From an uncultured Vicinamibacteraceae bacterium (GTDB lineage: Bacteria > Acidobacteriota > Vicinamibacteria > Vicinamibacterales > JAFNAJ01): DNA of 64,000 bases. Within the stretch, counting starts at the first letter, position 1; the number at the start of each line of letters is the position of its first letter. The notes under the pieces were generated by a model. It was given only the letters and a program-made list of their open reading frames with translations, was not told where the DNA came from and did not search any database. This document shows, in pieces, positions 1 through 64,000 of this stretch. Both the position numbers and the translations under genes were made by a program. The stretch covers positions 18,976 to 82,975 of the forward strand of contig CAYLZN010000001.1 in NCBI GenBank assembly GCA_964387935.1, read 5' to 3'.

Positions 1-1321
1 GGAAGCGCGCCTCGGGATCGACCTGCAGGCACCTGGTGATCAGCGCGTCCACGGCCTCGGGAATCTCTGGCGCCCTCTCGCGGAGCGGTTGCGGGGCCTG
101 GGCGACCCGGGTCAGCATCGCCTGGACGGGCGTCGTGCCGGGTTCGAGCCGACGCGGCCCTAGCAGAAGGTCCGAGAGGATCAGGCCGAGGGCGTAGATG
201 TCGGCCCGCTGGTCCGCGGGCGCTCCCCTGGCCTGTTCCGGCGACATGTACTCCAGCGTGCCGACGATGCCGCCGGCGCGAGTGCTGAGGATCGTGCCGC
301 CGGAGGTTGGCCGCACGCTGGATGGCGTGCGAACCGCCGGCCCGCCGAGCCTCGTCTCGTCGGCTGTGGGCGCAAGCGTCGCATCGGCGTCGGAAAGCGT
401 CTCACCCGCCGTCTCCACGAAGGTCGTGGCGCCCCCGAGCGACGTCACCGCCGCCTCGGAGATGGTCGTGGCATCGCCGCTGCCCACGATCGCGGCGCCG
501 CTCCCGCGCCCGACCGAGGGAGTCCCGGCGGGGCTCGCGGGCGGCCTGACCGTGGCGCCTGGTGCCGTCGAGACCGCGATGCCGAAGTCCATCAGCAGGG
601 CGTTGCCGTCCTGCTCGAGCATGATGTTGGCCGGCTTGAGGTCTCGATGGACGACACCCGCCTCGTGAGCCGCGCACAGCCCCGAGGTGATCTGGCGCGC
701 GAGCTGGAGGACCCGCGGCACCGGCAGCTTCCCTTCCCGGCGAAGGGTGGACGCCAGGTCCTCGCCTTCGACGTAGGGCATCGTGATGTACTTCGTGCCC
801 TCGACCTCGCCGAGATCGTGGATGCGGACGACGTGTCTGTGCGTGACCTGCCGGGCCAGCAGCAGCTCGCGTTTGAAGCGACGCTCGAGTTCCTTCGCGC
901 CGCTCGGATCCGCCATGACTTCGGGACGGATGACCTTGAGCGCGACCGCCACGCCCAGTTCCCGGTCCCAGGCCTGGTAGACGGCGCCCATGCCGCCCGC
1001 GCCGAGGGTCTTGATGATCAGGTAGCGCGCGCCGAACTCCTGGCCGACACCCAGCAGGCCGGCGGTAGGGCGACGTCCGGATGACCCCGCGCCCCCGGGC
1101 GCCTGGGACCGGCCGTCGATCGATGCCCAGAGAGCGCTTGCGATCGACGCCGGCACTGGGGTGGCCGCCAGCGTGTCACTGTCTCCGTCCAGTGGCGCGA
1201 ACGTCGGTGTGGCGCCGTCGGCCAGCCGGACCCCGCAGGCCCAGCAGAAGACGGCGCCTGGCACGAGGCCGGCGGCGCAGTTGGGACACGACCCCGGGGT
1301 GAGCGGTTCGACTGACGGCAT
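1..1321 (-). CDS. Hanks-type Ser/Thr protein kinase with N-terminal zinc-ribbon; C-terminus runs off the left window edge
   Basis: Hand translation of the minus strand from ATG (complement of 1319-1321): MPSVEPLTPGSCPNCAAG..CWACG, then LGAGGMGAVY (Gly loop), VALK, HRDLKPANIM, DFG, GTLEYMSPEQ. Absent from the ORF track because no stop lies in the window. Confidence 0.85.
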   Translation of the reverse strand, partial: MPSVEPLTPGSCPNCAAGLVPGAVFCWACGVRLADGATPTFAPLDGDSDTLAATPVPASIASALWASIDGRSQAPGGAGSSGRRPTAGLLGVGQEFGARYLIIKTLGAGGMGAVYQAWDRELGVAVALKVIRPEVMADPSGAKELERRFKRELLLARQVTHRHVVRIHDLGEVEGTKYITMPYVEGEDLASTLRREGKLPVPRVLQLARQITSGLCAAHEAGVVHRDLKPANIMLEQDGNALLMDFGIAVSTAPGATVRPPASPAGTPSVGRGSGAAIVGSGDATTISEAAVTSLGGATTFVETAGETLSDADATLAPTADETRLGGPAVRTPSSVRPTSGGTILSTRAGGIVGTLEYMSPEQARGAPADQRADIYALGLILSDLLLGPRRLEPGTTPVQAMLTRVAQAPQPLRERAPEIPEAVDALITRCLQVDPEARF

Positions 1322-1386
1322 GCAGTCCTGGACGCCATTATCGCTTACGGGCGCCCGAACACACGGCTGCTCGCATCACATCCGAT

Positions 1387-2775
1387 TCATCCGTTCGCGT
1401 CCACCGGTACCCGGGCAGCCAGCTTCCCCTGCTCCTCGTCCACGAACGACAGCACGATCATCCCGATGATGAAGAAGCTGCCGATGGCCAGGATGGCCGG
1501 CCGCTGACTGCCGGTGGCGGCAGACACGCTGCCGAAGATGAGCGGCCCGAGGAACGCGAGCGCCTTGCCTGCGATCCCCAGGAACCCGAAGAACTCGGCG
1601 GCGTTCTCTTTTGGCGTGAACAGCGCCACGAGGCTGCGCGTCACCGACTGCGTCGAGCCGATCCCCAGCCCCGCGAGCGAGGCGACGGCCCAGAAGCTCT
1701 GTTTCGACGCCGAGAAATAGGCCAGGACGACGGCAGCGGTCCAGATCGACAGGGAGATCATGATGACCTTCTTCTGCCCGATCAGGTCCGCCAGCCGGCC
1801 GAAGCCGAGCGCCCCGATCACCGCGACGACGTTGAGCACGATGAACATCACCGTGATCTCGCCCGTCGTGAACCCGATCGTGTCGCTGGCATACCGCGCG
1901 GCGAAGTAGATCACGGTGACGACGCCGTCGTTGTAGATGAGGAACGCGATGAGCAGCTTGACGAGTTCCCTGTAGCGGCCGATGTGCCGCAGCGTGTGCT
2001 TCAGCTGCTTGAACGCCACCGTCACGTAGTTGTCGCCCGGCGGCAGCGGTTTGGGCGTGCTGCGCTCCCGGAGGAAGAGAAACGTGGGAATCACCGCGAG
2101 CCCGTAGTAGAGCGCGACCACCACGGGAATGAGCCGGGCCTTCGCGAGGTCCTCGGGACTGGGATTGGCTTTCACCGCGTCGGCGAGGCCGAGCTGCAGG
2201 CACAGGAAGAGCGCGATGAGGCCGCTCGTGTAGCCGAACGCCCACTTGAGACCGGAGATCCGGCCCGCGTTCTTCTCGTTGGAGATCCCCGGGAGGAAGC
2301 TGTCGATGAAGACCCCGCCGCCGGCGAACCCGACGTTGGCGACGATGTAGAGGCCGAGGCCGAGGGCGACCATGCCGGGGCCGACGAACCACAGCGAGGC
2401 CGTGAAGAACACGATCGTCGCGGCGCACACGGCCAGGAACTTCTTCCGGCTGCCGGAATAGTCGGCGATGGCGCCGAGGATCGGCGCGAGCACCGCGACG
2501 ATGATCTCCGAGATCGAGGCGCCGAGGCCCCAGAGGAAGTCCGCCCGCTGCGTATCGCCGACGACGATCGTGCCGAAATAGAGCGCGTAGAGCGTCGTGA
2601 CGATGATGGTCGTGAACGCCGAGTCGGCCACGTCGTACATGGCCCACCCGAGGATCTCGGTGCGCGTGACGGGCGGCGCGGTGGCGTCCGACCCCGAGCG
2701 CGGCGGACCGGCGACGGCGGATGTCTGGTGGCTCATTGGCCCCAGAGCATCCGCCATCCGATGCCGCCCTGGCAA
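1387..2775 (-). CDS. MFS transporter (UMF1/Atg22-like family)
   Basis: 462-aa ORF with a polytopic hydrophobic pattern. Motifs ILGWAMYDVADSAFTTIIVTTLYALYF and FLPGISNEKNAGRISG fit this MFS family. The start may instead be an internal Met at 2757 or 2736. Confidence 0.8.
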   Translation of the reverse strand: MPGRHRMADALGPMSHQTSAVAGPPRSGSDATAPPVTRTEILGWAMYDVADSAFTTIIVTTLYALYFGTIVVGDTQRADFLWGLGASISEIIVAVLAPILGAIADYSGSRKKFLAVCAATIVFFTASLWFVGPGMVALGLGLYIVANVGFAGGGVFIDSFLPGISNEKNAGRISGLKWAFGYTSGLIALFLCLQLGLADAVKANPSPEDLAKARLIPVVVALYYGLAVIPTFLFLRERSTPKPLPPGDNYVTVAFKQLKHTLRHIGRYRELVKLLIAFLIYNDGVVTVIYFAARYASDTIGFTTGEITVMFIVLNVVAVIGALGFGRLADLIGQKKVIMISLSIWTAAVVLAYFSASKQSFWAVASLAGLGIGSTQSVTRSLVALFTPKENAAEFFGFLGIAGKALAFLGPLIFGSVSAATGSQRPAILAIGSFFIIGMIVLSFVDEEQGKLAARVPVDANG

Positions 2776-2798
2776 GCGCGCGAGGTGCGGGCGCTATC

Positions 2799-6185
<3,387 letters not shown>

Positions 6186-6206
6186 TCTGATGCTGTCCGG
6201 AAGGAC

Positions 6207-6878
6207 TCAGACCGACAACCGACGCCGCCCCGATCGGCTGGGGGGCCGGCCCCTGCGTTTGACGTCGCAGCCCCCGATCTGGGTGACCCAGGCAGGGTCG
6301 CCGAAGGCCTCGCCGCGTCGCAGGGCCCCGCGAACCGCGTCGAGGGCGCCAGACGACTCGGGAGTGTTGATGATCGTGTCCCAGGCGTGCGGCTTCAGAA
6401 TGGGCCATTGGGCCAGGCATGGACCGTTGCCGTTTCTGCGTACGGCCCCGCTGGACCAGGGCCATTGTTCGGCCCTGGTCACCAGGCCGGCCCGGATCGG
6501 GTTCCGCTCGATGTACCGACAGACCGTCAGGAAGTGCTTGTCGTCCTGGACGGGAATCGCCTGGAAGCGACCCTGGTACACCGCGCCCTTCCCCCGCGTG
6601 CCGTGCGCCGTCCGCCACCGCACGGCATGCGTCATCGTCAGCCAGGCCATGAACTGGCTCAATTCCGGGCCCGAGCCGGGCTGCGCCAGCAGGTGCCAGT
6701 GATTCGGCATGATGCAGTAGGCGAACAGGGGAACCGGCTGGCGCTCCTGGGCCTGGCGGAGGATCTCGACGAAGGCGTCGTAGTCGCCCGGTTGCTGAAA
6801 CAGCGGCAACTGGCGTGCCGCACGATTCATGAGGTGGAATATGATCCCGCCGGCCGCCGTCCGTGGCCTCCGAGGCAT
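6207..6878 (-). CDS. REP-associated tyrosine transposase (RAYT) / IS200-like Y1 (HUH) transposase
   Basis: Real CDS is the last 223 aa of track ORF 6207..8135, starting at MPRRPRTAAGG (ATG = complement of 6876-6878) after GGGAGGG. HUH motif in CIMPNHWHLLAQ. Catalytic-Tyr motif CRYIERNPIRAGLV. Confidence 0.85.
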   Translation of the reverse strand: MPRRPRTAAGGIIFHLMNRAARQLPLFQQPGDYDAFVEILRQAQERQPVPLFAYCIMPNHWHLLAQPGSGPELSQFMAWLTMTHAVRWRTAHGTRGKGAVYQGRFQAIPVQDDKHFLTVCRYIERNPIRAGLVTRAEQWPWSSGAVRRNGNGPCLAQWPILKPHAWDTIINTPESSGALDAVRGALRRGEAFGDPAWVTQIGGCDVKRRGRPPSRSGRRRLSV

Positions 6879-7002
6879 GGGCCCTCCCGCGTTACGAGAT
6901 GTGGTCGCGGGACACCTATAGCAATCGGCTCGCCAGGTTGCCCGACGCCGGGTGCCGATTGGGCGGTGAACCAGGGGTTTCTTGTGGTCAGTTGGTAAAT
7001 TC

Positions 7003-7030
7003 TGCGAAAAGGACTCCCGACCCCGTTTAT
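7003..7030. repeat. REP-like inverted repeat, right copy
   Basis: TGCGAAAAGGACTCCCGACCCCGTTTAT. Pairs with 6148-6175. Its last 2 nt overlap the ATG of the downstream symporter gene. Confidence 0.85.
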
Positions 7031-8867
7031 GCAGCTCCAACTCCTCGACTGGCTCATCGTTGCCATCACGCTGCTCGTCTGCTTCGTCCCCGCCCTCTTC
7101 TTCGGCAAACGCGCGGGCCAGAGCACGTCCGAGTTCTTCGTCTCCGGCCGCGCCGTCCCCTGGTGGCTCGCCGGCCTCTCCATGGTCGCCACGACCTTCA
7201 GCAGCGACACGCCCAACCTCGTCACCGACATCGTGCGCAGGAACGGCGTCGCCGGCAACTGGGTCTGGTGGGCCTTCGTGCTGACCGGCGTCTCGACCGT
7301 GTTCTTCTTCGCACGCCTCTGGCGGCGCTCGGGCGTCATGACCGACCTCGAGTTCTACGAACTGCGCTACTCCGGAAAGGCCGCCAGCATCGTCCGCGGC
7401 TTCCGCGCCGTCTACCTCGGCCTGCTCTTCAACTGCATGATCATGGCGACGGTCAACCTCGCCGCCTGCAAGATCGCCGGCGTCCTCTTCGGCCTCGAGC
7501 GCTGGCAGACCCTCCTCTTCGTCGGTGGCCTCAACGTCGTCTTCGCGGCCCACTCGGGCCTCTGGGGCGTGCTCGTCATCGACATGATCCAGTTCTTCAT
7601 CAAGATGACCGCCGTCATCGCCGCCGCGTACTTCGCCCTGCAGGCCCCGCAGGTCGGCGGCCTCCACGGCCTGATCGACAAGCTCTCCACGCTGCGCGGC
7701 CCCAACGGTCTCAACTACCTCAACGTGCTGCCGGACTTCACCAACAACTGGGATCTCGCGGTCGCCGTCTTCATCCTGCCGCTCACGGTCCAGTGGTGGG
7801 CCGTGTGGTACCCCGGCGCCGAACCCGGCGGGGGCAGCTACATCGCCCAGCGCATGCTGGCCTCCAGGTCCGAGCGCGACTCCCTCGGCGGCGTCCTGTT
7901 CTTCAACGTGGCGCACTACGTGCTGCGCCCGTGGCCCTGGATCCTCGTGGGCCTCGCATCCCTGCTCGTCTACCCCGAGTTGTCGGACATCCAGAAGGCG
8001 TTCCCGCACCTCGATCCCGCGCTCATCGGCCACGACATCGCCTACCCGGCGATGCTGCGCTTCCTGCCCGTCGGCTTCGTCGGCCTGATGGTCGGGGGCC
8101 TGATCGCCGCCAACTCGTCGACGATCCTCACCCACCTGAACTGGGGCGCGTCATACCTCGTGCACGACTTCTACCGCCGCTTCATCAACCCCGGTGCCGA
8201 CGAACGCCACTACGTCCGCATGGGACGCGTCGCCACCGTCGTGCTCTTCCTCTGCGCGTCGGGCATGGTCTACCTGCTCGACACCGCGAAGGATGCCTTC
8301 GACGTGATCCTCCAGGTCGGCGCGGGCACCGGCCTCCTGTATCTGGTGCGCTGGTTCTGGTGGCGCGTCAATGCCTGGTGCGAAGTCGTCGCCATGGTGA
8401 GCTCGTTCTTCGTCTCGCTGCTGCTGCTCGTCCTCGCCAGAAACGGCATCGAATTCAGCACGCACCGCGCCCTGATTCTGACCGTCGTCGTGACGACGAT
8501 CTCATGGGTGGTCACCGCCTTTGTGGGCCCGGAGACGGACCGCGCCACCCTGGTGGCCTTCTACGAGAAGGTCCGCCCGTTCGGACCCGGCTGGACCCGC
8601 ATTCGCCAGGACGCCGGGCTGACGGAGGACACGGCCCGGTCTGCCGCCGACAACGTGCCCCTCGCGCTGCTCGGCTGGGTGTCAGGCAGTGCCGTCATCT
8701 GGTCGTCCCTGTTCACCGTCGGCAGCGTCCTGTACGGCCGCACCGGGCCAGCCCTCCTGCTGTTTGCGGTCTTCCTCGTCAGCGGCACCGTGCTGCTGCG
8801 TGTGGTCCGCACCTTGTGGAGCGAGACGGGAACGGGGGCTCCTGCCGCCGCGGCTCCGAGGGACTGA
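7029..8867 (+). CDS. Sodium:solute symporter (SSS/SSF) family transporter
   Basis: 612-aa polytopic ORF. N-terminus MQLQLLDWLIVAITLLV..FFGKRAGQSTSEFFVSGRAVPWWLAGLSMVATTFSSDTP is typical of SSF. Confidence 0.85.
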   Translation: MQLQLLDWLIVAITLLVCFVPALFFGKRAGQSTSEFFVSGRAVPWWLAGLSMVATTFSSDTPNLVTDIVRRNGVAGNWVWWAFVLTGVSTVFFFARLWRRSGVMTDLEFYELRYSGKAASIVRGFRAVYLGLLFNCMIMATVNLAACKIAGVLFGLERWQTLLFVGGLNVVFAAHSGLWGVLVIDMIQFFIKMTAVIAAAYFALQAPQVGGLHGLIDKLSTLRGPNGLNYLNVLPDFTNNWDLAVAVFILPLTVQWWAVWYPGAEPGGGSYIAQRMLASRSERDSLGGVLFFNVAHYVLRPWPWILVGLASLLVYPELSDIQKAFPHLDPALIGHDIAYPAMLRFLPVGFVGLMVGGLIAANSSTILTHLNWGASYLVHDFYRRFINPGADERHYVRMGRVATVVLFLCASGMVYLLDTAKDAFDVILQVGAGTGLLYLVRWFWWRVNAWCEVVAMVSSFFVSLLLLVLARNGIEFSTHRALILTVVVTTISWVVTAFVGPETDRATLVAFYEKVRPFGPGWTRIRQDAGLTEDTARSAADNVPLALLGWVSGSAVIWSSLFTVGSVLYGRTGPALLLFAVFLVSGTVLLRVVRTLWSETGTGAPAAAAPRD

Positions 8868-8933
8868 CGCCTGGCCGCGCCGCCGCGCAGTGTAGAATGA
8901 AGAGTTCTCGTAGCCCCGATGAAGGAGTCCGTG

Positions 8934-10577
8934 TCGATGTCGCGTGTCCTGGCCTGCGCGCTCCTGCTGCTGTCGCTCCCGCTCTCGGCGGGACCGCTCG
9001 CCCGACAGGCGTCTGAACGTCCCGGTGCAGACCCGGCCATCCGGCTGGTGCTGCTCGTGGCCATCGATCAGTTCCGCTACGACTACCTCACGAGATTCAG
9101 CCCGGAGTACTCCGGCGCGTTCGTGCGCCTGCAGGCGCGCGGCGCCTGGTTTACGAATGCCAGCCTCGAGCACTACCCCACGGTCACCGCGGTCGGTCAC
9201 GCGACCATGCTCACGGGCGCGACGCCGAGCGTGAGCGGAATCATCGGGAACGACTGGTACGACCGCGGCGGCGCCGGCGGCGTCACGAGCGTCTCGGACC
9301 CGACGACCCGTGTCGTGGGCGCCCAGGTCGACGCGCCCGGCTCTTCGCCTCGTCGCCTGCTGGTCGGCACCGTCGGCGACGAACTCAAGAACGCGTCACT
9401 CGCACCTCCCGGCTCCGAGCAGGCCCCGCGCGTCGTCAGCCTGTCGCTGAAGGACCGGTCCGCGATTCTGATGGGCGGGCACAGGGCCGACGTGGCCCTC
9501 TGGTTCAACGAGAGCGCGGGCGCCTTCGTGACCAGCACCTACTACCGGACGGACCTGCCCGCCTGGGCTTCGGACTTCAACGCGAAGAGGATCCCCGACT
9601 CCTTCGCCGGCAGGCCCTGGACCTTCCTCAACCCCGGCCCGGGCTCCGGACGCACGATGCCGGCACAGCCGGGTGCCGGGCTGTACCGAGCCATCGGGGC
9701 CTCCCCCTTCGGCAACGATCTCCTGCTTGCGCTCGCGGAATCGGCGCTCACCGCCGAAAGACTCGGGCAGCGCGGGGTGACGGACCTCTTCGCCGTGAGC
9801 TTCTCCGCCAACGATGGCGTCGGACACGCCTACGGCCCGGACAGTCCGGAGGTGCGTGACATCTCCGTCCGGACGGACAAGCAGCTCGAGCAACTGCTCG
9901 GCCGCGTCGATGCGCTCGTGGGCCTGGACCGCACGCTGGTCATCCTGACCTCCGACCACGGGGTCGCCCCCGTGCCCGAGGTCCAGGAGTCGAGGAAGAT
10001 GCCGGGAGGGCGCGTGAAGGCGGCGGACCTCTTCACGCCTATTCAGGCGGCGCTCGAACAGCGCTACGGCGCCGGCAAGTGGATCCTCGCCACCGCCGGC
10101 AGCTCGCCCTACCTGAATCACGCGCTGATCGCCGAGAAGAAGCTCGATGCCGGAGAGGTGCGCGAGGTGGCGCAACGGGCCGCGATGGGCCACCCTCAGG
10201 TGGCGCGCGTCTTCACTCGCGAGCAACTGCTCCGTCATGAGGTACGCGACGACCGGATCGGACGTCGCATCGCCGGGAGCTACCACCCGCAGCGCTCGGG
10301 TGACCTGGAGATCCTCCTCAACGCATACTGGTTGCGGTCATCCACGGGGACGACTCACGGCACGCCCTACTGGTACGACAGTCACATTCCGCTGGTACTC
10401 GCCGGCCCGGGGGTCCGCCCGGGCCGCTACGATCAGCCCGTTGCGCTGAATGACCTCGCGCCGACGCTCGCCACCCTCCTGGGTCTCGCCACGCCTGCGG
10501 GGGCGGAAGGTCGAGCCCTCTTCGAGATCTTCGAGGACCCGCGCATGCCGGTCGGCACGCGCCGCCCGACCCCGTAG
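8934..10577 (+). CDS. Alkaline-phosphatase superfamily enzyme (nucleotide pyrophosphatase/phosphodiesterase-like), secreted
   Basis: Track ORF is 8919..10577. I prefer ATG 8934 (MSRVLACALLLLSLPLSAG signal) preceded by AAGGAG. Motifs VAIDQFRYDY and HYPTVTAVGHATMLTG (nucleophile Thr region). Confidence 0.8.
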   Translation, partial: SMSRVLACALLLLSLPLSAGPLARQASERPGADPAIRLVLLVAIDQFRYDYLTRFSPEYSGAFVRLQARGAWFTNASLEHYPTVTAVGHATMLTGATPSVSGIIGNDWYDRGGAGGVTSVSDPTTRVVGAQVDAPGSSPRRLLVGTVGDELKNASLAPPGSEQAPRVVSLSLKDRSAILMGGHRADVALWFNESAGAFVTSTYYRTDLPAWASDFNAKRIPDSFAGRPWTFLNPGPGSGRTMPAQPGAGLYRAIGASPFGNDLLLALAESALTAERLGQRGVTDLFAVSFSANDGVGHAYGPDSPEVRDISVRTDKQLEQLLGRVDALVGLDRTLVILTSDHGVAPVPEVQESRKMPGGRVKAADLFTPIQAALEQRYGAGKWILATAGSSPYLNHALIAEKKLDAGEVREVAQRAAMGHPQVARVFTREQLLRHEVRDDRIGRRIAGSYHPQRSGDLEILLNAYWLRSSTGTTHGTPYWYDSHIPLVLAGPGVRPGRYDQPVALNDLAPTLATLLGLATPAGAEGRALFEIFEDPRMPVGTRRPTP

Positions 10578-10592
10578 CCTGCGGTCCGCCCG

Positions 10593-10913
10593 TCAGTCGA
10601 ACGCCGGGACGCCCTGCCCCATCGCATCGAGCCCGCTGAGCGCGTTGCGCAGCAGGTCGTCTTCCCTGGCCTCCGCCTTCTTGCGTTCGATCGTGCCGGA
10701 GAGCCTGGCTATCGATGAAGCCCGCTGGAATTCCGCCAGCGTGACCCGGATACGCCAGCGGTCGTAGACCCTGGCCAGCAGCCGTCCGGCCCCGGCGAGG
10801 TCGCCCCCCACCGCCGGGAACTCGTCGTCGATGCTCGCCGGTCGCTGCCCGACGATCTCTTCCCACATCGCGGCCACCGCGTGCTCGGTTTCACTTCGTG
10901 GCCCGATCACCAT
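10593..10913 (-). CDS. Stand-alone peptidyl-carrier-protein-like domain with the phosphopantetheine Ser replaced by Leu
   Basis: Internal ATG at 10913 after GGAGGG. ETEHAVAAMWEEIVGQRPASIDDEFPAVGGDLAGAGRLLARV..VTLAEFQRASSIARL aligns with the NRPS PCP pattern (E.LA.IW.EVLG..IGIDDNFF.LGGDSL.A..L..R), but GGDS is GGDL. Confidence 0.6.
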   Translation of the reverse strand: MVIGPRSETEHAVAAMWEEIVGQRPASIDDEFPAVGGDLAGAGRLLARVYDRWRIRVTLAEFQRASSIARLSGTIERKKAEAREDDLLRNALSGLDAMGQGVPAFD

Positions 10914-11675
10914 CGCGATCCCTCCCCCTGCCCTGGAAACACAGATCCCCGGGCGTGTGCCTGCAAGCTGCGGGCCCGCGTCCCGGCCGCCGGGTGGATC
11001 GCTCACGGGGGGGTGCAAGCGGTCTCACGCGGCGACCAGGTCGGACGCGCTTCGTTCTTTGGACGCTGTCGAGCTGGGCCTGGCCGGCCTGATTTCGCTC
11101 ATCCTGTCCCACACCCGCATGCGCCTCGCGCCCGCCCGAAAACGGGCCGATCACGGGGCCATCGACGTCGGATGGAGGAGGCGTGCGCCGAAATGGAACA
11201 CCCGCGGCGAACAATGTCAGCGCGGTTGCGACAATCCGGTCGCGGCCGATGCGTCCCTCACCGGAGACGCGTGGCGGTCGCGTTGGCCCCGGCGGCCCAG
11301 AACACGGAGCCGCTGTCCCAGTGCATCGCGCGTTCGACGACGATGGGGGCGGGCCCGCCGCTGGCGGAGCTGAGGCTCTCGACGGTCGCACCGAAGCGAC
11401 GCAGGGCAGTGGGAGTGGCGTCGAAGGCGCTCGGGAAGTCGCCATCGATGATGGTGGCCCTTCCCCACCCGTCCATCCGCGGCGCCAACACCATCCGGCT
11501 CGTTCCCGAAGAGACCTCCACCCGCAGCGCCTTCGCCGTAGCCGGCTTCAAATGGAACCTCTTCTCGTCGTGGCTGCTCACGGGAAACGTGTTGTTCCCG
11601 CTCAGTGACAGCGGGCTGCGCGCCAAGGTGGTCCCTGCCCTGGCGCTGGACTACGCGTTCGGTCGCTGACCGCCG

Positions 11676-12911
11676 CTAGCGGCGAATCTCGGCCCGTTCG
11701 ATGCGCCACCCCGCGGGCGTCGGTCGCAGTGTGAACTGCCAGCGCCGCGATTCCACCTGCGGATCCTGGCGTCCCACCTGCCGCACGTAGATGGCCCGGC
11801 CCTGGCAATCGGCGGTCGCGGAGTCGGTCCGCGTCACGATGTCGCAGGAGTCGAATTCGATGCGTTGCGACTTGAGATCCGAGAAGGCGCGCGCGAGCGC
11901 CGCCTGATCGACGCTCGGCCAGACCCGCCGCGCCGCCGACGCGTCGAGGGTGCCGTACGCCGCGCGATAGGCCGCCAGCGCGTCGCGCACCTCCGCCTGC
12001 GCATCCCGCGGAGCGGGAACCGGAGTCGGAGAGGCCGGCAGAGCAGCGGCGAGCGGCGGGGGCGCGGCCGCGGGTGGAACTGTCGCGGGCGGCACGATCG
12101 GCTGACTGGCGGGCGCGCCCTCTCGGGGGTTGCTCCGGTCCGGACCTGAAGCAGCCGCCGCCGAAGGCGCGGACGGAACGGGGAGTGCCGGCGGTCTGGT
12201 GTCAGGCGCAGCGGTGGGCGCGGCGTTCGGCAGCGGACGTGTCAATGGCGCTGACGAGGGGGGCGACTCCGCCACACCCACCGGCCCTGGCGCAACATCA
12301 GGAGGTGCAGGCATGGAAGGCGCAGGTGATCCCTCCCCAGGCGGCGCCTCCGCCCGTGGCCCACCCGGCATCGGTGCCCCACCACCGGAGGGGGACGTTG
12401 CGGATTGCCAGGTCAGAAATGCGGCTCCGACCAGGAGCACGAGGCTCGCGGCAACGGCCAGCACACGACCCACGCCGAGGCGACGGCCGGGCGCAGGCAC
12501 ATTCTCCCTCGCCTCGACGGCACCCTGATCCAGCAGCGTGGGCAGGGCTGGCACGACGTCGGACACAGGGGGTGCGGCGGTCGGCAAGGCGGGCGCCTGA
12601 GGCAACGCCTCCTCGTCCTCCTCCGGCGGCGGCCAGACGAGTTGGGACTCGGGACGGCTGGCCGTGGTGGGTGCGGGCGCCTTGTGCGTCCCGGGGCTGG
12701 GGCCGGGCACATAGCGGGGCGCGCCGACCGGCGGCGTTCGTGGGGCCCTGGAGCGAGGCCTCGACGGCGGGCTCGACTCGGTCGGCGCCCTCAGTTCGTA
12801 GACCTGGAGCGCCTCGAGATCTTCGGCCGAAGGCGGCCACGCGAGCGTAGGAGGCCCGGCCGCGCCGGGTCCGTCACCGTCACCCGACGAGCCGCCGACA
12901 CTGCGTTTCAC
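11676..12911 (-). CDS. Single-pass membrane protein: Pro/Ala-rich regions plus C-terminal NTF2/SnoaL-like domain
   Basis: 411-aa ORF with GTG start. One TM helix (VLAVAASLVLLVGAAFL). Long low-complexity Pro-rich tracts. C-terminal about 110 aa (AEVRDALAAYRAAYGTLDASAARRVWPS..WQFTLRPTPAGWRIERAEI) looks like a DUF4440/NTF2 fold. Confidence 0.6.
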   Translation of the reverse strand: MKRSVGGSSGDGDGPGAAGPPTLAWPPSAEDLEALQVYELRAPTESSPPSRPRSRAPRTPPVGAPRYVPGPSPGTHKAPAPTTASRPESQLVWPPPEEDEEALPQAPALPTAAPPVSDVVPALPTLLDQGAVEARENVPAPGRRLGVGRVLAVAASLVLLVGAAFLTWQSATSPSGGGAPMPGGPRAEAPPGEGSPAPSMPAPPDVAPGPVGVAESPPSSAPLTRPLPNAAPTAAPDTRPPALPVPSAPSAAAASGPDRSNPREGAPASQPIVPPATVPPAAAPPPLAAALPASPTPVPAPRDAQAEVRDALAAYRAAYGTLDASAARRVWPSVDQAALARAFSDLKSQRIEFDSCDIVTRTDSATADCQGRAIYVRQVGRQDPQVESRRWQFTLRPTPAGWRIERAEIRR

Positions 12912-13037
12912 CTCGAGTGCCGCCTGGGAATCATGGACCCTTCCCTGTCAGTATACAGGCGCCCTCGGCCCGGGCCTCTCCAGGCGACCATCGAAGATCG
13001 TGAACGTGTCCGAGCCCGGCGCACGCATAATGGCTGC

Positions 13038-15152
13038 GTGAGCAGACTCCTGCCCGGCGTCGTCCTGTGTGCGCTCGTCCTGCAGCCGGCGGCGAGTCCG
13101 GCGCAGCCTCCGCCCTCCGAGCAGCGACCCGCACAACCGCCCCGGTTCCGCGCAGGGACCGCGTTCGTGCGAGTGGACGTGTACCCGACGAAGGACGGCG
13201 TCATCGTTCCCGATCTCGCCGCGGGTGATTTCGAACTGTTCGAGGACGGGGTCCGCCAGACCATCGACACCGTCGAGCGCATCGTCATCTCGCAGCGCAC
13301 GACGGGCGAGACGCGACGCGAGCCCAACACGGTCGCGGAATCGCGCGCGATGGCCGCCGAGCCGAACGCCCGCGTGTTCGTGCTGTTCCTCGACACCTAT
13401 CACACGGGGATCGCCGGTTCGCACCGCATGCGGACCGCCATCACGCGCTTCCTCGAGCGCGTCCTCGGACCGGACGATCTCGTGGGCGTGATGACACCGG
13501 AGATGTCCGCCGCGGACGTCACGCTGGCCCGTCGTACCCAGGTGCTCGAGGGCTTCCTGCGGGACCAGTGGAACTGGGGTCGTCGAGATTCGATCACGAA
13601 CCGCGATCCGGAGGAAGTGGAGTACGAGAACTGCTACCCGGACTCGGATTCCGCCGTCAAGGGGGTGGCCCGCGAGATGATCGAGCGCCGCCGCGAGGGA
13701 CTCGCCCTGAATGCCGTGGAGGACCTCGTCCGCTGGCTCGAGGGCGTCCGCGAAGAACGCAAGGCGGTGTTGCTCATCAGCGAGGGGTGGCGCCTGCTCC
13801 GTCCGAACCAGACGCTCACCCGCGCGGACAGCCAGGGCGTGCCTCCGCCCCCCGCGATCGGGACGACGCCGGGGGGTCGGCTCACGACGGACCGCGGGCG
13901 CTCACCTGGCTACACGTCGAGAAACGACTGCGAAGCGGACCGCCAGCGGCTGGCCTACGCAGACGACTGGCAGCAGTTCATGGACCTGCTGGATCGCGCC
14001 AACCGAGCGAACGTGAGCTTCTACCCCGTGGACCCGCGCGGACTGCCGGTGTTCGACACCTCGATTGCCGGCGAGCCCGGCTCGCCCGACATGATCCCGC
14101 TCGAGCAGGACCAGGCACGGCTGCGGTCGCGACTCGACACCCTGCGCACGCTGGCGGACGCCACCGACGGCCAGGCGGTGATGGGCAGCAACGACGTCGA
14201 GCGCGGTCTCTCGCGCATTGTCTCGGACATGACCTCGTACTATCTGCTCGGTTACTCCTCGACCAACGCAGCGCTCGACGGCAAGTTCCGGTCGATCAAG
14301 GTGCGTGTATCGCGCCCCGGCGTCGAGGTGCGCGCGCGTCGCGGCTACCGGGCCGCGACGCCCAGCGAGGTCGAGGCCCTGACGACAGCCGCCGGCGGCG
14401 GGGCGGGGACCACCGCACCGACCGCGTTCGATGAGGCCATGGGCGTCCTTGCGAGCGCCAGCACGGCAGGGCGCTTGTCCACGCACCTTGCGTGGACGCC
14501 AACGCCCTTGGCGGGCTCGCCTGAAGCGGCGACGCTCTGGGCGACCATCGAACTCGATCCGACCGTCGCCAGGGGCGCAGACTGGACGAGCGGGTGGTCC
14601 GCGGACGTCACCGTCACCGGCGCGGACGGATCCCAGATCGTCCAGCGCCGCGAGAGCGTCACGTCAGGCGAGCGGCTCGTGCGGCTCGAGTTCGCGGGCG
14701 TGTCGCTGCCTTCCGGCGAACTCACCGCCAGGGTCAGACTGGCGCCCGCGGCGGGTGGACTCCCGTTCACCGACGTCGCACGCGTCACAGTACGCGCCGC
14801 GCCGCCACGGACCGGCGAGCCGCGGCTCGCCCGGCGCAATCAAACCACCGGCGCACGATGGGTGCCCACGGCCGATCGACGGTTCCGACGTGCCGATCGT
14901 CTGCGGGTCGAACTGACGCTGCCGCCAGGGACGAGCGTCAAGGCGGTCGAGATGCTGGACCAGCGGGGCTCGCCGTTTCAGATGCCGGTCTCTTTTACGC
15001 CAACCCCCGGCACGGGATCAGAGGGCCTGACGGGCGGCGTGGCCGACCTGTCCCTGGCTCCGTTCGCCCCAGGCGACTACGCGGTGCGCGTGACGCTTGA
15101 AGCCCCCGGGGGAGCGCGGCAGATGTTCGTGCCGTTTCGCGTCGTTCCGTAG
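13038..15152 (+). CDS. VWA domain protein of the acidobacterial VWFA-related family (TIGR03436-like), secreted
   Basis: GTG 13038 gives signal MSRLLPGVVLCALVLQPAASPAQ. The family-typical start FRAGTAFVRVDVYPTKDGVIVPDLAAGDFELFEDGVRQTI, and VFVLFLDTYH, ANVSFYPVDPRGL. The track ORF start at 12405 is a spurious extension. Confidence 0.8.
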   Translation: MSRLLPGVVLCALVLQPAASPAQPPPSEQRPAQPPRFRAGTAFVRVDVYPTKDGVIVPDLAAGDFELFEDGVRQTIDTVERIVISQRTTGETRREPNTVAESRAMAAEPNARVFVLFLDTYHTGIAGSHRMRTAITRFLERVLGPDDLVGVMTPEMSAADVTLARRTQVLEGFLRDQWNWGRRDSITNRDPEEVEYENCYPDSDSAVKGVAREMIERRREGLALNAVEDLVRWLEGVREERKAVLLISEGWRLLRPNQTLTRADSQGVPPPPAIGTTPGGRLTTDRGRSPGYTSRNDCEADRQRLAYADDWQQFMDLLDRANRANVSFYPVDPRGLPVFDTSIAGEPGSPDMIPLEQDQARLRSRLDTLRTLADATDGQAVMGSNDVERGLSRIVSDMTSYYLLGYSSTNAALDGKFRSIKVRVSRPGVEVRARRGYRAATPSEVEALTTAAGGGAGTTAPTAFDEAMGVLASASTAGRLSTHLAWTPTPLAGSPEAATLWATIELDPTVARGADWTSGWSADVTVTGADGSQIVQRRESVTSGERLVRLEFAGVSLPSGELTARVRLAPAAGGLPFTDVARVTVRAAPPRTGEPRLARRNQTTGARWVPTADRRFRRADRLRVELTLPPGTSVKAVEMLDQRGSPFQMPVSFTPTPGTGSEGLTGGVADLSLAPFAPGDYAVRVTLEAPGGARQMFVPFRVVP

Positions 15153-16772
15153 GTGCTCCTGCCGCGCATGCGTGACGCCCCCGTCGCTGGACGGACTGTA
15201 CGGCCTGTTGGGACACGCGTGTCCCGGGCTGGCGTACTCGTCCTGATGGCGCTGGCCGCGATCACGGTCATCCTGGCCTCGCGGAGCCCGAACCCGCACT
15301 GGGGTGGCCTGATGGCCATGGGTGTGTTCTACGCCGCGACGTACGCGCTGGGCGTGTGGGCGTCCGCGCGCCGCGAAAGCGGCAGCTTCAGCGACATGGC
15401 GCTTGCGGGACGACGGCTCGGCCCCGCGGTGGGCGTGTTCACGATGACCGCGACGTGGGTCGATGGCGGCTATGTGAACGGCACGGCCGAGGCGACCTAC
15501 GCCGCCGGCCTGATCCACGTGCAGGCGCCCTGGGGCTACGCGCTCAGCCTCGTACTGGGGGGGCTGTTCTTTGCCCCGATCATGCGCCGCCACTGCTTCA
15601 CCACCCTGCTCGATCCGTTCGAGCAGCGCTTCGGCAAGAAGGCCGCGGCCTTGCTGTACCTGCCGGCCCTCACGGGCGAAGTGTTCTGGACGAGCGCGAT
15701 CCTCATGGCGCTCGGCACGACGTTCGGGCTCATCCTCGACCTGGACTTCTCGTGGTCGATCGTGCTCTCGGCAGCGATCGTCATTGCCTACACCATGAGC
15801 GGCGGGCTGTGGGCGGTGGCGATCACCGATGTCGCCCAGTTGCTGGTGCTCGTTGTCGGCCTGTGGCTCGTCGTCCCGTTCGTCGCGCGCGAGGTCGGGG
15901 GCCTTGGGCCGGCGTGGGAGGTCTACCGGGCCCATTTCCGTGAAGCCACCGCCCCGGTGAACTGGTGGGCGTGGTGGGATTCCGCGCTGCTGCTCGTGTT
16001 CGGGGGGATTCCCTGGCACGTCTACTTCCAGCGGGTGCTCGGTGCGCGTGACGCGCGGACGGCTCGACGACTGTCGGTCCTTGCGGGCGGCGCCTGCGCG
16101 GTGGCCGCGGTGGCGCCACTGCTCATCGGCATCCTGGCCCGTGCGGTCGACTGGGGAGCCCGCGGACTGCCGCCGCCCGAGGCGGCACTCGTGCTGCCCA
16201 CGGTGCTCCGGGAACTGACGCCGCCGGTCGTTGGCGCCCTCGGCCTCGGCGCGGTGGCTGCGGCAGTCATGTCCTCGATGGACTCCTCGATCCTCTCGGC
16301 CTCGTCGATGGCCGCATGGAACGTCTACCGCCCGCTCGTGAGGCCCGAGGCCACGTCGGCTCATCTCGCCGCGGTCGTCCAGCGCACGGTGCTCGTGGTC
16401 GGCGTGGCCGCGACGCTGATGGCGATCCGCGTGCGCAGCGTCTACACCTTCTGGGTCCTGTGCAGCGACCTCGTGTACTGCATCCTGTTCCCGCAACTCG
16501 TGCTGGCGTTGTGGGACCCGCGCGCCAACCGCTGGGGCTCCTATGCGGGCATGGCGCTGGCCTTCCTGCTGCGCCTCGGCGCTGGTGAGCCACTGCTGGG
16601 CCTGCCGAGGCTCCTGCCGCTGCCGACCGACCCGTCAGGCGTCCCGACGCTGCCCTTCAAGACCCTCGTGATGCTGACCGGCCTCGCCACCATCTGGGTC
16701 GTGTCGCGGATGACGGGCAGGTGGTGTCCAGCGCGCCCACTCGTCGCGCGCGATGCGTCGCGCGGGCGCTGA
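15153..16772 (+). CDS. Sodium:solute symporter family transporter (CHT1/SLC5A7-like)
   Basis: GVFYAATYALGVWAS..MALAGRRLGPAVGVFTMTATWVDGGYVNGTAEATY matches the choline-transporter-like SSF branch. Exact start uncertain (GTG 15153, ATG 15168 or GTG near 15219). Confidence 0.8.
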   Translation: MLLPRMRDAPVAGRTVRPVGTRVSRAGVLVLMALAAITVILASRSPNPHWGGLMAMGVFYAATYALGVWASARRESGSFSDMALAGRRLGPAVGVFTMTATWVDGGYVNGTAEATYAAGLIHVQAPWGYALSLVLGGLFFAPIMRRHCFTTLLDPFEQRFGKKAAALLYLPALTGEVFWTSAILMALGTTFGLILDLDFSWSIVLSAAIVIAYTMSGGLWAVAITDVAQLLVLVVGLWLVVPFVAREVGGLGPAWEVYRAHFREATAPVNWWAWWDSALLLVFGGIPWHVYFQRVLGARDARTARRLSVLAGGACAVAAVAPLLIGILARAVDWGARGLPPPEAALVLPTVLRELTPPVVGALGLGAVAAAVMSSMDSSILSASSMAAWNVYRPLVRPEATSAHLAAVVQRTVLVVGVAATLMAIRVRSVYTFWVLCSDLVYCILFPQLVLALWDPRANRWGSYAGMALAFLLRLGAGEPLLGLPRLLPLPTDPSGVPTLPFKTLVMLTGLATIWVVSRMTGRWCPARPLVARDASRGR

Positions 16773-16796
16773 GCCCGGCTGCTATACTCCGCGTCG

Positions 16797-19076
16797 ATGT
16801 CGAACCCGCTCCCGCTGTGCGCGTGTCTTCGTCCTGCGGCGGCCGTTCTGATCACACTGGCTGCCCTGTGGCCCGCGACCACCCGGCTGAACGCCCAGCC
16901 GCCCGCCAGCGTCCAGGCGCCCAGTGCGACGTCCACACCCGCCCTCACCGTCGACTGGATCTTCGGCGAGGACGGCCAGTCCATCTCGCGCTTGCCCGCC
17001 ACGCAATGGCTGGACGACGGCTCGCTGCTGCTGCTCGATGGCACCCGGCCCGACGTCGAGCGGACGTTCGAACGCATCGACCCTGCGACCGGTGAGCGGC
17101 GGCCGCTGCTCGACATGGCGCGCGCCATCGCCAGCCTCCGCCTGCTGGTCAGCGATGCCGACGTGAAGAAGACTCTCGCGTGGCCGGCCGCCATCGACCG
17201 CGCGGGCTCACGCGCGCTGTATGTCTTCAACGGCGACGTGTTCCTCCTCGACTTCGGGACGGCGACGTTCAGACGCCTGACGACGTCGGACGCGGAGGAG
17301 AAGTCCGTCAGCTTCTCGCCGGATGGCACTCGGGTCGCATTCGTCCGCGGTCACGACCTGTACGTGATGCTCCTCCCATCGGGCAGCGAGGTCCGCCTCA
17401 CCAGGGATGGTTCGGACACCATTCTGAACGGCACGCTGTCCTGGGTGTACTGGGAGGAGATCTTCGCCCGCCGCGACATCGGCTACTGGTGGGCGCCGGA
17501 TTCATCGGCGCTCGCGTTCCTGCGCACCGACGAGTCACCCGTGGCCGTGTCGACGTTCGTGGACTTCGCGCCCGCGACGCCGCGCGTCATCCGCCAGCGC
17601 TACCCGAAGGCCGGCACGCCGAACCCCATGGTCCGCGTGGGCCTCGTCCAGGCCGACGGCTCGAAGACGCGGTGGGTGAACATCGACGATCGACCCTACG
17701 AGTACGTCGCGCGCGTGCAGTGGCTGCCCGACAGCCGCCACGTGAGCGTGCAGACCCTGACGCGCGCGCAGACCGAGCTGGGGCTCTATGTCGTGGATCG
17801 AGAGACCGGGATGGCTACCCGCATCCTCACCGAAACCGACCCCGGGTGGGTGAACCTGCACGACGACCTGCGCTTCCTCGCCGACGGCCGCCATTTCCTG
17901 TGGGTCTCTGAACGCGACGGCTATCAGCATCTGTATCGCTACACGCTCGACGGCCGGCTGGTGAATCAGGTCACACGCGGCGCCTGGGCGCTCGCGTCGG
18001 CGGGCGGCGGGGTCTACTGGCTGCGTCAGTCGGTGGTCGGCGTGGACGAGAAGAACGACTGGATCTACTTCACGAGCCTGGAGCACTCGTCGGTTGAGCG
18101 CCACCTGTATCGCATCCGCCCGGACGGCAGCGGCATGACCCGCCTCACCAGCGAGACCGGCACCCATCGCATTGCGATGTCGCCCGACACTCGGTTCTTC
18201 CTGGATCGCTTCTCCAGCGCGCGCACGCTGCCCGTCATGGCCCTCCGCCGCACCGACGGGCCGCGCGTCACGGAACTCGCCAGGGCCCGCACGGACCTGC
18301 TGTCACAGCTGCCCGTGCAGTTCCCCGAGCTGTCCACCATTCCGGCAGCCGACGGCTTCGCCATGCCCGCCGCCATCCTGAAGCCGGGCGGCTTCGATTC
18401 CGCGCGCAGGTACCCGGTGATCCTCTATGTCTACGGCGGGCCGTCGGCGCCGACGGTGAGCAATGCCTGGGACAACGACCTGCTGTTCGACCAGCTCCTC
18501 CTGGACGCCGGTTTCGTCGTGGTGCGGGTGGACAACCGTTCGGCCACGGGGATCAGCAAGCGCCTCGAGAACGTGATCCTGAAATCCTCCGGCGAACCCG
18601 AAACCGACGATCTCGTCGCGGCCGCCAGGTGGCTCAAGGCGCAGCCGTGGGTGGACCCGGCGCGGGTAGGCGTCTGGGGGTGGAGCGGCGGGGGCACGAT
18701 GACCTTGAACCTCATGACGCGCTCGACGGAGTTCAAGGCCGGCATCGCCGTGGCGGCGGTGACCGACTGGCACTACTACGATTCGAAATGGGCGGAGGCG
18801 TTCATGAGGCGCCCGGAGGACAACCCCGAGGGCTACGAGCGGACGTCGCTGGTCAAGCGGGCGGGCCAGTTGCACGGGCACCTGCTGCTGGTGCACGGCA
18901 CCTACGACGACAACGTGCATCCCCAGAACGTCTTCGCGTTCATCGACGCCCTGGTCGCCGCCGACAAGCCCTTCGAGGTGATGATGTACCCCATGCGCAA
19001 GCACGGGATCGACGACGACTCGGCGACCGTGCACCTCTACAAGCACATGCTCGCGTTCTGGCGCCGTGCGCTATGA
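16797..19076 (+). CDS. Dipeptidyl-peptidase IV-type S9B serine peptidase
   Basis: 759 aa with signal peptide and a DPPIV N-terminal propeller region. S9 catalytic domain has GVWGWSGGG (Ser), HGTYDDNVH (Asp) and MRKHGI (His). Confidence 0.85.
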   Translation: MSNPLPLCACLRPAAAVLITLAALWPATTRLNAQPPASVQAPSATSTPALTVDWIFGEDGQSISRLPATQWLDDGSLLLLDGTRPDVERTFERIDPATGERRPLLDMARAIASLRLLVSDADVKKTLAWPAAIDRAGSRALYVFNGDVFLLDFGTATFRRLTTSDAEEKSVSFSPDGTRVAFVRGHDLYVMLLPSGSEVRLTRDGSDTILNGTLSWVYWEEIFARRDIGYWWAPDSSALAFLRTDESPVAVSTFVDFAPATPRVIRQRYPKAGTPNPMVRVGLVQADGSKTRWVNIDDRPYEYVARVQWLPDSRHVSVQTLTRAQTELGLYVVDRETGMATRILTETDPGWVNLHDDLRFLADGRHFLWVSERDGYQHLYRYTLDGRLVNQVTRGAWALASAGGGVYWLRQSVVGVDEKNDWIYFTSLEHSSVERHLYRIRPDGSGMTRLTSETGTHRIAMSPDTRFFLDRFSSARTLPVMALRRTDGPRVTELARARTDLLSQLPVQFPELSTIPAADGFAMPAAILKPGGFDSARRYPVILYVYGGPSAPTVSNAWDNDLLFDQLLLDAGFVVVRVDNRSATGISKRLENVILKSSGEPETDDLVAAARWLKAQPWVDPARVGVWGWSGGGTMTLNLMTRSTEFKAGIAVAAVTDWHYYDSKWAEAFMRRPEDNPEGYERTSLVKRAGQLHGHLLLVHGTYDDNVHPQNVFAFIDALVAADKPFEVMMYPMRKHGIDDDSATVHLYKHMLAFWRRAL

Positions 19077-19493
19077 GGGCTTGATCTTGAGCGCGCCCGC
19101 CTTGACCAGCGCGCCCGAGAAGTCGAACACGTGACGGGCCGAGACGATGCCGCCCGGCGACACGACGTACTCGGCGGCTCCCACCATGGTCACGCGCGTG
19201 CCGGGCCTGGCGTCGCCGAAGAACGGTCCGGCGACGGTGCCCTGGAAGTTCCAGAAGAGCGCCACGCGATCGCCGTCGATGATCGGTGGGTCCCAGTCGA
19301 AGACCATGTCCGGAAACGCCGTGAACCAGTAGCGGTAGACCTCCTGGATCCGCTCGCGCGGTGAGACCTTGCCCACCGCCGGGCTTTCGAAGGTGCCGTT
19401 GGCCTCGTGGGTCGCTGCGAGACGTACCGGATCGCGGCTGGCGAACGCCGCGCGATGTTGCTCGAGCAGGGACTCGATGTCTTGTCGGGTCAT
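19071..19493 (-). CDS. SnoaL-like / NTF2-family protein (ester-cyclase-like)
   Basis: 140-aa ORF. MTRQDIESLLEQHRAAFASRDPVRLAATH..VYRYWFTAFPDMVFDWD fits the SnoaL-like polyketide cyclase pattern. Confidence 0.7.
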   Translation of the reverse strand: MTRQDIESLLEQHRAAFASRDPVRLAATHEANGTFESPAVGKVSPRERIQEVYRYWFTAFPDMVFDWDPPIIDGDRVALFWNFQGTVAGPFFGDARPGTRVTMVGAAEYVVSPGGIVSARHVFDFSGALVKAGALKIKPS

Positions 19494-19589
19494 CGCGTGC
19501 TCCTCGCTCCGCGTCGGGCGCGGCCTGGCATGAAGGATGATCTCTCCGGATTATACGCGCGCCAGGGCCCCGGGGGTTCCTCGGCGCTC

Positions 19590-20252
19590 TCAGCCCGACG
19601 GCAGATGATCCTCGAACTCCTCCCATTCCCACTCGTTCCACCACTCGTGCTCGACACCGCGGCACGTGTCGATGAAGGCCGGGCAGAACACGCAGCCGTC
19701 GCCGCGCATGACATCCGGCTCGTGGATCGGCGGGTAGAGGGCGATGAGCGCCGGTCCGAGGGTGCGCGCCTCGTCTTCCTCGGCCGTCATCGGCCTCGAG
19801 GGCAGTTCCAGGATGCCGTGACGCTTCAGGCGATTCTCGCTCTCCGGAAACAGCACGGAATTCTCGGCGTCGATGTGCTGCCAGAGCTGCCGCGTGTACT
19901 CGAGCGCGGTCGGCGCCAGCGTGTCCGGCGGCCGGCCTGCGGCGACGTCCTCGGCGACCGCAGCGTCGATGCCATCCAGCAGTCCGGCCATGCGGTGGTG
20001 ATCGGCCATGATGACGGCAATCGGACCCCGGTCACCAGGCAGCTCCGCGTCGCGCTGCAGGGACACGAAGAGGGTGTCCTCCTCGCGGGCGTGATGGAAC
20101 GCCCCCGCGTAGAGGCGGAAGAAGCGGGCGAACCTCGGACCGTCGGCGGGGTCACCGTGCCCCTGGATCCGTTGACGCACGAACGTCCGGAGGGCGCCGG
20201 CCACCTGTTCGATGAGGTCGTGCTCGGCGCGCAGCTCCTCGATCAGCTTCAT
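19590..20252 (-). CDS. Hemerythrin-like (HHE cation-binding) domain protein with C-terminal Cys cluster
   Basis: LRAEHDLIEQV, FHHAREEDTLF, MADHHRM and WQHIDAENSVLFP helices. C-terminal GDGCVFCPAFIDTC. The start overlaps the M14 stop by ATGA. Confidence 0.7.
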   Translation of the reverse strand: MKLIEELRAEHDLIEQVAGALRTFVRQRIQGHGDPADGPRFARFFRLYAGAFHHAREEDTLFVSLQRDAELPGDRGPIAVIMADHHRMAGLLDGIDAAVAEDVAAGRPPDTLAPTALEYTRQLWQHIDAENSVLFPESENRLKRHGILELPSRPMTAEEDEARTLGPALIALYPPIHEPDVMRGDGCVFCPAFIDTCRGVEHEWWNEWEWEEFEDHLPSG

Positions 20253-23188
20253 TGCGGCTGCACCGTCGGGGGCTTCTCGGCCGGCCGGTCCTTGCCGGCG
20301 TCCAGGTCGTTCCAGTTCAGGATGGCGTTGAACCCGAGGAAGAACGTGCCCTGGGTCTGCCAGCGCCAGTAAGGACGGGTGGCGAACGAGACGACGTGTC
20401 CCTTGCCGACGGGTGCGTCGATGACCACGGCCCGATCGGCGAGCGCCTGGCCGCCGACGAGCGAACCCGAGAGCAGCATGTCGTTCGGATTGCGGGGGAA
20501 CCGGAGGATGACGCGCGGCTGCGCCTCGTCTCCGGCAATCCCGAATGCACGCGCCATCTGGCGCAGCGCGGCGGCTTCGTCCACGGTCGGCAGTTCCGGC
20601 TTCCTCTCGCCGGGCTCGAGCGGCACCAGCGTGGAGGGCACGGCGTTCGGGGTGGTGTTCATGCCGACGCCAGGAATCTGGGGCCCGCCGCCCATGAACG
20701 CGGCGAACTCGGCAGGCAGGCCTGCACCGCCCGACCGCAGCACCGGCCCCTGGCTGAAGTAGACCGGCAGCACGGGGCTGTCGTACCCATAGGCGATCGG
20801 GCTCCTTCGATCGGTGAACAGCGCCTTGAGGATCGACCCGCGCACGAACAGGTTCTGCGGTTCCTCGAGTGTCACGCCACTGGTGATCCCGGCCGCCGGG
20901 AACAGCGTGGCCGTCGAGCCCTCGACGATGAGCGTTCCGCCGTCACGGACGAACTTCACGAGTTCGAGGAAGCCCTCCATCCCCATGCCGCCTCTGATGT
21001 CGTCGCTTTCGTCCTGCGCGCCGAGGTTGGGCGTTTCGGGCGTCTTCCGGTAGGGCAATGGCTTGCCCGTGGCGGGAATGCCGTTGAGGTGCGACTGCAT
21101 CGTGCCGCCGACGTGCGGGTAGACGATGACGTCGTACCTCGCACGGAGGCTGCCTTCCCGGAGCTTCTTGTCGGCGAAGTAGGTGTACGGCACCTTGAAC
21201 CGGTCGAAGGCCATGCGCACCCATCCCTCGTCCTGCGTGCGCTGCCAGGCGTGAACGTAGCCGATGCGGGGCACGTCGAGTTCATGCGTCTTCACCGCAG
21301 GCGCCGTGGGCACGGCCCATGCGGAGAGCCCCAGCGCCTTGATCGAGGGTTCGAGCGCCGCCCGGTCCGCCTTCGGGACGATGAAGGCCCCGGCGGTGAA
21401 CCTGTGGCCGCCGAGGTCGAAGTCCTCCTCGGCGGCGAACATGGGCACGCTGGCGTGCGTGAACCGGAAGGTGACCAGGGTGTTGTCCGTCGTGTGGTCG
21501 ATGACGAGCGTGTCGCCGGTACCCGTGATCGTGCCCGGGACGGCCGCGTCGCCTGTCATCAGCGTCATGGGCTGGTCGAGCACGGCCTTGTCGGTGATCT
21601 TCGTCGCCTTCACGTTGCGGAGGTACGGGAACGTCCAGCCCGTGTCGTCGTAGGGGCGGGGGTTGCCGGGCGCGAAGAACTGCACGTCCAGGAGCATGTC
21701 GACGAGGCCGCGATACGGCTGGTCGCCGCGCAGCACGTAGTCACCGGCGGCGACCTGCGTGCCGCCCACCGTGAACGCCGCGTTCGCGCGATGGACCTCG
21801 ACCCCCTGGCGGCGCAGCGTGTTGACGAGCTCAGCGGCTTCGACCTTGCGACGCTGCGCAGCCGGCACGACCCAGGCGAACGGCCCCTCGGTGCGGCCAC
21901 GCTCGACCGAGCGCTTGTTCTTGAGCCAGTAGTTCTCGAGGAACATGTCCCTGTTCTTCGCCACGTAGCTCATGGCGAGGAGCAGCGCCGACTGCTGCAT
22001 GTTGACGTTGTTGCGCGGTCCCCACTTGATCTTCTGGAGCGGCGGGTTGGGCCGGAACCATTCGCGGCTGGTCTGGGTGGCGCCCAGCGTGATCTCCTGG
22101 TTCATCGGCCCATAGGTCTGCGTTTCGTAGAAGCGCCCGATGGCGTTGTGCGTGTTGGCGAGGAAGAACAGATAGTTCGGGACCCAGCCGTCGTAGAACC
22201 CCCAGGTCCACACCCCAGGCACGCCGCGCTTGGTCATCTCCGCGACCTCGTACTTCGCCAGCATCCACCACTCGTCGGTCACGAGCGGATCGAGCCACGT
22301 GTTGTACGGCCCGGTGCCGGTGGACGTGTAGAGGTATGGCACCGACTCGTGAAGATCGTGCAGGACCGTCGGGTGCCAGTCCAGGAACGCCGCCATCACG
22401 TGTTGCGTCAGCTTGAGCGACTGCGCCATGCCGTCGCGGTTGTTGTCGTGCGCGACGTACTGGCCCCAGTACATGAGCGGCAGCACCTCGCCGGTGCGCT
22501 TCCGGTAGTACCAGCTGTCGACCTGCTTGTCACGCCCGTCCACCTCGAGGATCGGGGTGAAGGCGACGATGATGGAGTTGCGGATCTGCTGGATGAACGG
22601 TGTCTCCTCGACCGCCAGCCGATAGCCCAGCTCCATCAGCATCTCGGGACTGCCCAGCTCGGGCGAGTGGATGGCGCCCGTGGCGTAGTAGATCGGCTTG
22701 CCCGTGGCGATGAGCTGGCGCGCCTGCTCCTCGGTGGTCCTGCGCGGGTCGGTGAGCTGCGCGGTGATCTGCTTGTACTTGTCCAGGGACTTGATCGTCA
22801 CCTCGTCGGCGATGACCACCATGATCATGTCGCGGCCTTCTTCCGTCTTCCCGATGCGGAAGACGGTCACCCGATCCGAGGCCCTGTCCAGCTCGTCGAA
22901 ATAGCGGTAGATGTCCTTCGAGTACGTGACCTCGTCCGGGGTGCCAGGGATCCGGCCGAGGACCTTGAGGGGCGTCGGAACCGTCGCCGAGGCCGGGAGG
23001 TGATCCACCAGCTCCGTGATCACGCGAGGGTCTTGCGTGTACTCTTTGACCTTTGCGGTGTAGGCTTCGTCGATGGGCTGAGGGCGGGTCGCCGCGCGCT
23101 GCGCCCCGACGGGCGGCGCCGCTGCCAGGGCGAGGACCAGCGAGAAACCGATCGTCACGAGATGACCACGGGTGCGGCAGCGGTCCAT
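20249..23188 (-). CDS. M14-family metallocarboxypeptidase-like protein, secreted (979 aa)
   Basis: ATG at 23188 after AGGAGG. Signal MDRCRTRGHLVTIGFSLVLALAAAPPVGAQ. Zn motif region GAIHSPELGSPE, and MYWGQYVAHDNNRDG. The track ORF start at 24130 is spurious. Confidence 0.8.
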   Translation of the reverse strand: MDRCRTRGHLVTIGFSLVLALAAAPPVGAQRAATRPQPIDEAYTAKVKEYTQDPRVITELVDHLPASATVPTPLKVLGRIPGTPDEVTYSKDIYRYFDELDRASDRVTVFRIGKTEEGRDMIMVVIADEVTIKSLDKYKQITAQLTDPRRTTEEQARQLIATGKPIYYATGAIHSPELGSPEMLMELGYRLAVEETPFIQQIRNSIIVAFTPILEVDGRDKQVDSWYYRKRTGEVLPLMYWGQYVAHDNNRDGMAQSLKLTQHVMAAFLDWHPTVLHDLHESVPYLYTSTGTGPYNTWLDPLVTDEWWMLAKYEVAEMTKRGVPGVWTWGFYDGWVPNYLFFLANTHNAIGRFYETQTYGPMNQEITLGATQTSREWFRPNPPLQKIKWGPRNNVNMQQSALLLAMSYVAKNRDMFLENYWLKNKRSVERGRTEGPFAWVVPAAQRRKVEAAELVNTLRRQGVEVHRANAAFTVGGTQVAAGDYVLRGDQPYRGLVDMLLDVQFFAPGNPRPYDDTGWTFPYLRNVKATKITDKAVLDQPMTLMTGDAAVPGTITGTGDTLVIDHTTDNTLVTFRFTHASVPMFAAEEDFDLGGHRFTAGAFIVPKADRAALEPSIKALGLSAWAVPTAPAVKTHELDVPRIGYVHAWQRTQDEGWVRMAFDRFKVPYTYFADKKLREGSLRARYDVIVYPHVGGTMQSHLNGIPATGKPLPYRKTPETPNLGAQDESDDIRGGMGMEGFLELVKFVRDGGTLIVEGSTATLFPAAGITSGVTLEEPQNLFVRGSILKALFTDRRSPIAYGYDSPVLPVYFSQGPVLRSGGAGLPAEFAAFMGGGPQIPGVGMNTTPNAVPSTLVPLEPGERKPELPTVDEAAALRQMARAFGIAGDEAQPRVILRFPRNPNDMLLSGSLVGGQALADRAVVIDAPVGKGHVVSFATRPYWRWQTQGTFFLGFNAILNWNDLDAGKDRPAEKPPTVQPQ

Positions 23189-23380
23189 GAGAGCCTCCTG
23201 GCGGCGGAACCGGCGGTGCGGCCGGTTATAGCACAGGACGAGGACAGCCTCCGGTCTCCAGGAGGGACGATCGCCCCGCCGGTCGGAAGGTGAGGTCGTG
23301 GCAGACCCGGCTTCCGGGCACGATCGAGGCGGGGACGTCAGGCACGTGTCTTGCTGAAGACAGGGCAAGGGACAAAGACC

Positions 23381-24424
23381 ATGAACTCCAGAGTTCTTGC
23401 GTTTCTGGGTGTCGCGTTGGCCGCCGTCATCGCTGCCGGAACTGGGGCCTACCTGGCCGTGCGCCAGAGCGGGCCGGCCCCGACATCGGCCGTCACAGAG
23501 CCGACGCCTGAGCCGGGCACGGCTTCCGCTCCCCTGCCGGCGGGAGCCGTCGCGGAAACCGAGGCCGAGGTGACAGCCGAGGCCGATTCCACGGCCCCGT
23601 CGACGGCCGTCGCCACGCAGGCTCCGCGGCGCCAGGTCGACTCCTCCACGAGCGTCCCCGGCGGCTCGCGCGTGACGCGTCCTCCTGCGACGAGGGCTCC
23701 GGTGGCGCGACCGGTCCAGGCCCCGAGCCGGGAAACCCGGCCAGCCGAGCCTGCGCGGACGGAGATCGGCCGCGAACCGGCGGCGGAGGCAGCCTCCACG
23801 CCGATGTCGCTGCCTGCCGAATCGGCACGTGCCGAGGTGCCGGCGCCTCCGGTGCCGGACCCGGTGCCACAGGCACCTCCCCCGCCTCCGGCGCCCCAGT
23901 TCGAAGAGGTGGTGATCCCCGCGGACGCGGTGATCGGCCTCCAGATCGAGACCGGTGTGTCGAGCGAAACCGCGAAGATCGAAGACCGCGTGGAAGCCCG
24001 CGTCACGCGCGACGTGCGGGCGAAGGGCCTGGTGGCCGTTCCAGCGGGCAGCAAGGCGCAGGGCTCGGTCACGCTGGTGGAGAAGGGTGGCAAGGTCAAG
24101 GAGCGCGCCCGCCTGGGTGTGCGCTTCCACACGCTGGTGCTGGCCGACGGCACGCGCGTGCCAATCCAGACCGAGACCGTGTTCCGCGAGGGCGACTCCC
24201 CCAAGGGTGAGAGCGCCACGAAGATCGGCGGTGCAGCGGTTGGTGGCGCCATCATCGGCGCCATCCTCGGAGGCGGCAAGGGCGCCGCCATCGGCGGCTC
24301 CGTCGGGGCCGCCGGCGGGACGGCCGCGGTCATGGCCAGCAGCCGCAATCCGGCGACGCTTTCTGCCGGCTCCAGTGTGACCGTGCGGCTCTCCTCACCA
24401 ACGACGGTCACGGTTGAAAAGTAG
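23381..24424 (+). CDS. Membrane-anchored hypothetical protein with Pro/Ala-rich linker, beta-rich domain and glycine-zipper segment
   Basis: MNSRVLAFLGVALAAVIAAGTGAYL anchor. Low-complexity linker. GGAAVGGAIIGAILGGGKGAAIGGSVGAAGG glycine zipper near the C-terminus. Confidence 0.6.
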   Translation: MNSRVLAFLGVALAAVIAAGTGAYLAVRQSGPAPTSAVTEPTPEPGTASAPLPAGAVAETEAEVTAEADSTAPSTAVATQAPRRQVDSSTSVPGGSRVTRPPATRAPVARPVQAPSRETRPAEPARTEIGREPAAEAASTPMSLPAESARAEVPAPPVPDPVPQAPPPPPAPQFEEVVIPADAVIGLQIETGVSSETAKIEDRVEARVTRDVRAKGLVAVPAGSKAQGSVTLVEKGGKVKERARLGVRFHTLVLADGTRVPIQTETVFREGDSPKGESATKIGGAAVGGAIIGAILGGGKGAAIGGSVGAAGGTAAVMASSRNPATLSAGSSVTVRLSSPTTVTVEK

Positions 24425-24460
24425 GCGACAGGCTCCCCCATCCCCCCGGTGCGCCGAACA

Positions 24461-24490
24461 CGCCGGGCCGGCCTGACCGCCGGCCCGGCG
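24461..24490 (+). terminator. GC-rich hairpin (11-bp stem CGCCGGGCCGG / CCGGCCCGGCG, 8-nt loop) without U-tract
   Basis: Read directly from the sequence. Lies 37 nt after the stop of the 23381..24424 gene and abuts the TATAAT of the decarboxylase gene. Confidence 0.4.
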
Positions 24491-24507
24491 CTATAATCCG
24501 CCCCACG

Positions 24508-25992
24508 ATGGCTGACATCCGCCGCGACATGTCGCCTGAGGAGTTCCGCACCTGGGGCTACCGGCTGGTGGACTGGATCGCGAACTACCTGGACCACCCC
24601 GAGCGCTATCCCGTGCTGGCTCGCGTAAAGCCCGGTGAGATCGCCGCGCAATTGCGGGCGGGGTCGTCGCCAGCGCCGGCTGACCTCGGCGAGCTGATGC
24701 AGCAGTTCGACCGCATCCTCGTCCCGGGCCTCACGCACTGGAACCACCCGTCGTTTTTTGCCTACTTCTCCATCAGCGCCAGCGGGCCCGGCATCCTGGC
24801 AGACCTGCTGTCCTCAGCCCTCAACCAGCAGGCCATGCTGTGGCGTACCTCGCCCGCGGCCACCGAGCTCGAAGCCGTGTCGCTCGACTGGCTCCGCGAG
24901 ATGATCGGGCTGCCCGCGTCGTTCGAAGGCGTCATCTATGACACGGCGTCCGTGTCGAGCCTCCATGCGCTCGCAGCCGCCCGCGAGGTGGCAGTGCCCG
25001 GCGTGCGCCAGCAGGGCCTCGCGGGCCGCGACCTGCCGAGGTTCCGCGTCTACTGCTCCGAACACGCGCACTCGTCGATCGACAAGGGCATCATCCTGCT
25101 CGGCCTGGGCCACGACGCCCTGCGGAAGATCCCCGCCGACGCCGAGTTCCAGATGCGAGTCGATGCGCTCGAAGACGCCATCCGCGAGGATCGAGCCCGA
25201 GGCTGGCACCCGATGGCAGTGGTCGCCACCGTGGGGACGACGTCCACGACCAGCGTGGATCCGGTCACGGCCATCGCGCGGGTGTGCCAGCGCGAGCGAC
25301 TGTGGCTGCACGTCGATGCGGCGTACGCTGGCGTGGCCGCAATGGTCCCAGGCTGGGAGTGGACGCTGGCGGGCTGCGAGCACGCGGATTCCCTGGTCGT
25401 GAACCCGCACAAGTGGCTCTTCACCCCGTTCGACCTGAGCGCGTTCTACTGCCGCCGCATGGATGTGGTCCGGGCCGCGTTCTCGCTCGTGCCCGAGTAC
25501 CTGCGCACGACGGACCCCGCAGCGGTGAAGAATCTCATGGACACGGGCGTGCAGCTCGGCCGGCGGTTTCGCTCGCTGAAGCTCTGGATGATCCTGCGCT
25601 ACTTCGGCCGCGACGGCCTGGCCGCGATTCTCGCCGACCACATGCGCGTGGCGCGCCTCTTCGCGTCATGGGTCGACGCGCACCCGGACTTCGAGGTCCT
25701 CGCCCCGGTGCCGTTCAGCGTCGTCTGCTTCCGCGCGAAGCCGCGAGGCGCGGCGCAGGACGAGCGTGCCCTCGAGGCCTTGAACGCCGCGCTGCTCGAG
25801 GACGTGAACGCCTCGGGCGAGCTGTTCATCTCGCACACCAAGCTCGGTGACCGCTACGTGCTGCGGCTGGCCATCGGCAACGTGAGGACCACGGAGGCGC
25901 ACGTCGCGCGGGCGTGGGAGGTGATTCAGGACAGGCTCAGGGCTCAGGGCCCAGGACTCGGGGCTGAGGGCTCGGGGCTCAGGGCGACCTGA
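24508..25992 (+). CDS. PLP-dependent aromatic-L-amino-acid/group II decarboxylase
   Basis: 494 aa. GLTHWNHPSFFAYF, and SLVVNPHKWLFTPFD (PLP-Lys motif). TATAAT at 24492-24497 lies only 10 nt from the ATG. Confidence 0.85.
   Translation: MADIRRDMSPEEFRTWGYRLVDWIANYLDHPERYPVLARVKPGEIAAQLRAGSSPAPADLGELMQQFDRILVPGLTHWNHPSFFAYFSISASGPGILADLLSSALNQQAMLWRTSPAATELEAVSLDWLREMIGLPASFEGVIYDTASVSSLHALAAAREVAVPGVRQQGLAGRDLPRFRVYCSEHAHSSIDKGIILLGLGHDALRKIPADAEFQMRVDALEDAIREDRARGWHPMAVVATVGTTSTTSVDPVTAIARVCQRERLWLHVDAAYAGVAAMVPGWEWTLAGCEHADSLVVNPHKWLFTPFDLSAFYCRRMDVVRAAFSLVPEYLRTTDPAAVKNLMDTGVQLGRRFRSLKLWMILRYFGRDGLAAILADHMRVARLFASWVDAHPDFEVLAPVPFSVVCFRAKPRGAAQDERALEALNAALLEDVNASGELFISHTKLGDRYVLRLAIGNVRTTEAHVARAWEVIQDRLRAQGPGLGAEGSGLRAT
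25934..25982 (+). repeat. Heptanucleotide tandem array (GGCTCAG-type), 7 units
   Basis: GGCTCAG GGCTCAG GGCCCAG GACTCGG GGCTGAG GGCTCGG GGCTCAG. Spans the 3' ends of two convergent overlapping CDSs. Confidence 0.85.
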
Positions 25993-27361
25993 TCGCCCGC
26001 TTCCCCTGCGCGATCAGCGTCTCAGGTGACAGCACTTCGCCGGCGCGGATGACCGTCGTCACGCGTGCGAGCGCGGCGAGGTCCTTCGTCGGATCGCCAT
26101 CGACCAGGAAGAAGTTGGCGCTCCAGCCGTCAGCCCAGTGACGCGTGGTGCCCGGCACATCGACACCCGGTGCAGCGGTCGCCTCGAGCAGCCTCGGCAG
26201 CGGCACGTCCGCAGCCGCGAGCAGGGCCAGTTCTTCGTGGATCGCCAGGCCCGGCACGGGCCAGGGTTCCTGCGAGATCCCGCTGGCGAGCCCGAGCCTT
26301 CCACCCGCAGCCGCCCACGCCTTGACGAACGCCTGCTGGGCCCGCAGCGTCGCGAGCAGGCCCTTCGCGTCCGCGCCCCCCGGATTCGATCCCCTGCGCG
26401 AGGCCTCCTGCGCACGCTTCGGCAACAACGCGAGCCCGCGGTCTGGGTCGAACGGGAACGGTGAGTCCTTGCCTCCGGGGACGTCGCGCACGGTGGCGCG
26501 CAGCATCGGGGCGAGCGTAACGCGGCTCTTCGCTAGCTTCGACGCGGCCGCCGCCACGTCCGCCGCTCGCGCCTGCCGCCAGGAGTCGACGGGTTCCAGC
26601 GTCCTGACTGTTACCTTCGAGGGAAAGCTGCCGAGGCCTTCGACGAGGTCAGGTCCCCAGCCCACCACCTCGGCCACAGACGTCGTCCCCGTCACGACAG
26701 ACACGCTCAGGCGCCTCTTGCGGGCCGCGGCGATGACCGCACGCGCCACCGGCGCCGGCACGTCTCCGCTGATGCGGATGCGGTCGTAACCCGCGTCCGC
26801 GAGCCGCCGCACGGCGGCCTCTGCCCCGCCGGCCTCGCGAACGACGGTGGGAGGCACGTATCCTGAGAGGTCGAGGGAACGTGGTGCCGTCGTCGGATCG
26901 CTGACGATGACTGGCGCGGCGAGCGACAACGTCGGCGACAAGACCTCACCCGAAGCGACGCGCTTCTGCTGATCGAACGACCACGGCGCCCTGGCGTCGG
27001 TCACCACGTAGTGCATCACACCGTGGGCCAGGCCGAGTGCGCTGATGAAATCCGCGTCGGTCTGACGCCCGGGGGACACGCCGATCGCCAGGTCCGCGAG
27101 GCCGGGCACGGCCGTCCTGCCGGCCGCGTCGATGACTCGGGCCTCCGTCGGGATATCGGCCGCTTTCCCGGCAACGACCCGGCCGCGGACCACGAGCAGC
27201 GTCTCGACCGCGCGGCCGCGACCGGTCAACGGGTCGAGGACGGTTACGTTGCGCACGACGAGCGCACCTCCGCGGTCCGCCGCGGGCGGCGAAGACGACT
27301 GGCCGGCGAGCCACGCCGTTCCCGCAAGCACGCCCAGGCCGGCCATCCAGATCCGCAACAT
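25979..27361 (-). CDS. Amidohydrolase-fold protein lacking the HxH metal motif, secreted
   Basis: ATG at 27361 (MLRIWMAGLGVLAGTAWLAG). VVRNVTVLDP..VIDAAGRTAVPGLADLAIGV sits where family members carry PGLIDxHxH. C-terminal FFLVDGDPTKDLAALARVTTVIRAGEV is typical. Confidence 0.7.
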   Translation of the reverse strand: MLRIWMAGLGVLAGTAWLAGQSSSPPAADRGGALVVRNVTVLDPLTGRGRAVETLLVVRGRVVAGKAADIPTEARVIDAAGRTAVPGLADLAIGVSPGRQTDADFISALGLAHGVMHYVVTDARAPWSFDQQKRVASGEVLSPTLSLAAPVIVSDPTTAPRSLDLSGYVPPTVVREAGGAEAAVRRLADAGYDRIRISGDVPAPVARAVIAAARKRRLSVSVVTGTTSVAEVVGWGPDLVEGLGSFPSKVTVRTLEPVDSWRQARAADVAAAASKLAKSRVTLAPMLRATVRDVPGGKDSPFPFDPDRGLALLPKRAQEASRRGSNPGGADAKGLLATLRAQQAFVKAWAAAGGRLGLASGISQEPWPVPGLAIHEELALLAAADVPLPRLLEATAAPGVDVPGTTRHWADGWSANFFLVDGDPTKDLAALARVTTVIRAGEVLSPETLIAQGKRAIRSP

Positions 27362-27437
27362 GACCTGTAGCCTACCGCAGCGTCGGCCGAAACTGTACTG
27401 AGCGCTCCGCGACGTCGCGGGGCCGTGGAGAACACAC

Positions 27438-28001
27438 GTGACGACGCGCAGTGCGAGAACGATCGTGGTGCTGGGCGCTTTGCTGCTCCCGAGCTCGGCC
27501 GGCGCCGAGGGGCTCCTGGCTGCCTTCATCGGGCAGAACTTTGGCGGAAAGGCCGAGGAGCACACCGTCGTGTACGGGGGCGTGCTGGGGAGCGTCCGGA
27601 AGGGACTCGGCTTCGAAGTCGACTTCGGTTACACCCCGGACTTCTTCAAGACTGAAGAGCTGACCGGCTCGAAGACGAGCGTGACGACGGTCATGGGCAA
27701 CCTGGTCATCGGGGGCGCGGCGTCTCGCGGGGTGGGCGCCTACGCCAGCGGCGGCGCGGGCCTCATCCGCGCGAACGCAGACGGCCCCGGCGAGCTCCTC
27801 GACAACCTGACGAGCAACGACTTCGGCATCAACGTCGGCGGCGGGCTCAACATGGTGTTCGGCACGTCGGTGGGCATCCGCGCCGACATCCGCTACTTCC
27901 GCAGCCTCCAGGGCAGCGACGACGGGGCGATTCCGATCCCGTCCGATCTTGGCGATTTCGACTTCTGGCGGGGGACGATCGGCCTCGTGTTCGTGTGGTA
28001 G
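27438..28001 (+). CDS. Small outer-membrane beta-barrel protein (OmpA-like/porin family)
   Basis: 187 aa, GTG start, signal ..LLLPSSAGAEG. Alternating beta-strand pattern. C-terminal ..FWRGTIGLVFVW. Confidence 0.75.
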   Translation: MTTRSARTIVVLGALLLPSSAGAEGLLAAFIGQNFGGKAEEHTVVYGGVLGSVRKGLGFEVDFGYTPDFFKTEELTGSKTSVTTVMGNLVIGGAASRGVGAYASGGAGLIRANADGPGELLDNLTSNDFGINVGGGLNMVFGTSVGIRADIRYFRSLQGSDDGAIPIPSDLGDFDFWRGTIGLVFVW

Positions 28002-28018
28002 AGGCGCCTGAACCTCGC

Positions 28019-28672
28019 TCAGGGTTCTGGGTGTCGCCCTCGGTACTGGAGCACGATGCCGCCCGGCTCGTCCGAGTCCGTGATGGCCGCTCCAGGGGGA
28101 GGCCAGCATTCCGGGGGCAGCGTCGCCCCGATCACGATGTTCGTGAACTCGACCTCGCGAATATCGTTCCGCATGCGCACTGCAAAGAAGTTGAGGTCGG
28201 GGACGAGGACTCTGGCCTCGCTTCCGCGGCTCAGCTCGTAGGCGCGCATTCCCTCGACCGGTTCGGACAGTTCAGTGAGCCCAGGTGTGTTGTCCCTGAA
28301 CTGAGGCGGGCGATACGCCGCCGCCGGTGGCAGACCCATCGGCTGGCGGAGCCACGAACCCTTGTCGTTGTGAAACCGATACACGAGCCGTCGGCCGACG
28401 TCGTTCGTCAGGACGGAGATCGGAGACGTGACGTCGCCCATGATCGAGCACGTGGAGCCATCCCGCCCTCGGAAGAACCGGCCCGACAGGCTGCCTTCGG
28501 GATGGTCGGACCTGGCCTGGGACACGTCGGCAGAGAATGGCACCCATTCCGGCGGCGAGGCCAGACGCGCTTGTCCTTCCGAGTGCAGGACCCTGATGCT
28601 AGCCCCTGCCACCAAGGCCACCAAGAGTGCGACCATTCCCAACGCAAGGAACCTCCCGTGGCTTGCCTTCAT
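28019..28672 (-). CDS. Hypothetical N-terminally anchored protein (217 aa), partner of the Cys-rich peptide gene
   Basis: ATG 28672 after GGAGG. MKASHGRFLALGMVALLVALVAGASI anchor. No motif I recognise. Lower-GC codon usage. Confidence 0.6.
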   Translation of the reverse strand: MKASHGRFLALGMVALLVALVAGASIRVLHSEGQARLASPPEWVPFSADVSQARSDHPEGSLSGRFFRGRDGSTCSIMGDVTSPISVLTNDVGRRLVYRFHNDKGSWLRQPMGLPPAAAYRPPQFRDNTPGLTELSEPVEGMRAYELSRGSEARVLVPDLNFFAVRMRNDIREVEFTNIVIGATLPPECWPPPGAAITDSDEPGGIVLQYRGRHPEP

Positions 28673-28725
28673 GGAGCACCTCCAGTCGTCCATCCTTCGT
28701 CTGAACCGACCAACTCGAGCGGGTT

Positions 28726-29067
28726 TTAGACCCAAATCGGTGAGCACCGCGGCAGTAGGTACTCGCCCCATGAGCAAACCATCGGGTTGTCGCAGTTGAC
28801 GCCCCCTCCAAAGACGATCTCCCCAGCGAAACCGAGGCACTCCCCGTACACACACCAGAAGACCCCTCCGCCCCACCCACACGAGCAGAGGCACTGCTCA
28901 TCCCAGAGATCGATGTTGAGGACGAAGCACTCAGCAAAACAGCCGGGCGCATTGCAGCCGTGGCACTGTTGGGCCAGCACCGGCCGGTTTGCGGCGGACA
29001 TCGTCACTCCTACCGCGAGCGCCAGGGCGACAAACTGACCACGCATGCGAGGGGCGGATCCGAGCAT
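28726..29067 (-). CDS. Small secreted cysteine-rich, Gly/Trp-rich protein (113-aa precursor, about 80-aa mature, 12 Cys)
   Basis: ATG 29067 sits 6 nt after AAGGAGG. Signal MLGSAPRMRGQFVALALAVGVTMSAANRPVLAQ. Mature part QCHGCNAPGCFAECFVLNIDLWDEQCLCSCGWGGGVFWCVYGECLGFAGEIVFGGGVNCDNPMVCSWGEYLLPRCSPIWV. Confidence 0.65.
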   Translation of the reverse strand: MLGSAPRMRGQFVALALAVGVTMSAANRPVLAQQCHGCNAPGCFAECFVLNIDLWDEQCLCSCGWGGGVFWCVYGECLGFAGEIVFGGGVNCDNPMVCSWGEYLLPRCSPIWV

Positions 29068-29117
29068 GGCGACCTCCTTTCCGTCACGCACCGATAGGCA
29101 GCAGCTCGTGCCTCCTA

Positions 29118-29468
29118 TTATGTTCTCGAATGTTTGTCAATCACCTCGGCGACCTTGCCGCCCCCAGTTTTTGGATCGAGCTCCGGGGGGACGCCGCAAG
29201 GCCGGCGCCCGGGGGCATTTGAGTGTGAGCCGCTCGAGGCGGCTGGCGGGCTCGCTAACGCGGCCCCGTGTGGAACCACCTCCTGGTGCAGGTGCCCTTC
29301 TTCGATGCGACTCTCCTTCTGCGCGGCCAACTTCTTGAACGCCTCCCCCAGATGCCGGCGCAATTCCGCGCACAACGCTTTGCGCCGAGGGCGCCGGTAC
29401 TTCGGGATGAACACCACGTGATCCTTGCAGTCCCAGACCGAGTGATTCAGACTCTCGAGTGTGTCCAT
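29118..29468 (-). pseudogene. IS200/IS605-family TnpA (Y1 transposase) remnant
   Basis: MDTLESLNHSVWDCKDHVVFIPKYRRPRRKALCAELRRHLGEAFKKLAAQKESRIEEGHL matches the TnpA N-terminus. Similarity ends there: the HUH motif region and catalytic Tyr are missing in all frames. Confidence 0.7.
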
Positions 29469-29896
29469 TGCGATGCGTCCTCCCGTGTGCTTGGCGGCAG
29501 CGGCCACGGGGGGCTGAGCCTGGCGGCCTTGTCCCGCGCGGTACCACTGCGCGACGTGCGGGCGGGGTCGTGTCCGCGCGACCGGGCGCTCGGCCTCGAC
29601 GACACGTCGCTCTCGCCGGCCGTCACGCCATCGCGGCCGATGAGCACGATGTCGTGCCGCACGCCGCCCCCGACGCGCCCACCCTGTGCCTCGGCATGAG
29701 ACGGCACCGGGATCCCGATGCGCGCCGCGGCCGTCGCGGGCTCCGTCACCACTCGGCGGCCACCGAGAGCGCCGCCCAACAGGACACCGAGCCACGCCGA
29801 GCAAGTTCGCGGCGCGCGTCGTGCGCGAGGCGGCCCGCCGCGGCGTCGATTCCACCTGCCAGCCGCGCCACTCGAGCCATTGGCGGCCACCAGGAT

Positions 29897-29908
29897 TATA
29901 GCTATAAT
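29897..29908 (+). promoter_or_regulatory. Perfect 10-bp palindrome TATAGCTATA overlapping a TATAAT -10 box; probable autoregulated leaderless TA promoter
   Basis: TATAGCTATA at 29897-29906. TATAAT at 29903-29908. The antitoxin ATG at 29915 is only 6 nt downstream, with no SD. Confidence 0.5.
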
Positions 29909-29914
29909 GGCTAT

Positions 29915-30256
29915 ATGAACAGCGTCAACATAGCCGACCTGAAGAACAACCTGTCGCGTTACCTGGCTCGGGTGCGCGAAGGGGCCGAGTTGACCGTCCT
30001 CGATCGCGACACGCCGGTCGCGCGGATCCTGCCGTTCGCAACTCGAGGCGGCGGAGGCCGGAGTGGCGCGAAGGGGGCCGAGCAAGAGGCCGCCAGGGCA
30101 CACGTCACGGAGCTGCAGCGGCTGGGCATCCTTGGCGCGGGCGACCCCGAGCCCCTGGGGGCGTGGGTCAGGGACCACGATCCTGTCAAGCTGCCGACCG
30201 GTGCGCCGAGTGTCGTCGACGCGTTGATCCAGATGCGTCGCGAGAGCACCCGATGA
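29915..30256 (+). CDS. Type II antitoxin, Phd/YefM family
   Basis: MNSVNIADLKNNLSRYLARVREGAELTVLDRDTPVARILP is the Phd/YefM N-terminal fold signature. The stop overlaps the toxin ATG (ATGA). Confidence 0.8.
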   Translation: MNSVNIADLKNNLSRYLARVREGAELTVLDRDTPVARILPFATRGGGGRSGAKGAEQEAARAHVTELQRLGILGAGDPEPLGAWVRDHDPVKLPTGAPSVVDALIQMRRESTR

Positions 30257-30690
30257 GGTTCTGGGACAGCTCAGCGCTCGTCCCGCTCGTGTTCGACGAT
30301 CCATCATCCAAGGAGCTGCGGCATCTCGCCGCCCAGGACGACGCCCCGGTGGTGTGGATGCTGTCGTCGGTCGAGATCCTGTCGGCGATCGCCCGGGTGC
30401 AGCGGTCGAGTCGAGGCCTGGACGACGTCCTGAGTGGCGAGCGGCGGGACGCCCTGGACCTGGTGCGTCGATGCCGGCCCGTGGTGCAGGCGGACGTGGT
30501 CCGGCAACGTGCGGAGCGACTGGTGAGCGTGCACGCGCTCGCGGCCGCCGATGCGTTGCAGCTCGCGGCGGCCCTCGTCGTGTCGCGCGAGCAGCCTGAA
30601 ACGCTGGAGTTCGTGACGCTGGACAAGGTGCTCGCCCGCGCCGCGCTCCTCGAGGGCTTCCCGGTGCGACCGGCGCCAGCGAGCAGGTGA
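30253..30690 (+). CDS. vapC: Type II toxin VapC (PIN-domain ribonuclease)
   Basis: MRFWDSSALVPLV (first acidic residue), later ..AADALQLAAAL.. and ..FVTLDKVLARAA.. acidic positions. 145 aa. Confidence 0.8.
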   Translation: MRFWDSSALVPLVFDDPSSKELRHLAAQDDAPVVWMLSSVEILSAIARVQRSSRGLDDVLSGERRDALDLVRRCRPVVQADVVRQRAERLVSVHALAAADALQLAAALVVSREQPETLEFVTLDKVLARAALLEGFPVRPAPASR

Positions 30691-30692
30691 AC

Positions 30693-31160
30693 TCAGTTCG
30701 TGTCCGACGCCGGAGGTTCGAGGCGCCAGCACTCGAGCCAGTGCCCCTCGCCTCCGGGTTCGAGCGCCACGAGGCCGTGCGGCGGCCACGCCAGCGGCGT
30801 CTCCTCGTCGCCCGTCACGAGTCGCCGCATGATTCTGGCGATGTTCGGCAGGTGCCCGACACACATGACGTCGCGGGTCGAGCCCGTCACGCGATCGCAG
30901 ATCCACTCGGCAGGGTCCGACGGCTGCAGGCCTCGCATAGCGGAGAACTCCGCGAAGGGATTGCAGGCCCGCCAAAAGGTCTCTGCCGTCTGCCGGGCCC
31001 GGAGTTTGCCGCTGTGCCAGATCACCTCCGGCCTGACGCCACGCGCCGCAGCCTCCGCGGCCAGCGCCGCCGCCGCACGACGCCCGTGCTCCGACAGCGG
31101 CCGCTGAGCATCGAGGTCCGGCGACAGGGCGTCGCCGTGGTGCACGAGGTAGAGCGTCAC
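30693..31160 (-). CDS. Histidine-phosphatase superfamily protein (SixA-like phosphohistidine phosphatase)
   Basis: GTG 31160 gives VTLYLVHHGDALS...RPLSEHGRRAA..., and VGHLPN near the C-terminus. Note HHG instead of the canonical RHG. The start overlaps the upstream stop (GTGA). Confidence 0.7.
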   Translation of the reverse strand: MTLYLVHHGDALSPDLDAQRPLSEHGRRAAAALAAEAAARGVRPEVIWHSGKLRARQTAETFWRACNPFAEFSAMRGLQPSDPAEWICDRVTGSTRDVMCVGHLPNIARIMRRLVTGDEETPLAWPPHGLVALEPGGEGHWLECWRLEPPASDTN

Positions 31161-31519
31161 TTCGCCAGCTTGACGTTGGTGACCGTGATGCTCTTCTTGC
31201 CGTCCTCCTCGGTCACCTCCCCGGTGGCACTGACCTGCTTCGACAGCAGCCCGAAGAGCTTCGCGTTGTTGTTGCCCGTGAACTTGCCAGCAATGCGGTA
31301 GACGCCGTCCTCCGCAAGCAGGCCCATCGCCCCGCCCTGCTTGGAAGACGTCAGCGTGCAGGCCTTGTACTCGTCGCCCGTCGTCTTGCTGCCGTTTTTC
31401 GCATAGCAGTCGAGATCGATCACCTCGCCGGTCACCATCTTCACCTCGCCGGCGAGGACCGGAGCGCCGCACGCCAGCACGAGGCCGGCCAGCGCGACGG
31501 CTGCAAACGCCCGTTTCAT
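31157..31519 (-). CDS. Small secreted hypothetical protein (120 aa)
   Basis: ATG 31519 after AAGGGGG. Signal MKRAFAAVALAGLVLACGAPVLAGE. Lys/Thr-rich mature part. Confidence 0.6.
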   Translation of the reverse strand: MKRAFAAVALAGLVLACGAPVLAGEVKMVTGEVIDLDCYAKNGSKTTGDEYKACTLTSSKQGGAMGLLAEDGVYRIAGKFTGNNNAKLFGLLSKQVSATGEVTEEDGKKSITVTNVKLAK

Positions 31520-31641
31520 GGAAACCCCCTTCATGGTGTAAATCAAAATCGGCACGCGGCCCGCTCGAGTCGAGCCCGGGTCCCGTGCGCGAGCGGTAGA
31601 GTTTCAGTCTACCCTAGAGGCCGAGCCCGCTGATCCCCGCC

Positions 31642-32232
31642 ATGTCTGCGATCGCCGTGCCGCACGCCCCCCTGGTCCGAGTCGTGGTCTTCGCATTGCC
31701 GCTGTTCGCAGGGTGTGCGCGTTCCGCACAGCCGACGGCCATCGACCTCGGGGCCACACTGCCGCTCACCGGTGCGACGGCACTCGCCGACGCGTGGCGG
31801 CGCGGCTACGAACGCGCGGTGGCTGAGACCAATGCGGGCGGTGGCCTCGTGCTCGCCGACGGCACGCGCCTGCCGGTGCGTCTCACGATCGTGGACGATT
31901 TCAACGAGATGCCGGGGGTGGAACGCGAGGCAGAGGCCCTGTTCCGGCAAGGCGTCCAGGCGATGCTGGCCACGCCTGGCCCGCTCCGCATGGCCGCCCA
32001 GGCCGCCGTCGCCCAGCGTCATCGGCGCCCCTATGTGGTGCCCCGTGTCGCCGGCGAGGACCTGAAGGCGTCCGATCACCCCTGGGTGCTCGTCGCGCCG
32101 ACCGCGGGTGACGACGACGCCGCGCACGCGTACTATGCGGCGCGGGCCCTCCTGGAGGCCTTCGCGCGCGCGCCGACGCTCGACGCGGAAGCCGTGCGGC
32201 GCGCGTTCGAGGCGACGTGGGTCACGCGTTGA
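31642..32232 (+). CDS. Truncated periplasmic-binding-protein type I (LivK-like) lipoprotein, 196 aa
   Basis: Lipobox LFAGC. IDLGATLPLTGATALADAWRRGYERAVAETNAGGGLVL matches the branched-chain amino-acid binding protein N-terminus, but the protein is about half the normal length. Confidence 0.55.
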   Translation: MSAIAVPHAPLVRVVVFALPLFAGCARSAQPTAIDLGATLPLTGATALADAWRRGYERAVAETNAGGGLVLADGTRLPVRLTIVDDFNEMPGVEREAEALFRQGVQAMLATPGPLRMAAQAAVAQRHRRPYVVPRVAGEDLKASDHPWVLVAPTAGDDDAAHAYYAARALLEAFARAPTLDAEAVRRAFEATWVTR

Positions 32233-32258
32233 CAGCCTCCGTGCGCGTGACTTACCCT
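32229..32258 (+). promoter_or_regulatory. Candidate his promoter: TTGACA-N18-TACCCT
   Basis: TTGACA at 32229-32234 and TACCCT at 32253-32258. The leader ATG lies 9 nt further on, with no SD. Confidence 0.45.
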
Positions 32259-32267
32259 AACCGGGTC

Positions 32268-32342
32268 ATGTTCCAGTCTGTTCATCATCACGCGCACCAC
32301 CATGGCTGCCTCAGTGGCAGGCCGGCCGAGGTTCGCGCCTGA
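32268..32342 (+). promoter_or_regulatory. hisL: his operon leader peptide ORF (24 codons, 6 His in 7 consecutive codons)
   Basis: ATG TTC CAG TCT GTT CAT CAT CAC GCG CAC CAC CAT GGC ... TGA = MFQSVHHHAHHHGCLSGRPAEVRA. Confidence 0.75.
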
Positions 32343-32372
32343 TGTAGCGGAACGACAGGTTCTCATCACGCG

Positions 32373-32405
32373 GCCCCGCCGGCACCCGGCGGGGCTTTTT
32401 TGTTT
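32373..32405 (+). terminator. Intrinsic terminator of the his attenuator
   Basis: GCCCCGCCGG-CAC-CCGGCGGGGC (10-bp perfect stem) followed by TTTTTTGTTT, 18 nt upstream of the hisI ATG. Confidence 0.85.
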
Positions 32406-32422
32406 CTGGGGCAGCGACGCGC

Positions 32423-32737
32423 ATGGACTTCTCGAAACTCGATGGACTGATCCCGGCGGTGATCCAGGACGCGACCACCCGCGAGGTGCTCATGGTGGGG
32501 TTCATGAATCAGGAGGCCCTGGCGAGGACCCGCGAGACCGGCTTTGCGACGTTCTACAGCCGCACGCGCCAGACGCTCTGGATGAAGGGGGAAACGTCCG
32601 GCAACCGCCTCGCGGTCGAACGCATCCTCGTGGATTGCGACGACGACACGCTGCTGCTGCTCGTGCGCTGCGAGGGAAATGGCCTGGTCTGCCACACCGG
32701 CGAACGATCGTGTTTCTTCCGGGACTTCGAGGCGTAG
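32423..32737 (+). CDS. hisI: Phosphoribosyl-AMP cyclohydrolase (monofunctional)
   Basis: 104 aa. [59 protein letters not shown]. Confidence 0.9.
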
Positions 32738-32740
32738 GGG

Positions 32741-33634
32741 ATGGCGATGACGCTGAAGCTGGGACTGCCGAAAGGATCGCTCCAGGACGCGACGATCCAG
32801 TTGTTCGCCCGTGCGGGTTTCAACATCTATGCGAACGCGCGCTCGTACTTCCCGTCGATCGACGATCCGGAGGTCGAGTGCATGCTCATCCGGGCCCAGG
32901 AGATGGCTCGCTACGTCAAGGACGGCGTGCTCGATGCCGGACTCACGGGTTACGACTGGATCCAGGAGCAACAGCTCGCCAACGGCGGAGGGCATGCCCT
33001 GAGGTCGGTATGCGAGCTCGTGTACGCCAAGCAGAGCTTCGGCAAGGTGCGGTGGGTGCTGGCGGTCCCCGAGGACTCGCGGTTCAGGACGCCACAGGAT
33101 CTCGAGGGCGCGACCATCGCGACCGAACTCGTGCGGGTGACGCAGGACTACTTCGCGCGGCTCGGCGTCTCCGTTCAGGTCGAGTTCTCCTGGGGCGCCA
33201 CCGAGGTGAAGCCGCCCGTGCTGGCCGACGCCATCGTCGAGGCCACGGAAACGGGCTCGACCCTGCGGGCGAACCGGCTGCGTGTGCTCGACACGGTGCT
33301 CGAGTCCACCACGCAGTTCGTCGCCAACGAGCCGGCCTGGCGCGATACGTGGAAGCGGACGAAGATCGAGAACATCGCGCTGCTGCTGCAGGCGGCCATC
33401 CAGGCGCAGGGACGCGTGGGGCTCATGCTCAACGTGCGGCGCGCGAACCTGCCCGCCATTCTCGATCAGCTCCCCGCGCTGCGCCGCCCGACGATTTCCG
33501 CGCTGAGCGACGAGGAGTGGGTGGCGCTGAACACGATCGTCGAGGAGCGTACCGTGCGGGAGCTCATTCCGCGCCTGAAGGCGGCGGGGGCCGAGGGCAT
33601 CGTGGAGTATCCGTTGAACAAGATCGTGCTCTGA
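32741..33634 (+). CDS. hisG: ATP phosphoribosyltransferase, long form
   Basis: 297 aa. [49 protein letters not shown]. Confidence 0.9.
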
Positions 33635-33642
33635 GGGCGCCC

Positions 33643-34881
33643 ATGTTCCGCATCATCAGTGCCGCCGACTCCCGCAGCCTCGGACGCCTGCTCGATCGCC
33701 ACCCGTCGCGCGATCCGGCGCTCGAGCGCCGCGTGGCGGCGATCGTCGCGGACGTGCGCCGCGGGGGCGACAAGGCCGTCGTCGCCTACGCCCGCCGCTT
33801 CGACGGCCTCGACGGCCCGGTCGAGGTCACCGCGAAGGAGATTGCCGCGGGGGCCCGTGCCACGCCGGCCGTGGTCCGGCGTGCCCTCGCCACGGCAGCC
33901 CGCCACATTCGCTCCGTCGCGCGCCAGCAGGTCCCGAAATCGAGCCGCATGACCGTGATGCCAGGCGTGGTGGTCGAGCAGCGCGTCACGCCGCTCGATC
34001 GCGTCGGCTGCTACGTGCCCGGCGGTCGGTATCCGCTGCCGTCTTCCCTGCTCATGACGGCGGTCCCTGCACGCGTCGCCGGGGTCACCGAGGTCGTGGC
34101 CGTGTGCCCGCGGCCGGATCCCGTGGTTCTCGCCGCAGCGGCGGAGGCCGGCGTGGATCGCCTGTTCCGACTCGGCGGCGCGCATGCGGTGGCCGCGCTG
34201 GCCTACGGAACCGCCGCGGTGCCGCGCGTGGACAAGATCGTCGGCCCCGGCAACGCATACGTGGCCGCGGCCAAGGCTCTGGTCTCGGCCGACTGTGCCA
34301 TCGACTTCCACGCCGGACCGAGCGAGATCGTCGTCATTGCCAGCCAGGGGCCGGCCAGCTGGGTGGCGGCCGACCTCATCGCGCAGGCCGAGCACGACCC
34401 GCAGGCCCGCGCGATCCTGCTGACCTGGAGCAGGCGCTTCGCCAACCAGGTACACCGCGAGGTCGAGGCGCAGGCGCCGGCGGACGGGCCCGCGCGCGCG
34501 GCCCTGGCCGCCAACGGTGGCATCGTCCTCACCAGGAACCGGGCCGAGGCCATCGCGATCGCCAACCGCCTCGCCCCGGAGCACCTCGTGTGCGAGGACG
34601 CACGCGTCGCCGAGGACGTGACGTGCGCCGGGGCGACGTTCGTCGGGGCCTGGACGGCCCAGGCCACGGGCGACTACGCGACCGGCTCGAACCATGTGCT
34701 GCCCACCAACGGCGCGGCGAGGTTCCGCGGCGGCCTGAGCGCTGCGGACTTCGTGCGCGTCCGATCGGTGCAGCGCCTGACGAAGGCTGGCCTCGTCCGC
34801 ATCGCCCCCACGGCGCTCGCGCTGGCGGAGGCCGAGGGGCTGGCCGCGCACGTGCAGTCCATCCGGGTGCGCCTGTCATGA
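33643..34881 (+). CDS. hisD: Histidinol dehydrogenase
   Basis: ATG 33643 (track ORF 32302.. is a false extension). [49 protein letters not shown]. Confidence 0.9.
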
Positions 34882-35924
34882 GTTTCGAGTACGAGCGACT
34901 GCCCGACCCCGGCGAGGGCCTGCGCCTTCACCTGAACGAGAACACCGCCGGCTGTTCGCCCCGCGTGCTGGACGCGCTGGCGCGCCTGACGCGCGAAGAC
35001 TGCGCGTTCTACCCGGACTACACGGATGTCACACGCCGGGTGGCCCACTCGCTCGGCGTCGATGCCGAGTGGACCCTGCTCCTCAACGGGCTCGACGAGG
35101 GCCTGCACCTGGCCGCGCTCTGCACCCTGCCTCGCGGCCCCTCCGGCGAACAGCACGAGGCCATCGTCGTCGAGCCGGCCTTCGACATGTACGCGGCGTG
35201 CGCGGACGCGGCCGGGGGCCGCGTGGTGACCGTCGCGCCTCGCGCGGACTTCTCCTTCCCGCTCGACGAGGTCCTGGCGGCCATCACGCCGCGCACGCGG
35301 CTCGTCTACCTGACGAGTCCCAACAACCCCACGGGCCTGACGATTCCTCGGGACATGGTGGCGGCGGTGGCGCGTCGCCTGCCCGGCGATGCGCTCGTGC
35401 TGCTCGACGAGGCTTACGTGGAGTTCGCGCGCGAACAAGCCCCGGACCTGCTGCCCTCGACGCCGAATCTCGTGATCGGCCGCACCTTCGCGAAGGCCCA
35501 GGGGCTGGCGGCCGTGCGCGCCGGCGCCGCGGTGGCCCAGCCAGCGGTGATCCGCCGGCTGCGCCGGATCGCCCCTCCCTACAGCGTCAACGTATTCGCG
35601 GCAACGGCCATCGTCGCGGCGCTCGAGGACCACGAGTACCTCGCCTGGTATCGCGATCAGGTCGCACGGTCGCGGGAACTCGTCTACGACTGCTGCAGGC
35701 GCCTGCAGCTCGACTACTGGCCGAGCGAGGCGAACTTCGTGCTCGTTCGTGTGGGAGCTGGCGCGGCCGAACTCGTGCGGGCCCTGGCCCGACGTCGCAT
35801 CTTCATCCGGGATCGCACGACCCAGCCCGGCTGCGCCGGCTGCGTGCGGATCACGGCCGGCGTCGTGGAGCACACCGCGCGCTGCGTGGCGGCGATCGAG
35901 GAGGTCCTGTGCGGCAAGCCGTGA
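34878..35924 (+). CDS. hisC: Histidinol-phosphate aminotransferase
   Basis: ATG overlaps the hisD stop (ATGA). [41 protein letters not shown] (PLP Lys). Confidence 0.88.
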
Positions 35925-36496
35925 TCGAGCGCAAGACCCGTGAGACGCAGATCCACGTCCGCCTCCGCCTCGAGGGCAAAGGGCGGTACGAGGTCGCGAC
36001 CGGCATCCGGTTCTTCGACCACATGCTGGAGCTGATGACACGCCATGGCGCGTTCGACCTCACGCTGAGGGCTGACGGCGACCTGGATGTCGACCAGCAC
36101 CACACCGTCGAGGACGTGGGCATCGCGCTCGGCGAGACCGTGTCGAAGGCGCTCGGCGATCGGCGCGGCATCCACCGTGCCGGCTACTTCGTGATGCCGA
36201 TGGACGAAACGCTCGCGGTGGCCGCCATCGACCTCGGCGGGCGTCCTCACGCGGTCGTGTCGCACGGCGTGCGGGTGCGCCTCGTCGGGGACCTGCAGTC
36301 GGAACTGGTGCACGACTTCTTCGAGGGGTTCTCCGTCGGCGCGCGGGCGAACGTGCACGTGAAGGTCCTGTACGGCCGCTCGAGCCACCACCGGGTCGAA
36401 GCGTGCTTCAAGGCGTTCGGGCGGGCGCTGCGGGTCGCGTGCTCGCGCGACCGGCAGCTCGGACGCATGTTGCCCTCCACCAAAGGACTCCTGTAG
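35909..36496 (+). CDS. hisB: Imidazoleglycerol-phosphate dehydratase
   Basis: GTG 35909, 5 nt after GAGGAGG (GTG 35921 also possible). [50 protein letters not shown]. Confidence 0.88.
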
Positions 36497-36500
36497 GGCG

Positions 36501-37109
36501 ATGCTGGCGCTGCTCGACTACGACGCGGGCAACCTCGCTTCCGTGCGGAAGGCACTGGCCTTCGTCGGGGCGGAGATGTTCACGCCCGCCGGACCGGAGG
36601 CGTTGTCGCGGGCGTCCGGCATCGTCGTGCCGGGCGTGGGTCACTTCGAGGCCACGGTCGTACTCGACGCCGGCTGGCGCGAGGCCGTTCGCGCCGCAGT
36701 TTCCGCGGGCACGCCGCTGCTCGGCATCTGTCTGGGCCTGCAATGGCTGTTCGAGGGCAGCGAGGAGGCGCCCGGCCAGCCGGGCCTCGGCCTCCTGCCC
36801 GGCCGATGCTCACTGCTGAAGGCGGGCCCAGGCCTCAAGGTGCCGCACGTCGGGTGGAACGCCCTGTCGATCCGCCGCCCGTCCCGGCTGCTCGAGCAGG
36901 TGGACGATGGCGCCCAGGCCTACTTCACGCACTCGTTCGTGGCGCCGGTGACCGACGCGTGCGTCGCGACGACGACCCACGGCGTGCCGTTCGCCAGCGT
37001 TGTCGAGCGGGGCGTCGTGTTCGGTGCCCAGTGCCATCCCGAGAAGTCGGGGACCGTCGGGCTCACGCTGCTTCGGAACTTCCTGGCCGTCGTGCGCGGG
37101 AGAGGATGA
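36501..37109 (+). CDS. hisH: Imidazole glycerol phosphate synthase, glutamine amidotransferase subunit
   Basis: LLDYDAGNLASV, GICLGLQWLFE (Cys nucleophile), GAQCHPEKS. Confidence 0.9.
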   Translation: MLALLDYDAGNLASVRKALAFVGAEMFTPAGPEALSRASGIVVPGVGHFEATVVLDAGWREAVRAAVSAGTPLLGICLGLQWLFEGSEEAPGQPGLGLLPGRCSLLKAGPGLKVPHVGWNALSIRRPSRLLEQVDDGAQAYFTHSFVAPVTDACVATTTHGVPFASVVERGVVFGAQCHPEKSGTVGLTLLRNFLAVVRGRG

Positions 37110-37894
37110 CGGCGATGCTGGCAAAACGCATCATCGCATGCCTGGACATCAGGGACGGCCAGGTCGTGAAAGGCGTCCAGTTCGGGGGACTTCGGGCCGC
37201 CGGCGACCCGGCGGCGCTCGCGCGGCGGTACAACGTCGAGGGCATCGACGAGCTCGTGATCCTCGACGTCACCGCGACGCTCGAGGCCCGCCGTGCGCTG
37301 CGACACACCATCGAGGCCGTCGCGCGCGAGCTGTTCATCCCGCTGACGGTCGGTGGCGGGATTCGTCACGAGGACGATGCGGCGGTTGTCGTCGAGGCCG
37401 GCGCCGACAAGGTGAGCATCAACTCGGCCCCGCTGAACGAGCCGGCCCTGATCACGCGGCTCGCCCGCCGGTACGGCAGCCAGGCGATCGTGGTGGCCAT
37501 CGACGCCAGGCGCGAGCACGAGCGGTTCGCGGTGTACGCGCGGAGTGCGACGGCCGCCGCGGCGCGCGATGCCGTCGAGTGGGCGCGTGAGGCTGCCGAT
37601 CGGGGCGCTGGCGAGATCCTGCTCACCTCCATCGATCGGGATGGGACGCGGAACGGGTTCGACTGCGAGCTGACAGCCGCCGTCTCGGACGCCGTCAACA
37701 TCCCGGTGATCGCCTCGGGCGGCGCCGGAGGCTTCGAGCACTTCGCCGAGGTGTTCACCGCCGGTCGCGCCGACGCGGCCCTGGCGGCGTCGATCTTCCA
37801 TTTCGCCGAGCACGCCGTGGCGGACCTGAAGCAGTTCCTCGCGGCGCGCGGCATCCCGATCCGACTCGTCGCGTCGACCGGTGCCGCATGCTGA
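37106..37894 (+). CDS. hisF: Imidazole glycerol phosphate synthase, cyclase subunit
   Basis: ATG overlaps the hisH stop (ATGA). [50 protein letters not shown]. Confidence 0.9.
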
Positions 37895-38577
37895 TTCCCT
37901 CCATTGACCTGAAGGACGGCCAGGTCGTCCAGCTCCGGCAGGGCCGCGACCTCGCCCTCGCGTCCGACGACGTGTTCGCGTGGGTCCGTCGATTCGAGGG
38001 GTTCGCGAAGGTGCAGTTGATCGATCTCGACGGCGCGTTCGGCACCGGCGTGAACGACTTCCTCGTGCGCCGGGTCTGCCGGGCGCTGCCCTGCCGGGTG
38101 GGCGGCGGGATCCGGACGATCGCGCGGGCCCGTGAGGTGCTGGCGGCGGGCGCGCGGGCCGTGATCGTTGGCTCGTCGCTGTTCCGGGACGGCCAGCCGG
38201 ATCTGGACTTCGCGACCCGCCTCGCCGAGGGCGTCGGCGTGGACCGGGTGATTGCCGCCGTGGACAGCCTGGAGGGGCACGTGGTCGTCAAGGGCTGGCG
38301 CGAGTCCACGGGGCTGTCCACGGTGGAGGCCGTACAGGCGCTCGAGCCCTTCTGCGACGAGTTCCTCTACACGCATGTGGACCGGGAGGGGCTGATGCAG
38401 GGCACCGACCTGGCGGCCATCCGCGCCGTCCGCGAGGCGACGTCCCGACGGGTCACGGCGGCCGGCGGCATCACCACGCAGGCCGAGATCGACGCGCTCG
38501 AGGCCATGGGCGTCGATGCGGTCGTCGGCATGGCCATCTACACGGGGGCCCTCGCCTTCAGGCCGCCCCAGTCGTGA
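37888..38577 (+). CDS. hisA: HisA-type ProFAR isomerase (TIM barrel)
   Basis: 229 aa. [52 protein letters not shown]. Overlaps the hisF end by 7 nt. Confidence 0.8.
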
Positions 38578-38588
38578 TACGCTGATTG

Positions 38589-38617
38589 ACGTAACGGTTA
38601 CGTAGGATGACGTCATC
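38589..38617. promoter_or_regulatory. Two adjacent ACGT-core palindromes (ACGTAAC-G-GTTACGT and GATGACGTCATC)
   Basis: Read directly from the sequence. TGACGT occurs at 38587 and 38608 (21-bp spacing). Located between the hisA stop and the ATPase gene start; overlaps TTGACG at 38586-38591. Confidence 0.45.
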
Positions 38618-38629
38618 GTTTATCGGTCA

Positions 38630-38692
38630 TTGGGCCGCCAGCCGTGTGCCGTGAGCCCCAGGCCGCAAGCCGTGAGCCGCCGGCCGCAAGCC
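38630..38692. repeat. Heptamer-phased array (NNNNGCC)x9, including a 21-bp unit GTGAGCC-NCNGGCC-GCAAGCC repeated twice
   Basis: GCCAGCC GTGTGCC GTGAGCC CCAGGCC GCAAGCC GTGAGCC GCCGGCC GCAAGCC. Ends 4 nt before ATG 38697. Confidence 0.8.
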
Positions 38693-38696
38693 TGAT

Positions 38697-39842
38697 ATGA
38701 ATCCCTTCGTCTACGGCGAAGTCGTGCCGGCCGACGCGTTCACCGACCGCGAGGCGGAACTGGATCGCCTGGTGGCCGACCTCGAGGCCGGCCAGAAGGT
38801 CTTCCTCATTTCTCCGCGCCGGTTCGGCAAGTCGTCGCTCGTGCGCCGCGCGCTGCACGTGCTCGCGCGCCGACACGTGCGCGGCGTCGAGCTCACGGTC
38901 AGCAGCTACAGCTCGTACGTCGCGTTCCTCGAAGGCTTCACGCGGGCGCTGGTGGCGCTCGAGCGCGAGGTGGACGCCGCGCGGTCCTGGATCGAGCGGC
39001 TGCTCGGCCCCGTGCACCCCGAACTCCGCCCGCGCCCGTCCGGCGAGGGGACGCTTGCGCTCGACGTGGCCTTCCCGCGTGCCCGCAGCGCACGCGACAT
39101 CGCGCGCCTCGCCGACGAGGTGTTCGCCCTGCCGGGGCGGCTCGCGGACATGAAGAACCGCCCCCTCGTGGTCGCGCTCGACGAGTTCCAGGACATCGCG
39201 CGCTTCAACGGCGGCAGCGTCGAACAGGCCCTCCGGGCCGCCGTGCAGCACCAGCGGCGTGTGGGGTACGTCTTCGCAGGTTCCGAACCCACGTTGATGG
39301 AGCAGATGATCAGTCCGCGGCGGCCGTTCTACAAGGCCGGCCCCGTGCTCCGGCTCGGGCGCATCCCCGCGGACCAGTTCGGCCGCTTCCTCGACGCGCG
39401 CTTCAGGCGCAGCGGCCTCGCCCCGGCGCCCGGCCTGGGCGCGGCGATCGTCGATCTCGCGGGCAACCTGCCGTACGACGTGCAGCGGCTCGCGCACGAG
39501 ACGTGGGACGATGTGCGGGCCGCGCGGCGACGGAAGGTGACCGCCGACGACCTGGACACGACGCTGCATCGGCTGCTCCGCGAGCACGCCGTGTTCTTCG
39601 AGGGATCGTGGCAACGGTTGACGCTGGCCCAGCGAGCGGCGCTGCGCGCGGTGGTGCTCGAAGACGGGCGGTCGCTTCTCGCGGCCGACGCGCGCCTGCG
39701 TCACCGGCTGGGCGGCGCGTCGAGCGTGCAGGCGTCGCTCGCCGCCCTGCGTCGGGACGACCTCATCGCCCGGGACGAAACAGGGCGATACTGGGTGGTG
39801 GACTCGCTCTTCCGCGAGTGGATCGCGCGCAAGACGTTCTGA
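38697..39842 (+). CDS. Archaeal-type AAA+ ATPase (COG1672/Arch_ATPase-like) with C-terminal winged-helix-like region
   Basis: FTDREAELDRL, Walker A ISPRRFGKSSLV, Walker B VVALDEFQDI. C-terminal LRRDDLIARDETGRYWVVDSLFREWI. Confidence 0.75.
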   Translation: MNPFVYGEVVPADAFTDREAELDRLVADLEAGQKVFLISPRRFGKSSLVRRALHVLARRHVRGVELTVSSYSSYVAFLEGFTRALVALEREVDAARSWIERLLGPVHPELRPRPSGEGTLALDVAFPRARSARDIARLADEVFALPGRLADMKNRPLVVALDEFQDIARFNGGSVEQALRAAVQHQRRVGYVFAGSEPTLMEQMISPRRPFYKAGPVLRLGRIPADQFGRFLDARFRRSGLAPAPGLGAAIVDLAGNLPYDVQRLAHETWDDVRAARRRKVTADDLDTTLHRLLREHAVFFEGSWQRLTLAQRAALRAVVLEDGRSLLAADARLRHRLGGASSVQASLAALRRDDLIARDETGRYWVVDSLFREWIARKTF

Positions 39843-39856
39843 CTGGAGCCCCACCC

Positions 39857-40267
39857 ATGACAACCACGCCAGCGTTCCGGGAGCCCAAGGCGTCCGACGT
39901 GACCTGGACGCACCTGATCTACGCCCTCCACGCCGTGGGGGTCACGCTCGGCGTGGCCACCTCGGCGTTCATCGTCACGAGCTTCCTGTTCGGGCTGCCG
40001 TCGATCGTGGCGGTCATCATGAACTACATCAAGCGCGGCGACGTGCGGGGGACCGTGCTCGAATCGCACTTCCGCTGGCAGATCCGCACGTTCTGGTTCG
40101 CCCTGCTGTGGATCGTGGTGGCGTCGCTCCTGTCCCTTCCCCTGATGCTGGTGCTCGTCGGGTTCGTCACCCTGTGGGTGGCCGCCGTGCTGATCGGGCT
40201 CTGGGTGCTCTACCGCGTGGCCCGTGGGTGGCTCCGCCTGGCCTCGCGCGAGCCGATGTACGCCTGA
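39857..40267 (+). CDS. Small polytopic membrane protein (DUF4870/COG3671-like)
   Basis: ATG 39857, 14 nt after the ATPase stop. TWTHLIYALHAVGVTLGVATS.. with 3-4 TM segments; 136 aa. Confidence 0.65.
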   Translation: MTTTPAFREPKASDVTWTHLIYALHAVGVTLGVATSAFIVTSFLFGLPSIVAVIMNYIKRGDVRGTVLESHFRWQIRTFWFALLWIVVASLLSLPLMLVLVGFVTLWVAAVLIGLWVLYRVARGWLRLASREPMYA

Positions 40268-40305
40268 CGCCGGGAACCTCCCGCCCCGCCCGCTCGTCCC
40301 CTCAC

Positions 40306-40352
40306 TTGACGACACCTGTAGTCAAGCCCTATGCTGACTACAGGTGTAGTCA
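40306..40352 (+). promoter_or_regulatory. BlaI-type operator overlapping promoter: TTGACG-N18-TATGCT with CACCTGTAGTCA-N10-TGACTACAGGTG plus a third TGTAGTCA half-site
   Basis: Perfect 12-bp inverted arms at 40313-40324 and 40335-40346, and a third copy at 40345-40352. The TGTA/TACA core is typical of BlaI/MecI boxes. 13 nt upstream of ATG 40365. Confidence 0.7.
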
Positions 40353-40364
40353 CAGGGGATCCGC

Positions 40365-40754
40365 ATGAACGCCACCATCGGGGACCAGGAACTCGCCCTG
40401 CTCCAGTTCATCGCCGCGGCCCCGGGCCGCACGGTCGGCGAAGCGGCCGAGGGCTTCGGCGCCCCCAGGGGCCTCGCGCGATCCACCGTCCTCACGATGA
40501 TGGAGCGCCTCCGTCGCAAGGGACATCTCTCGCGGCGGCTCGTCCGCGGCACGTTCCGTTACAGCCCGCGCGTGCCCCCCGGTGAGGTCGTCCGGGGGGT
40601 GGTGCGCGACTTCGTCGAAGGCACGCTCCAGGGCGCGGTCTCGCCGGTCGTCGCCTACCTGTCCGAGGAGGCCGACGTCTCCGACGCGGAACTCGCTGAA
40701 CTCGAGGACCTCGTCTCGCGCCTCCAGGCACGACGGAAGGACCTTGCACCATGA
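40365..40754 (+). CDS. BlaI/MecI/CopY-family transcriptional repressor
   Basis: 129 aa. Winged helix ELALLQFIAAAPGRTVGEAAEGF..ARSTVLTMMERLRRKGHLSR. Overlaps the downstream gene by 4 nt. Confidence 0.8.
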   Translation: MNATIGDQELALLQFIAAAPGRTVGEAAEGFGAPRGLARSTVLTMMERLRRKGHLSRRLVRGTFRYSPRVPPGEVVRGVVRDFVEGTLQGAVSPVVAYLSEEADVSDAELAELEDLVSRLQARRKDLAP

Positions 40755-42676
40755 CCCTGGACCTTGCGCTTCCCTGGGCGAGCGCCCTCTCGACGGCCCT
40801 CGTGCGGGCCTCCTTCGAGGGCGGAGCGATGGCGGCCGTCGCCTGGGTCGTCCTTCGGCTGCGCCCAGCCTGGCCGGCGTCGGTCCGCTGCACCCTGTGG
40901 TGGCTGGTGTGCGCGCGATTCCTCGTGAGCCTGGCCTGGCCCGCACCGATCCTCATTCCCCTCGTGCCGGAGACCTGGCCATCCCGGGCGTGGCTGCCGG
41001 CGGCCGCCACGCCGGCGGTCCCAGCCACCGCGCCGCACGCCACGACGTCGAGCACATCGCCGGACGCCTCGCCTCACCGAGACACCCGCGGGCCCCGTGA
41101 GTCGACCGCGTCTCCCACCCGGATGGCAGCGCTCGGCGATGCCGCCCGCTGGTGGCCAGTCCCAGTCGTGTTGTTGTGGTTCGCCGGCGTGAGCGCCAGC
41201 GTGTGGTCGCTCGCGAGGCTGCTGCAACGCGAACAGCGGCTCCTGGCGCACGCGATCCCGGCGAGTCCCGTGACGCAGCGCCACCTCTTCGAGCTGGTCC
41301 ACCGACTCGCTCTCGCGCGTGCGCCTCAGGTGCTCGCGTCGAGCGACATCACGAGCCCCTGCGTCGTCGCTGGCCGTCGCCCGCGGATCCTCCTGCCTCG
41401 CGCCTTCGACGACGCGCCCGCGCCCACGGTGCGGCTCGCGCTCTGCCATGAACTCGTGCACCTGAAGCGTCACGACCTGGCCTGGGCGCTGGTCCCTGCG
41501 CTCGCCGAGCGCCTGCTGTTCTTTCATCCCCTGGCCCGGTTCGCGGCCCGCGAGTATGCCCTCGCGCGCGAAGCCGCCTGCGATGCCGCCGTTCTCGACG
41601 TGCTTCGCGCTCCCGTGGCCGACTACGCGCGTCTCATTCTCGCCTGTGCGCTTCCGGGGCGGCAGGCGTCGCTCGGCATGGGCGGCGTCTCGGCCCCGGC
41701 GGCGATGTTGAAGAGGAGACTGATCATGCTGCACGACACCTTGCACCAGACCTGCAGGCGACCGTCGCCGTGGACCGTCAGCCTGCTCGGCGTCCTCGCG
41801 CTCGCCCCATTCCAGGTCGGGGCCGTGCGCCCTGCGCGCGAGGCAACACCTGCGATCACGACGTCCGCTGCGATGCAGGCGACTCCCGCTGCCCCCGAAG
41901 CGCCTGCCGTGCCTGCCGCGCCCCCGGCGCCCCCGGCCTCCGCCGCCCGCGCAGGCGCGACGACGCAGCCACCTCCGCCGCCACCCCCGCCGCCGGCTCC
42001 ACCAGCGCCTCCGGCCCCACCTCCGCCGCCGCCCGATCAGGGCTCGTATGTTGCGGAGGCGTTCGCGCGTGCCGCAGACGCCTGGGTATTGCTCAGGGGC
42101 GACCACGACGAAGGCATCCACTACGGGTCGCGAAGCGACCGCCGCAAGGCCTCCAGCCACCGGCGCGGAGCCGACCCGCTCTTCTGGTTCCGGCGAGGCG
42201 ACCGGGAATTCGTCATTCGCGATCGAACCACGCTCGAGGCCATCGAGCGGCTGTTCGAACCGCAGCGTGAACTCGGGCAGCGCATGGGCGAACTCGGGAC
42301 CAGGCAGGGCGAGCTGGGTGCCGCGCAGGGACAGCTCGGGGCGAAGCAGGGCGAGATGGGCGCCATGCAGGCCGCGCTCGCCGCGAAACAAATGGCGATG
42401 TCCGCTCAGGAGATGCGGAATCCCGCACGCGACGCCGCGGAAGCCGCGCTCCGCGCGGAGCGCGCGAAGATGGATCAGCAACTGCGGGAGCTGGGGGCCA
42501 GCCAGCGCGAGCTGGGTCGCGAGCAGGCCGCTCTTGGTGAACGGCAGCGGGAGCTGGCGCGACAGCAGGAAGTCCTGGCGCGCACGATGCGGGAGCTGAC
42601 GGCCACCGCCGCCGACGGGCTCCAGTCGCTGCTGGATCAGTCGATGGCCAGCGGGCGCGCCGAGCGCGTCAAGTAG
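40751..42676 (+). CDS. BlaR1-like M56 metallopeptidase signal transducer with poly-Pro linker and coiled-coil-like C-terminal domain
   Basis: TM segments. LALCHELVHLKRHD (HExxH). PPPPPPPPPAPPAPPAPPPPPP. C-terminal GELG..Q heptad-like repeats (QRELGQRMGELGTRQGELGAAQGQLGAKQGEMGAMQ). Confidence 0.8.
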   Translation: MTLDLALPWASALSTALVRASFEGGAMAAVAWVVLRLRPAWPASVRCTLWWLVCARFLVSLAWPAPILIPLVPETWPSRAWLPAAATPAVPATAPHATTSSTSPDASPHRDTRGPRESTASPTRMAALGDAARWWPVPVVLLWFAGVSASVWSLARLLQREQRLLAHAIPASPVTQRHLFELVHRLALARAPQVLASSDITSPCVVAGRRPRILLPRAFDDAPAPTVRLALCHELVHLKRHDLAWALVPALAERLLFFHPLARFAAREYALAREAACDAAVLDVLRAPVADYARLILACALPGRQASLGMGGVSAPAAMLKRRLIMLHDTLHQTCRRPSPWTVSLLGVLALAPFQVGAVRPAREATPAITTSAAMQATPAAPEAPAVPAAPPAPPASAARAGATTQPPPPPPPPPAPPAPPAPPPPPPDQGSYVAEAFARAADAWVLLRGDHDEGIHYGSRSDRRKASSHRRGADPLFWFRRGDREFVIRDRTTLEAIERLFEPQRELGQRMGELGTRQGELGAAQGQLGAKQGEMGAMQAALAAKQMAMSAQEMRNPARDAAEAALRAERAKMDQQLRELGASQRELGREQAALGERQRELARQQEVLARTMRELTATAADGLQSLLDQSMASGRAERVK

Positions 42677-42686
42677 ATGGGGATCC

Positions 42687-43628
42687 CTACAGCGGCCGCC
42701 CGTAGTGCTCCGAGAAGAAGTTCCCCAGTGCGACCGCCAGCGCGGCGGCGAAGGCCTGTCGGCTCGCATCCGTGTCCCTGACGCCCGCGAGATGCGCTTC
42801 GATCTGTACCCCGGCCACGCCGCCAGACGAGTGCCGCTCCGTGCTGTAGCCGCCCTCGAAGTACGGGTCGCTGCCGGGCGACGGTGTAGATGGGCTCGGC
42901 ACCGCTGCGACGCCGCGCTCCTCGAACCACGCCCCCAGGCTGACCGGCCCGCGCAGCATGCGCGCGAAGCCTCCGGCGGGGGTCGCGATCTCCCGCAGAC
43001 TGCTGCGCGCCTGGTGGCCGCTGTCGAGACGTGAGTTCGGCAGGTCGAGATCATCCGCCGACAGCAGGTAGCCCAGCTCGAGTCGTGCCTTCTCGTGGCC
43101 GTGGCCGTGCAGGTCGATGTAGAACGCGACCCCGCTGCGGGCGAGGGCGAGCCGCGTGGCCTGATCGATGAAATCGTGGTACTCGCGCCACGCCTGCTCC
43201 GCCTGGACGTTCCCCTGCGCCGCATCGCCGATGTCCCGGTTCGCGTCCAGCTTGGAGCGGCGAAGATGACAGATCACCGCGTGAGGCGTGCGTCCGGTCC
43301 GCACCTGCAGGGCCTGCGAGACGGCCCGCGTGAGCTCGATCGTGTTCAGGTCGGTCGTCGACGTCCCCGAGCGGTTCGGGATGTCGGCCGGCGCCAGCGC
43401 ACCGCCATGCGGCGCGCTGACCACCACCGGCAGGTCGCCTGGCACGTACTCGATGTAGTTGCTGCGGCCGAAGATCGGAACGCCAGGCACCACCGACGTG
43501 ACAGGCTGCCCGGTGGACGGCGTCGCCAGGCTCGGGGCCGTCGGCGTCGATCTCCCGCCTCCGCAGGCCACCGCCACAGCCAGGCCGGCGGCAACCGCAG
43601 CACGACGGATCACCACAGCGACCGGCAC
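42687..43628 (-). CDS. N-formylglutamate amidohydrolase-family lipoprotein
   Basis: Lipobox LAVAVAC. VVSAPHGG, TDLNT, RRSKLDANRD, YIDLHGHGHE. GTG start. Confidence 0.7.
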   Translation of the reverse strand: MPVAVVIRRAAVAAGLAVAVACGGGRSTPTAPSLATPSTGQPVTSVVPGVPIFGRSNYIEYVPGDLPVVVSAPHGGALAPADIPNRSGTSTTDLNTIELTRAVSQALQVRTGRTPHAVICHLRRSKLDANRDIGDAAQGNVQAEQAWREYHDFIDQATRLALARSGVAFYIDLHGHGHEKARLELGYLLSADDLDLPNSRLDSGHQARSSLREIATPAGGFARMLRGPVSLGAWFEERGVAAVPSPSTPSPGSDPYFEGGYSTERHSSGGVAGVQIEAHLAGVRDTDASRQAFAAALAVALGNFFSEHYGRPL

Positions 43629-43654
43629 GGGCGGGATTCTGACATACTCCCCGC

Positions 43655-44749
43655 ATGGCGCACCTGTTCGAACCCTTGTCGGTGAGAGGCCTCACGCTGC
43701 GCAACCGGATCGTGGTCTCGCCGATGTGCCAGTACTCGGCCGCCGACGGGCTGCCGAACGACTGGCACTTCGTGCACCTCGGGTCGCGCGCCATCGGCGG
43801 TGCAGGTCTCGTGCTGACGGAGGCCACGGCCGTCGTCCCCGAAGGCCGCATCAGCCCTGATGACCTCGGCATCTGGATCGACGCGCAGGCCGCCGCGTTC
43901 GAACGCATCACGCGCTTCGTCCGGGAACAGGGGGCCGTGCCCGGCATTCAGCTCGCGCACGCCGGCCGCAAGGCCGGCACGTGGCGCCCGTGGGCAGGCC
44001 AGGGATCGGTGCCCCGGGCTCAGGGGGGATGGGAATCCGTGGCCCCCAGCGCCGTGCCGTTCGCCCCCGGGTACGACAGGCCCCGTGCGCTCGCGGCCGA
44101 CGAGATCCCGCAGATCGTCGCCGCGTTTCGCGAAGCCGCGCGTCGCGCGCGCAGCGCGGGCTTCGACGTCGCCGAGGTCCACGCCGCACACGGCTACCTC
44201 CTGCACCAGTTCCTCTCCCCTCTCTCGAACGTGCGCACCGACAAGTACGGCGGCTCGTTCGAGAACCGGTGTCGGCTGCTGCTGGAGGTGGTGCAGGCGG
44301 TCCGCATGGAGTGGCCCGACTCACTGCCCGTGTGGGTGCGGCTCTCGGTGACCGATTGGGTGAACGGGGGCTGGGATCTCAACCAGTCCCTGGCACTCGC
44401 CGGTCACCTGCTCGGGCTTGGCGTGGACGTGATCGACTGCTCGTCTGGAGGCGCGGTCGCCGATGCGAAGATCCCGCTGGGCCCTGGATATCAGGCGGCG
44501 TTTGCGGCGGAGATCCGGCGGGTCACTGGAATCCGGACCGGCGCCGTCGGGCTGATCACGTCGCCGCCGCAGGCCGATCACATCATCCGGTCCGGGCAGG
44601 CGGATTGCGTGCTGCTCGCCCGCGAACTGCTGCGCGACCCCTACTGGCCGCTGCGCGCCGCGGCGGCACTCGGCCGCGAACTCGAGTGGCCAGCGCAGTA
44701 CCTGCGTGCGGCGCCCGTGGGCTCGAAGCCCCGGCCGGCGGCGCGCTGA
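43655..44749 (+). CDS. namA: NADPH dehydrogenase / Old Yellow Enzyme (YqjM/NamA-type ene-reductase)
   Basis: LRNRIVVSPMCQYSA..DWHFVHLGSRAIGGAGLVLTEATAV, HAAHGYLLHQFLSPLSN, RELLRDPYW. Confidence 0.85.
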   Translation: MAHLFEPLSVRGLTLRNRIVVSPMCQYSAADGLPNDWHFVHLGSRAIGGAGLVLTEATAVVPEGRISPDDLGIWIDAQAAAFERITRFVREQGAVPGIQLAHAGRKAGTWRPWAGQGSVPRAQGGWESVAPSAVPFAPGYDRPRALAADEIPQIVAAFREAARRARSAGFDVAEVHAAHGYLLHQFLSPLSNVRTDKYGGSFENRCRLLLEVVQAVRMEWPDSLPVWVRLSVTDWVNGGWDLNQSLALAGHLLGLGVDVIDCSSGGAVADAKIPLGPGYQAAFAAEIRRVTGIRTGAVGLITSPPQADHIIRSGQADCVLLARELLRDPYWPLRAAAALGRELEWPAQYLRAAPVGSKPRPAAR

Positions 44750-44788
44750 ACCTGTGGCTCGACCGCCCCGACCTCGAAGGAGGATTCC

Positions 44789-46153
44789 ATGACCCGGACG
44801 ATCCTGCTCCCCCTGCTGCTCTGCGCCACGGCGGTCGCACCGGCGCCCGCGCAGACGCTCCCCCCCGTCCCCGTACCCGTCACGGCGATCCGGGCGGGAC
44901 GTCTCCTCGATCCTGAGACGGGCGTGACGTCGCGCAACCAGGTCATTCTCGTCGAGGGCGAGCGGATCAAGGCCGTCGGGCCGGACGTGCCCATTCCCGC
45001 CGGGGCCGCCGTCATCGACCTCTCGACGCTCACCGTGCTCCCGGGACTCGTCGATGCGCACACGCACATGGCGATGACCTACAAGGAGCAGCCGGAGAAC
45101 AACTACTACTACCTCACGTACGTCATGGAGTCGACGCCGCTCAGGGCCATCCAGGCGGCGTCGAACGGCATCCAGTTGCTCAACTCGGGCTTCACCGTCG
45201 TGCGCGACGTCGGCAACAACGCGCTCTACGCAGACGCGGCGCTGCGCCAGGCCATCGAACAGGGCTGGCTCCCCGGCCCCACCGTGATCCCCTCCGGGCC
45301 GATGATCGGCAGCACGGGCGGCCAGTTCTGGCCCACGCCCGAGATGTACAAGCAGCACCAGATCATGTTCCCGGAGTACATCGACGCAAACAGCCCGGAC
45401 GAGATCGTGCGGGCCGTGCGCGAGAACATGCTGTTCGGCGCCCGCACGATCAAGCTGTGCATCGATTGCAAACCCTGGGGCTACTCGGTGGACGACATCC
45501 GGCTGGTCATCCGCGAGGCGGCCACCGGCGGCTGCAAGGTCGAGGGCCACGTCCAGACGCCTGCCGGCGCACAACGCGCCATCGACGCCGGCATCCACAT
45601 CATCGGCCACGGCCAGGCGCTCACCGCGGAGCACCATCGCCAGATGGCCGAGAAGGGCATCTTCCTGGCCGGCACGGATACGCCGTTCACCGTGTACCGA
45701 GGCAGCGAAGAGGCGTTCCAGCGCGCCGTCGGCAAGCTGCGCAGCGCATGGGAAGCGAAGGTGCCCCTCACCTTCTCCACCGATTTCGACTACTGGAACG
45801 ACCGGATGCGCGACGAAAAGTCCGGTCGCTGGCTCACCCGCGGCGAACTCACGATCGACTTCCTGCGAACGTGGAAGGCGGCCGGGATCCCGCCGGCCGA
45901 TCTGCTTCGCGCGATCACGATCAACGGCTACCGGGCCGCGGACGTGATTGCGGAACGGGGCCCGATCAAGCCCGGCTACTTCGCGGATCTCATTGCCGTG
46001 CGGGGCGATCCGCTGGCGGACCTCGACGCGCTGCGTGCGGTCGTCTTCGTCATGAAGAACGGCCAGGTGTTCAAACGGGACGGGGTGATGACGCCCGGGG
46101 ACTTCTTCCATCCCGGTCCCGTCCGTCTGCCGAACGGGCGCTGGACGCGTTGA
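44789..46153 (+). CDS. Amidohydrolase-family metallo-hydrolase, secreted
   Basis: AAGGAGG SD and a signal peptide. VLPGLVDAHTHM (intact HxH). C-terminal YFADLIAVRGDPLADLDALRAVVFVMKNG. Confidence 0.8.
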   Translation: MTRTILLPLLLCATAVAPAPAQTLPPVPVPVTAIRAGRLLDPETGVTSRNQVILVEGERIKAVGPDVPIPAGAAVIDLSTLTVLPGLVDAHTHMAMTYKEQPENNYYYLTYVMESTPLRAIQAASNGIQLLNSGFTVVRDVGNNALYADAALRQAIEQGWLPGPTVIPSGPMIGSTGGQFWPTPEMYKQHQIMFPEYIDANSPDEIVRAVRENMLFGARTIKLCIDCKPWGYSVDDIRLVIREAATGGCKVEGHVQTPAGAQRAIDAGIHIIGHGQALTAEHHRQMAEKGIFLAGTDTPFTVYRGSEEAFQRAVGKLRSAWEAKVPLTFSTDFDYWNDRMRDEKSGRWLTRGELTIDFLRTWKAAGIPPADLLRAITINGYRAADVIAERGPIKPGYFADLIAVRGDPLADLDALRAVVFVMKNGQVFKRDGVMTPGDFFHPGPVRLPNGRWTR

Positions 46154-46212
46154 CGCAGGCTGCCCGCCGGGACGCACACCGTGCGACAATAGGGGCTGGC
46201 GCGGAGAACCCC

Positions 46213-46575
46213 ATGGAACTGCGTCCTCACCCCACCAACCCGGACATCCTGGTCCTGACCGCAGACTCCCGGCTCGATTCGCCGGGCTGCGACGACGTCG
46301 TGGACGGGCTGCAGGAGCACCTCGAGGCGGGCGTGCGCACGCTGATCGTCGATTGCTCTCACGTCGGCTACGTCGGCAGCATGGCCGTGTGCCGGCTGAT
46401 CCGCCTGCACAAGCGGTTCGCGCAGCGCCAGGGCCGGTTGTTCCTCGCCGGCGTGCAGGTGCCGCTCGGGCACGTCCTCGAGATCACGCACCTGGACAAG
46501 GTTTTTCGCCTCGCAGCGTCGGTGGACGAGGCCGTGCGGCTGGCCAGGCAGACGCCAGCCACGACGGGACGGTGA
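46213..46575 (+). CDS. STAS-domain protein (anti-sigma-factor antagonist-like)
   Basis: ATG 46213 (GGAGA 5 nt upstream). LIVDCSHVGYVGSMAVCRLIRLHKR..RLFLAGVQVPLGHVLEITHLDKVF. Confidence 0.7.
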   Translation: MELRPHPTNPDILVLTADSRLDSPGCDDVVDGLQEHLEAGVRTLIVDCSHVGYVGSMAVCRLIRLHKRFAQRQGRLFLAGVQVPLGHVLEITHLDKVFRLAASVDEAVRLARQTPATTGR

Positions 46576-46582
46576 GGGGACA

Positions 46583-46605
46583 CACCGGCCCTGAAAGGGC
46601 CGGTG
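46583..46605. terminator. Hairpin between convergent genes (CACCGGCCC-TGAAA-GGGCCGGTG)
   Basis: 9-bp perfect stem with a 5-nt loop, 8 nt after the STAS stop. No U-tract on either strand. Confidence 0.5.
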
Positions 46606-46638
46606 CTCCGAACCCGGGCCGGGGCTCCGAACTCCGTC

Positions 46639-47571
46639 TTACTGCGACGAGAGCTTCTTGCGCGCCACCGGGCGGGAGAACGCGTTCTGGATGCTGTGCG
46701 CGTTCGACGCCATCACCTTCTGGTAGAACTCCCGCGCCTTGACCGTGTCCCCCTTGCCCTCGTGCGCCTGCGCGATCAGGCCGAGGATGAAGGGATCCCG
46801 CTGATCGGCCTTCGCCAGCTCGGCGATCGCCGCGTCGTAGCGCTTCGCATACAGCGCGTTGTAGCCGAGCAGGTACTGATACACGGGCCGCTGCTCCTCG
46901 TTGGGCCCACCCTTGTCCACGATCCGCTTCACCTGGTTGGCGAGACGGTCGGCTTCGGCCGCGTTGCCGCGACGCGCCGCCAGGCGCGACTGGGCGTGGA
47001 GCGCGCGCAATTCCCAGAGATCGGCCTGGTCCGGCGGCAGGTCCTTGATCATCCGGGCCGTCTCGTGGCCGCGGGTGTACCAACTCGCGGCCTTGTCGAG
47101 ATCGCCGGACTCGAGATACACCCGGGCCAGCGCGTTGGCGGTCGCCGCGGCCCCGTCGAGCGCCTTGTTCTTCATCTGCAGGTCATACTGGCGCTGGTAG
47201 TACTTGGCGGCCTCGGCGGCATTGCTTTCGAAGGCGTAGGACACCGCCATCGCGGACAGCGCCTGAGGCTGCGCGCCGTCCGGAGCGAGTTCGATCGCCT
47301 TCTGCAGAAACGTCCGGGCACGCGCCAGATCGCCCTTGAGGTCGAGGGCGATGCCCGCGCCGAGGTAAGCGTCGAAGGCCTTGGGATCGAGCTTGATCGC
47401 CTTCTCGTACAGCCCGAGGGCTTCATCCTGCTTGCCATCGGCGTTGAGCTTCCGCGCGAGCTTCACCAGTTCGGCGGGATCGGCCGATGGGGTCTGGGCC
47501 AGCCCGGGAGTCGCGGTGGCGTACCCGAGCATCGTGAACGCGACGAGGCATCGACGGATGGGTGATCGCAT
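46639..47571 (-). CDS. Tetratricopeptide-repeat protein, secreted
   Basis: Signal MRSPIRRCLVAFTMLGYATATPGLAQ. Repeated TPR-like A..Y..A(L/I)..P units. Confidence 0.75.
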   Translation of the reverse strand: MRSPIRRCLVAFTMLGYATATPGLAQTPSADPAELVKLARKLNADGKQDEALGLYEKAIKLDPKAFDAYLGAGIALDLKGDLARARTFLQKAIELAPDGAQPQALSAMAVSYAFESNAAEAAKYYQRQYDLQMKNKALDGAAATANALARVYLESGDLDKAASWYTRGHETARMIKDLPPDQADLWELRALHAQSRLAARRGNAAEADRLANQVKRIVDKGGPNEEQRPVYQYLLGYNALYAKRYDAAIAELAKADQRDPFILGLIAQAHEGKGDTVKAREFYQKVMASNAHSIQNAFSRPVARKKLSSQ

Positions 47572-47578
47572 CCGCGGA

Positions 47579-48487
47579 TTATCTCACGCGCTCGGCACCA
47601 GGCAGGCCCAGCCAGGCCGCCTGCTCGATCTGCCCGCCCGCCAGGCACACCCGCGTCGCGGCGCGCCACAGCACGAAGAGCTGCTGGGCCGTCACGAGGG
47701 CCACGAACTGCCACCACGTGGGCCCCCACGCCGGCGCCGTCACCGCACGATAGCCCAGGTACGCCACGCCGAGGCCGACCATCAGGAGCAGCCAGAACCC
47801 GCACGTCGCGAGCACGTGCCGTCGGACGAACTGCAGGGCCGTCCACCATGAGGACCTCGCTCGTCGCTCGTCGCTCGCAACGAGGTGCACCCGCGCGAAG
47901 TCCAGCACGAGCGACAGCAGCAGCCACACGAGCGCGGCGCCTGCCAGCGGCCCCAGGAGCCGGGTCCACGCGCCGGTTTCCGAGAGCGAGTCCCGCAGGG
48001 GCACGGTCGCGAATCGCAGCAGTCCGTAGACCAGACCAGCCGCAATGCCAGTCACGAGGACATGCAGCAGCGACAGGCGCAGGTTGCGTGCGAAGCAGGC
48101 GCCCGCGCCGCTGAAGAACCGGTGCAGCACGCCGCGCGCGCCCGCGACATCGACCTCCCCGCGTCGCGAGGCGACCAGAACTTCGAGCACTCCCGTAGAG
48201 ACGATGAGCGAGCCCAGCGCAGCGAGCAGCAGCACGCCGCCCGTGACGACGGCGAGCGTTGGAATCAGCGACGGATCGTTCTCGGCAAGATCGGCAATCA
48301 GGGACAGATCGAATCCGTTCGCGAGCGTTCGCGCTTCGGTCGTCCGGTCCAGCGCGCCGTGCCACCATCGGACGAAGGGCAGCGCAGCGGCGAGCGCAGG
48401 CGCGAGGTTCCAGAGCCACAGCAGCACCACGAGCCGCCATTCCCGCACCGCGCCGGCAATCCCGGCAATCAGGCTCCGCCCGATCAT
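47579..48487 (-). CDS. Polytopic membrane protein, unknown function
   Basis: ATG 48487, 2 nt after the M1 peptidase stop. About 6 hydrophobic segments; 302 aa. Confidence 0.6.
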   Translation of the reverse strand: MIGRSLIAGIAGAVREWRLVVLLWLWNLAPALAAALPFVRWWHGALDRTTEARTLANGFDLSLIADLAENDPSLIPTLAVVTGGVLLLAALGSLIVSTGVLEVLVASRRGEVDVAGARGVLHRFFSGAGACFARNLRLSLLHVLVTGIAAGLVYGLLRFATVPLRDSLSETGAWTRLLGPLAGAALVWLLLSLVLDFARVHLVASDERRARSSWWTALQFVRRHVLATCGFWLLLMVGLGVAYLGYRAVTAPAWGPTWWQFVALVTAQQLFVLWRAATRVCLAGGQIEQAAWLGLPGAERVR

Positions 48488-48489
48488 GA

Positions 48490-50577
48490 CTACCACCCCA
48501 CCCAGGACAGGAGGTTCTGCAGCAGGAAGAGCCAACTGGCCGACCAGCGGGCCGTGTGCCGCGCATCCGACGCTGTGCGTCGCCCGTTGTTCAGCCAGTT
48601 CGCGTCGAGCGTCACCTTGCGGTCCGGGTCCACCTCGGCCCACTCGAGCCGCTCCGGGCGATGGAACTCGAAGCGCTTCCACCGCTCACGGCCGTCCCAC
48701 TGGATTCGCTCGAGCGGCTGACCTTCGAACTTGAGCGCCAGTTGGACGGGAAAGACGAAGTCCCCATAGCGCCGGACCAGCACGACGGTCCGATACTCGG
48801 GGGCACGGCCCGCATCCCTGTCCGCCTGCGCCTGCCGGCGGGCCTCAGCCTCGCTGACCAAGGTCGTGCCCGCGGGGCCCTCGAGAAACCCGCGGGGCGG
48901 GGCGGACCGGGTGCTCGTCGCCCTCGCGACCTCGTAGTCGAGCACGTCGTGCCCTTCGACCGCGGCCTTGAAGAACCACGACAGGTCCTGCCCGGAGACC
49001 TCGCTGGCGACCGCGTAGAAGTCGTCGCTCGAGGGATGTCGGAAACGCCATCGCTCGTGGAAGGTGCGCATCACGCGCGCCATGGTCTGCTCGCCGAGGT
49101 ACCCTTCCAGGGTGCGCAGCAGCAGCCCCGGCTTGGTGTAGCTGTAGAAGCTGTACCCACCCGAGTAGGTCCAGGCCGGCTGGCGAACCCTGTCGAAGAT
49201 CTGCCAGCGGTTGTTCTGCATCCGGTTCGTCTGCTCCTCCGTCACGCGCAGACCGAGGAGCTCGGCGGCCACGCCGTCGTAGCCCCGATCGATCACCTTG
49301 CCGGTCGAGTACGTGTTCAGGCCTTCGTCGAGCCAGGCCTCCTCGAACTCGTTGTTCGCCGACAGGCCGTACCAGAACTGATGGCCGAACTCGTGGATCG
49401 TGACGAGCTCCGGGGCGCGGATCCGATCCAGGGGCCAGCGACCAAGCACCGCGCTGGTGCCTGCCGTGATGAACGTCGGATACTCCATCCCGCCCGCGCC
49501 GCCGGCGCCGGGGGCCGGGTCCACGACGGTCAGCGTGTCGTAGGGGTAGCGGCCGTACCAGAGCCCGAACCACTTCAAGCCGAGCACCGCCGCCTCGAAG
49601 TGCCGCTCGGCCTGGGCGCGGTGCGGGGGCTGCAGCAGCAAGATGATCTCGACGTCCTTCAGGCGCACCTGGTCCGGCGGGCGCCCGAGCAGCCGTGCGG
49701 TGGTCGCGTACTCCTCCGCGCTGACGTCGCGAGTCGCGGAGAACGTCCGCCGCATCTCGATGAATGCCGGGTCCGCCGTCCAGGCGAAGTCGTGCACGTC
49801 GCGCTGCGCGTAGCTGTAGGTCGTCGTCCCATCGGCGTTCCGCCGCTCCCCGGTCCGCGTCCCGGTGGCGCCGACGACGTAGCCGGAGGGCACGGTGATG
49901 TCGACGTCGAAACGACCGAAGTCGGCGTAGAACTCCGAGTTCGCATGGAACTGGTGCGCGTTCCAGCCGCCCGAGGTCCGCCCGCGACGCCCCGCGGGCT
50001 CGTAGACCGCCACCTTGGGAAACCACTGACCGACCAGGTGGAACCTGTCCTTGTATCCCGTCCGCGCGAAGACCCTGGGGAGCTGCGCGGTGAAATCGAT
50101 GGCCAGCGTCACGCTGCCCCCGGGCGGCACGGCCTCGGGCAGCGTCACCCGGGCGACCGTCCGATCGTCCACGTTGCCATCGTCCGGCTGCTCGAAGCGC
50201 AGCGTGGGCAGCAGGTCGGCGCCGCCCTGGTCCAGGGTCATCGAGGTGATGTCGATCCGGCCCCACCCGTCTTCAGCCATTTGGTCGCCGCGGAGCTGCC
50301 CGCCAGACTCGCGATTGAACGTGCTCTTCGAGTTCTTGAAGGCGTTCAGATACAGGTGGAACCACAGCTCGGACACGGCGTCCTGCGACGGATTGCGCCA
50401 GACGAGCTGTTGCCGCCCTGTCAGCTTGTGCGTCTCGGAGTCGAGACTCACGGCGATGCGGTAGTGAACGACCTCGTCGGCCCGATCCGGCAGGACGTCT
50501 GCGTCGACGGCCATCGCGACCAGTGACAACGAAAGGGCGAGAAGAAGGCGCCTCGGCCAGGTGGCACGGTGGGACAT
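48490..50577 (-). CDS. M1-family metallopeptidase (aminopeptidase N-like), secreted
   Basis: GGMEYPT (GAMEN variant). HEFGHQFWYGLSANNEFEEAWLDEG (HExxH-X18-E). Signal peptide. Confidence 0.85.
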   Translation of the reverse strand: MSHRATWPRRLLLALSLSLVAMAVDADVLPDRADEVVHYRIAVSLDSETHKLTGRQQLVWRNPSQDAVSELWFHLYLNAFKNSKSTFNRESGGQLRGDQMAEDGWGRIDITSMTLDQGGADLLPTLRFEQPDDGNVDDRTVARVTLPEAVPPGGSVTLAIDFTAQLPRVFARTGYKDRFHLVGQWFPKVAVYEPAGRRGRTSGGWNAHQFHANSEFYADFGRFDVDITVPSGYVVGATGTRTGERRNADGTTTYSYAQRDVHDFAWTADPAFIEMRRTFSATRDVSAEEYATTARLLGRPPDQVRLKDVEIILLLQPPHRAQAERHFEAAVLGLKWFGLWYGRYPYDTLTVVDPAPGAGGAGGMEYPTFITAGTSAVLGRWPLDRIRAPELVTIHEFGHQFWYGLSANNEFEEAWLDEGLNTYSTGKVIDRGYDGVAAELLGLRVTEEQTNRMQNNRWQIFDRVRQPAWTYSGGYSFYSYTKPGLLLRTLEGYLGEQTMARVMRTFHERWRFRHPSSDDFYAVASEVSGQDLSWFFKAAVEGHDVLDYEVARATSTRSAPPRGFLEGPAGTTLVSEAEARRQAQADRDAGRAPEYRTVVLVRRYGDFVFPVQLALKFEGQPLERIQWDGRERWKRFEFHRPERLEWAEVDPDRKVTLDANWLNNGRRTASDARHTARWSASWLFLLQNLLSWVGW

Positions 50578-50594
50578 GACAGGGACATTCTAGT

Positions 50595-50646
50595 GGCGTA
50601 CGGCGTATGGCGTACGGCGGCGTACGGCACGTGGCCGGCAGGCGTG
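50595..50646 (+). repeat. Heptanucleotide tandem array (GGCGTAC-type)
   Basis: GGCGTAC GGCGTAT GGCGTAC GGC GGCGTAC GGCACGT GGCCGGC AGGCGTG. Lies in the divergent region between the M1 gene and the esterase-like gene. Confidence 0.8.
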
Positions 50647-50701
50647 CGTCTCAGACGGGACTACAATGTTGCGCACGGTGAACCCCACCGGGGAGGTTCC
50701 G

Positions 50702-52456
50702 ATGACGCCGAGTCGGTCTCGAGTTCTGGCGGTGCTTGTGGCCACCGCGGCGATGGCCGCAATCCGGCCGGTCACGCCGGTGGACGCGCAGGTGCCAAGT
50801 CCGCGGGTGCTGGTCTCGTTCCCGGCCTCCTCCAGTGCCGCACCGCTCGACGGCAGACTCCTGTTGATCGTGTCTCGCGACGAGCGCAGCGAGCCTCGGT
50901 TCCAGGTCAGCGACGGCCTGAAGACCCAGCAGGTGTTCGGCCTCGACGTCGAAGGCCTGAAGCCGGGGCAGGACGCGGTGTTCGACACGTCGGTGCCCGG
51001 CTACCCGGTCGAGACGCTCGCGGAGGTGCCCCCCGGCACGTATACCGTGCAGGCGCTGCTGCACAAGTACGAGACGTTCCGCCGCGCGGACGGGCACGTG
51101 GTGAAGCTCCCGATGGACCGCGGCGAAGGCCAGCAGTGGAACCGCGCACCCGGCAACCTGTACTCGACGCCCCGGCAGGTGACGATCGACGCGAAGGCGG
51201 CGCAGCCCGTGCGCGTCCTCCTCGACATGGTCATCCCGCCAATCCCCGATCCGCCGACCACGAAGTACATCAAGCACGAACGCCTCCAGAGCGAGCGCCT
51301 CACCAGGTTCTGGGGCCGGCCCATGCACCTCGGCGCGCACGTGCTCCTGCCGGAGGGCTTCGACGAGCACCCGGACGCGCGCTACCCGCTCGTCATCTTC
51401 CACGGACATTTTCCCGCCACGTTCGATGGCTTCCGTGAGACGCCCCCGGACGCGCACCTGAAGTGCGAGTTCAGCGAGCGATTCAACTGGGAGTGCTACA
51501 ACCGCACGGTGCAGGAGCAGGCCTACGAGTTCTACAAGGCGTGGACCGGCCCCGGCTACCCGCGCATGATCATCGTCCAGATCCAGCACGCCAACCCGTA
51601 CTACGATGATTCCTACGCGGTGAACTCGGCGAACCTCGGGCCGTACGGCGACGCGATCACCTACGAGCTGCTGCCCTACCTCGAGAAGAAGTACCGCGCG
51701 ATCGGCCAGCCGTGGGCGCGGTTCATGTATGGCGGGTCGACGGGCGGATGGGAAGCGATCGGGGCACAGATCATGTACCCCGACCAGTACAACGGCTGCT
51801 ACGCGGCGTGCCCGGACCCGATCGACTTCCGCGCCTACACGACGGTGAACATCTACGACGACGAGAACGCGTACTCCCGCATCGGGACGTGGCGACGCGT
51901 CGCCCGGCCGGGGCACCGGAACTACCTCGGTCACGTGGACGCGACGGTCGAGGACATGAACCGCCTCGAGGCCGTGCTGGGATCGAAGGGCCGGTCGGGC
52001 GGGCAGTGGGACATCTGGCAGGCCGTCTACTCGCCCGTGGGGCCGGACGGCTACCCGGCGCCAATCTGGGACAGGAAGACCGGCGTCATCGACAAGAAGG
52101 TCGCCGAGCACTGGCGCGAGCACTACGATCTCGGCGCCATCCTGCGTCGCGACTGGGCCAAGGGCCTTGGCCAGCAGCTCGCCGGCAAGATCAACATCTA
52201 CGTCGGCGACATGGACAACTACTATCTCAACAACGCCGTCTACCTCGTCGAGGACTTCCTGAAGGACACGAAGAACCCGTACTTCGGTGGAGAGATCGAC
52301 TACGGCGACCGGGCGGAACACTGCTGGAATGGCGACCACACCCGCCCCAACGCGGTGTCACGGCTGCGGTATCACCAGTTCTTCGCCCCCAAGATCGTCA
52401 AGCGCCTGCTCGAAACCGCACCGCCCGGGGCGGACACCGGGAGCTGGAGGTATTAA
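50702..52456 (+). CDS. Secreted esterase-like alpha/beta-fold protein (enterochelin-esterase-like family)
   Basis: ATG 50702 after GGGAGG; TACAAT upstream. YPLVIFHGHF, FMYGGSTGGWEAIG. Confidence 0.65.
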   Translation: MTPSRSRVLAVLVATAAMAAIRPVTPVDAQVPSPRVLVSFPASSSAAPLDGRLLLIVSRDERSEPRFQVSDGLKTQQVFGLDVEGLKPGQDAVFDTSVPGYPVETLAEVPPGTYTVQALLHKYETFRRADGHVVKLPMDRGEGQQWNRAPGNLYSTPRQVTIDAKAAQPVRVLLDMVIPPIPDPPTTKYIKHERLQSERLTRFWGRPMHLGAHVLLPEGFDEHPDARYPLVIFHGHFPATFDGFRETPPDAHLKCEFSERFNWECYNRTVQEQAYEFYKAWTGPGYPRMIIVQIQHANPYYDDSYAVNSANLGPYGDAITYELLPYLEKKYRAIGQPWARFMYGGSTGGWEAIGAQIMYPDQYNGCYAACPDPIDFRAYTTVNIYDDENAYSRIGTWRRVARPGHRNYLGHVDATVEDMNRLEAVLGSKGRSGGQWDIWQAVYSPVGPDGYPAPIWDRKTGVIDKKVAEHWREHYDLGAILRRDWAKGLGQQLAGKINIYVGDMDNYYLNNAVYLVEDFLKDTKNPYFGGEIDYGDRAEHCWNGDHTRPNAVSRLRYHQFFAPKIVKRLLETAPPGADTGSWRY

Positions 52457-52472
52457 CCTGATCGGACAGAAC

Positions 52473-52542
52473 GGCGGGCGGCGGGCGGCTGGCGACCAGC
52501 GGCCTGGGCCGCGCGCCGCGCGCCGTGGGCCGCAAGCCGATT
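52473..52542. repeat. Heptamer-phased GC-rich array (GGCGGGC GGCGGGC GGCTGGC GACCAGC GGCCTGG GCCGCGC GCCGCGC GCCGTGG GCCGCAA GCCGATT)
   Basis: Read directly from the sequence. Shares the GCCGCAAGCC motif with the 38630 array. Lies between the esterase-like and epimerase genes. Confidence 0.7.
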
Positions 52543-52559
52543 GTCGAAGTGAGGTCAGC

Positions 52560-53666
52560 ATGCCCCTCGATCGCCGAGCGTTCCTCGGAGCGGTTCCCGT
52601 GGTCAGCGGCGCGGCGCTGCTCGCTCCGCAGGCCCGCGCCGCCGGATCCTCATCCCGTATGAAGCTCACGTTCCGACCGTACACGCTGGAACTGAAGCAC
52701 GTCTTCACGCTCGCCACCAGCTCGCGCACGACGACGCCCGTGGTGCTGACGGAGATTGCCTACGAGGGCAAGGTCGGCTACGGGGAGGCCTCCATGCCGC
52801 CGTACCTCGGCGAGTCGCACGAATCGGCCACGGCGTTTCTGTCGAAGGTCGATCTCGCGCGGTTCGACGACCCGTTCCGCATCGAGGACATCCTGCGCTA
52901 CGTGGACGAGATCGCGCCCGGCAATCCTGCCGCCAAGGCGTCGGTGGACATCGCGCTCCACGACCTCGTCGGCAAGCTGATCGGACAGCCCTGGTACAGG
53001 GTGTGGGGCCTGGACCCGGGCAAGACGCCCTCCACGTCGTTCACGATCGGCATCGACACGCCCGACGTCGTGCGCGAGAAGACGCGTGAGGCGGCGGCGT
53101 TCAAGATCCTCAAGGTCAAGCTCGGGCGCGACACCGACAAGGCGATCATCGAAGCCATCAGGTCCGTGACGAACGTCCCGCTGTGCGCCGATGTGAACCA
53201 GGGCTGGAAGGACCGGGCCCAGGCGCTCGACATGCTCGGCTGGCTGAAGGAGAAGGGCGTCATGTTCGTCGAGCAGCCGATGCCGAAGGAACTGGCCGCC
53301 GACAATGCCTGGCTCACCGAGCGCAGCCCCGTGCCAATCGTCGGCGACGAGGCGGTGCAGCGGCTTGCGGACGTGAAGAAGGCGAGCAGCATCTACTCCG
53401 GCATCAACGTGAAGCTGATGAAGTCCACCGGGATGCGGGAGGCGCAGGCCATGATCACGACGGCCAAGGCCCTGGGCATGAAGGTGCTGCTCGGATGCAT
53501 GACGGAGACGTCGTGCGGCATCTCGGCGGCGGCCCAGCTCTCGCCGATGGTGGACTGGGCCGACCTCGACGGCGCGTTGCTGATCCGCAACGACCCGTTC
53601 AAGGGCGCCCACGTCATCGACGGCAAGGTGACCCTGACCGACGCACCTGGCATCGGTCTCAGGTGA
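52560..53666 (+). CDS. Dipeptide (L-Ala-D/L-Glu-type) epimerase, enolase superfamily, with Tat signal peptide
   Basis: ATG 52560 after GAGG. MPLDRRAFLGAVPVVSGAALLAPQARAAG. KILKVKLG, VNQGW, IVGDE, INVKLMK, GCMTES-like CMTETS. Confidence 0.8.
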   Translation: MPLDRRAFLGAVPVVSGAALLAPQARAAGSSSRMKLTFRPYTLELKHVFTLATSSRTTTPVVLTEIAYEGKVGYGEASMPPYLGESHESATAFLSKVDLARFDDPFRIEDILRYVDEIAPGNPAAKASVDIALHDLVGKLIGQPWYRVWGLDPGKTPSTSFTIGIDTPDVVREKTREAAAFKILKVKLGRDTDKAIIEAIRSVTNVPLCADVNQGWKDRAQALDMLGWLKEKGVMFVEQPMPKELAADNAWLTERSPVPIVGDEAVQRLADVKKASSIYSGINVKLMKSTGMREAQAMITTAKALGMKVLLGCMTETSCGISAAAQLSPMVDWADLDGALLIRNDPFKGAHVIDGKVTLTDAPGIGLR

Positions 53667-55813
53667 GCGGGCCCACCCACGGCGCTCCACCGTCTGCTCC
53701 GATCGTGGCGGAAGCGGGCAAGCGGCCACACCTCGAGCGGGCGTTGGGCCGGTGGGACCTGACGGCCATCGGCATCAACCAGGTCATCGGCGGCGCCATC
53801 TTCCTGATGCCGTCGCAGGTGGCCGGGCTCCTCGGCTCGTGGAGCCTGCCGGCCTTCGTGCTCGCCGGGCTGGCGTCCCTGCTCGTGGCCTGGTGCTTTG
53901 CGGAGGTCTCGACCCGGTTTGTCGGCACCGGTGGCGCCTACCTCTACACACGCGCGGCCTTTGGGCGCTTCATCGCCTTCGAGGTCGGCTGGATGCAGTG
54001 GTTCACGCGCGTGGCCAGTCACGCGTCGGTGGCGAACGGAGCTGCACTGGCCCTGGCGTACTTCGTGCCGGCCGTCGGGCGGGGACTGGGACGGGCCGCC
54101 TTCATCACCGCGCTCATGCTCCTGCTGGGGTGGATCAACGTTCGCGGCATCCGGCAGAGCGCCCGCCTCGTGAACGCCCTGACGATGGCCAAGCTGGTAC
54201 CGCTCGGGCTGTTCATCGCGCTCGGGCTGCCGTGGCTCGGGCGTCCACCACTCGCGGGGTTCCCCGCCGTCACGGCCGAGCAGGCCTCGACGGCGGCGCT
54301 GCTGCTGATCTTCGTCTTCGGGGGCTTCGACGTGGTCTCGGTCCCGGCGGGCGAGACACAGGATCCCCGGCGGCACATGCCGTTTGCCTTCACGGTGACG
54401 ATTGCCGTCGTCGCCACGGTCATGACGCTGTGCCAGGCGGTGTGCCTGGCCGCCCTGCCAGACCTGGCGCTGTCGAAGACCCCTCTGGCCGACGCGGCGA
54501 TCATCGTGATGGGCGCCGCCGGCGCGACCCTGGTCGCGGCCGGCGCCATCGTGTCCATGCTGGGCAACAACGCGGGTCAGGTGCTCACGGGGTCGCGAAT
54601 GCTGTACGGGGTGGCCGAGAACGGGGATCTGCCCCGCTGGTTTGGGCGCGTGCACCCGCGCCATCACACGCCGGACGTGGCGGTCTGGTTCACGACGATC
54701 GTGGCGCTGGTGCTGGCGTTGACGGGATCGTTCGTCGCGCTGGCGGCGGTGAGCGCGGTGGCTCGGCTGGTGACCTACGTGGGCACCTGCGCGGCGACCT
54801 GGCGGCTGCGGAGTGCTCGCTTCGAGGGCCTGGTCGCTCCCGCGCTCTGGCGGACCCCTGGAGGGCCCCTGGTGCCCGTGCTGGCGATCGGGGTGTCGCT
54901 GATCATTCTGGCGGCCGCCAGCCGCCAGCAGTTGCTGTCGGGGGCGGCCGCGCTCACGGCTGGAGCGCTGCTGTTCCTCAGCGCGCAGGCCCCGTCGCAC
55001 TACCAGGCCGACGTCCAGCGCTGGCGGGCCGCTCGCGACGCATCGCTGCGCGCGGAGGACGGGTGGCCCACTCTGGTCGGGCTCTTCTGGCTGCAGCAGG
55101 GCCCCCAGACCATCGGGTCCTCTCCCGACCGCACATTCGTCCTGCCTGCCAGCGCTCCCGCTCACCTGGGCACGTTCACGCTCGATCACGAGGCGGTCTC
55201 CTTCCGCCCGGCGCCAGGCGTGCCCGTGGTCCGCGAGGCGCAGCCATTCACGGGGGGGCTCGTCCGCGACGACCGCACGAAGCCGCCGGACGTCCTGCGC
55301 GTCGGCAGCTACTCGCTCCTCGTCATCCACCGCACCGGACGCCTCGGCGTCCGGGTCCGCGATACCGCCTCGGAGGGCCGACGGCAGTTCCACGGCGAGC
55401 GATGGTTCCCGATCGACGAACGCTGGCGCCTCACGGCACGTTGGGTGCCCCACGTGCCGCCGCGCGAGGCGCGCATTCCCAACGTCGTCGGCGGCGAGTT
55501 CATCTGGTCGAATCCCGGGTACGCGTCGTTCACCGTGGACGGCCGGGACGTGCGGCTGGAGGCGCTGTTCGAGGGTGACAACCGCGAGGAGCTCTTCTTC
55601 ATCTTCAAGGATCTGACGAGCGGGAGCGACACGTACCCGGCCGGCCGTTTCCTGTACGCCGCGCTGCCTCGAGGCGGCAATGTCGTGCTCGACTTCAACA
55701 GGGCGCACAACCCGCCATGCGCCTTCACGCCGTTTGCCACGTGTCCGCTGCCGCCCCCGCAGAATCACGTGAAGGTGCGGATCGCCGCCGGAGCCCTGAA
55801 CTACGAACACTGA
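53663..55813 (+). CDS. APC-family amino-acid permease fused to a C-terminal DUF1684 domain
   Basis: GTG overlaps the epimerase stop (GTGA). Permease: LTAIGINQVIGGAIFLMPS..GGAYLYTRAAFG with 12 TM. C-terminal about 270 aa: WRAARDASLRAEDGWPTLVGLFWLQQGPQTIGS...DLTSGSDTYPAGRFLY...LDFNRAHNPPCAFTPFATCPLPPPQN. Confidence 0.8.
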   Translation: MSGPTHGAPPSAPIVAEAGKRPHLERALGRWDLTAIGINQVIGGAIFLMPSQVAGLLGSWSLPAFVLAGLASLLVAWCFAEVSTRFVGTGGAYLYTRAAFGRFIAFEVGWMQWFTRVASHASVANGAALALAYFVPAVGRGLGRAAFITALMLLLGWINVRGIRQSARLVNALTMAKLVPLGLFIALGLPWLGRPPLAGFPAVTAEQASTAALLLIFVFGGFDVVSVPAGETQDPRRHMPFAFTVTIAVVATVMTLCQAVCLAALPDLALSKTPLADAAIIVMGAAGATLVAAGAIVSMLGNNAGQVLTGSRMLYGVAENGDLPRWFGRVHPRHHTPDVAVWFTTIVALVLALTGSFVALAAVSAVARLVTYVGTCAATWRLRSARFEGLVAPALWRTPGGPLVPVLAIGVSLIILAAASRQQLLSGAAALTAGALLFLSAQAPSHYQADVQRWRAARDASLRAEDGWPTLVGLFWLQQGPQTIGSSPDRTFVLPASAPAHLGTFTLDHEAVSFRPAPGVPVVREAQPFTGGLVRDDRTKPPDVLRVGSYSLLVIHRTGRLGVRVRDTASEGRRQFHGERWFPIDERWRLTARWVPHVPPREARIPNVVGGEFIWSNPGYASFTVDGRDVRLEALFEGDNREELFFIFKDLTSGSDTYPAGRFLYAALPRGGNVVLDFNRAHNPPCAFTPFATCPLPPPQNHVKVRIAAGALNYEH

Positions 55814-55852
55814 TCCGCGCGAGTCGACCACGGTCGCTCGCGCGCCGACACC

Positions 55853-58800
55853 ATGCGCCGCCTCCTGACACTGTCCGTCGCACTGCTCGCCGCGTTGCTC
55901 GTGCTGACGTTCGTGCTCCACACGACGCCAGCACGCGGATTCGCGCGGGCGCGTGCGGAGGCCTGGCTGCGCGAACACGCCCGCCTGTCGGCGCACATCG
56001 GATCGCTGGACTACTCCCTGCGTCGCCTCCACGTCGAGGTCCGGGACGTGACCCTGGCCCCGGTGGACCGGCCAGAGGCGGTGTTTCTCCGGGCGGGCCG
56101 CATCTCGGTCGATATCGAGGGCTTTCCGTTCCTTGCTCCGTGGCGGCTGCGCGCGGCCGGGGCCGATCACCTTCACCTCTCCCTGCGCCGGGATGCGCAG
56201 GGCCGCCTCAACCTGCCGGAGTCGCGCGGCGGCGGAGACCCTCCGAGTGTCGCGTGGGTCGTGCCCGACGCCCTCGACGTGCGACATCTCACCTTCACGT
56301 ACGAGGACGAGCGGGCGAGCCCGGCAGGGGGCGGCCCGATCGTCGAGGTCCCGGACGCGTCCTGGCACGCCCGCAGACGCGAACACGGGCTCGAGGGCAT
56401 CTTCGCGGTGGAGGGCTTCGCCGCACTCAGGTTCGCCGACCGGTCACTGAGCGCGACAGGACTCCGGAGCCTGCTCCGTTGGGACGGGCGGTCGGTCCTG
56501 GCCCGCGACGTGACGGCGCTCCTCTGGCCGGCTGCGCCATCGGTGGCCCAGGGCCCCGTCCCGACGGCGCCCGCGCGCCTCGTGCCGTCCACCGGGACGA
56601 GCCCGCTGACCGCCTTGACAGGTACCGTGACGATCGCCGGGGTGTTCGAGTCGCCGACGATCACGGCGGAGGGACGGGGCGACCTCACGCTCGACGCGTT
56701 CGAACGCTGGCTGTCGCTCCCATTCGATCTCGACAGCCAGGGCACGATTCACTGGGCTGGCACGGTCACCGGTGACGTCGCCTCACCGACCGTGGACGCG
56801 ACAGTGAGCGGGTCGGCCCTTTCGGCGCGAGGCGAGGACGGCCTCGCGCTGACGTCGGGGCTGCGGTTCGAAGACGGGACCCTCACCGTTCGCGGCACGC
56901 GCATCACACGTGGCGCCTCGACGATCGAGACGACGGCGACGATTCCCACCGGGGCCGCGCCTGGCCCCGCTCGCGTCGAGGGCCGCTGGCAGGCGGTCCC
57001 GCTCGCCACCGTGCTCCACCACGTCGGCCGGCCACTTCCTGGTGCGAGGGCGTGGCTCGACGGCAACATCGACGTGACGTGGCAAGGGTCCGACCTTCGT
57101 TCCGTGACGGGAGCGGCGACGAACCGCGTGCGGTCGACGGGCACCGTCGCCGAAGCGTCGCTGAACGGACAGGCGTCCTGGCGGGCCTCGGGAGGTCGGT
57201 GGACGCTGCGGCACGAGCACACGCTCGGGACGCTGCTGGTGGACGGCTCGGCCTCCGGCCCGCTCCCCGCGACGGCGGCCCACGACATCCCGCTCAACGG
57301 GCCTTTCAACGTCTCGAGTCCCGATCTGGCCGCCACGCTCGTGGACCTGGCTCACCTGGGAATCCTGGCGCCGGCGGCGGCCGCGCGTGCGCAGGCCGGC
57401 AGCATGACGTTTCAGGGACACCTGGCCGGCACGCTTGGGCGGCCTGCGGTGGCGGGACCGGTCAGCGGGCAGGGCCTTCGGACCACGCTGACCCCGCGAC
57501 CGGTTGCGCTCGAGGCGAACATCAGGCTCGACACGACGGCGCTGGACGTGACGGGCGGCTCGCTGACGCAGGGGCCCAACGAGGTCACGCTGCAGGGTCG
57601 CCTCGCGTTCCGGGCCGGGACGTTGACCGGAACCGGAACCCTCGACATGTCCGACTTCGACCCGCTCTGGACGGCGTCGGACCTCCCGCGGCGCTGGCTC
57701 CCTCGGGGCCGGCTCACCGCGCGCGCGTCCGTCTCTGGCACGCTCCGAAGCCCGAACGCGGAAGCGGAGTTCTCGGGCTCGATGGGGCTCGGTGCCCTCG
57801 CCCCGTCGCCCGTCGGTGGACGCGTCCGACTCGTCAGAGAACGCCTCTTCCTCGACGACGTGGGTATCGATACGCCGGGCGGACGGGTCGATGCCGATGG
57901 CCAGGTCGACCTGGCGGATTCCTCGGGCCGATTCCTCGCGCGTGCCACGATCGACCTCGACGCAGCCGAGCGTCTCGGTCCTCTCGTGTCGCCGGACCCC
58001 TGGCCGCTCAGCGGCGCCTGGGCCGGCCGGGCCACCGCCGAGGGGCGCCTCGACGATCTCGACGGGGCCGCCATCGAGGCACTCTTCGAACGCGTAGATG
58101 GTGCGGTATCCGGACTGCCCGTCGCCCTCGACGAGCCGGCACACCTGGCCCGGCAGGGCGACCACGTGGCCGTCACTCGCCTCGTGCTGCGCTCCAACGG
58201 GACGGTGCTCACGCTCGACGGCGCCCTTGGCCCCGACGAGCCGGGGATCACAATCGGTGCCGACGTGCGTCTCGAGGACATCGCGCCATGGACCTCCGCG
58301 GTCGAGGCCACAGCGAGGCCCGCCCTCGCAGGCGCGCTTCGCCTGGAAGCACAGGTGGGCGGTCGCCTGCGCGCACCGCGCATCGAGGCCACGCTGACCG
58401 GCCGCGAGCTTTCGCTCGGAGCGGACGACTGGCCACCCCTGACGGGCGCCTCTCTCGATGCCCATGTCCAGGATGGACTCATCTCGGTGCGCCAGATGAC
58501 CGGCACGTGGCAGGGGGCGTCCCTCGCCGCAACCGCCACGGTGCCCATCCGTCTGCTGGAACGGTGGCTGCCCCGCTCGTGGCACGGCGCGCTGCAGACG
58601 GTCTCCGGCCCGGCACGATTCGGCGGAGCGCTCACGGGTCTGACGCCGGCAGCCCTGCAGTCCTTCGTGAGCCCGGAGACACTGGCCACGATCGGCGGCA
58701 GGGCGTCGATTCGCGTCTCGGCGGAAGCCGACGAGCTGAGTCTGGACGAACTGCGTGGCGAGGTCACCTTCGACTCCGCCGAGTTCGTCGTCGCACAAGT

Positions 58801-61800
58801 GCCAGTCAAGCAGAGCGTGCCCACGCGCCTCGTGCTCGCGGACAACCGGCTGCGCATCGACACGCTGCAGTGGGAGGGGCCCGGGACGACGATCACCGGC
58901 TTCGGGGGGCTGGCGTGGCCGCAGGGGGAGGCCAGGCTCGACGTGGCGATCGATGCGGGGGTCGATCTGCGCATGGCTTCCGTGTTCGTCCGGCCCGCAG
59001 CCACGGGCGGCCGTGCCGACGTCTCCGTGTCGTTTGCCGGCCCGGTGCGCGAGCCCCTCATCGAGGGTCGGGTGCTGGTCACCGACGGGGAATTCCGAAA
59101 CCGGGACCCGCGGCTGGCGGTCACCGACGTCTCGGGCACGCTGCTCCTGATTGGCGATCGGCTGACGCTCGAGGCCGTGACGGGACAGGTGAACGGCGGG
59201 GCGCTCAGTGTCCAGGGCACCGCTCGCCTGGATGGCTGGTCGCTGGCCACGCTCGATCTGGCCGTCGCGGCGAAGGACGCCGCCGTCGAGTTCCCTCCAG
59301 GACTTCGAACCGAGGTCGTCGCGGACCTGCGCCTGACCAAATCGATGGCGAAGGAAGCGCCAGTCCTCAAGGGCACGGTGACGGCGCTGCGCGGCAGCTA
59401 CCGCGAGCAGATGAACCTCACGGCGCAGCTGCTCGGTAGAAATAGGGGCCTCGGCTCGGCTGGAGACGCAGAGACGTCGGGAATCCTGGGCCGCATACGG
59501 CTCGACCTGGGCCTCGCCACGCTCGAGGACATCAGCGCCGAGAACAACTACGGGCGCGTCGAAGCCGGCGCCGCGTTGCGCGTCGGCGGCACGGTGGACA
59601 GTCCGACGCTCGCGGGCCGCATCTCGCTTCGACAGGGGGGCCTGGTGTTCCTTGGCGGAAACGTCTATCGGCTCGAGCGAGGCGCCATCGATTTCCGCGA
59701 GGGCCCACGCATCGAGCCCATCCTCGACGTGACCGCGCGGACGCAGGTCGGCCAATACAGCATCCAGCTGCAGGTCGATGGCCCGCCCACCGCCGTGCGT
59801 GCGGAACTCACGTCGGATCCCCCAGCCGACCAGAGCGATATCGTCTCGTTGCTGATGACGGGGCGGACGGTTGCCGATGGCGGACTCTCCACGCACGTGC
59901 TGAGCAGCCAGGTGCTCGGGTACCTGTCGGGCGATCTCCTGAACGCCGCGGGACGCGTCGTCGGGCTCGATTCCGTGCGCCTCGATCGGGGTGTGTCACT
60001 CGACGAGCTGCGGTTCGATCCCACGATCATCGCCAGCGAGACCGAGCCGGAGTCGCGGCTGACGATCTCCAAGAACCTGACCCGCGACGTGGACGTGGTG
60101 CTGTCGCAGAACCTGGAGACCGGCAGACTGACGTGGATTGCCACCTGGCGACCCCGTCGCACGGTGGCGCTCCGCGTGCTTTCGCTGGACAACAAGGACC
60201 GCATCTACGAGTTTCGCCAGGAACTCGCACTGGGAGACGCTCCGGCAGCAACCGGCCCCACCGAGAGGACCACCCAACCCCGCGTCGCCGGCGTGGCGAT
60301 CACGGGAGCGGACGCCGACCAGGCCGCGCTGCTGTCACGCCTGCAACTGAAAACGGGCAAGCGCTTCGACTTCTACCGGTGGCAAGACGACCGCGAACGC
60401 CTGCTGGCCTACTTCCAGGAGACGAATCGCTACGAGGCGAACGTCGCCTCCAGGCGCCGTGAAGTGTCGGGGGAAGGCGCGCTCCCTGGCGTCGAACTGC
60501 GCTACGAGGTACGCCCCGGCCTCCGGGGGCACATCGCCGTTGAAGGCCTCACGCCCAGCGAGGCGCTGTTGCGCGAGATCCGGGCCGAGTGGACGCGGGC
60601 GGTGTTCGACGACTTCCTGGTCGAGGACGTGACCCGCATCGTCCGGCGAGCCCTGACCCGTGATGGCTTCCTGCGGGCCGACGTCACGACGTCGATAGAA
60701 CAGCCTCCGCCGGGCACGCCCGGCGAGGGCACCAAGGTCCTTCGCGTCCGGGCCGTGCCGGGGCAGGCGACGGCCACGAGGCGAATCGAGTGGATGGGAC
60801 ACCAGGCCGTGGATGCCGCGCGGCTGGATGCCGCCGTCGAGCGGGCCGGGATCGCAGATGACATCTGGCAGGAGCCGGCACTGCTGGAGCCAGTCGTGCG
60901 GGACCTCTTCGTCGCCGAGGGCTACCCGGCGCCCGTCATCTCCGCGGGCCTGCCGCAGTTCGACGATGGTGCCGCCAGGTTGCCGGTGCGCATCGTCGAG
61001 GGCCCACAGGCCCGCCTGGGCGCCCTGACCTTCCGGGGCACGAGGTCGCTCGAACCCGACCTGCTGATGGCCCAGGCCGGCCTCGAAGGCGGGCGGCCCC
61101 TGACGCCCGCGGCCCTCGATCGGGCCCAGCGGAGCATCGAGACCGCGTACCTCCAGCGGGGTTTCGTGGCATCGCGCGTCGGCGTGGAGGCCACGGCGAC
61201 TCCAGACGGCACCGTCGACGTCGTCATCGCGGTGGACGAGGGTCCGCAGAACGTGCTGCAGAGCGTGGAGATCGTCGGGGCGCGCCACACGCACCCCGGA
61301 CTGGTGCGGCGGGCTCTCGGGCTCGAAGCCGATGCGCCGCTCGATCCCGACGCGCTGTTCGAGGCGCGTCGGCGATTGTACGAGACGGGCGCGTTCCGAC
61401 AGGTGGACGTCGAGACGATCCCCGTGTCCGACGCCCGGGTCGTGCCCGAGACTGGCGCCCGGGAGCAGCCGGTGACTGCGCGGGTGACCGTGGACGAGTG
61501 GCCGTTGTGGCGGGTGCGGTACGGCCTGCAGGTGAACGACCTGTTCGATCCCGTGGACGGCGGCCGTGACGTCGGGCCGGGGTTCTCCGCCAACCTCGAG
61601 CGCGCCAACCTGCTCGGCCGCGCGGCCACGGTCGGCGCGTCGTTTCGGTATGAGCTCGAGCGGCAGGCCCTGCGCGGGTACCTGTCCGCGCCTCGCTTCT
61701 TCGACCTCCCGATCAGTTCGACCCTGTTCGCGCAGCAGGAGTGGGCCGAGCCCCGCGGGACGACAGATGTCCAGGCCGACATCACCACCCTGTCCTTCGA

Positions 61801-62503
61801 ACAGCGATACCGCCTGCAGCGGCGCACACAAATCAACTATGGCGCGTTCTACCGGCGGACCATGACGTCGTTCGTCGACGAGTTCCTGGGCCCCGTGGAA
61901 GTGCTCGTCCGTTACGCCGGTCTGCTGTCGGCGGTCTCGTTCGACCGGCGGGACAATCCGTTCGACACGCGCCGCGGGTGGTTCCACGCCTCGTCGCTCA
62001 AGTACTCGCCGGGCCAGTTCGGATCGGACCTGAAGTTCGTACGCTGGCTCACCCAGCAGTCGTTCTACAAGGAAGTGGGCCCCGGCCTCGTTCTGGCCTG
62101 GAACGGGCTGCTCGGCCTGGCGGACGGCTTCGGCCAGGACATCGTCCCTGACGAGCGGTTCTACGCAGGTGGTGGCTCCAGCGTGCGGGGCTACAAGGAC
62201 GACAGCCTCGGCCCGCGCGACATCTTCGAGGTCAACATCGGCGGCGAAGCCCTCGTCGTGCTCAACCACGAGCTCCGCTTCCCGATCTGGAATCGCTTCA
62301 GCGGCGTGGCGTTCCTCGACGCGGGAAACGCGTTTGCCGAGCCTTCACGGATCGTGCTGGGCGAGCTCGAGGTGGGCACGGGCCTGGGTCTGCGGGTCGG
62401 CACGCCGATCGGCCTGCTGCGCTTCGACTTCGGGGTGCCGGTTTCGCGAGGTGGGGGCCTGGGCGCAGGGCGTCTGCACTTCTCGTTCGGACAAGTGTTC
62501 TGA
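55853..62503 (+). CDS. Giant envelope protein: TamB-like (signal-anchor + beta-rich body + DUF490) fused in frame to POTRA repeats and an Omp85 (TamA/BamA-like) beta-barrel
   Basis: Uninterrupted 2216-aa ORF. N-terminal anchor LLTLSVALLAALLVLTFVL. DUF490-like region at about nt 59690-60235. POTRA-like region at about 60280-61480. Barrel at about 61490-62500 with FYAGGGSSVRGY and terminal LHFSFGQVF. Confidence 0.85.
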   Translation: MRRLLTLSVALLAALLVLTFVLHTTPARGFARARAEAWLREHARLSAHIGSLDYSLRRLHVEVRDVTLAPVDRPEAVFLRAGRISVDIEGFPFLAPWRLRAAGADHLHLSLRRDAQGRLNLPESRGGGDPPSVAWVVPDALDVRHLTFTYEDERASPAGGGPIVEVPDASWHARRREHGLEGIFAVEGFAALRFADRSLSATGLRSLLRWDGRSVLARDVTALLWPAAPSVAQGPVPTAPARLVPSTGTSPLTALTGTVTIAGVFESPTITAEGRGDLTLDAFERWLSLPFDLDSQGTIHWAGTVTGDVASPTVDATVSGSALSARGEDGLALTSGLRFEDGTLTVRGTRITRGASTIETTATIPTGAAPGPARVEGRWQAVPLATVLHHVGRPLPGARAWLDGNIDVTWQGSDLRSVTGAATNRVRSTGTVAEASLNGQASWRASGGRWTLRHEHTLGTLLVDGSASGPLPATAAHDIPLNGPFNVSSPDLAATLVDLAHLGILAPAAAARAQAGSMTFQGHLAGTLGRPAVAGPVSGQGLRTTLTPRPVALEANIRLDTTALDVTGGSLTQGPNEVTLQGRLAFRAGTLTGTGTLDMSDFDPLWTASDLPRRWLPRGRLTARASVSGTLRSPNAEAEFSGSMGLGALAPSPVGGRVRLVRERLFLDDVGIDTPGGRVDADGQVDLADSSGRFLARATIDLDAAERLGPLVSPDPWPLSGAWAGRATAEGRLDDLDGAAIEALFERVDGAVSGLPVALDEPAHLARQGDHVAVTRLVLRSNGTVLTLDGALGPDEPGITIGADVRLEDIAPWTSAVEATARPALAGALRLEAQVGGRLRAPRIEATLTGRELSLGADDWPPLTGASLDAHVQDGLISVRQMTGTWQGASLAATATVPIRLLERWLPRSWHGALQTVSGPARFGGALTGLTPAALQSFVSPETLATIGGRASIRVSAEADELSLDELRGEVTFDSAEFVVAQVPVKQSVPTRLVLADNRLRIDTLQWEGPGTTITGFGGLAWPQGEARLDVAIDAGVDLRMASVFVRPAATGGRADVSVSFAGPVREPLIEGRVLVTDGEFRNRDPRLAVTDVSGTLLLIGDRLTLEAVTGQVNGGALSVQGTARLDGWSLATLDLAVAAKDAAVEFPPGLRTEVVADLRLTKSMAKEAPVLKGTVTALRGSYREQMNLTAQLLGRNRGLGSAGDAETSGILGRIRLDLGLATLEDISAENNYGRVEAGAALRVGGTVDSPTLAGRISLRQGGLVFLGGNVYRLERGAIDFREGPRIEPILDVTARTQVGQYSIQLQVDGPPTAVRAELTSDPPADQSDIVSLLMTGRTVADGGLSTHVLSSQVLGYLSGDLLNAAGRVVGLDSVRLDRGVSLDELRFDPTIIASETEPESRLTISKNLTRDVDVVLSQNLETGRLTWIATWRPRRTVALRVLSLDNKDRIYEFRQELALGDAPAATGPTERTTQPRVAGVAITGADADQAALLSRLQLKTGKRFDFYRWQDDRERLLAYFQETNRYEANVASRRREVSGEGALPGVELRYEVRPGLRGHIAVEGLTPSEALLREIRAEWTRAVFDDFLVEDVTRIVRRALTRDGFLRADVTTSIEQPPPGTPGEGTKVLRVRAVPGQATATRRIEWMGHQAVDAARLDAAVERAGIADDIWQEPALLEPVVRDLFVAEGYPAPVISAGLPQFDDGAARLPVRIVEGPQARLGALTFRGTRSLEPDLLMAQAGLEGGRPLTPAALDRAQRSIETAYLQRGFVASRVGVEATATPDGTVDVVIAVDEGPQNVLQSVEIVGARHTHPGLVRRALGLEADAPLDPDALFEARRRLYETGAFRQVDVETIPVSDARVVPETGAREQPVTARVTVDEWPLWRVRYGLQVNDLFDPVDGGRDVGPGFSANLERANLLGRAATVGASFRYELERQALRGYLSAPRFFDLPISSTLFAQQEWAEPRGTTDVQADITTLSFEQRYRLQRRTQINYGAFYRRTMTSFVDEFLGPVEVLVRYAGLLSAVSFDRRDNPFDTRRGWFHASSLKYSPGQFGSDLKFVRWLTQQSFYKEVGPGLVLAWNGLLGLADGFGQDIVPDERFYAGGGSSVRGYKDDSLGPRDIFEVNIGGEALVVLNHELRFPIWNRFSGVAFLDAGNAFAEPSRIVLGELEVGTGLGLRVGTPIGLLRFDFGVPVSRGGGLGAGRLHFSFGQVF

Positions 62504-62514
62504 GAGCCAATTCA

Positions 62515-62549
62515 GGCTCAAGGCTCAGGGCTCAGGGCTCGAGGCTCAG
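62515..62549 (+). repeat. Heptanucleotide tandem array (GGCTCAG-type), 5 units
   Basis: GGCTCAA GGCTCAG GGCTCAG GGCTCGA GGCTCAG. Fills the 48-bp gap between two convergent stops. Confidence 0.85.
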
Positions 62550-62551
62550 GG

Positions 62552-63160
62552 TTAGCGGATCGTCTTCAGGATCGTCTGGATCTGCGGGCGCTCGGGCGCG
62601 TTGGGCGCGAGCGTCGTGAAGGCCCGCAGGTGATTCACCATCCGGTCCGTACGACGGATCTTGCTGTACGCGAGTCCGGCGTAGTAGTGCGCGTAGGCAT
62701 CGTTGCCGTCGAGTTGCGTGGCCGTCTCGAGCGCCTGAGCCGCTTCTGCGAACTGCTCCTTGAGGCTGAGCACCAGGCCCAGTTGATACTGGGCGTGGAA
62801 GCTGTCCGGACCGATCTCGGCCGCCTTCCGGGCGAGCGCCAGCGCGCCATCGCGATCCCCCTCGAGCACGGCGACGGCGGACCGCCCGACGAACGTCAGC
62901 GGGTCGGCCTCGTCGCCCCGGTCGAGTCTCCGGAACGCCGTCTTCGCCTCGTCGGCCCGATCGAGCCGTGACAGGCTGTGGCCCGCGAGATACAGCTCCG
63001 CAGGCGGGGCCTCGTCACCTTTTGCCGTCACAACGTCCACGACCTGCTGGTACTTCCCGGCTTCGAACAGGGCGCGGGGTGACTGTTCGATCCCGGTGAC
63101 CGGAACGGGCACCACCAGACCGATCGCGAGCATGACACCGACCAGTGCACGAGTCAGCAT
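62552..63160 (-). CDS. TPR-repeat protein, secreted or anchored
   Basis: ATG 63160 after GGAGG. MLTRALVGVMLAIGLVVPV. TPR-like repeats (AYAHYYAGLAYSKIRR..). Confidence 0.7.
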   Translation of the reverse strand: MLTRALVGVMLAIGLVVPVPVTGIEQSPRALFEAGKYQQVVDVVTAKGDEAPPAELYLAGHSLSRLDRADEAKTAFRRLDRGDEADPLTFVGRSAVAVLEGDRDGALALARKAAEIGPDSFHAQYQLGLVLSLKEQFAEAAQALETATQLDGNDAYAHYYAGLAYSKIRRTDRMVNHLRAFTTLAPNAPERPQIQTILKTIR

Positions 63161-63309
63161 GAAACCTCCAGGAGCAGACCGGGCTCGAGGCCCGGAGTCG
63201 ATGAAGATGTGGCAGGACACACGGCAGTCCCCCCATAATAGCGGCGATTCGGGCGAGGGGTGCAATCCGCCAGGACCGCCGCGCCGGGAAGGGACACGGG
63301 ACCGCTGCC

Positions 63310-64000
63310 ATGAAGATCGACTACCACCGCTGGTTCTCTCACCGCCTCGGCCGCGAGATGGGCGTCGCGGTGTTCGGCCACTGGGGTCCGCCCCTGCTGA
63401 CGTTCCCGACGAGCGGGGGCAACGAGTGGGAGTACCAGGACCAGAGCCTCGTCGGGATGCTGAGTCCCTTCGTGGACGCCGGCCGCCTCAAGATCTTCAG
63501 CATCAACGCCAACAGCAGCGAGTCGTTCTACAACAAAGGCGCGCACCCGTACCACCGGAGCTGGATGCAGCGCATGTATGACGAGTATTTGACCGCGGAG
63601 GTCGTCCCGTTCATCCACACCCACTGCCAGTCGTGGTTGCCGATAGCGACGATGGGCGCCTCGCTCGGGGCGTACCACGCGGCCAATTCGCTCTTCAAGC
63701 ACCCCGACGTCTTCAAGCGCTGCTTTGCGCTCTCGGGCGTGTACGACATGAAGAGCTTCATGAACGGGATGTACGACGACAACTTCTACTTCAACAACCC
63801 CGTGGACTACATGGCCAACCTGGCCGACCCGTGGTTCTACGAGCAGTTGTCGTCCTGCGACATCCACCTGGTCACCGGCAACGGCCCCTGGGAGGACAGT
63901 TCCTCGACCTATCGCCTGAGCGGGATCCTGTCGAGCAAGGGCATCCGCCATTTCCTCGACGACTGGGGCCACCAGGGTGGCCACGACTGGCCCTACTGGA
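63310..64000 (+). CDS. Esterase-family protein (putative esterase/COG4947-like), 3' end off window
   Basis: Not in the track (no stop in the window). Hand translation from ATG 63310: MKIDYHRWFSHRLGREMGVAVFGHWGPPLLTFPTSGG...ATMGASLGAYHAANS (GxSxG)... Confidence 0.7.
   Translation, partial: MKIDYHRWFSHRLGREMGVAVFGHWGPPLLTFPTSGGNEWEYQDQSLVGMLSPFVDAGRLKIFSINANSSESFYNKGAHPYHRSWMQRMYDEYLTAEVVPFIHTHCQSWLPIATMGASLGAYHAANSLFKHPDVFKRCFALSGVYDMKSFMNGMYDDNFYFNNPVDYMANLADPWFYEQLSSCDIHLVTGNGPWEDSSSTYRLSGILSSKGIRHFLDDWGHQGGHDWPYW

Follow-up and report, generated by a model that had tools for sequence, protein, structure and literature searches.

A His-codon leader peptide and a predicted transcription attenuator ahead of the hisIGDCBHFA operon in Acidobacteriota

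The closest described counterpart of the element reported here is hisL of Escherichia coli and Salmonella (RF00514, PF08047). Both combine a leader ORF containing His codons with a GC-rich terminator, an antiterminator exclusive of it and a multigene his operon, and, if our structural models hold, both sense charged tRNA-His through the position of the ribosome. E. coli hisL relies on a Shine-Dalgarno (SD) sequence, and its RNA has six segments that pair (A-F). A four-segment logic, which the present element shares, is known from E. coli trpL: ribosome stalling frees region 2 to pair with region 3, a ribosome at the stop codon leads to termination by 3:4 pairing, and untranslated RNA folds 1:2. 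The His-leader attenuators of Firmicutes, known from the Bacillus cereus group, Peptostreptococcaceae and Erysipelotrichales and for hisS/hisZ in bacilli (PMC9413887, PMC2965389), likewise possess a His-codon leader, a terminator and an antiterminator, are not matched by RF00514 and were discovered by the same comparative logic. A leader peptide encoded by a leaderless mRNA 5' of a biosynthetic gene has been documented for Sinorhizobium meliloti trpL, where the trpL/rnTrpL transcript begins at the leader ATG (PMC7298713). Among high-GC hosts, the leader ORF of Corynebacterium glutamicum ilvBNC has been treated as leaderless (PMC11857589), and so have mycobacterial poly-Cys sORFs in the part of the source available to us (10.1101/834739).

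The element lies in a 64-kb stretch of Acidobacteriota DNA (the window), ahead of an eight-gene his operon (Table 1). Acidobacteriota rank with the most abundant bacteria of soil, and hardly any work exists on their gene regulation. According to a 2010 survey, almost none of the attenuators predicted for them had been given a function (PMC2965389). Apart from the 2010 survey by Lopatovskaya, Seliverstov and Lyubetsky, which possibly touches on Acidobacteria, our literature search returned no paper on an Acidobacteriota His-leader element. This agrees with a preceding inspection of the DNA letters (the sequence-only reading), which was aware of no such description. It seems, then, that no His-sensing leader attenuator has been described before in Acidobacteriota.

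That inspection had placed a leader ORF, a His-codon run, a terminator, a pair of GCCGGC segments and a TACCCT box directly upstream of hisI, and all of these positions were confirmed on the sequence. The leader ORF forms the inner part of a longer entry in the ORF list (32217..32342). When the 64 kb were scanned in every frame for short ORFs that carry a run of H, W, F, C, T, I, L, V, M, Y, K, N or Q and are followed by a terminator, the leader ORF was the only one to emerge. No other arrangement of a consensus promoter with an immediate start was found in the window, save for a spurious one-codon ORF at 40344, and no tRNA genes were found in its 64 kb. The perfect TTGACA of the -35 box had not been mentioned in the sequence-only reading.

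Table 1. Features of the his leader region and operon, in window coordinates
Feature	Position	Strand	Remarks
-35 hexamer TTGACA	32229..32234	+	perfect match; overlaps the TGA of an upstream truncated binding-protein ORF
-10 hexamer TACCCT (TANNNT class)	32253..32258	+	18 nt 3' of the -35 box, 9 nt 5' of the leader ATG
Leader peptide ORF	32268..32342	+	24 codons plus TGA (32340-32342); ATG at 32268, without SD; encodes MFQSVHHHAHHHGCLSGRPAEVRA
His-codon run, regulatory (predicted)	32283..32303	+	CAT CAT CAC GCG CAC CAC CAT; six His in seven codons
Region 1	32286..32320	+	His codons and post-His segment; predicted to pair with region 2 in untranslated RNA (MFE of the free leader)
Region 2, antiterminator 5' strand	32321..32344	+	inside the end of the leader ORF, stop codon included
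Antiterminator hairpin (regions 2:3), predicted	32321..32383	+	-32.5 kcal/mol; outer helix GCCGGC 32321-32326 : GCCGGC 32378-32383
Intrinsic terminator (regions 3:4)	32372..32405	+	11-bp stem, 10 G-C pairs, loop CAC, T-tract TTTTTTGTTT
hisIGDCBHFA operon (regulated, predicted)	32423..38577	+	eight genes, each with an NCBIfam match
hisI	32423-32737	+	first gene of the operon; NCBIfam match
hisG	32741-33634	+	NCBIfam match
hisD, hisC, hisB	between hisG and hisH	+	NCBIfam matches
hisH	36501-37109	+	NCBIfam match
hisF	between hisH and hisA	+	NCBIfam match
hisA	37888-38577	+	NCBIfam match

In the terminator stem, G32373-G32382 pair with C32386-C32395, extended by the wobble pair G32372-U32396. The stem begins 29-30 nt 3' of the leader stop codon, and the T-tract TTTTTTGTTT, reaching 32405, is separated from the hisI ATG by 17 nt. 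On both strands of the window this is the sole hairpin of -12 kcal/mol or lower that is followed by at least five T. Taken alone, a generic terminator pattern is nothing rare (one was found in the 3-kb region against 1.2 expected in shuffles), and the significance of this terminator therefore rests on the strength of its hairpin and on its conservation.

From the arrangement of the sequence and from modelled RNA folds, we regard it as very probable that the element is a transcription attenuator of the leader-peptide (ribosome-mediated) type, adjusting hisIGDCBHFA expression to the supply of charged tRNA-His; its transcription start, the translation of its leader and its response to histidine are what we infer. 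The near-consensus, sigma-70-type promoter (TTGACA-18-TACCCT) would start transcription at the leader AUG or a few nucleotides upstream. When His-tRNA is plentiful, the ribosome would pass the six His codons, arrive at the UGA and cover region 2, so that region 3 would pair with region 4 and the resulting terminator would halt RNA polymerase before hisI. When His-tRNA is scarce, the ribosome would stall within the His-codon run and cover region 1 alone. Region 2 would then pair with the nascent region 3, and the antiterminator so formed would preclude the terminator and allow the operon to be transcribed. Untranslated RNA of the window genome is predicted to pair 1:2, which would again lead to termination.

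Sequence comparison shows that this arrangement is no product of chance. From at least 579 hisI matches we kept 80 Acidobacteriota loci, labelled Vicinamibacterales, Terriglobia or Acidobacteriaceae, and Bryobacterales. A His-rich ORF lies within 400 nt upstream of hisI in 77 of 81 sequences, the window included. A leader of 20-31 codons with 5-12 His, together with a strong terminator, is present in 73 of the sequences, again including the window, and most of the other loci carry degenerate versions of the leader. Two of these (L026 and L027) have the terminator and degenerate leaders with 3-4 His; in L043 the leader lies about 1 kb upstream, and L042 is truncated. Spacing within the 73 sequences is confined as well: the His run opens 12-18 nt after the start codon in 60 of them, the last His precedes the leader stop by 33-42 nt in 66, and the terminator stem follows the stop at 13-50 nt. 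Within the leaders, the rarer His codon CAT accounts for 48% of His codons, compared with 18% in hisI (Fisher p = 1.7e-8). An HMM built from the 72 relatives, with the window left out, gave in an nhmmer search a single full-length match in the window, at 32224-32404 (86.5 bits, E = 5e-26).

The RNAalifold consensus of the 73 sequences is the terminator, with both-sided compensatory changes at six of nine pairs; on the MAFFT alignment of these sequences, RNAalifold recovered no structure beyond it. The conserved His run, the terminator, the spacing and the compensatory changes in the terminator thus support the ribosome-mediated, His-sensing attenuator that had been proposed for the window, and the suggested comparison with relatives has revealed both the His-codon run and the terminator to be conserved.

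Equilibrium folding of the whole leader always retained the terminator, with ribosome masks or with none. Because such folding cannot tell the states apart, we replaced it by folds of the RNA before the 3' arm of the terminator is transcribed, with a ribosome mask on the His codons and the RNA extending to 32386. Under this constraint, a ribosome on any His codon of the window allowed the antiterminator to form and 91% of the terminator 5' arm to be sequestered. In free RNA, region 1 paired with region 2 and 9% of the 5' arm was occupied from upstream; the value was also 9% with the ribosome at the stop codon, where it masks region 2. Folding for alternative structures, which the sequence-only reading had recommended, thus predicts three ribosome-dependent states in the window, and the pairing between the two GCCGGC segments that it had offered as an antiterminator is now placed as the outer helix of the antiterminator hairpin, which needs a ribosome on the His codons and appears solely under the co-transcriptional assumption that the 3' arm has not yet been made. 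As a control, the same masking pipeline reproduced the free and the stalled states of E. coli hisL but not the ribosome-at-stop state; the ribosome-mask folds are therefore a rough guide only.

Averaged over the 73 sequences, occupancy of the terminator 5' arm was 0.70 for a stalled ribosome, 0.18 for one at the stop and 0.54 after shuffling of region 2 (Wilcoxon p = 7e-13 and 4e-9). Shuffled GC-rich sequence alone already fills 54% of the arm. The stalled-state fold was more stable than its shuffles by 5.5 kcal/mol. Cognate duplexes of region 2 and region 3 exceeded non-cognate ones in stability, the cognate mean being reached by one in 2000 permutations. The outer helix held its register: 72.6% of cells were paired, as against 18-49% when the register was slid, and both-sided changes occurred at eight of ten pairs, a number that 4 of 500 shuffles attained. 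This covariation of the antiterminator is modest, as region 3 is constrained by two partners, and the structure put to the test had been taken from the window's own sequence. The inner antiterminator helices of the window did not transfer to the alignment of 73 sequences (35-45% paired), so our claim of conservation is confined to the outer helix.

The window contains a local hairpin after the His run, in which GGCUGCC at 32304-32310, a part of region 1, pairs with GGCAGGCC at 32316-32323. Hairpins in this position, with differing stem sequences, are predicted in 71 of the 73 sequences, with a stability only slightly above that of shuffles (-10.0 kcal/mol versus -8.8, p = 0.003), and no single register was kept by the MAFFT alignment; we regard this post-His 1:2 hairpin as suggestive. 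For 52 of the 73 sequences, folding predicts the antiterminator in untranslated RNA too, so that "superattenuation" by 1:2 pairing is not general in the family.

No homology between the Acidobacteriota element and hisL was detectable. RF00514 gave no match at E <= 10 within 31500-33000 of the window, nor at E <= 0.1 in 11 relatives; no Rfam family reached its gathering score over the whole window, and the T-box covariance model matched neither the window nor the 11 relatives. What the Rfam scans of the window and these relatives returned were sub-threshold sRNA matches alone, driven by the terminator. Five leader peptides had no match in Pfam or NCBIfam at E <= 10.

The design departs from that of hisL as well. 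Whereas E. coli hisL ends two codons past its His run, the Acidobacteriota leaders continue for 11-14 codons, and these hold regions 1 and 2. The 5'UTR of E. coli hisL measures about 46 nt in the sequence examined. The Acidobacteriota leader has no SD; a four-region scheme suffices for it, and the first gene of its operon is hisI, not hisG. Compared with E. coli trpL, the element has His in place of Trp codons and a leader without SD, and it shares the 1:2 fold of untranslated RNA in the window, whereas in most relatives this fold is not predicted to dominate. S. meliloti trpL, from an alphaproteobacterium, is specific for Trp, and its 5' end was mapped experimentally, whereas the 5' end here is deduced from promoter geometry. 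The C. glutamicum ilvBNC leader (branched-chain amino acids) and, as far as the available part of their source goes, the mycobacterial sORFs (Cys) concern other amino acids and belong to another phylum. The Firmicutes His-leaders, also from another phylum, are unrelated in sequence, carry 3-5 consecutive His codons and reside in low-GC genomes.

The Acidobacteriota His-leader is a lineage-specific new case of a known attenuator class, and because the mechanism is textbook the conceptual gain is modest. As a predicted phylum-wide regulatory RNA that is easily testable, it could enter Rfam, Pfam and NCBIfam and mark the starts of his operons in MAGs. It would represent an independent His-leader lineage beyond the gamma-proteobacteria and several Firmicutes, supporting a repeated origin of such attenuators, and it lends itself to studies of how attenuation stays synchronised with a leader that lacks a ribosome-binding site.

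TTGACA, or a five-of-six match, followed at 17-19 nt by TANNNT precedes 51 of the 73 leaders, compared with 4 of 3700 random positions. Among the 58 leaders whose promoter is recognisable, the -10 box ends 7-13 nt ahead of the start codon, most often 9 nt, and an SD-like tetramer occurs in four of all 73. Transcription starting at or near the AUG would mean that the leader is translated without an SD sequence from a leaderless, or nearly leaderless, mRNA. Judged by the promoter-to-ATG geometry and the absent SD, the mRNA probably lacks a 5'UTR or has one of at most 4 nt. The idea of a leaderless message had been raised in the sequence-only reading, and the scarcity of SD-like sequences and the conserved promoter distance keep it plausible. 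However, documented leaderless genes of Streptomyces have a -10-to-ATG gap of 6-7 nt (PMC3160421, Table 1); with 9 nt here, a 5'UTR of about 0-4 nt is the safer statement. That a leaderless leader peptide would make an unusual variant of the mechanism no longer stands in view of S. meliloti trpL (PMC7298713) and C. glutamicum ilvBNC (PMC11857589).

A more ambitious version of the attenuator has, in our estimate, not quite an even chance of being right. The mRNA would be truly leaderless, or have a 5'UTR of at most 3 nt, throughout the phylum; promoter, leader and terminator, about 180 nt together, would make up a single compact module that three or more Acidobacteriota lineages have kept, reflecting an ancient SD-independent coupling of transcription and translation; and the terminated RNA of about 135 nt and the His-rich peptide could act in trans. 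If so, the ribosome must engage the 5'-terminal AUG once this AUG emerges from RNA polymerase, and the RNA or the peptide, if abundant, could resemble rnTrpL/peTrpL of S. meliloti.

We are more doubtful, without dismissing the idea, that the same ribosome-sensed attenuator has a 5'UTR-containing leader, transcribed from 2-4 nt upstream of the AUG or from a distant promoter and initiated independently of SD. The commonest gap, longer than in Streptomyces (PMC3160421), speaks for such a leader, and G at position -3 (31 of 73 leaders) and C at position -1 (45 of 73) are compatible with a start 2-3 nt upstream. Yet a start at the initiation codon itself is also in keeping with the letters found, as a pyrimidine at -1 precedes the purine (A or G) that opens ATG/GTG at +1; an SD-like sequence is missing from 69 of the 73 leaders, and the interval between the -10 box and the ATG is too short for any ribosome-binding site. 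Moreover, 5'UTRs of up to 5 nt are generally counted as functionally leaderless.

Control exerted mainly after transcription, through Rho-dependent polarity or through translational coupling or reinitiation between the leader and hisI, appears quite unlikely. Leader ORFs near structural genes have been proposed to aid reinitiation in several phyla including Acidobacteria (PMC4833913), and mycobacterial leaderless Cys sORFs attenuate operonic gene expression according to the part of the source available (10.1101/834739). Against such control stands the GC-rich hairpin with its U-tract, present in 73 sequences and bearing compensatory changes. Furthermore, hisI lies 64-269 nt from the leader stop and 2-214 nt from the terminator in these sequences, distances so variable that no geometry for sequestering a ribosome-binding site or for reinitiation is conserved.

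Least credible of all is that the short ORF is a gene for a functional micropeptide rich in His, such as one that binds metal, and that the hairpin is a plain terminator of this sORF or of the upstream gene: a His-rich peptide is indeed kept in about 75 genomes, and some leader transcripts and peptides have trans functions elsewhere (peTrpL/rnTrpL, PMC7298713), but the element always lies directly 5' of the his operon on the same strand, the upstream gene varies or is truncated, the segment from the His run to the terminator is complementary, in register, to the terminator 5' arm, a terminator ahead of an eight-gene operon without a second promoter is sensible solely as an attenuator, and the peptide is variable beyond the His run, with conserved nucleotides in differing frames. 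The motif GYGTGANGTAGC around the leader stop is read in a frame that differs between genomes, which means that at this site the RNA, not the peptide, is conserved.

Every feature that a sequence-only reading had combined into a ribosome-mediated his attenuator (the leader ORF, its His-codon run, the hairpin, both GCCGGC copies, the TACCCT box and the hisI ATG) proved exactly placed when we re-read the sequence. That reading had rightly put TACCCT 9 nt from the leader ATG but had overlooked a perfect TTGACA upstream; together, the two boxes form a near-consensus sigma-70-type promoter. HisI from this operon is monofunctional (104 aa), and the his cluster lacks hisE. Across both strands of this 64-kb window (69.5% G+C), no hairpin other than that of the his leader is of -12 kcal/mol or stronger with at least five T behind it, although the generic terminator scan pattern is not rare in shuffles. 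A six-frame scan of the window found the leader to be the sole short ORF combining an amino-acid run with a downstream terminator. Canonical intrinsic terminators are nearly absent from the window, where the plus strand has just six runs of at least five T and the minus strand has none.

Features of the his leader and operon in the window
Feature	Position	Strand	Remarks
-35 box	32229-32234	+	TTGACA, perfect; 18 nt upstream of TACCCT
-10 box	32253-32258	+	TACCCT; 9 nt before leader ATG
Leader ORF	ATG 32268 to TGA 32340-32342	+	encodes MFQSVHHHAHHHGCLSGRPAEVRA
His-codon run	32283-32303	+	CAT CAT CAC GCG CAC CAC CAT; within leader ORF
GCCGGC, two copies	32321-32326; 32378-32383	+	second copy within hairpin 5' arm
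Terminator hairpin	32373-32382 : 32386-32395	+	ten consecutive G-C pairs; closing G-U 32372/32396; loop CAC
T-tract	up to 32405	+	TTTTTTGTTT, after hairpin
hisI ATG	32423	+	operon start
hisI, hisG (long form), hisD, hisC, hisB, hisH, hisF, hisA	32423-38577	+	order I-G-D-C-B-H-F-A

Relatives were collected by a HisI protein search with one genome per species, and 80 loci among at least 579 matches were compared. These derive from Acidobacteriota MAGs or genomes with 64-81% HisI identity, one under a label that evidently stems from mis-binning; taxa named in the labels include Vicinamibacterales, Vicinamibacteraceae, Luteitalea, Terriglobia, Acidobacteriaceae, Candidatus Angelobacter and Bryobacterales. 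With the window counted, 77 of 81 sequences contain, no more than 400 nt upstream of hisI, a stop-delimited open frame in which a stretch of eight codons includes at least four His, and 73 have a leader ORF with a plausible start plus a strong hairpin and T-tract before hisI. The proposed His run and terminator thus recur together upstream of related his operons. In these 73 sequences the leader spans 20-31 codons (median 24) and contains 5-12 His (median 7). The run begins 12-18 nt from the start codon in 60 of them, the last His precedes the stop by 33-42 nt in 66, and 13-50 nt separate the stop from the terminator stem; spacing between terminator and hisI is unconstrained (2-214 nt). A profile HMM built on the 72 relatives only, from promoter through terminator, gave a single full-length match in the window (32224-32404, E = 5e-26); the window element therefore belongs by homology to a family that extends across Acidobacteriota.

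The exceptional loci add information and do not contradict the family. Loci L026 and L027 keep the terminator behind a leader with just three or four His (MTRHGHHTAQ...). In L043, with the leader at about 2023 and hisI at 3001, the gap of ~980 nt (about 1 kb) suggests an insertion between leader and operon, and L042 is cut off by a contig end. Locus L005 likewise keeps the terminator, with merely 3-4 scattered His codons in its leader; in all three scattered-His leaders, sensing is possibly weakened.

In the predicted fold of the free leader RNA (z = -2.97 against shuffles), the His codons and the next segment (region 1, 32286-32320) pair with region 2 (32321-32344) through helices such as CAUCA/UGAUG and GCGC/GCGC that bracket the stop codon, with the terminator standing alongside. 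Equilibrium folding failed to discriminate states, since the terminator persists under every ribosome mask; we therefore adopted the fold of RNA up to 32386, before the terminator 3' arm exists, with a stalled-ribosome mask reaching 15 nt beyond the A site. When a ribosome occupies any His codon, the MFE structure of this RNA is a long hairpin (32321-32383, -32.5 kcal/mol) that takes up 91% of the terminator 5' arm, compared with 9% without a ribosome or with one at the stop codon. The GCCGGC:GCCGGC antiterminator pairing suggested from sequence alone is the outer helix of this predicted hairpin. Excluding the 3' arm thus yields three predicted ribosome-dependent states, which would correspond to the classical scheme of 1:2, 2:3 (antiterminator) and 3:4 (terminator, 32372-32405) pairing. 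Simple ribosome-mask MFE folding of the method control, E. coli K-12 hisL-hisG (NC_000913.3, 2089800-2090600), reproduced the terminated state (free RNA) and the antiterminated state (stall at the fourth His), and wrongly predicted antitermination for the ribosome at the stop codon. Untranslated RNA was also predicted to form the antiterminator in 52 of the 73 sequences, so the 1:2 state of the window is not general.

Across the 73 sequences, mean occupancy of the 5' arm was 0.70 in the stalled state, 0.18 at the stop codon and 0.54 with region 2 shuffled (Wilcoxon p = 7e-13 and 4e-9), shuffled GC-rich sequence itself already pairing extensively with this arm. The stalled-state fold was 5.5 kcal/mol stabler than shuffles (p = 7e-12). 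Duplexes of region 2 with its cognate region 3 were stabler than cross-genome ones, the cognate mean being reached by 1 of 2000 permutations. From the 73-sequence alignment RNAalifold recovered the terminator, 6 of whose 9 pairs changed on both sides. Pairing in the outer antiterminator helix held in 72.6% of cells, compared with 18-49% for slid registers, and 8 of its 10 pairs changed on both sides; in this alignment, conservation does not extend to the inner helices of the window's antiterminator. In many relatives region 2 is a near copy of the terminator 3' arm (for example, CGGCGGGCC and CGGCGGGGC) and the post-His segment resembles the 5' arm, as would be expected of attenuator design.

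CAT, the less common His codon, accounts for 48% of the His codons in leaders but for 18% of those in hisI (Fisher p = 1.7e-8); its share in the window's his genes is 17%. Around the leader stop, the motif GYGTGANGTAGC (window 32334-32349; aligned in loci L002-L008) is read in different frames from genome to genome, the in-frame stop being TGA for the window and L002-L004 and TAG for L005 and L008; selection at this motif would thus act on RNA rather than peptide. Neither the leader stop nor the terminator keeps a conserved geometry to the hisI start among the 73 sequences, which argues for transcriptional rather than translational control. CAT enrichment, the motif read in different frames and the free hisI spacing would all fit a sensing role in the attenuator reading, which draws on sequence comparison and predicted folds.

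Alignment of the leaders on their start codons makes TTGACA, a spacer of 17-19 nt and TANNNT visible by eye. TANNNT with a -35 match of at least 4/6 precedes 58 of the 73 leaders, and a -35 match of at least 5/6 precedes 51, compared with 4 of 3700 random positions. The interval from the end of the -10 box to the ATG or GTG is 7-13 nt (mode 9) and has no room for a ribosome-binding site, and just four of 73 leaders carry an SD-like tetramer. Judging from this arrangement, leader translation must use an SD-independent, 5'-end-dependent route. In documented leaderless genes, TANNNT and the start codon are 6-7 nt apart (PMC3160421); given the mode of 9 here, the transcript 5' end is likeliest 0-4 nt before the leader AUG. 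C occupies -1 in 45 of 73 leaders, and the Y(-1)R(+1) pattern there would also suit an exactly leaderless start. Thus, the earlier suggestion of a leaderless leader stands as to the absent SD and the close promoter, while the 9-nt gap makes a 5'UTR of about 0-4 nt the safer reading. Its description as an unusual variant does not hold, since the S. meliloti trpL transcript starts at the leader ATG (PMC7298713) and the C. glutamicum ilvBNC leader is regarded as leaderless (PMC11857589). Mycobacterial leaderless poly-Cys sORFs are also reported as attenuators (10.1101/834739). The leaderless feature adds no new principle.

The element would be like the E. coli/Salmonella His-leader attenuator in function, but by sequence it lies outside their family, with no match to RF00514, PF08047 or the NCBIfam leader models, and no Rfam family reached threshold in the 64-kb window. 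Unlike its E. coli counterpart, the Acidobacteriota element has a long post-His tail holding regions 1 and 2, a four-region scheme, no SD, and hisI as the first operon gene. His attenuators published outside Proteobacteria are lineage-specific elements of some Firmicutes (PMC9413887, PMC2965389), and attenuators predicted in Acidobacteria almost all lack an associated function (PMC2965389). A full-text literature search, with one 2010 Russian survey outside its coverage, found no his attenuator described in Acidobacteria, in agreement with the initial impression that none was on record for such lineages. Comparative support is good, and we regard the element as a well-supported candidate for a newly recognised, phylum-wide his attenuator of established type, useful for annotation. 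The mechanism is ordinary, the conserved SD-less start being its sole, moderately interesting twist.

Just upstream of the leader, an ORF at 31642-32232 (+) matches Peripla_BP_6 over its N-terminal third only (profile 2-112 of 343), and its TGA sits inside the -35 TTGACA; it looks like a truncated periplasmic binding protein remnant abutting the promoter. A histidine-phosphatase-superfamily ORF lies at 30696-31472 (-), and no tRNA gene was found in the 64-kb window. At 29121-30687, a minus-strand IS200-like Y1 transposase fragment (profile 1-50/121, slightly under the Pfam threshold) adjoins a Phd/YefM antitoxin domain and an ORF with a PIN domain, which together look like a type II toxin-antitoxin pair. 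After the his operon comes an AAA_16 ATPase-domain ORF (38697-39842). Among the compared loci, long hairpins in L062 (4239-4343) and L020 (1280-1425) gave sub-threshold matches to several microRNA precursor models (best E = 3.9e-5); they probably represent long inverted repeats with no relation to the his leader.

Follow-up and report, generated by a model that had tools for sequence, protein, structure and literature searches.

In the module for translocation and assembly (TAM) of E. coli and other proteobacteria, an inner-membrane-anchored TamB with a beta-taco and a DUF490 domain is partnered by TamA, an Omp85 protein with three POTRA domains and a 16-strand barrel; the two are separate polypeptides, encoded in the order tamA then tamB. 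[quoted passage not shown] In the hybrid BAM-TAM of Borrelia burgdorferi, TamB (BB0794) has a five-POTRA Omp85, BamA (BB0795), encoded directly downstream (PMC13382580, PMC4494059); these are separate proteins associating non-covalently, and this BamA, partnered by BamB and BamD, is the only Omp85 and serves the housekeeping role. The C-terminal strands of Borrelia TamB were modelled as completing the barrel at beta1, and POTRA1 was modelled near POTRA5 (PMC13382580). The tamB-then-omp85 order was reported for spirochaetes, and in Acidobacteria a second BamA-like gene was found in an operon with tamB, in the order BamA then TamB (Heinz et al. 2015, PMC4494059). Chloroplasts have a TamB homologue, TIC236, in the inner envelope and an Omp85 homologue, TOC75, in the outer one, which a preprint describes as separate translocon components for protein import into this eukaryotic organelle (bioRxiv 10.1101/2021.04.25.441383). 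The long MlaD of Veillonella parvula is a single chain with an N-terminal helix in the inner membrane and a C-terminal outer-membrane barrel, and forms an envelope-spanning bridge for lipid trafficking (PMC10665443).

In the genome of an uncultured Vicinamibacteraceae bacterium, of which a 64-kb window (the whole stretch of DNA analysed) was studied, one gene joins a complete TamB in frame to a complete five-POTRA Omp85 (Table 1). Like TAM, the encoded protein has an anchored beta-taco with DUF490, the terminal TamB strand whose E. coli counterpart is paired to beta1 of TamA, and an Omp85 part with POTRA domains and a 16-strand barrel. Unlike TAM, it is one polypeptide with TamB first; its TamB part is longer (~1460 aa versus 1259), the last TamB strand lies inside the chain and does not form a free C-terminus, and the Omp85 part has five POTRA domains and no signal peptide. 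Compared with Borrelia, the two partners are covalently joined and any housekeeping role is putative. Its folds are unrelated to those of the Veillonella MlaD (an AsmA-like taco and Omp85 barrel here, an MCE hexamer and 10-strand barrel there), and the direction of lipid transport proposed for MlaD is opposite to that proposed below. The gene is a genuine fusion conserved by vertical descent, and we consider it probable that its product is a single-chain TAM-like machine.

An initial annotation had described a continuous ~6.65-kb ORF with an N-terminal signal-anchor, a long repetitive beta-rich TamB/AsmA-like region, a DUF490-type TamB C-terminal signature, a short in-frame linker, and POTRA repeats with a complete Omp85 barrel ending LHFSFGQVF, flanked by a permease gene upstream and a convergent TPR gene downstream and without an adjacent tamA-like gene. 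All of this held on analysis, and each quoted motif was at its position: DFREGPRIEP at residues 1280–1289 (nt 59690–59719), RIYEFRQELALG at residues 1450–1461 (nt 60200–60235), the linker quoted as DAPAATGPTERTTQP at residues 1462–1476, and LHFSFGQVF at the C-terminus (residues 2208–2216). The only stop in the translation of 55853–62503 was the terminal one, and GC at third codon positions was even (0.80–0.89) on both sides of the TamB/Omp85 junction. An identical protein is present in a public protein collection (P0001). The domain order from the N-terminus is signal-anchor helix, beta-taco of ~1300 aa, DUF490, linker, five POTRA domains and Omp85 barrel. The three Pfam profiles proposed for checking were all matched far above their gathering scores: PF04357 (E = 1.3e-31, residues 1110–1425), PF07244 (E = 2.6e-26, three stretches) and PF01103 (E = 1.4e-39, residues 1919–2216). 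These E-values, together with the conservation of the fusion, exclude chance co-occurrence.

Table 1. Features of the fused gene and of the convergent downstream gene (nucleotide positions in the window)
Feature	Residues	Position	Strand	Basis
Whole fused gene		55853..62503	+	2216 codons plus stop; ATG ORF
N-terminal signal-anchor/transmembrane helix	2–24	55856..55924	+	Hydropathy; AlphaFold helix 2–22; consensus
Periplasm-spanning beta-taco (repeating beta-groove)	~45–1322	55985..59818	+	AlphaFold strands; profile match to TamB
Pfam TamB/DUF490 match	1110–1425	59180..60127	+	PF04357, 110.7 bits (cut-off 22.4)
TamB C-terminal subdomain		59831..60232	+	AlphaFold secondary structure; unfused TamB ends
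Linker, GDAPAATGPTERTTQP (16 aa)	1461–1476	60233..60280	+	Low pLDDT; variable sequence
Five POTRA domains		60281..61498	+	Model; Pfam POTRA; Foldseek
16-strand Omp85 barrel	~1886–2216	61508..62500	+	PF01103, 137 bits; model strands; motifs
Secreted TPR protein (202 aa)		62552..63160	-	TPR Pfam matches; convergent with fused gene

Over the whole chain, Kyte-Doolittle hydropathy exceeded 1.6 only at the N-terminus (residues 1–27) and, marginally, in a single window at residue 492 (1.63); the N-terminus is conserved in the consensus of the fused family. Weak Pfam matches to DUF748/YhdP covered residues 3–186. In the AlphaFold models the beta-taco consists of ~70 successive beta strands (pLDDT 85 and 81). 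When a profile built from unfused TamBs and the beta-taco region was compared with E. coli TamB (9xdc_B), the match (E = 2.8e-57) covered residues 4–671 and 621–1255 of 1259; judged by this homology, which extends to residue 1255, the TamB half is full length. Its C-terminal subdomain is made of amphipathic helices (1327–1394) and five terminal strands (1402–1460), the last of which, RIYEFRQELAL (1450–1460), is beta-signal-like. No free C-terminus follows this strand, as 755 more residues come after it.

At the junction, the 26 unfused TamBs stop 0–3 residues past the strand aligned to residues 1450–1460, indicating that the fusion point is the natural TamB C-terminus. The linker was mostly of low pLDDT (model residues 447–456 below 50). 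Across the family its sequence varies, with many P, A, S, T and R residues; conservation is limited to a preceding FGG and a following RV. Its length has a median of 16 residues (range 10–28); two members carry a ~190-aa insert. Residues ~1440–1500 contained no hydrophobic segment, and since the hydropathy peak is essentially N-terminal only, the junction has no internal signal peptide. The linker must bridge from the periplasmic end of the last TamB strand to POTRA1, which along the chain is the POTRA domain most distant from the barrel. Sixteen residues reach at most ~55 Å, and this geometry would be feasible only with a POTRA arm that bends back on itself, as in the Borrelia model.

The Omp85 half is complete, lacking only a signal peptide of its own. 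The model contains five POTRA units, each beta-alpha-alpha-beta-beta (residues ~1477–1554, 1558–1635, 1642–1715, 1721–1795 and 1799–1882; PF07244, 92.5 bits), and Foldseek aligned ~830 columns to full-length E. coli BamA. The barrel carries the loop-6 VRGY motif (2110–2114), FLDAGNAF (2154–2161) and a terminal beta-signal ending in F (...GQVF). Among solved structures, its best matches by sequence were TamA (1e-18) and BamA (7e-15). The best NCBIfam match of the fused protein was the BamA equivalog TIGR03303, which scored 171.6 bits against a cut-off of 297.15; the TamA equivalog NF047950 (97.1 bits, cut-off 625) and the TamB equivalog NF047952 (61.6 bits, cut-off 825) were likewise far from reached, and no other dedicated family model matched at its cut-off. 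Nor does this protein have the three POTRA domains and the upstream position of TamA, as its Omp85 half lies downstream of TamB and is fused to it. Since the five POTRA domains are as in BamA and not three as in TamA, the label "TamB-Omp85" is safer than "TamB-TamA".

To judge from sequence comparisons, an entire order of soil Acidobacteria, the Vicinamibacterales, conserves the fusion. Thirty-six full-length fused homologues (~25–71% identity) were found, and a survey of related genomes, as suggested in the initial annotation, gave tblastn matches running continuously through the junction in the genomes of 41 GTDB species, each of them labelled Acidobacteriota or Vicinamibacterales. In metagenomes, all of the 150 best-scoring representatives at 50% identity matched the whole or the greater part of residues 1018–2216 and, where length allowed, covered the junction, and the 150th still had E = 1e-144; the fused architecture thus counts at least 150 such clusters. 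The closest stand-alone Omp85 proteins are 24–30% identical to the Omp85 half. All four of those looked up adjoin tamB, two of them in tamB-then-omp85 order: a 7-nt gap separates the genes in one pair (P0075/L047), and in the other tamB overlaps omp85 by 14 nt and the Omp85 has its own signal peptide (P0076/L044). A 209-aa gene stands between omp85 and tamB at the P0069 locus, and the P0073 Omp85 lies beside a tamB. The gene order had been called inverted; this is so relative to proteobacterial tamA-tamB, but not in general, as the unfused tamB-then-omp85 pairs (L044, L047) and the spirochaetes (PMC4494059) have it too. Such unfused pairs (L044, L047, P0069 and P0073) and the acidobacterial second BamA-like Omp85 reported with tamB (Heinz et al. 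2015), which differ from the fusion in being separate genes whose Omp85 keeps its signal peptide, are likely to represent the precursor state in evolution.

Could the join be an artefact of assembly, sequencing or gene calling, or a recent inactivating fusion? Frame changes do occur in a few related loci from nanopore-based MAGs (L034, L036 and L039–L043), but these lie at scattered points over its length and none of them interrupts the alignment, so that they look like indel errors. At most related loci both profiles lie on one stop-free ORF, intact at 2100–2400 aa in ~30 independent assemblies; coding statistics are uniform over the junction, and the family-defining motifs of both halves are kept over 25–79% identity. 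Conservation across such deep divergence excludes a missed stop or frameshift, which had been named as one case against the fusion, and the chance of an artefact or pseudogene is negligible; for practical purposes the idea is refuted. A real fusion might still serve only as a translational precursor, its linker being cut in the periplasm to give an ordinary TamB and an ordinary Omp85, which would go on to form a non-covalent complex. In favour of this, the linker is exposed, flexible and of variable sequence, and delivery of the Omp85 half as part of TamB would stand in for the lost signal peptide. We regard this as improbable, since the linker holds no conserved cleavage motif between the flanking FGG and RV, since its shortness over 200 divergent sequences is more in keeping with a constraint on spacing than with a spacer to be discarded, and since no protease gene is conserved beside the fused gene among the neighbours of related loci.

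Somewhat less improbable, though still unlikely, is that the fused protein is the only Omp85 of the cell, i.e. an essential BamA tethered to the inner membrane through TamB as a covalent version of the Borrelia hybrid BAM-TAM. Its five POTRA domains, its top NCBIfam match and the full-length BamAs heading the Foldseek matches agree with this, and spirochaetes have no BamA besides the one encoded downstream of tamB (PMC4494059). But the score falls short of the BamA equivalog cut-off, the closest solved barrels by sequence are TamA, and the nearest stand-alone relatives are tamB-linked Omp85 genes. The bamA-skp-lpxD context of a canonical BamA, such as that of L046, was not found at the fused gene, whose neighbours are the permease ORF and the TPR gene. 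Acidobacteria have a canonical BamA plus the second tamB-linked copy (PMC4494059), and a barrel that itself needs insertion normally requires a pre-existing insertase. The fuller proposal, that the fusion is the essential insertase of Vicinamibacterales without a separate BamA, coupling the delivery of lipids to the insertion of barrels at fixed trans-envelope sites, the TPR protein taking the place of a BamD-type lipoprotein, is slightly more doubtful again; should these bacteria truly lack any other Omp85, the essential BAM core would be organised in a new way.

The fused protein is probably best read as a TAM-like module that is covalent and permanently assembled and that bridges the two membranes, inner and outer. 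Its N-terminal helix would serve as the inner-membrane anchor, and the beta-taco of ~1300 residues would form a hydrophobic groove across the periplasm. The DUF490 domain closes with the usual beta-signal-like strand, and the chain goes on through the flexible ~16-residue linker to the POTRA domains and the barrel. The cell's BAM complex, reading ...FSFGQVF at the C-terminus as its signal, would presumably insert this barrel in the outer membrane. As in E. coli TamAB and Borrelia TamB-BamA, taken as analogues, phospholipids may be moved from the inner to the outer membrane and/or particular barrel proteins helped to insert. The terminal TamB strands may dock at the beta1 seam of their own barrel. 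In a mean-field DCA of 203 fused sequences (Neff 184), the last TamB strand scored highest with beta1 (0.63) and beta2 (0.62), against 0.43 ± 0.07 for non-neighbouring strands, and four pairs ranked 30–59 of 131,328. The strand's value lies only 1.5–1.9 sd over the best-of-barrel null. The covalent link would set a 1:1 stoichiometry and make the bridge permanent. Such a fusion may have arisen from a tamB-then-omp85 operon with adjoining or overlapping genes, when TamB lost its stop codon and Omp85 its signal peptide. The function proposed here is transferred from distant proteobacterial and spirochaetal systems.

A TamB-Omp85 fusion was not mentioned in the literature searched, including a paper on TAM evolution, TAM reviews and the 2026 structure papers, in agreement with the initial annotation, to which no characterisation of the architecture was known. 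In databases the fused protein appears under generic automatic names only, both domains being auto-labelled by pipelines. Of the objection that it might be a common, already catalogued family, the first part proved right and the second did not, there being neither a dedicated model at cut-off nor a publication found. A natural covalent TamB-Omp85 chain, long kept in an abundant soil order, bears on the hybrid-barrel debate: it implies that the complex can be permanent and 1:1 and that a free TamB C-terminus is dispensable. That the TamB end and the POTRA1 start must sit within a ~16-residue linker is a hard geometric restraint on docking models with a five-POTRA partner. The fusion also poses a problem of biogenesis, as an inner-membrane-anchored chain of 2216 residues must get its C-terminal barrel into the outer membrane. 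For structural biologists it offers a self-assembling, stoichiometric single-chain TAM.

No further Omp85 or TamB paralogue was found within the 64-kb window. The upstream neighbour is one ORF comprising an amino-acid permease plus DUF1684, the latter not noted in the initial annotation. The convergent downstream gene encodes a TPR protein with a type-I signal peptide and no lipobox cysteine; this periplasmic protein may be a partner, and is a candidate third component of the machine. An orthologue occupies this position in 34 of 43 related loci, mostly at 37–46% identity.

The fused gene was read as one uninterrupted frame, as the initial annotation had proposed, with the only stop in its 2216 codons at the terminal position, and the motifs quoted in that annotation were all found at their coordinates (see the table). 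Pfam searches, which it had recommended, detected the TamB/DUF490 (PF04357, 1.3e-31, residues 1110–1425), POTRA (PF07244, 2.6e-26) and Omp85 (PF01103, 1.4e-39, residues 1919–2216) domains in one chain, with scores greatly exceeding the gathering scores; weak matches of DUF748/YhdP type were seen in residues 1–186. Spurious long ORFs are frequent in DNA of ~70% GC, so ORF length was not proof by itself; a 997-aa antisense ORF was also present in the ORF listing of the window. The proof of a real fused gene is the domain E-values together with conservation. Third-codon-position GC was 0.80–0.89 in all 100-codon windows spanning the junction between the TamB end and the first POTRA domain. Apart from a marginal window at residue 492 (1.63), a strongly hydrophobic segment occurred only at the N-terminus, and a hydropathy scan of the protein found no second signal peptide at the junction, indicating that none was hidden there.

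Coordinates of the fused gene, its parts, neighbouring features and unfused relatives (nucleotide positions are those of the window unless a locus is named)
Feature	Location	Strand	Description
Fused gene	55853..62503	+	single ATG-initiated ORF, 2216 codons
Transmembrane helix	residues 2–22		AlphaFold2
Second helix	residues 25–43		AlphaFold2
Beta-taco	up to residue ~1322		uninterrupted beta strands, AlphaFold2
DUF490-type block	from residue 1280 (nt 59690)	+	motif location
Amphipathic helices	residues 1327–1394		AlphaFold2
Five terminal TamB strands	residues 1402–1460		AlphaFold2
Strand RIYEFRQELALG	residues 1450–1461 (nt 60200–60235)	+	motif location
Linker	residues 1461–1476		low confidence, AlphaFold2
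Linker DAPAATGPTERTTQP	residues 1462–1476	+	motif location
Barrel	residues ~1886–2216		16 strands, AlphaFold2
C-terminus		+	LHFSFGQVF, motif location
TPR gene	62552–63160	-	secreted, ~200 aa, convergent, just past the fused-gene stop
Permease + DUF1684 ORF	53183–55813	+	one stop-free frame, 876 codons
ORF, 915 aa	12405–15149	+	gene-like codon statistics
ORF, 528 aa	25979–27565	-	gene-like codon statistics
Stand-alone Omp85 P0069			omp85, then a 209-aa gene, then tamB
Stand-alone Omp85 P0073			tamB 2.7 kb upstream
Stand-alone Omp85 P0075	L047 1322–7115 (tamB-omp85 pair)		tamB then omp85, 7-nt gap
Stand-alone Omp85 P0076	L044 2346–8136 (tamB-omp85 pair)		tamB then omp85, 14-nt overlap; Omp85 with a typical signal peptide

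Two AlphaFold2 models, both built from alignments of fused homologues, covered residues 1–1100 (mean pLDDT 85) and 1018–2216 (mean pLDDT 81). They bore out the proposed TamB-POTRA-Omp85 architecture and refined it to five POTRA domains, which occupy residues ~1477–1882 between linker and barrel. A profile of 26 unfused TamBs and the TamB part of the fused protein matched E. coli TamB (PDB 9xdc chain B) with E = 2.8e-57 over residues 4–1255 of 1259, indicating that the TamB module was of full length. The unfused TamBs in this alignment ended 0–3 residues past the strand aligned with RIYEFRQELAL; thus, the fusion point was the exact natural TamB C-terminus. The profile was required, as the TamB C-terminal region by itself, used as a phmmer query, matched no solved structure. 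A Foldseek search of the PDB with the N-terminal model returned just low-TM matches to large beta-sheet proteins (ApoB100, LptD), with a TamB chain at rank 49 (E 0.22); a long curved sheet is an uninformative query, and the TamB assignment therefore rests on the profile-sequence match.

The barrel carried the Omp85 loop-6 motif VRGY (2110–2114), FLDAGNAF (2154–2161) and a terminal aromatic beta-signal. By Foldseek the Omp85 half aligned with full-length E. coli BamA over ~830 columns (E 2e-38) and with TamA over ~590 columns (TM 0.6–0.7); by sequence the nearest solved barrels were those of TamA (1e-18, 2e-15), narrowly before BamA (7e-15). NCBIfam equivalog scores of the fused protein were all below cut-off, for BamA (171.6 vs 297 bits), TamA (97 vs 625 bits) and TamB (62 vs 825 bits). 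The name TamB-Omp85 suits it best, its POTRA number being BamA-like and its barrel TamA-like.

A word-indexed search recovered an identical protein, two relatives of 70% identity and another 33 fused proteins of ~25–38% identity (mostly 2000–2500 aa, one of 1479 aa), all containing TamB, POTRA and Omp85 domains; where sources were named, they were Vicinamibacterales or Acidobacteria MAGs. Residues 1018–2216 were then searched exhaustively by phmmer against 1.84 billion 50%-identity representatives. The best 150 matches (mostly 2000–2390 aa, no. 150 at E = 1e-144) were all relatives in register with the query, spanning the junction where length sufficed; the family therefore has at least 150 clusters at 50% identity. 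Three fused proteins (P0049, P0065 and P0067) carried the labels Planctomycetota, Candidatus Polarisedimenticolia and Dehalococcoidia, P0049 being the 1479-aa short form; either independent fusion events or mis-binning may account for them, as their contigs are only 4–10 kb long.

In GTDB, at one genome per species, 41 loci were found, all labelled Acidobacteriota, Vicinamibacterales, Vicinamibacteraceae or "gp6"; the query was a single POTRA1 motif from a 9-sequence alignment, so that 41 is a minimum and some cultured species may have escaped it. A 21-sequence alignment held no stretch conserved enough as a query. The initial annotation had asked whether relatives were fused or split: they were fused, with tblastn matches running through the junction in 41/41 loci. 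In most of these the TamB-C and barrel profiles matched one stop-free ORF of 2100–2400 aa. The exceptions were chiefly nanopore-derived MAGs, in which frame changes were dispersed along the gene and the alignment was uninterrupted, a pattern that points to indel errors. Multiple dispersed frame changes within the gene were seen in several long-read MFD MAGs (L034, L036 and L039–L043) and break it into as many as eight pieces (L036). Homopolymer indel errors are the probable cause, and in such assemblies the fused protein would be split by gene callers.

At the junction, the last TamB strand (consensus YxFRHxhxFGG) was conserved and was followed by a variable P/A/S/T/R-rich linker (median 16 residues, range 10–28, two long-insert members apart) and the first POTRA strand (xRVxxVxxxG). 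In two distant fused homologues (P0029 and P0032), the TamB end was separated from the first aligned POTRA by ~190 extra residues. This insert resembles a further two POTRA-like units, and POTRA number would thus vary within the family.

A tamB gene adjoined each of the stand-alone Omp85 proteins that were checked as the closest relatives of the Omp85 half (4/4). Two of them, on metagenome contigs L044 and L047, encoded Omp85 proteins of 704–711 aa, and their tamB-omp85 pairs have the appearance of a pre-fusion state. A gene of 201 aa close to the L044 pair was unrelated to the TPR neighbour of the fused gene. In contrast, the canonical BamA among the matches, P0074 (locus L046), lay in a classic bamA-skp-lpxD-lpxC/fabZ-lpxA cluster. 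The origin of the fusion is explained most simply by a tamB-omp85 operon that lost a stop codon and a signal-peptide coding segment. For Acidobacteria, Heinz et al. 2015 (PMC4494059) reported a canonical BamA together with another BamA-like gene that shares an operon with tamB, and for spirochaetes the order tamB-bamA; fusions are not mentioned there. The inverted gene order singled out by the initial annotation is therefore not unique, having precedents in L044, L047 and spirochaetes; the fusion itself was confirmed.

No other Omp85 or TamB gene was found in the 64-kb window, in agreement with the earlier statement that no separate tamA-like gene was adjacent. Genes around the fused gene were for peptidases, transporters and histidine biosynthesis, with no envelope-biogenesis neighbours in the window, and scanning its surroundings for promoters and terminators yielded no signal above shuffled expectation. 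The product of the convergent TPR gene had a type-I signal peptide and lacked a lipobox cysteine. Its orthologue (mostly 37–46% identity) kept this position and orientation at 34 of 43 related loci (L001–L043) despite differing upstream genes; of the nine loci lacking it, at least three reached a contig edge. Its matches were confined to generic and designed TPR proteins, BamD giving no signal, and it is a possible candidate for a periplasmic partner with a BamD-like role. The 48-nt spacer of the convergent stop codons comprised (62514–62551) five tandem AGGCTCA heptamers, in which no terminator-like hairpin was found; in L001, a 70%-identity relative, the spacer was only 9 nt and the repeat was not conserved.

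The domain order is established, both modules are complete, there is no internal signal peptide and the short linker is conserved. The protein would work like TAM and the Borrelia hybrid BAM-TAM. From what is known of TAM and BAM, the N-terminal helix would remain in the inner membrane while the remainder of the chain leaves via Sec; the taco would cross the periplasm as a lipid-shielding groove, and the C-terminal barrel would enter the outer membrane via its own beta-signal, presumably using a separate BAM complex. From barrel topology the last TamB strand is expected to end on the periplasmic side, next to beta1. The 16-residue linker (at most ~55 Å) would then have to reach POTRA1, which would be feasible if the five-POTRA arm forms a ring that brings POTRA1 close to POTRA5, an arrangement modelled for TamB-BamA of Borrelia (PMC13382580). 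Pairing with TamA beta1 is seen for the last TamB strand of E. coli, the preceding TamB strands lying in a hybrid barrel (PMC12800296), which a 2026 preprint argues to be the stable, functional state (PMC13119328); a permanent covalent link would be compatible with that view.

Docking was probed by mean-field DCA of 203 fused sequences (Neff 184), a reduced run of weak power in which the control was also weak (adjacent barrel strands 0.59 vs 0.43 ± 0.07 for non-neighbours). The last TamB strand scored highest with beta1 (0.63) and beta2 (0.62), only 1.5–1.9 sd over a best-of-barrel null, and in this weak-power run pairs 1458–1894, 1457–1916, 1447–1911 and 1444–1913 ranked 30–59 of 131,328. The covariation is only suggestive of docking at beta1/beta2 of the protein's own barrel.

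Conservation of the fusion effectively excluded an artefact or pseudogene. Another reading, that the fused protein is the sole Omp85 and a covalent BAM-TAM, is unlikely in view of the genes around it, its scores with the equivalog models, the tamB linkage of the relatives of its Omp85 half and the published occurrence in Acidobacteria of a canonical BamA plus a tamB-linked copy (PMC4494059). A BamA search with P0074 gave no match tied to fused-gene contigs, its matches being BamAs of Planctomycetota, Phycisphaerae and Verrucomicrobia; no canonical BamA was located on those contigs because this sole canonical query was planctomycetal. There is a small chance that the fused protein is the essential insertase itself. 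Cutting of the linker after export, releasing the halves, is more improbable still, as the linker has no conserved cleavage motif and its length is under constraint.

Cooperation of TamB with Omp85 is already familiar to specialists, so no novel partnership comes with the fusion. It supplies a natural geometric restraint on their arrangement and a permanent single-chain bridge, poses a biogenesis puzzle and brings a candidate TPR partner at its locus. Unlike the separate proteins, its TamB half has no free C-terminus and its Omp85 half no signal peptide. The only double-membrane-anchored single-chain precedent found was the long MlaD of Veillonella, from an unrelated fold family (PMC10665443). 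No published description of a TamB-Omp85 fusion was found in the full-text literature searched, consistent with the initial annotation, and the length classes that a 2026 survey lists for bacterial DUF490 proteins reach only 1650–1700 aa. Database names are generic and automatic (e.g. "TamB domain-containing protein", "BamA/TamA family"), and JGI gives a double BamA/TamB label. The fusion is common in nature, detectable by annotation pipelines and apparently uncharacterised in the searched literature; the initial annotation had named a common, catalogued family as a refutation, and of this the spread and the pipeline labels hold, with no publication on the architecture found. The original observation is confirmed and its interpretation supported, with five POTRA domains, precedents for the order and a widespread family as refinements.

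Elsewhere in the window, the 915-aa and 528-aa ORFs had no Pfam match at E ≤ 1e-5. The permease/DUF1684 ORF combined an amino-acid permease (residues 188–578) with a DUF1684 domain (735–870), which in L001 were two genes (7677–9017 and 9089–9961); either a further gene fusion in this genome or a lost stop codon may account for it.
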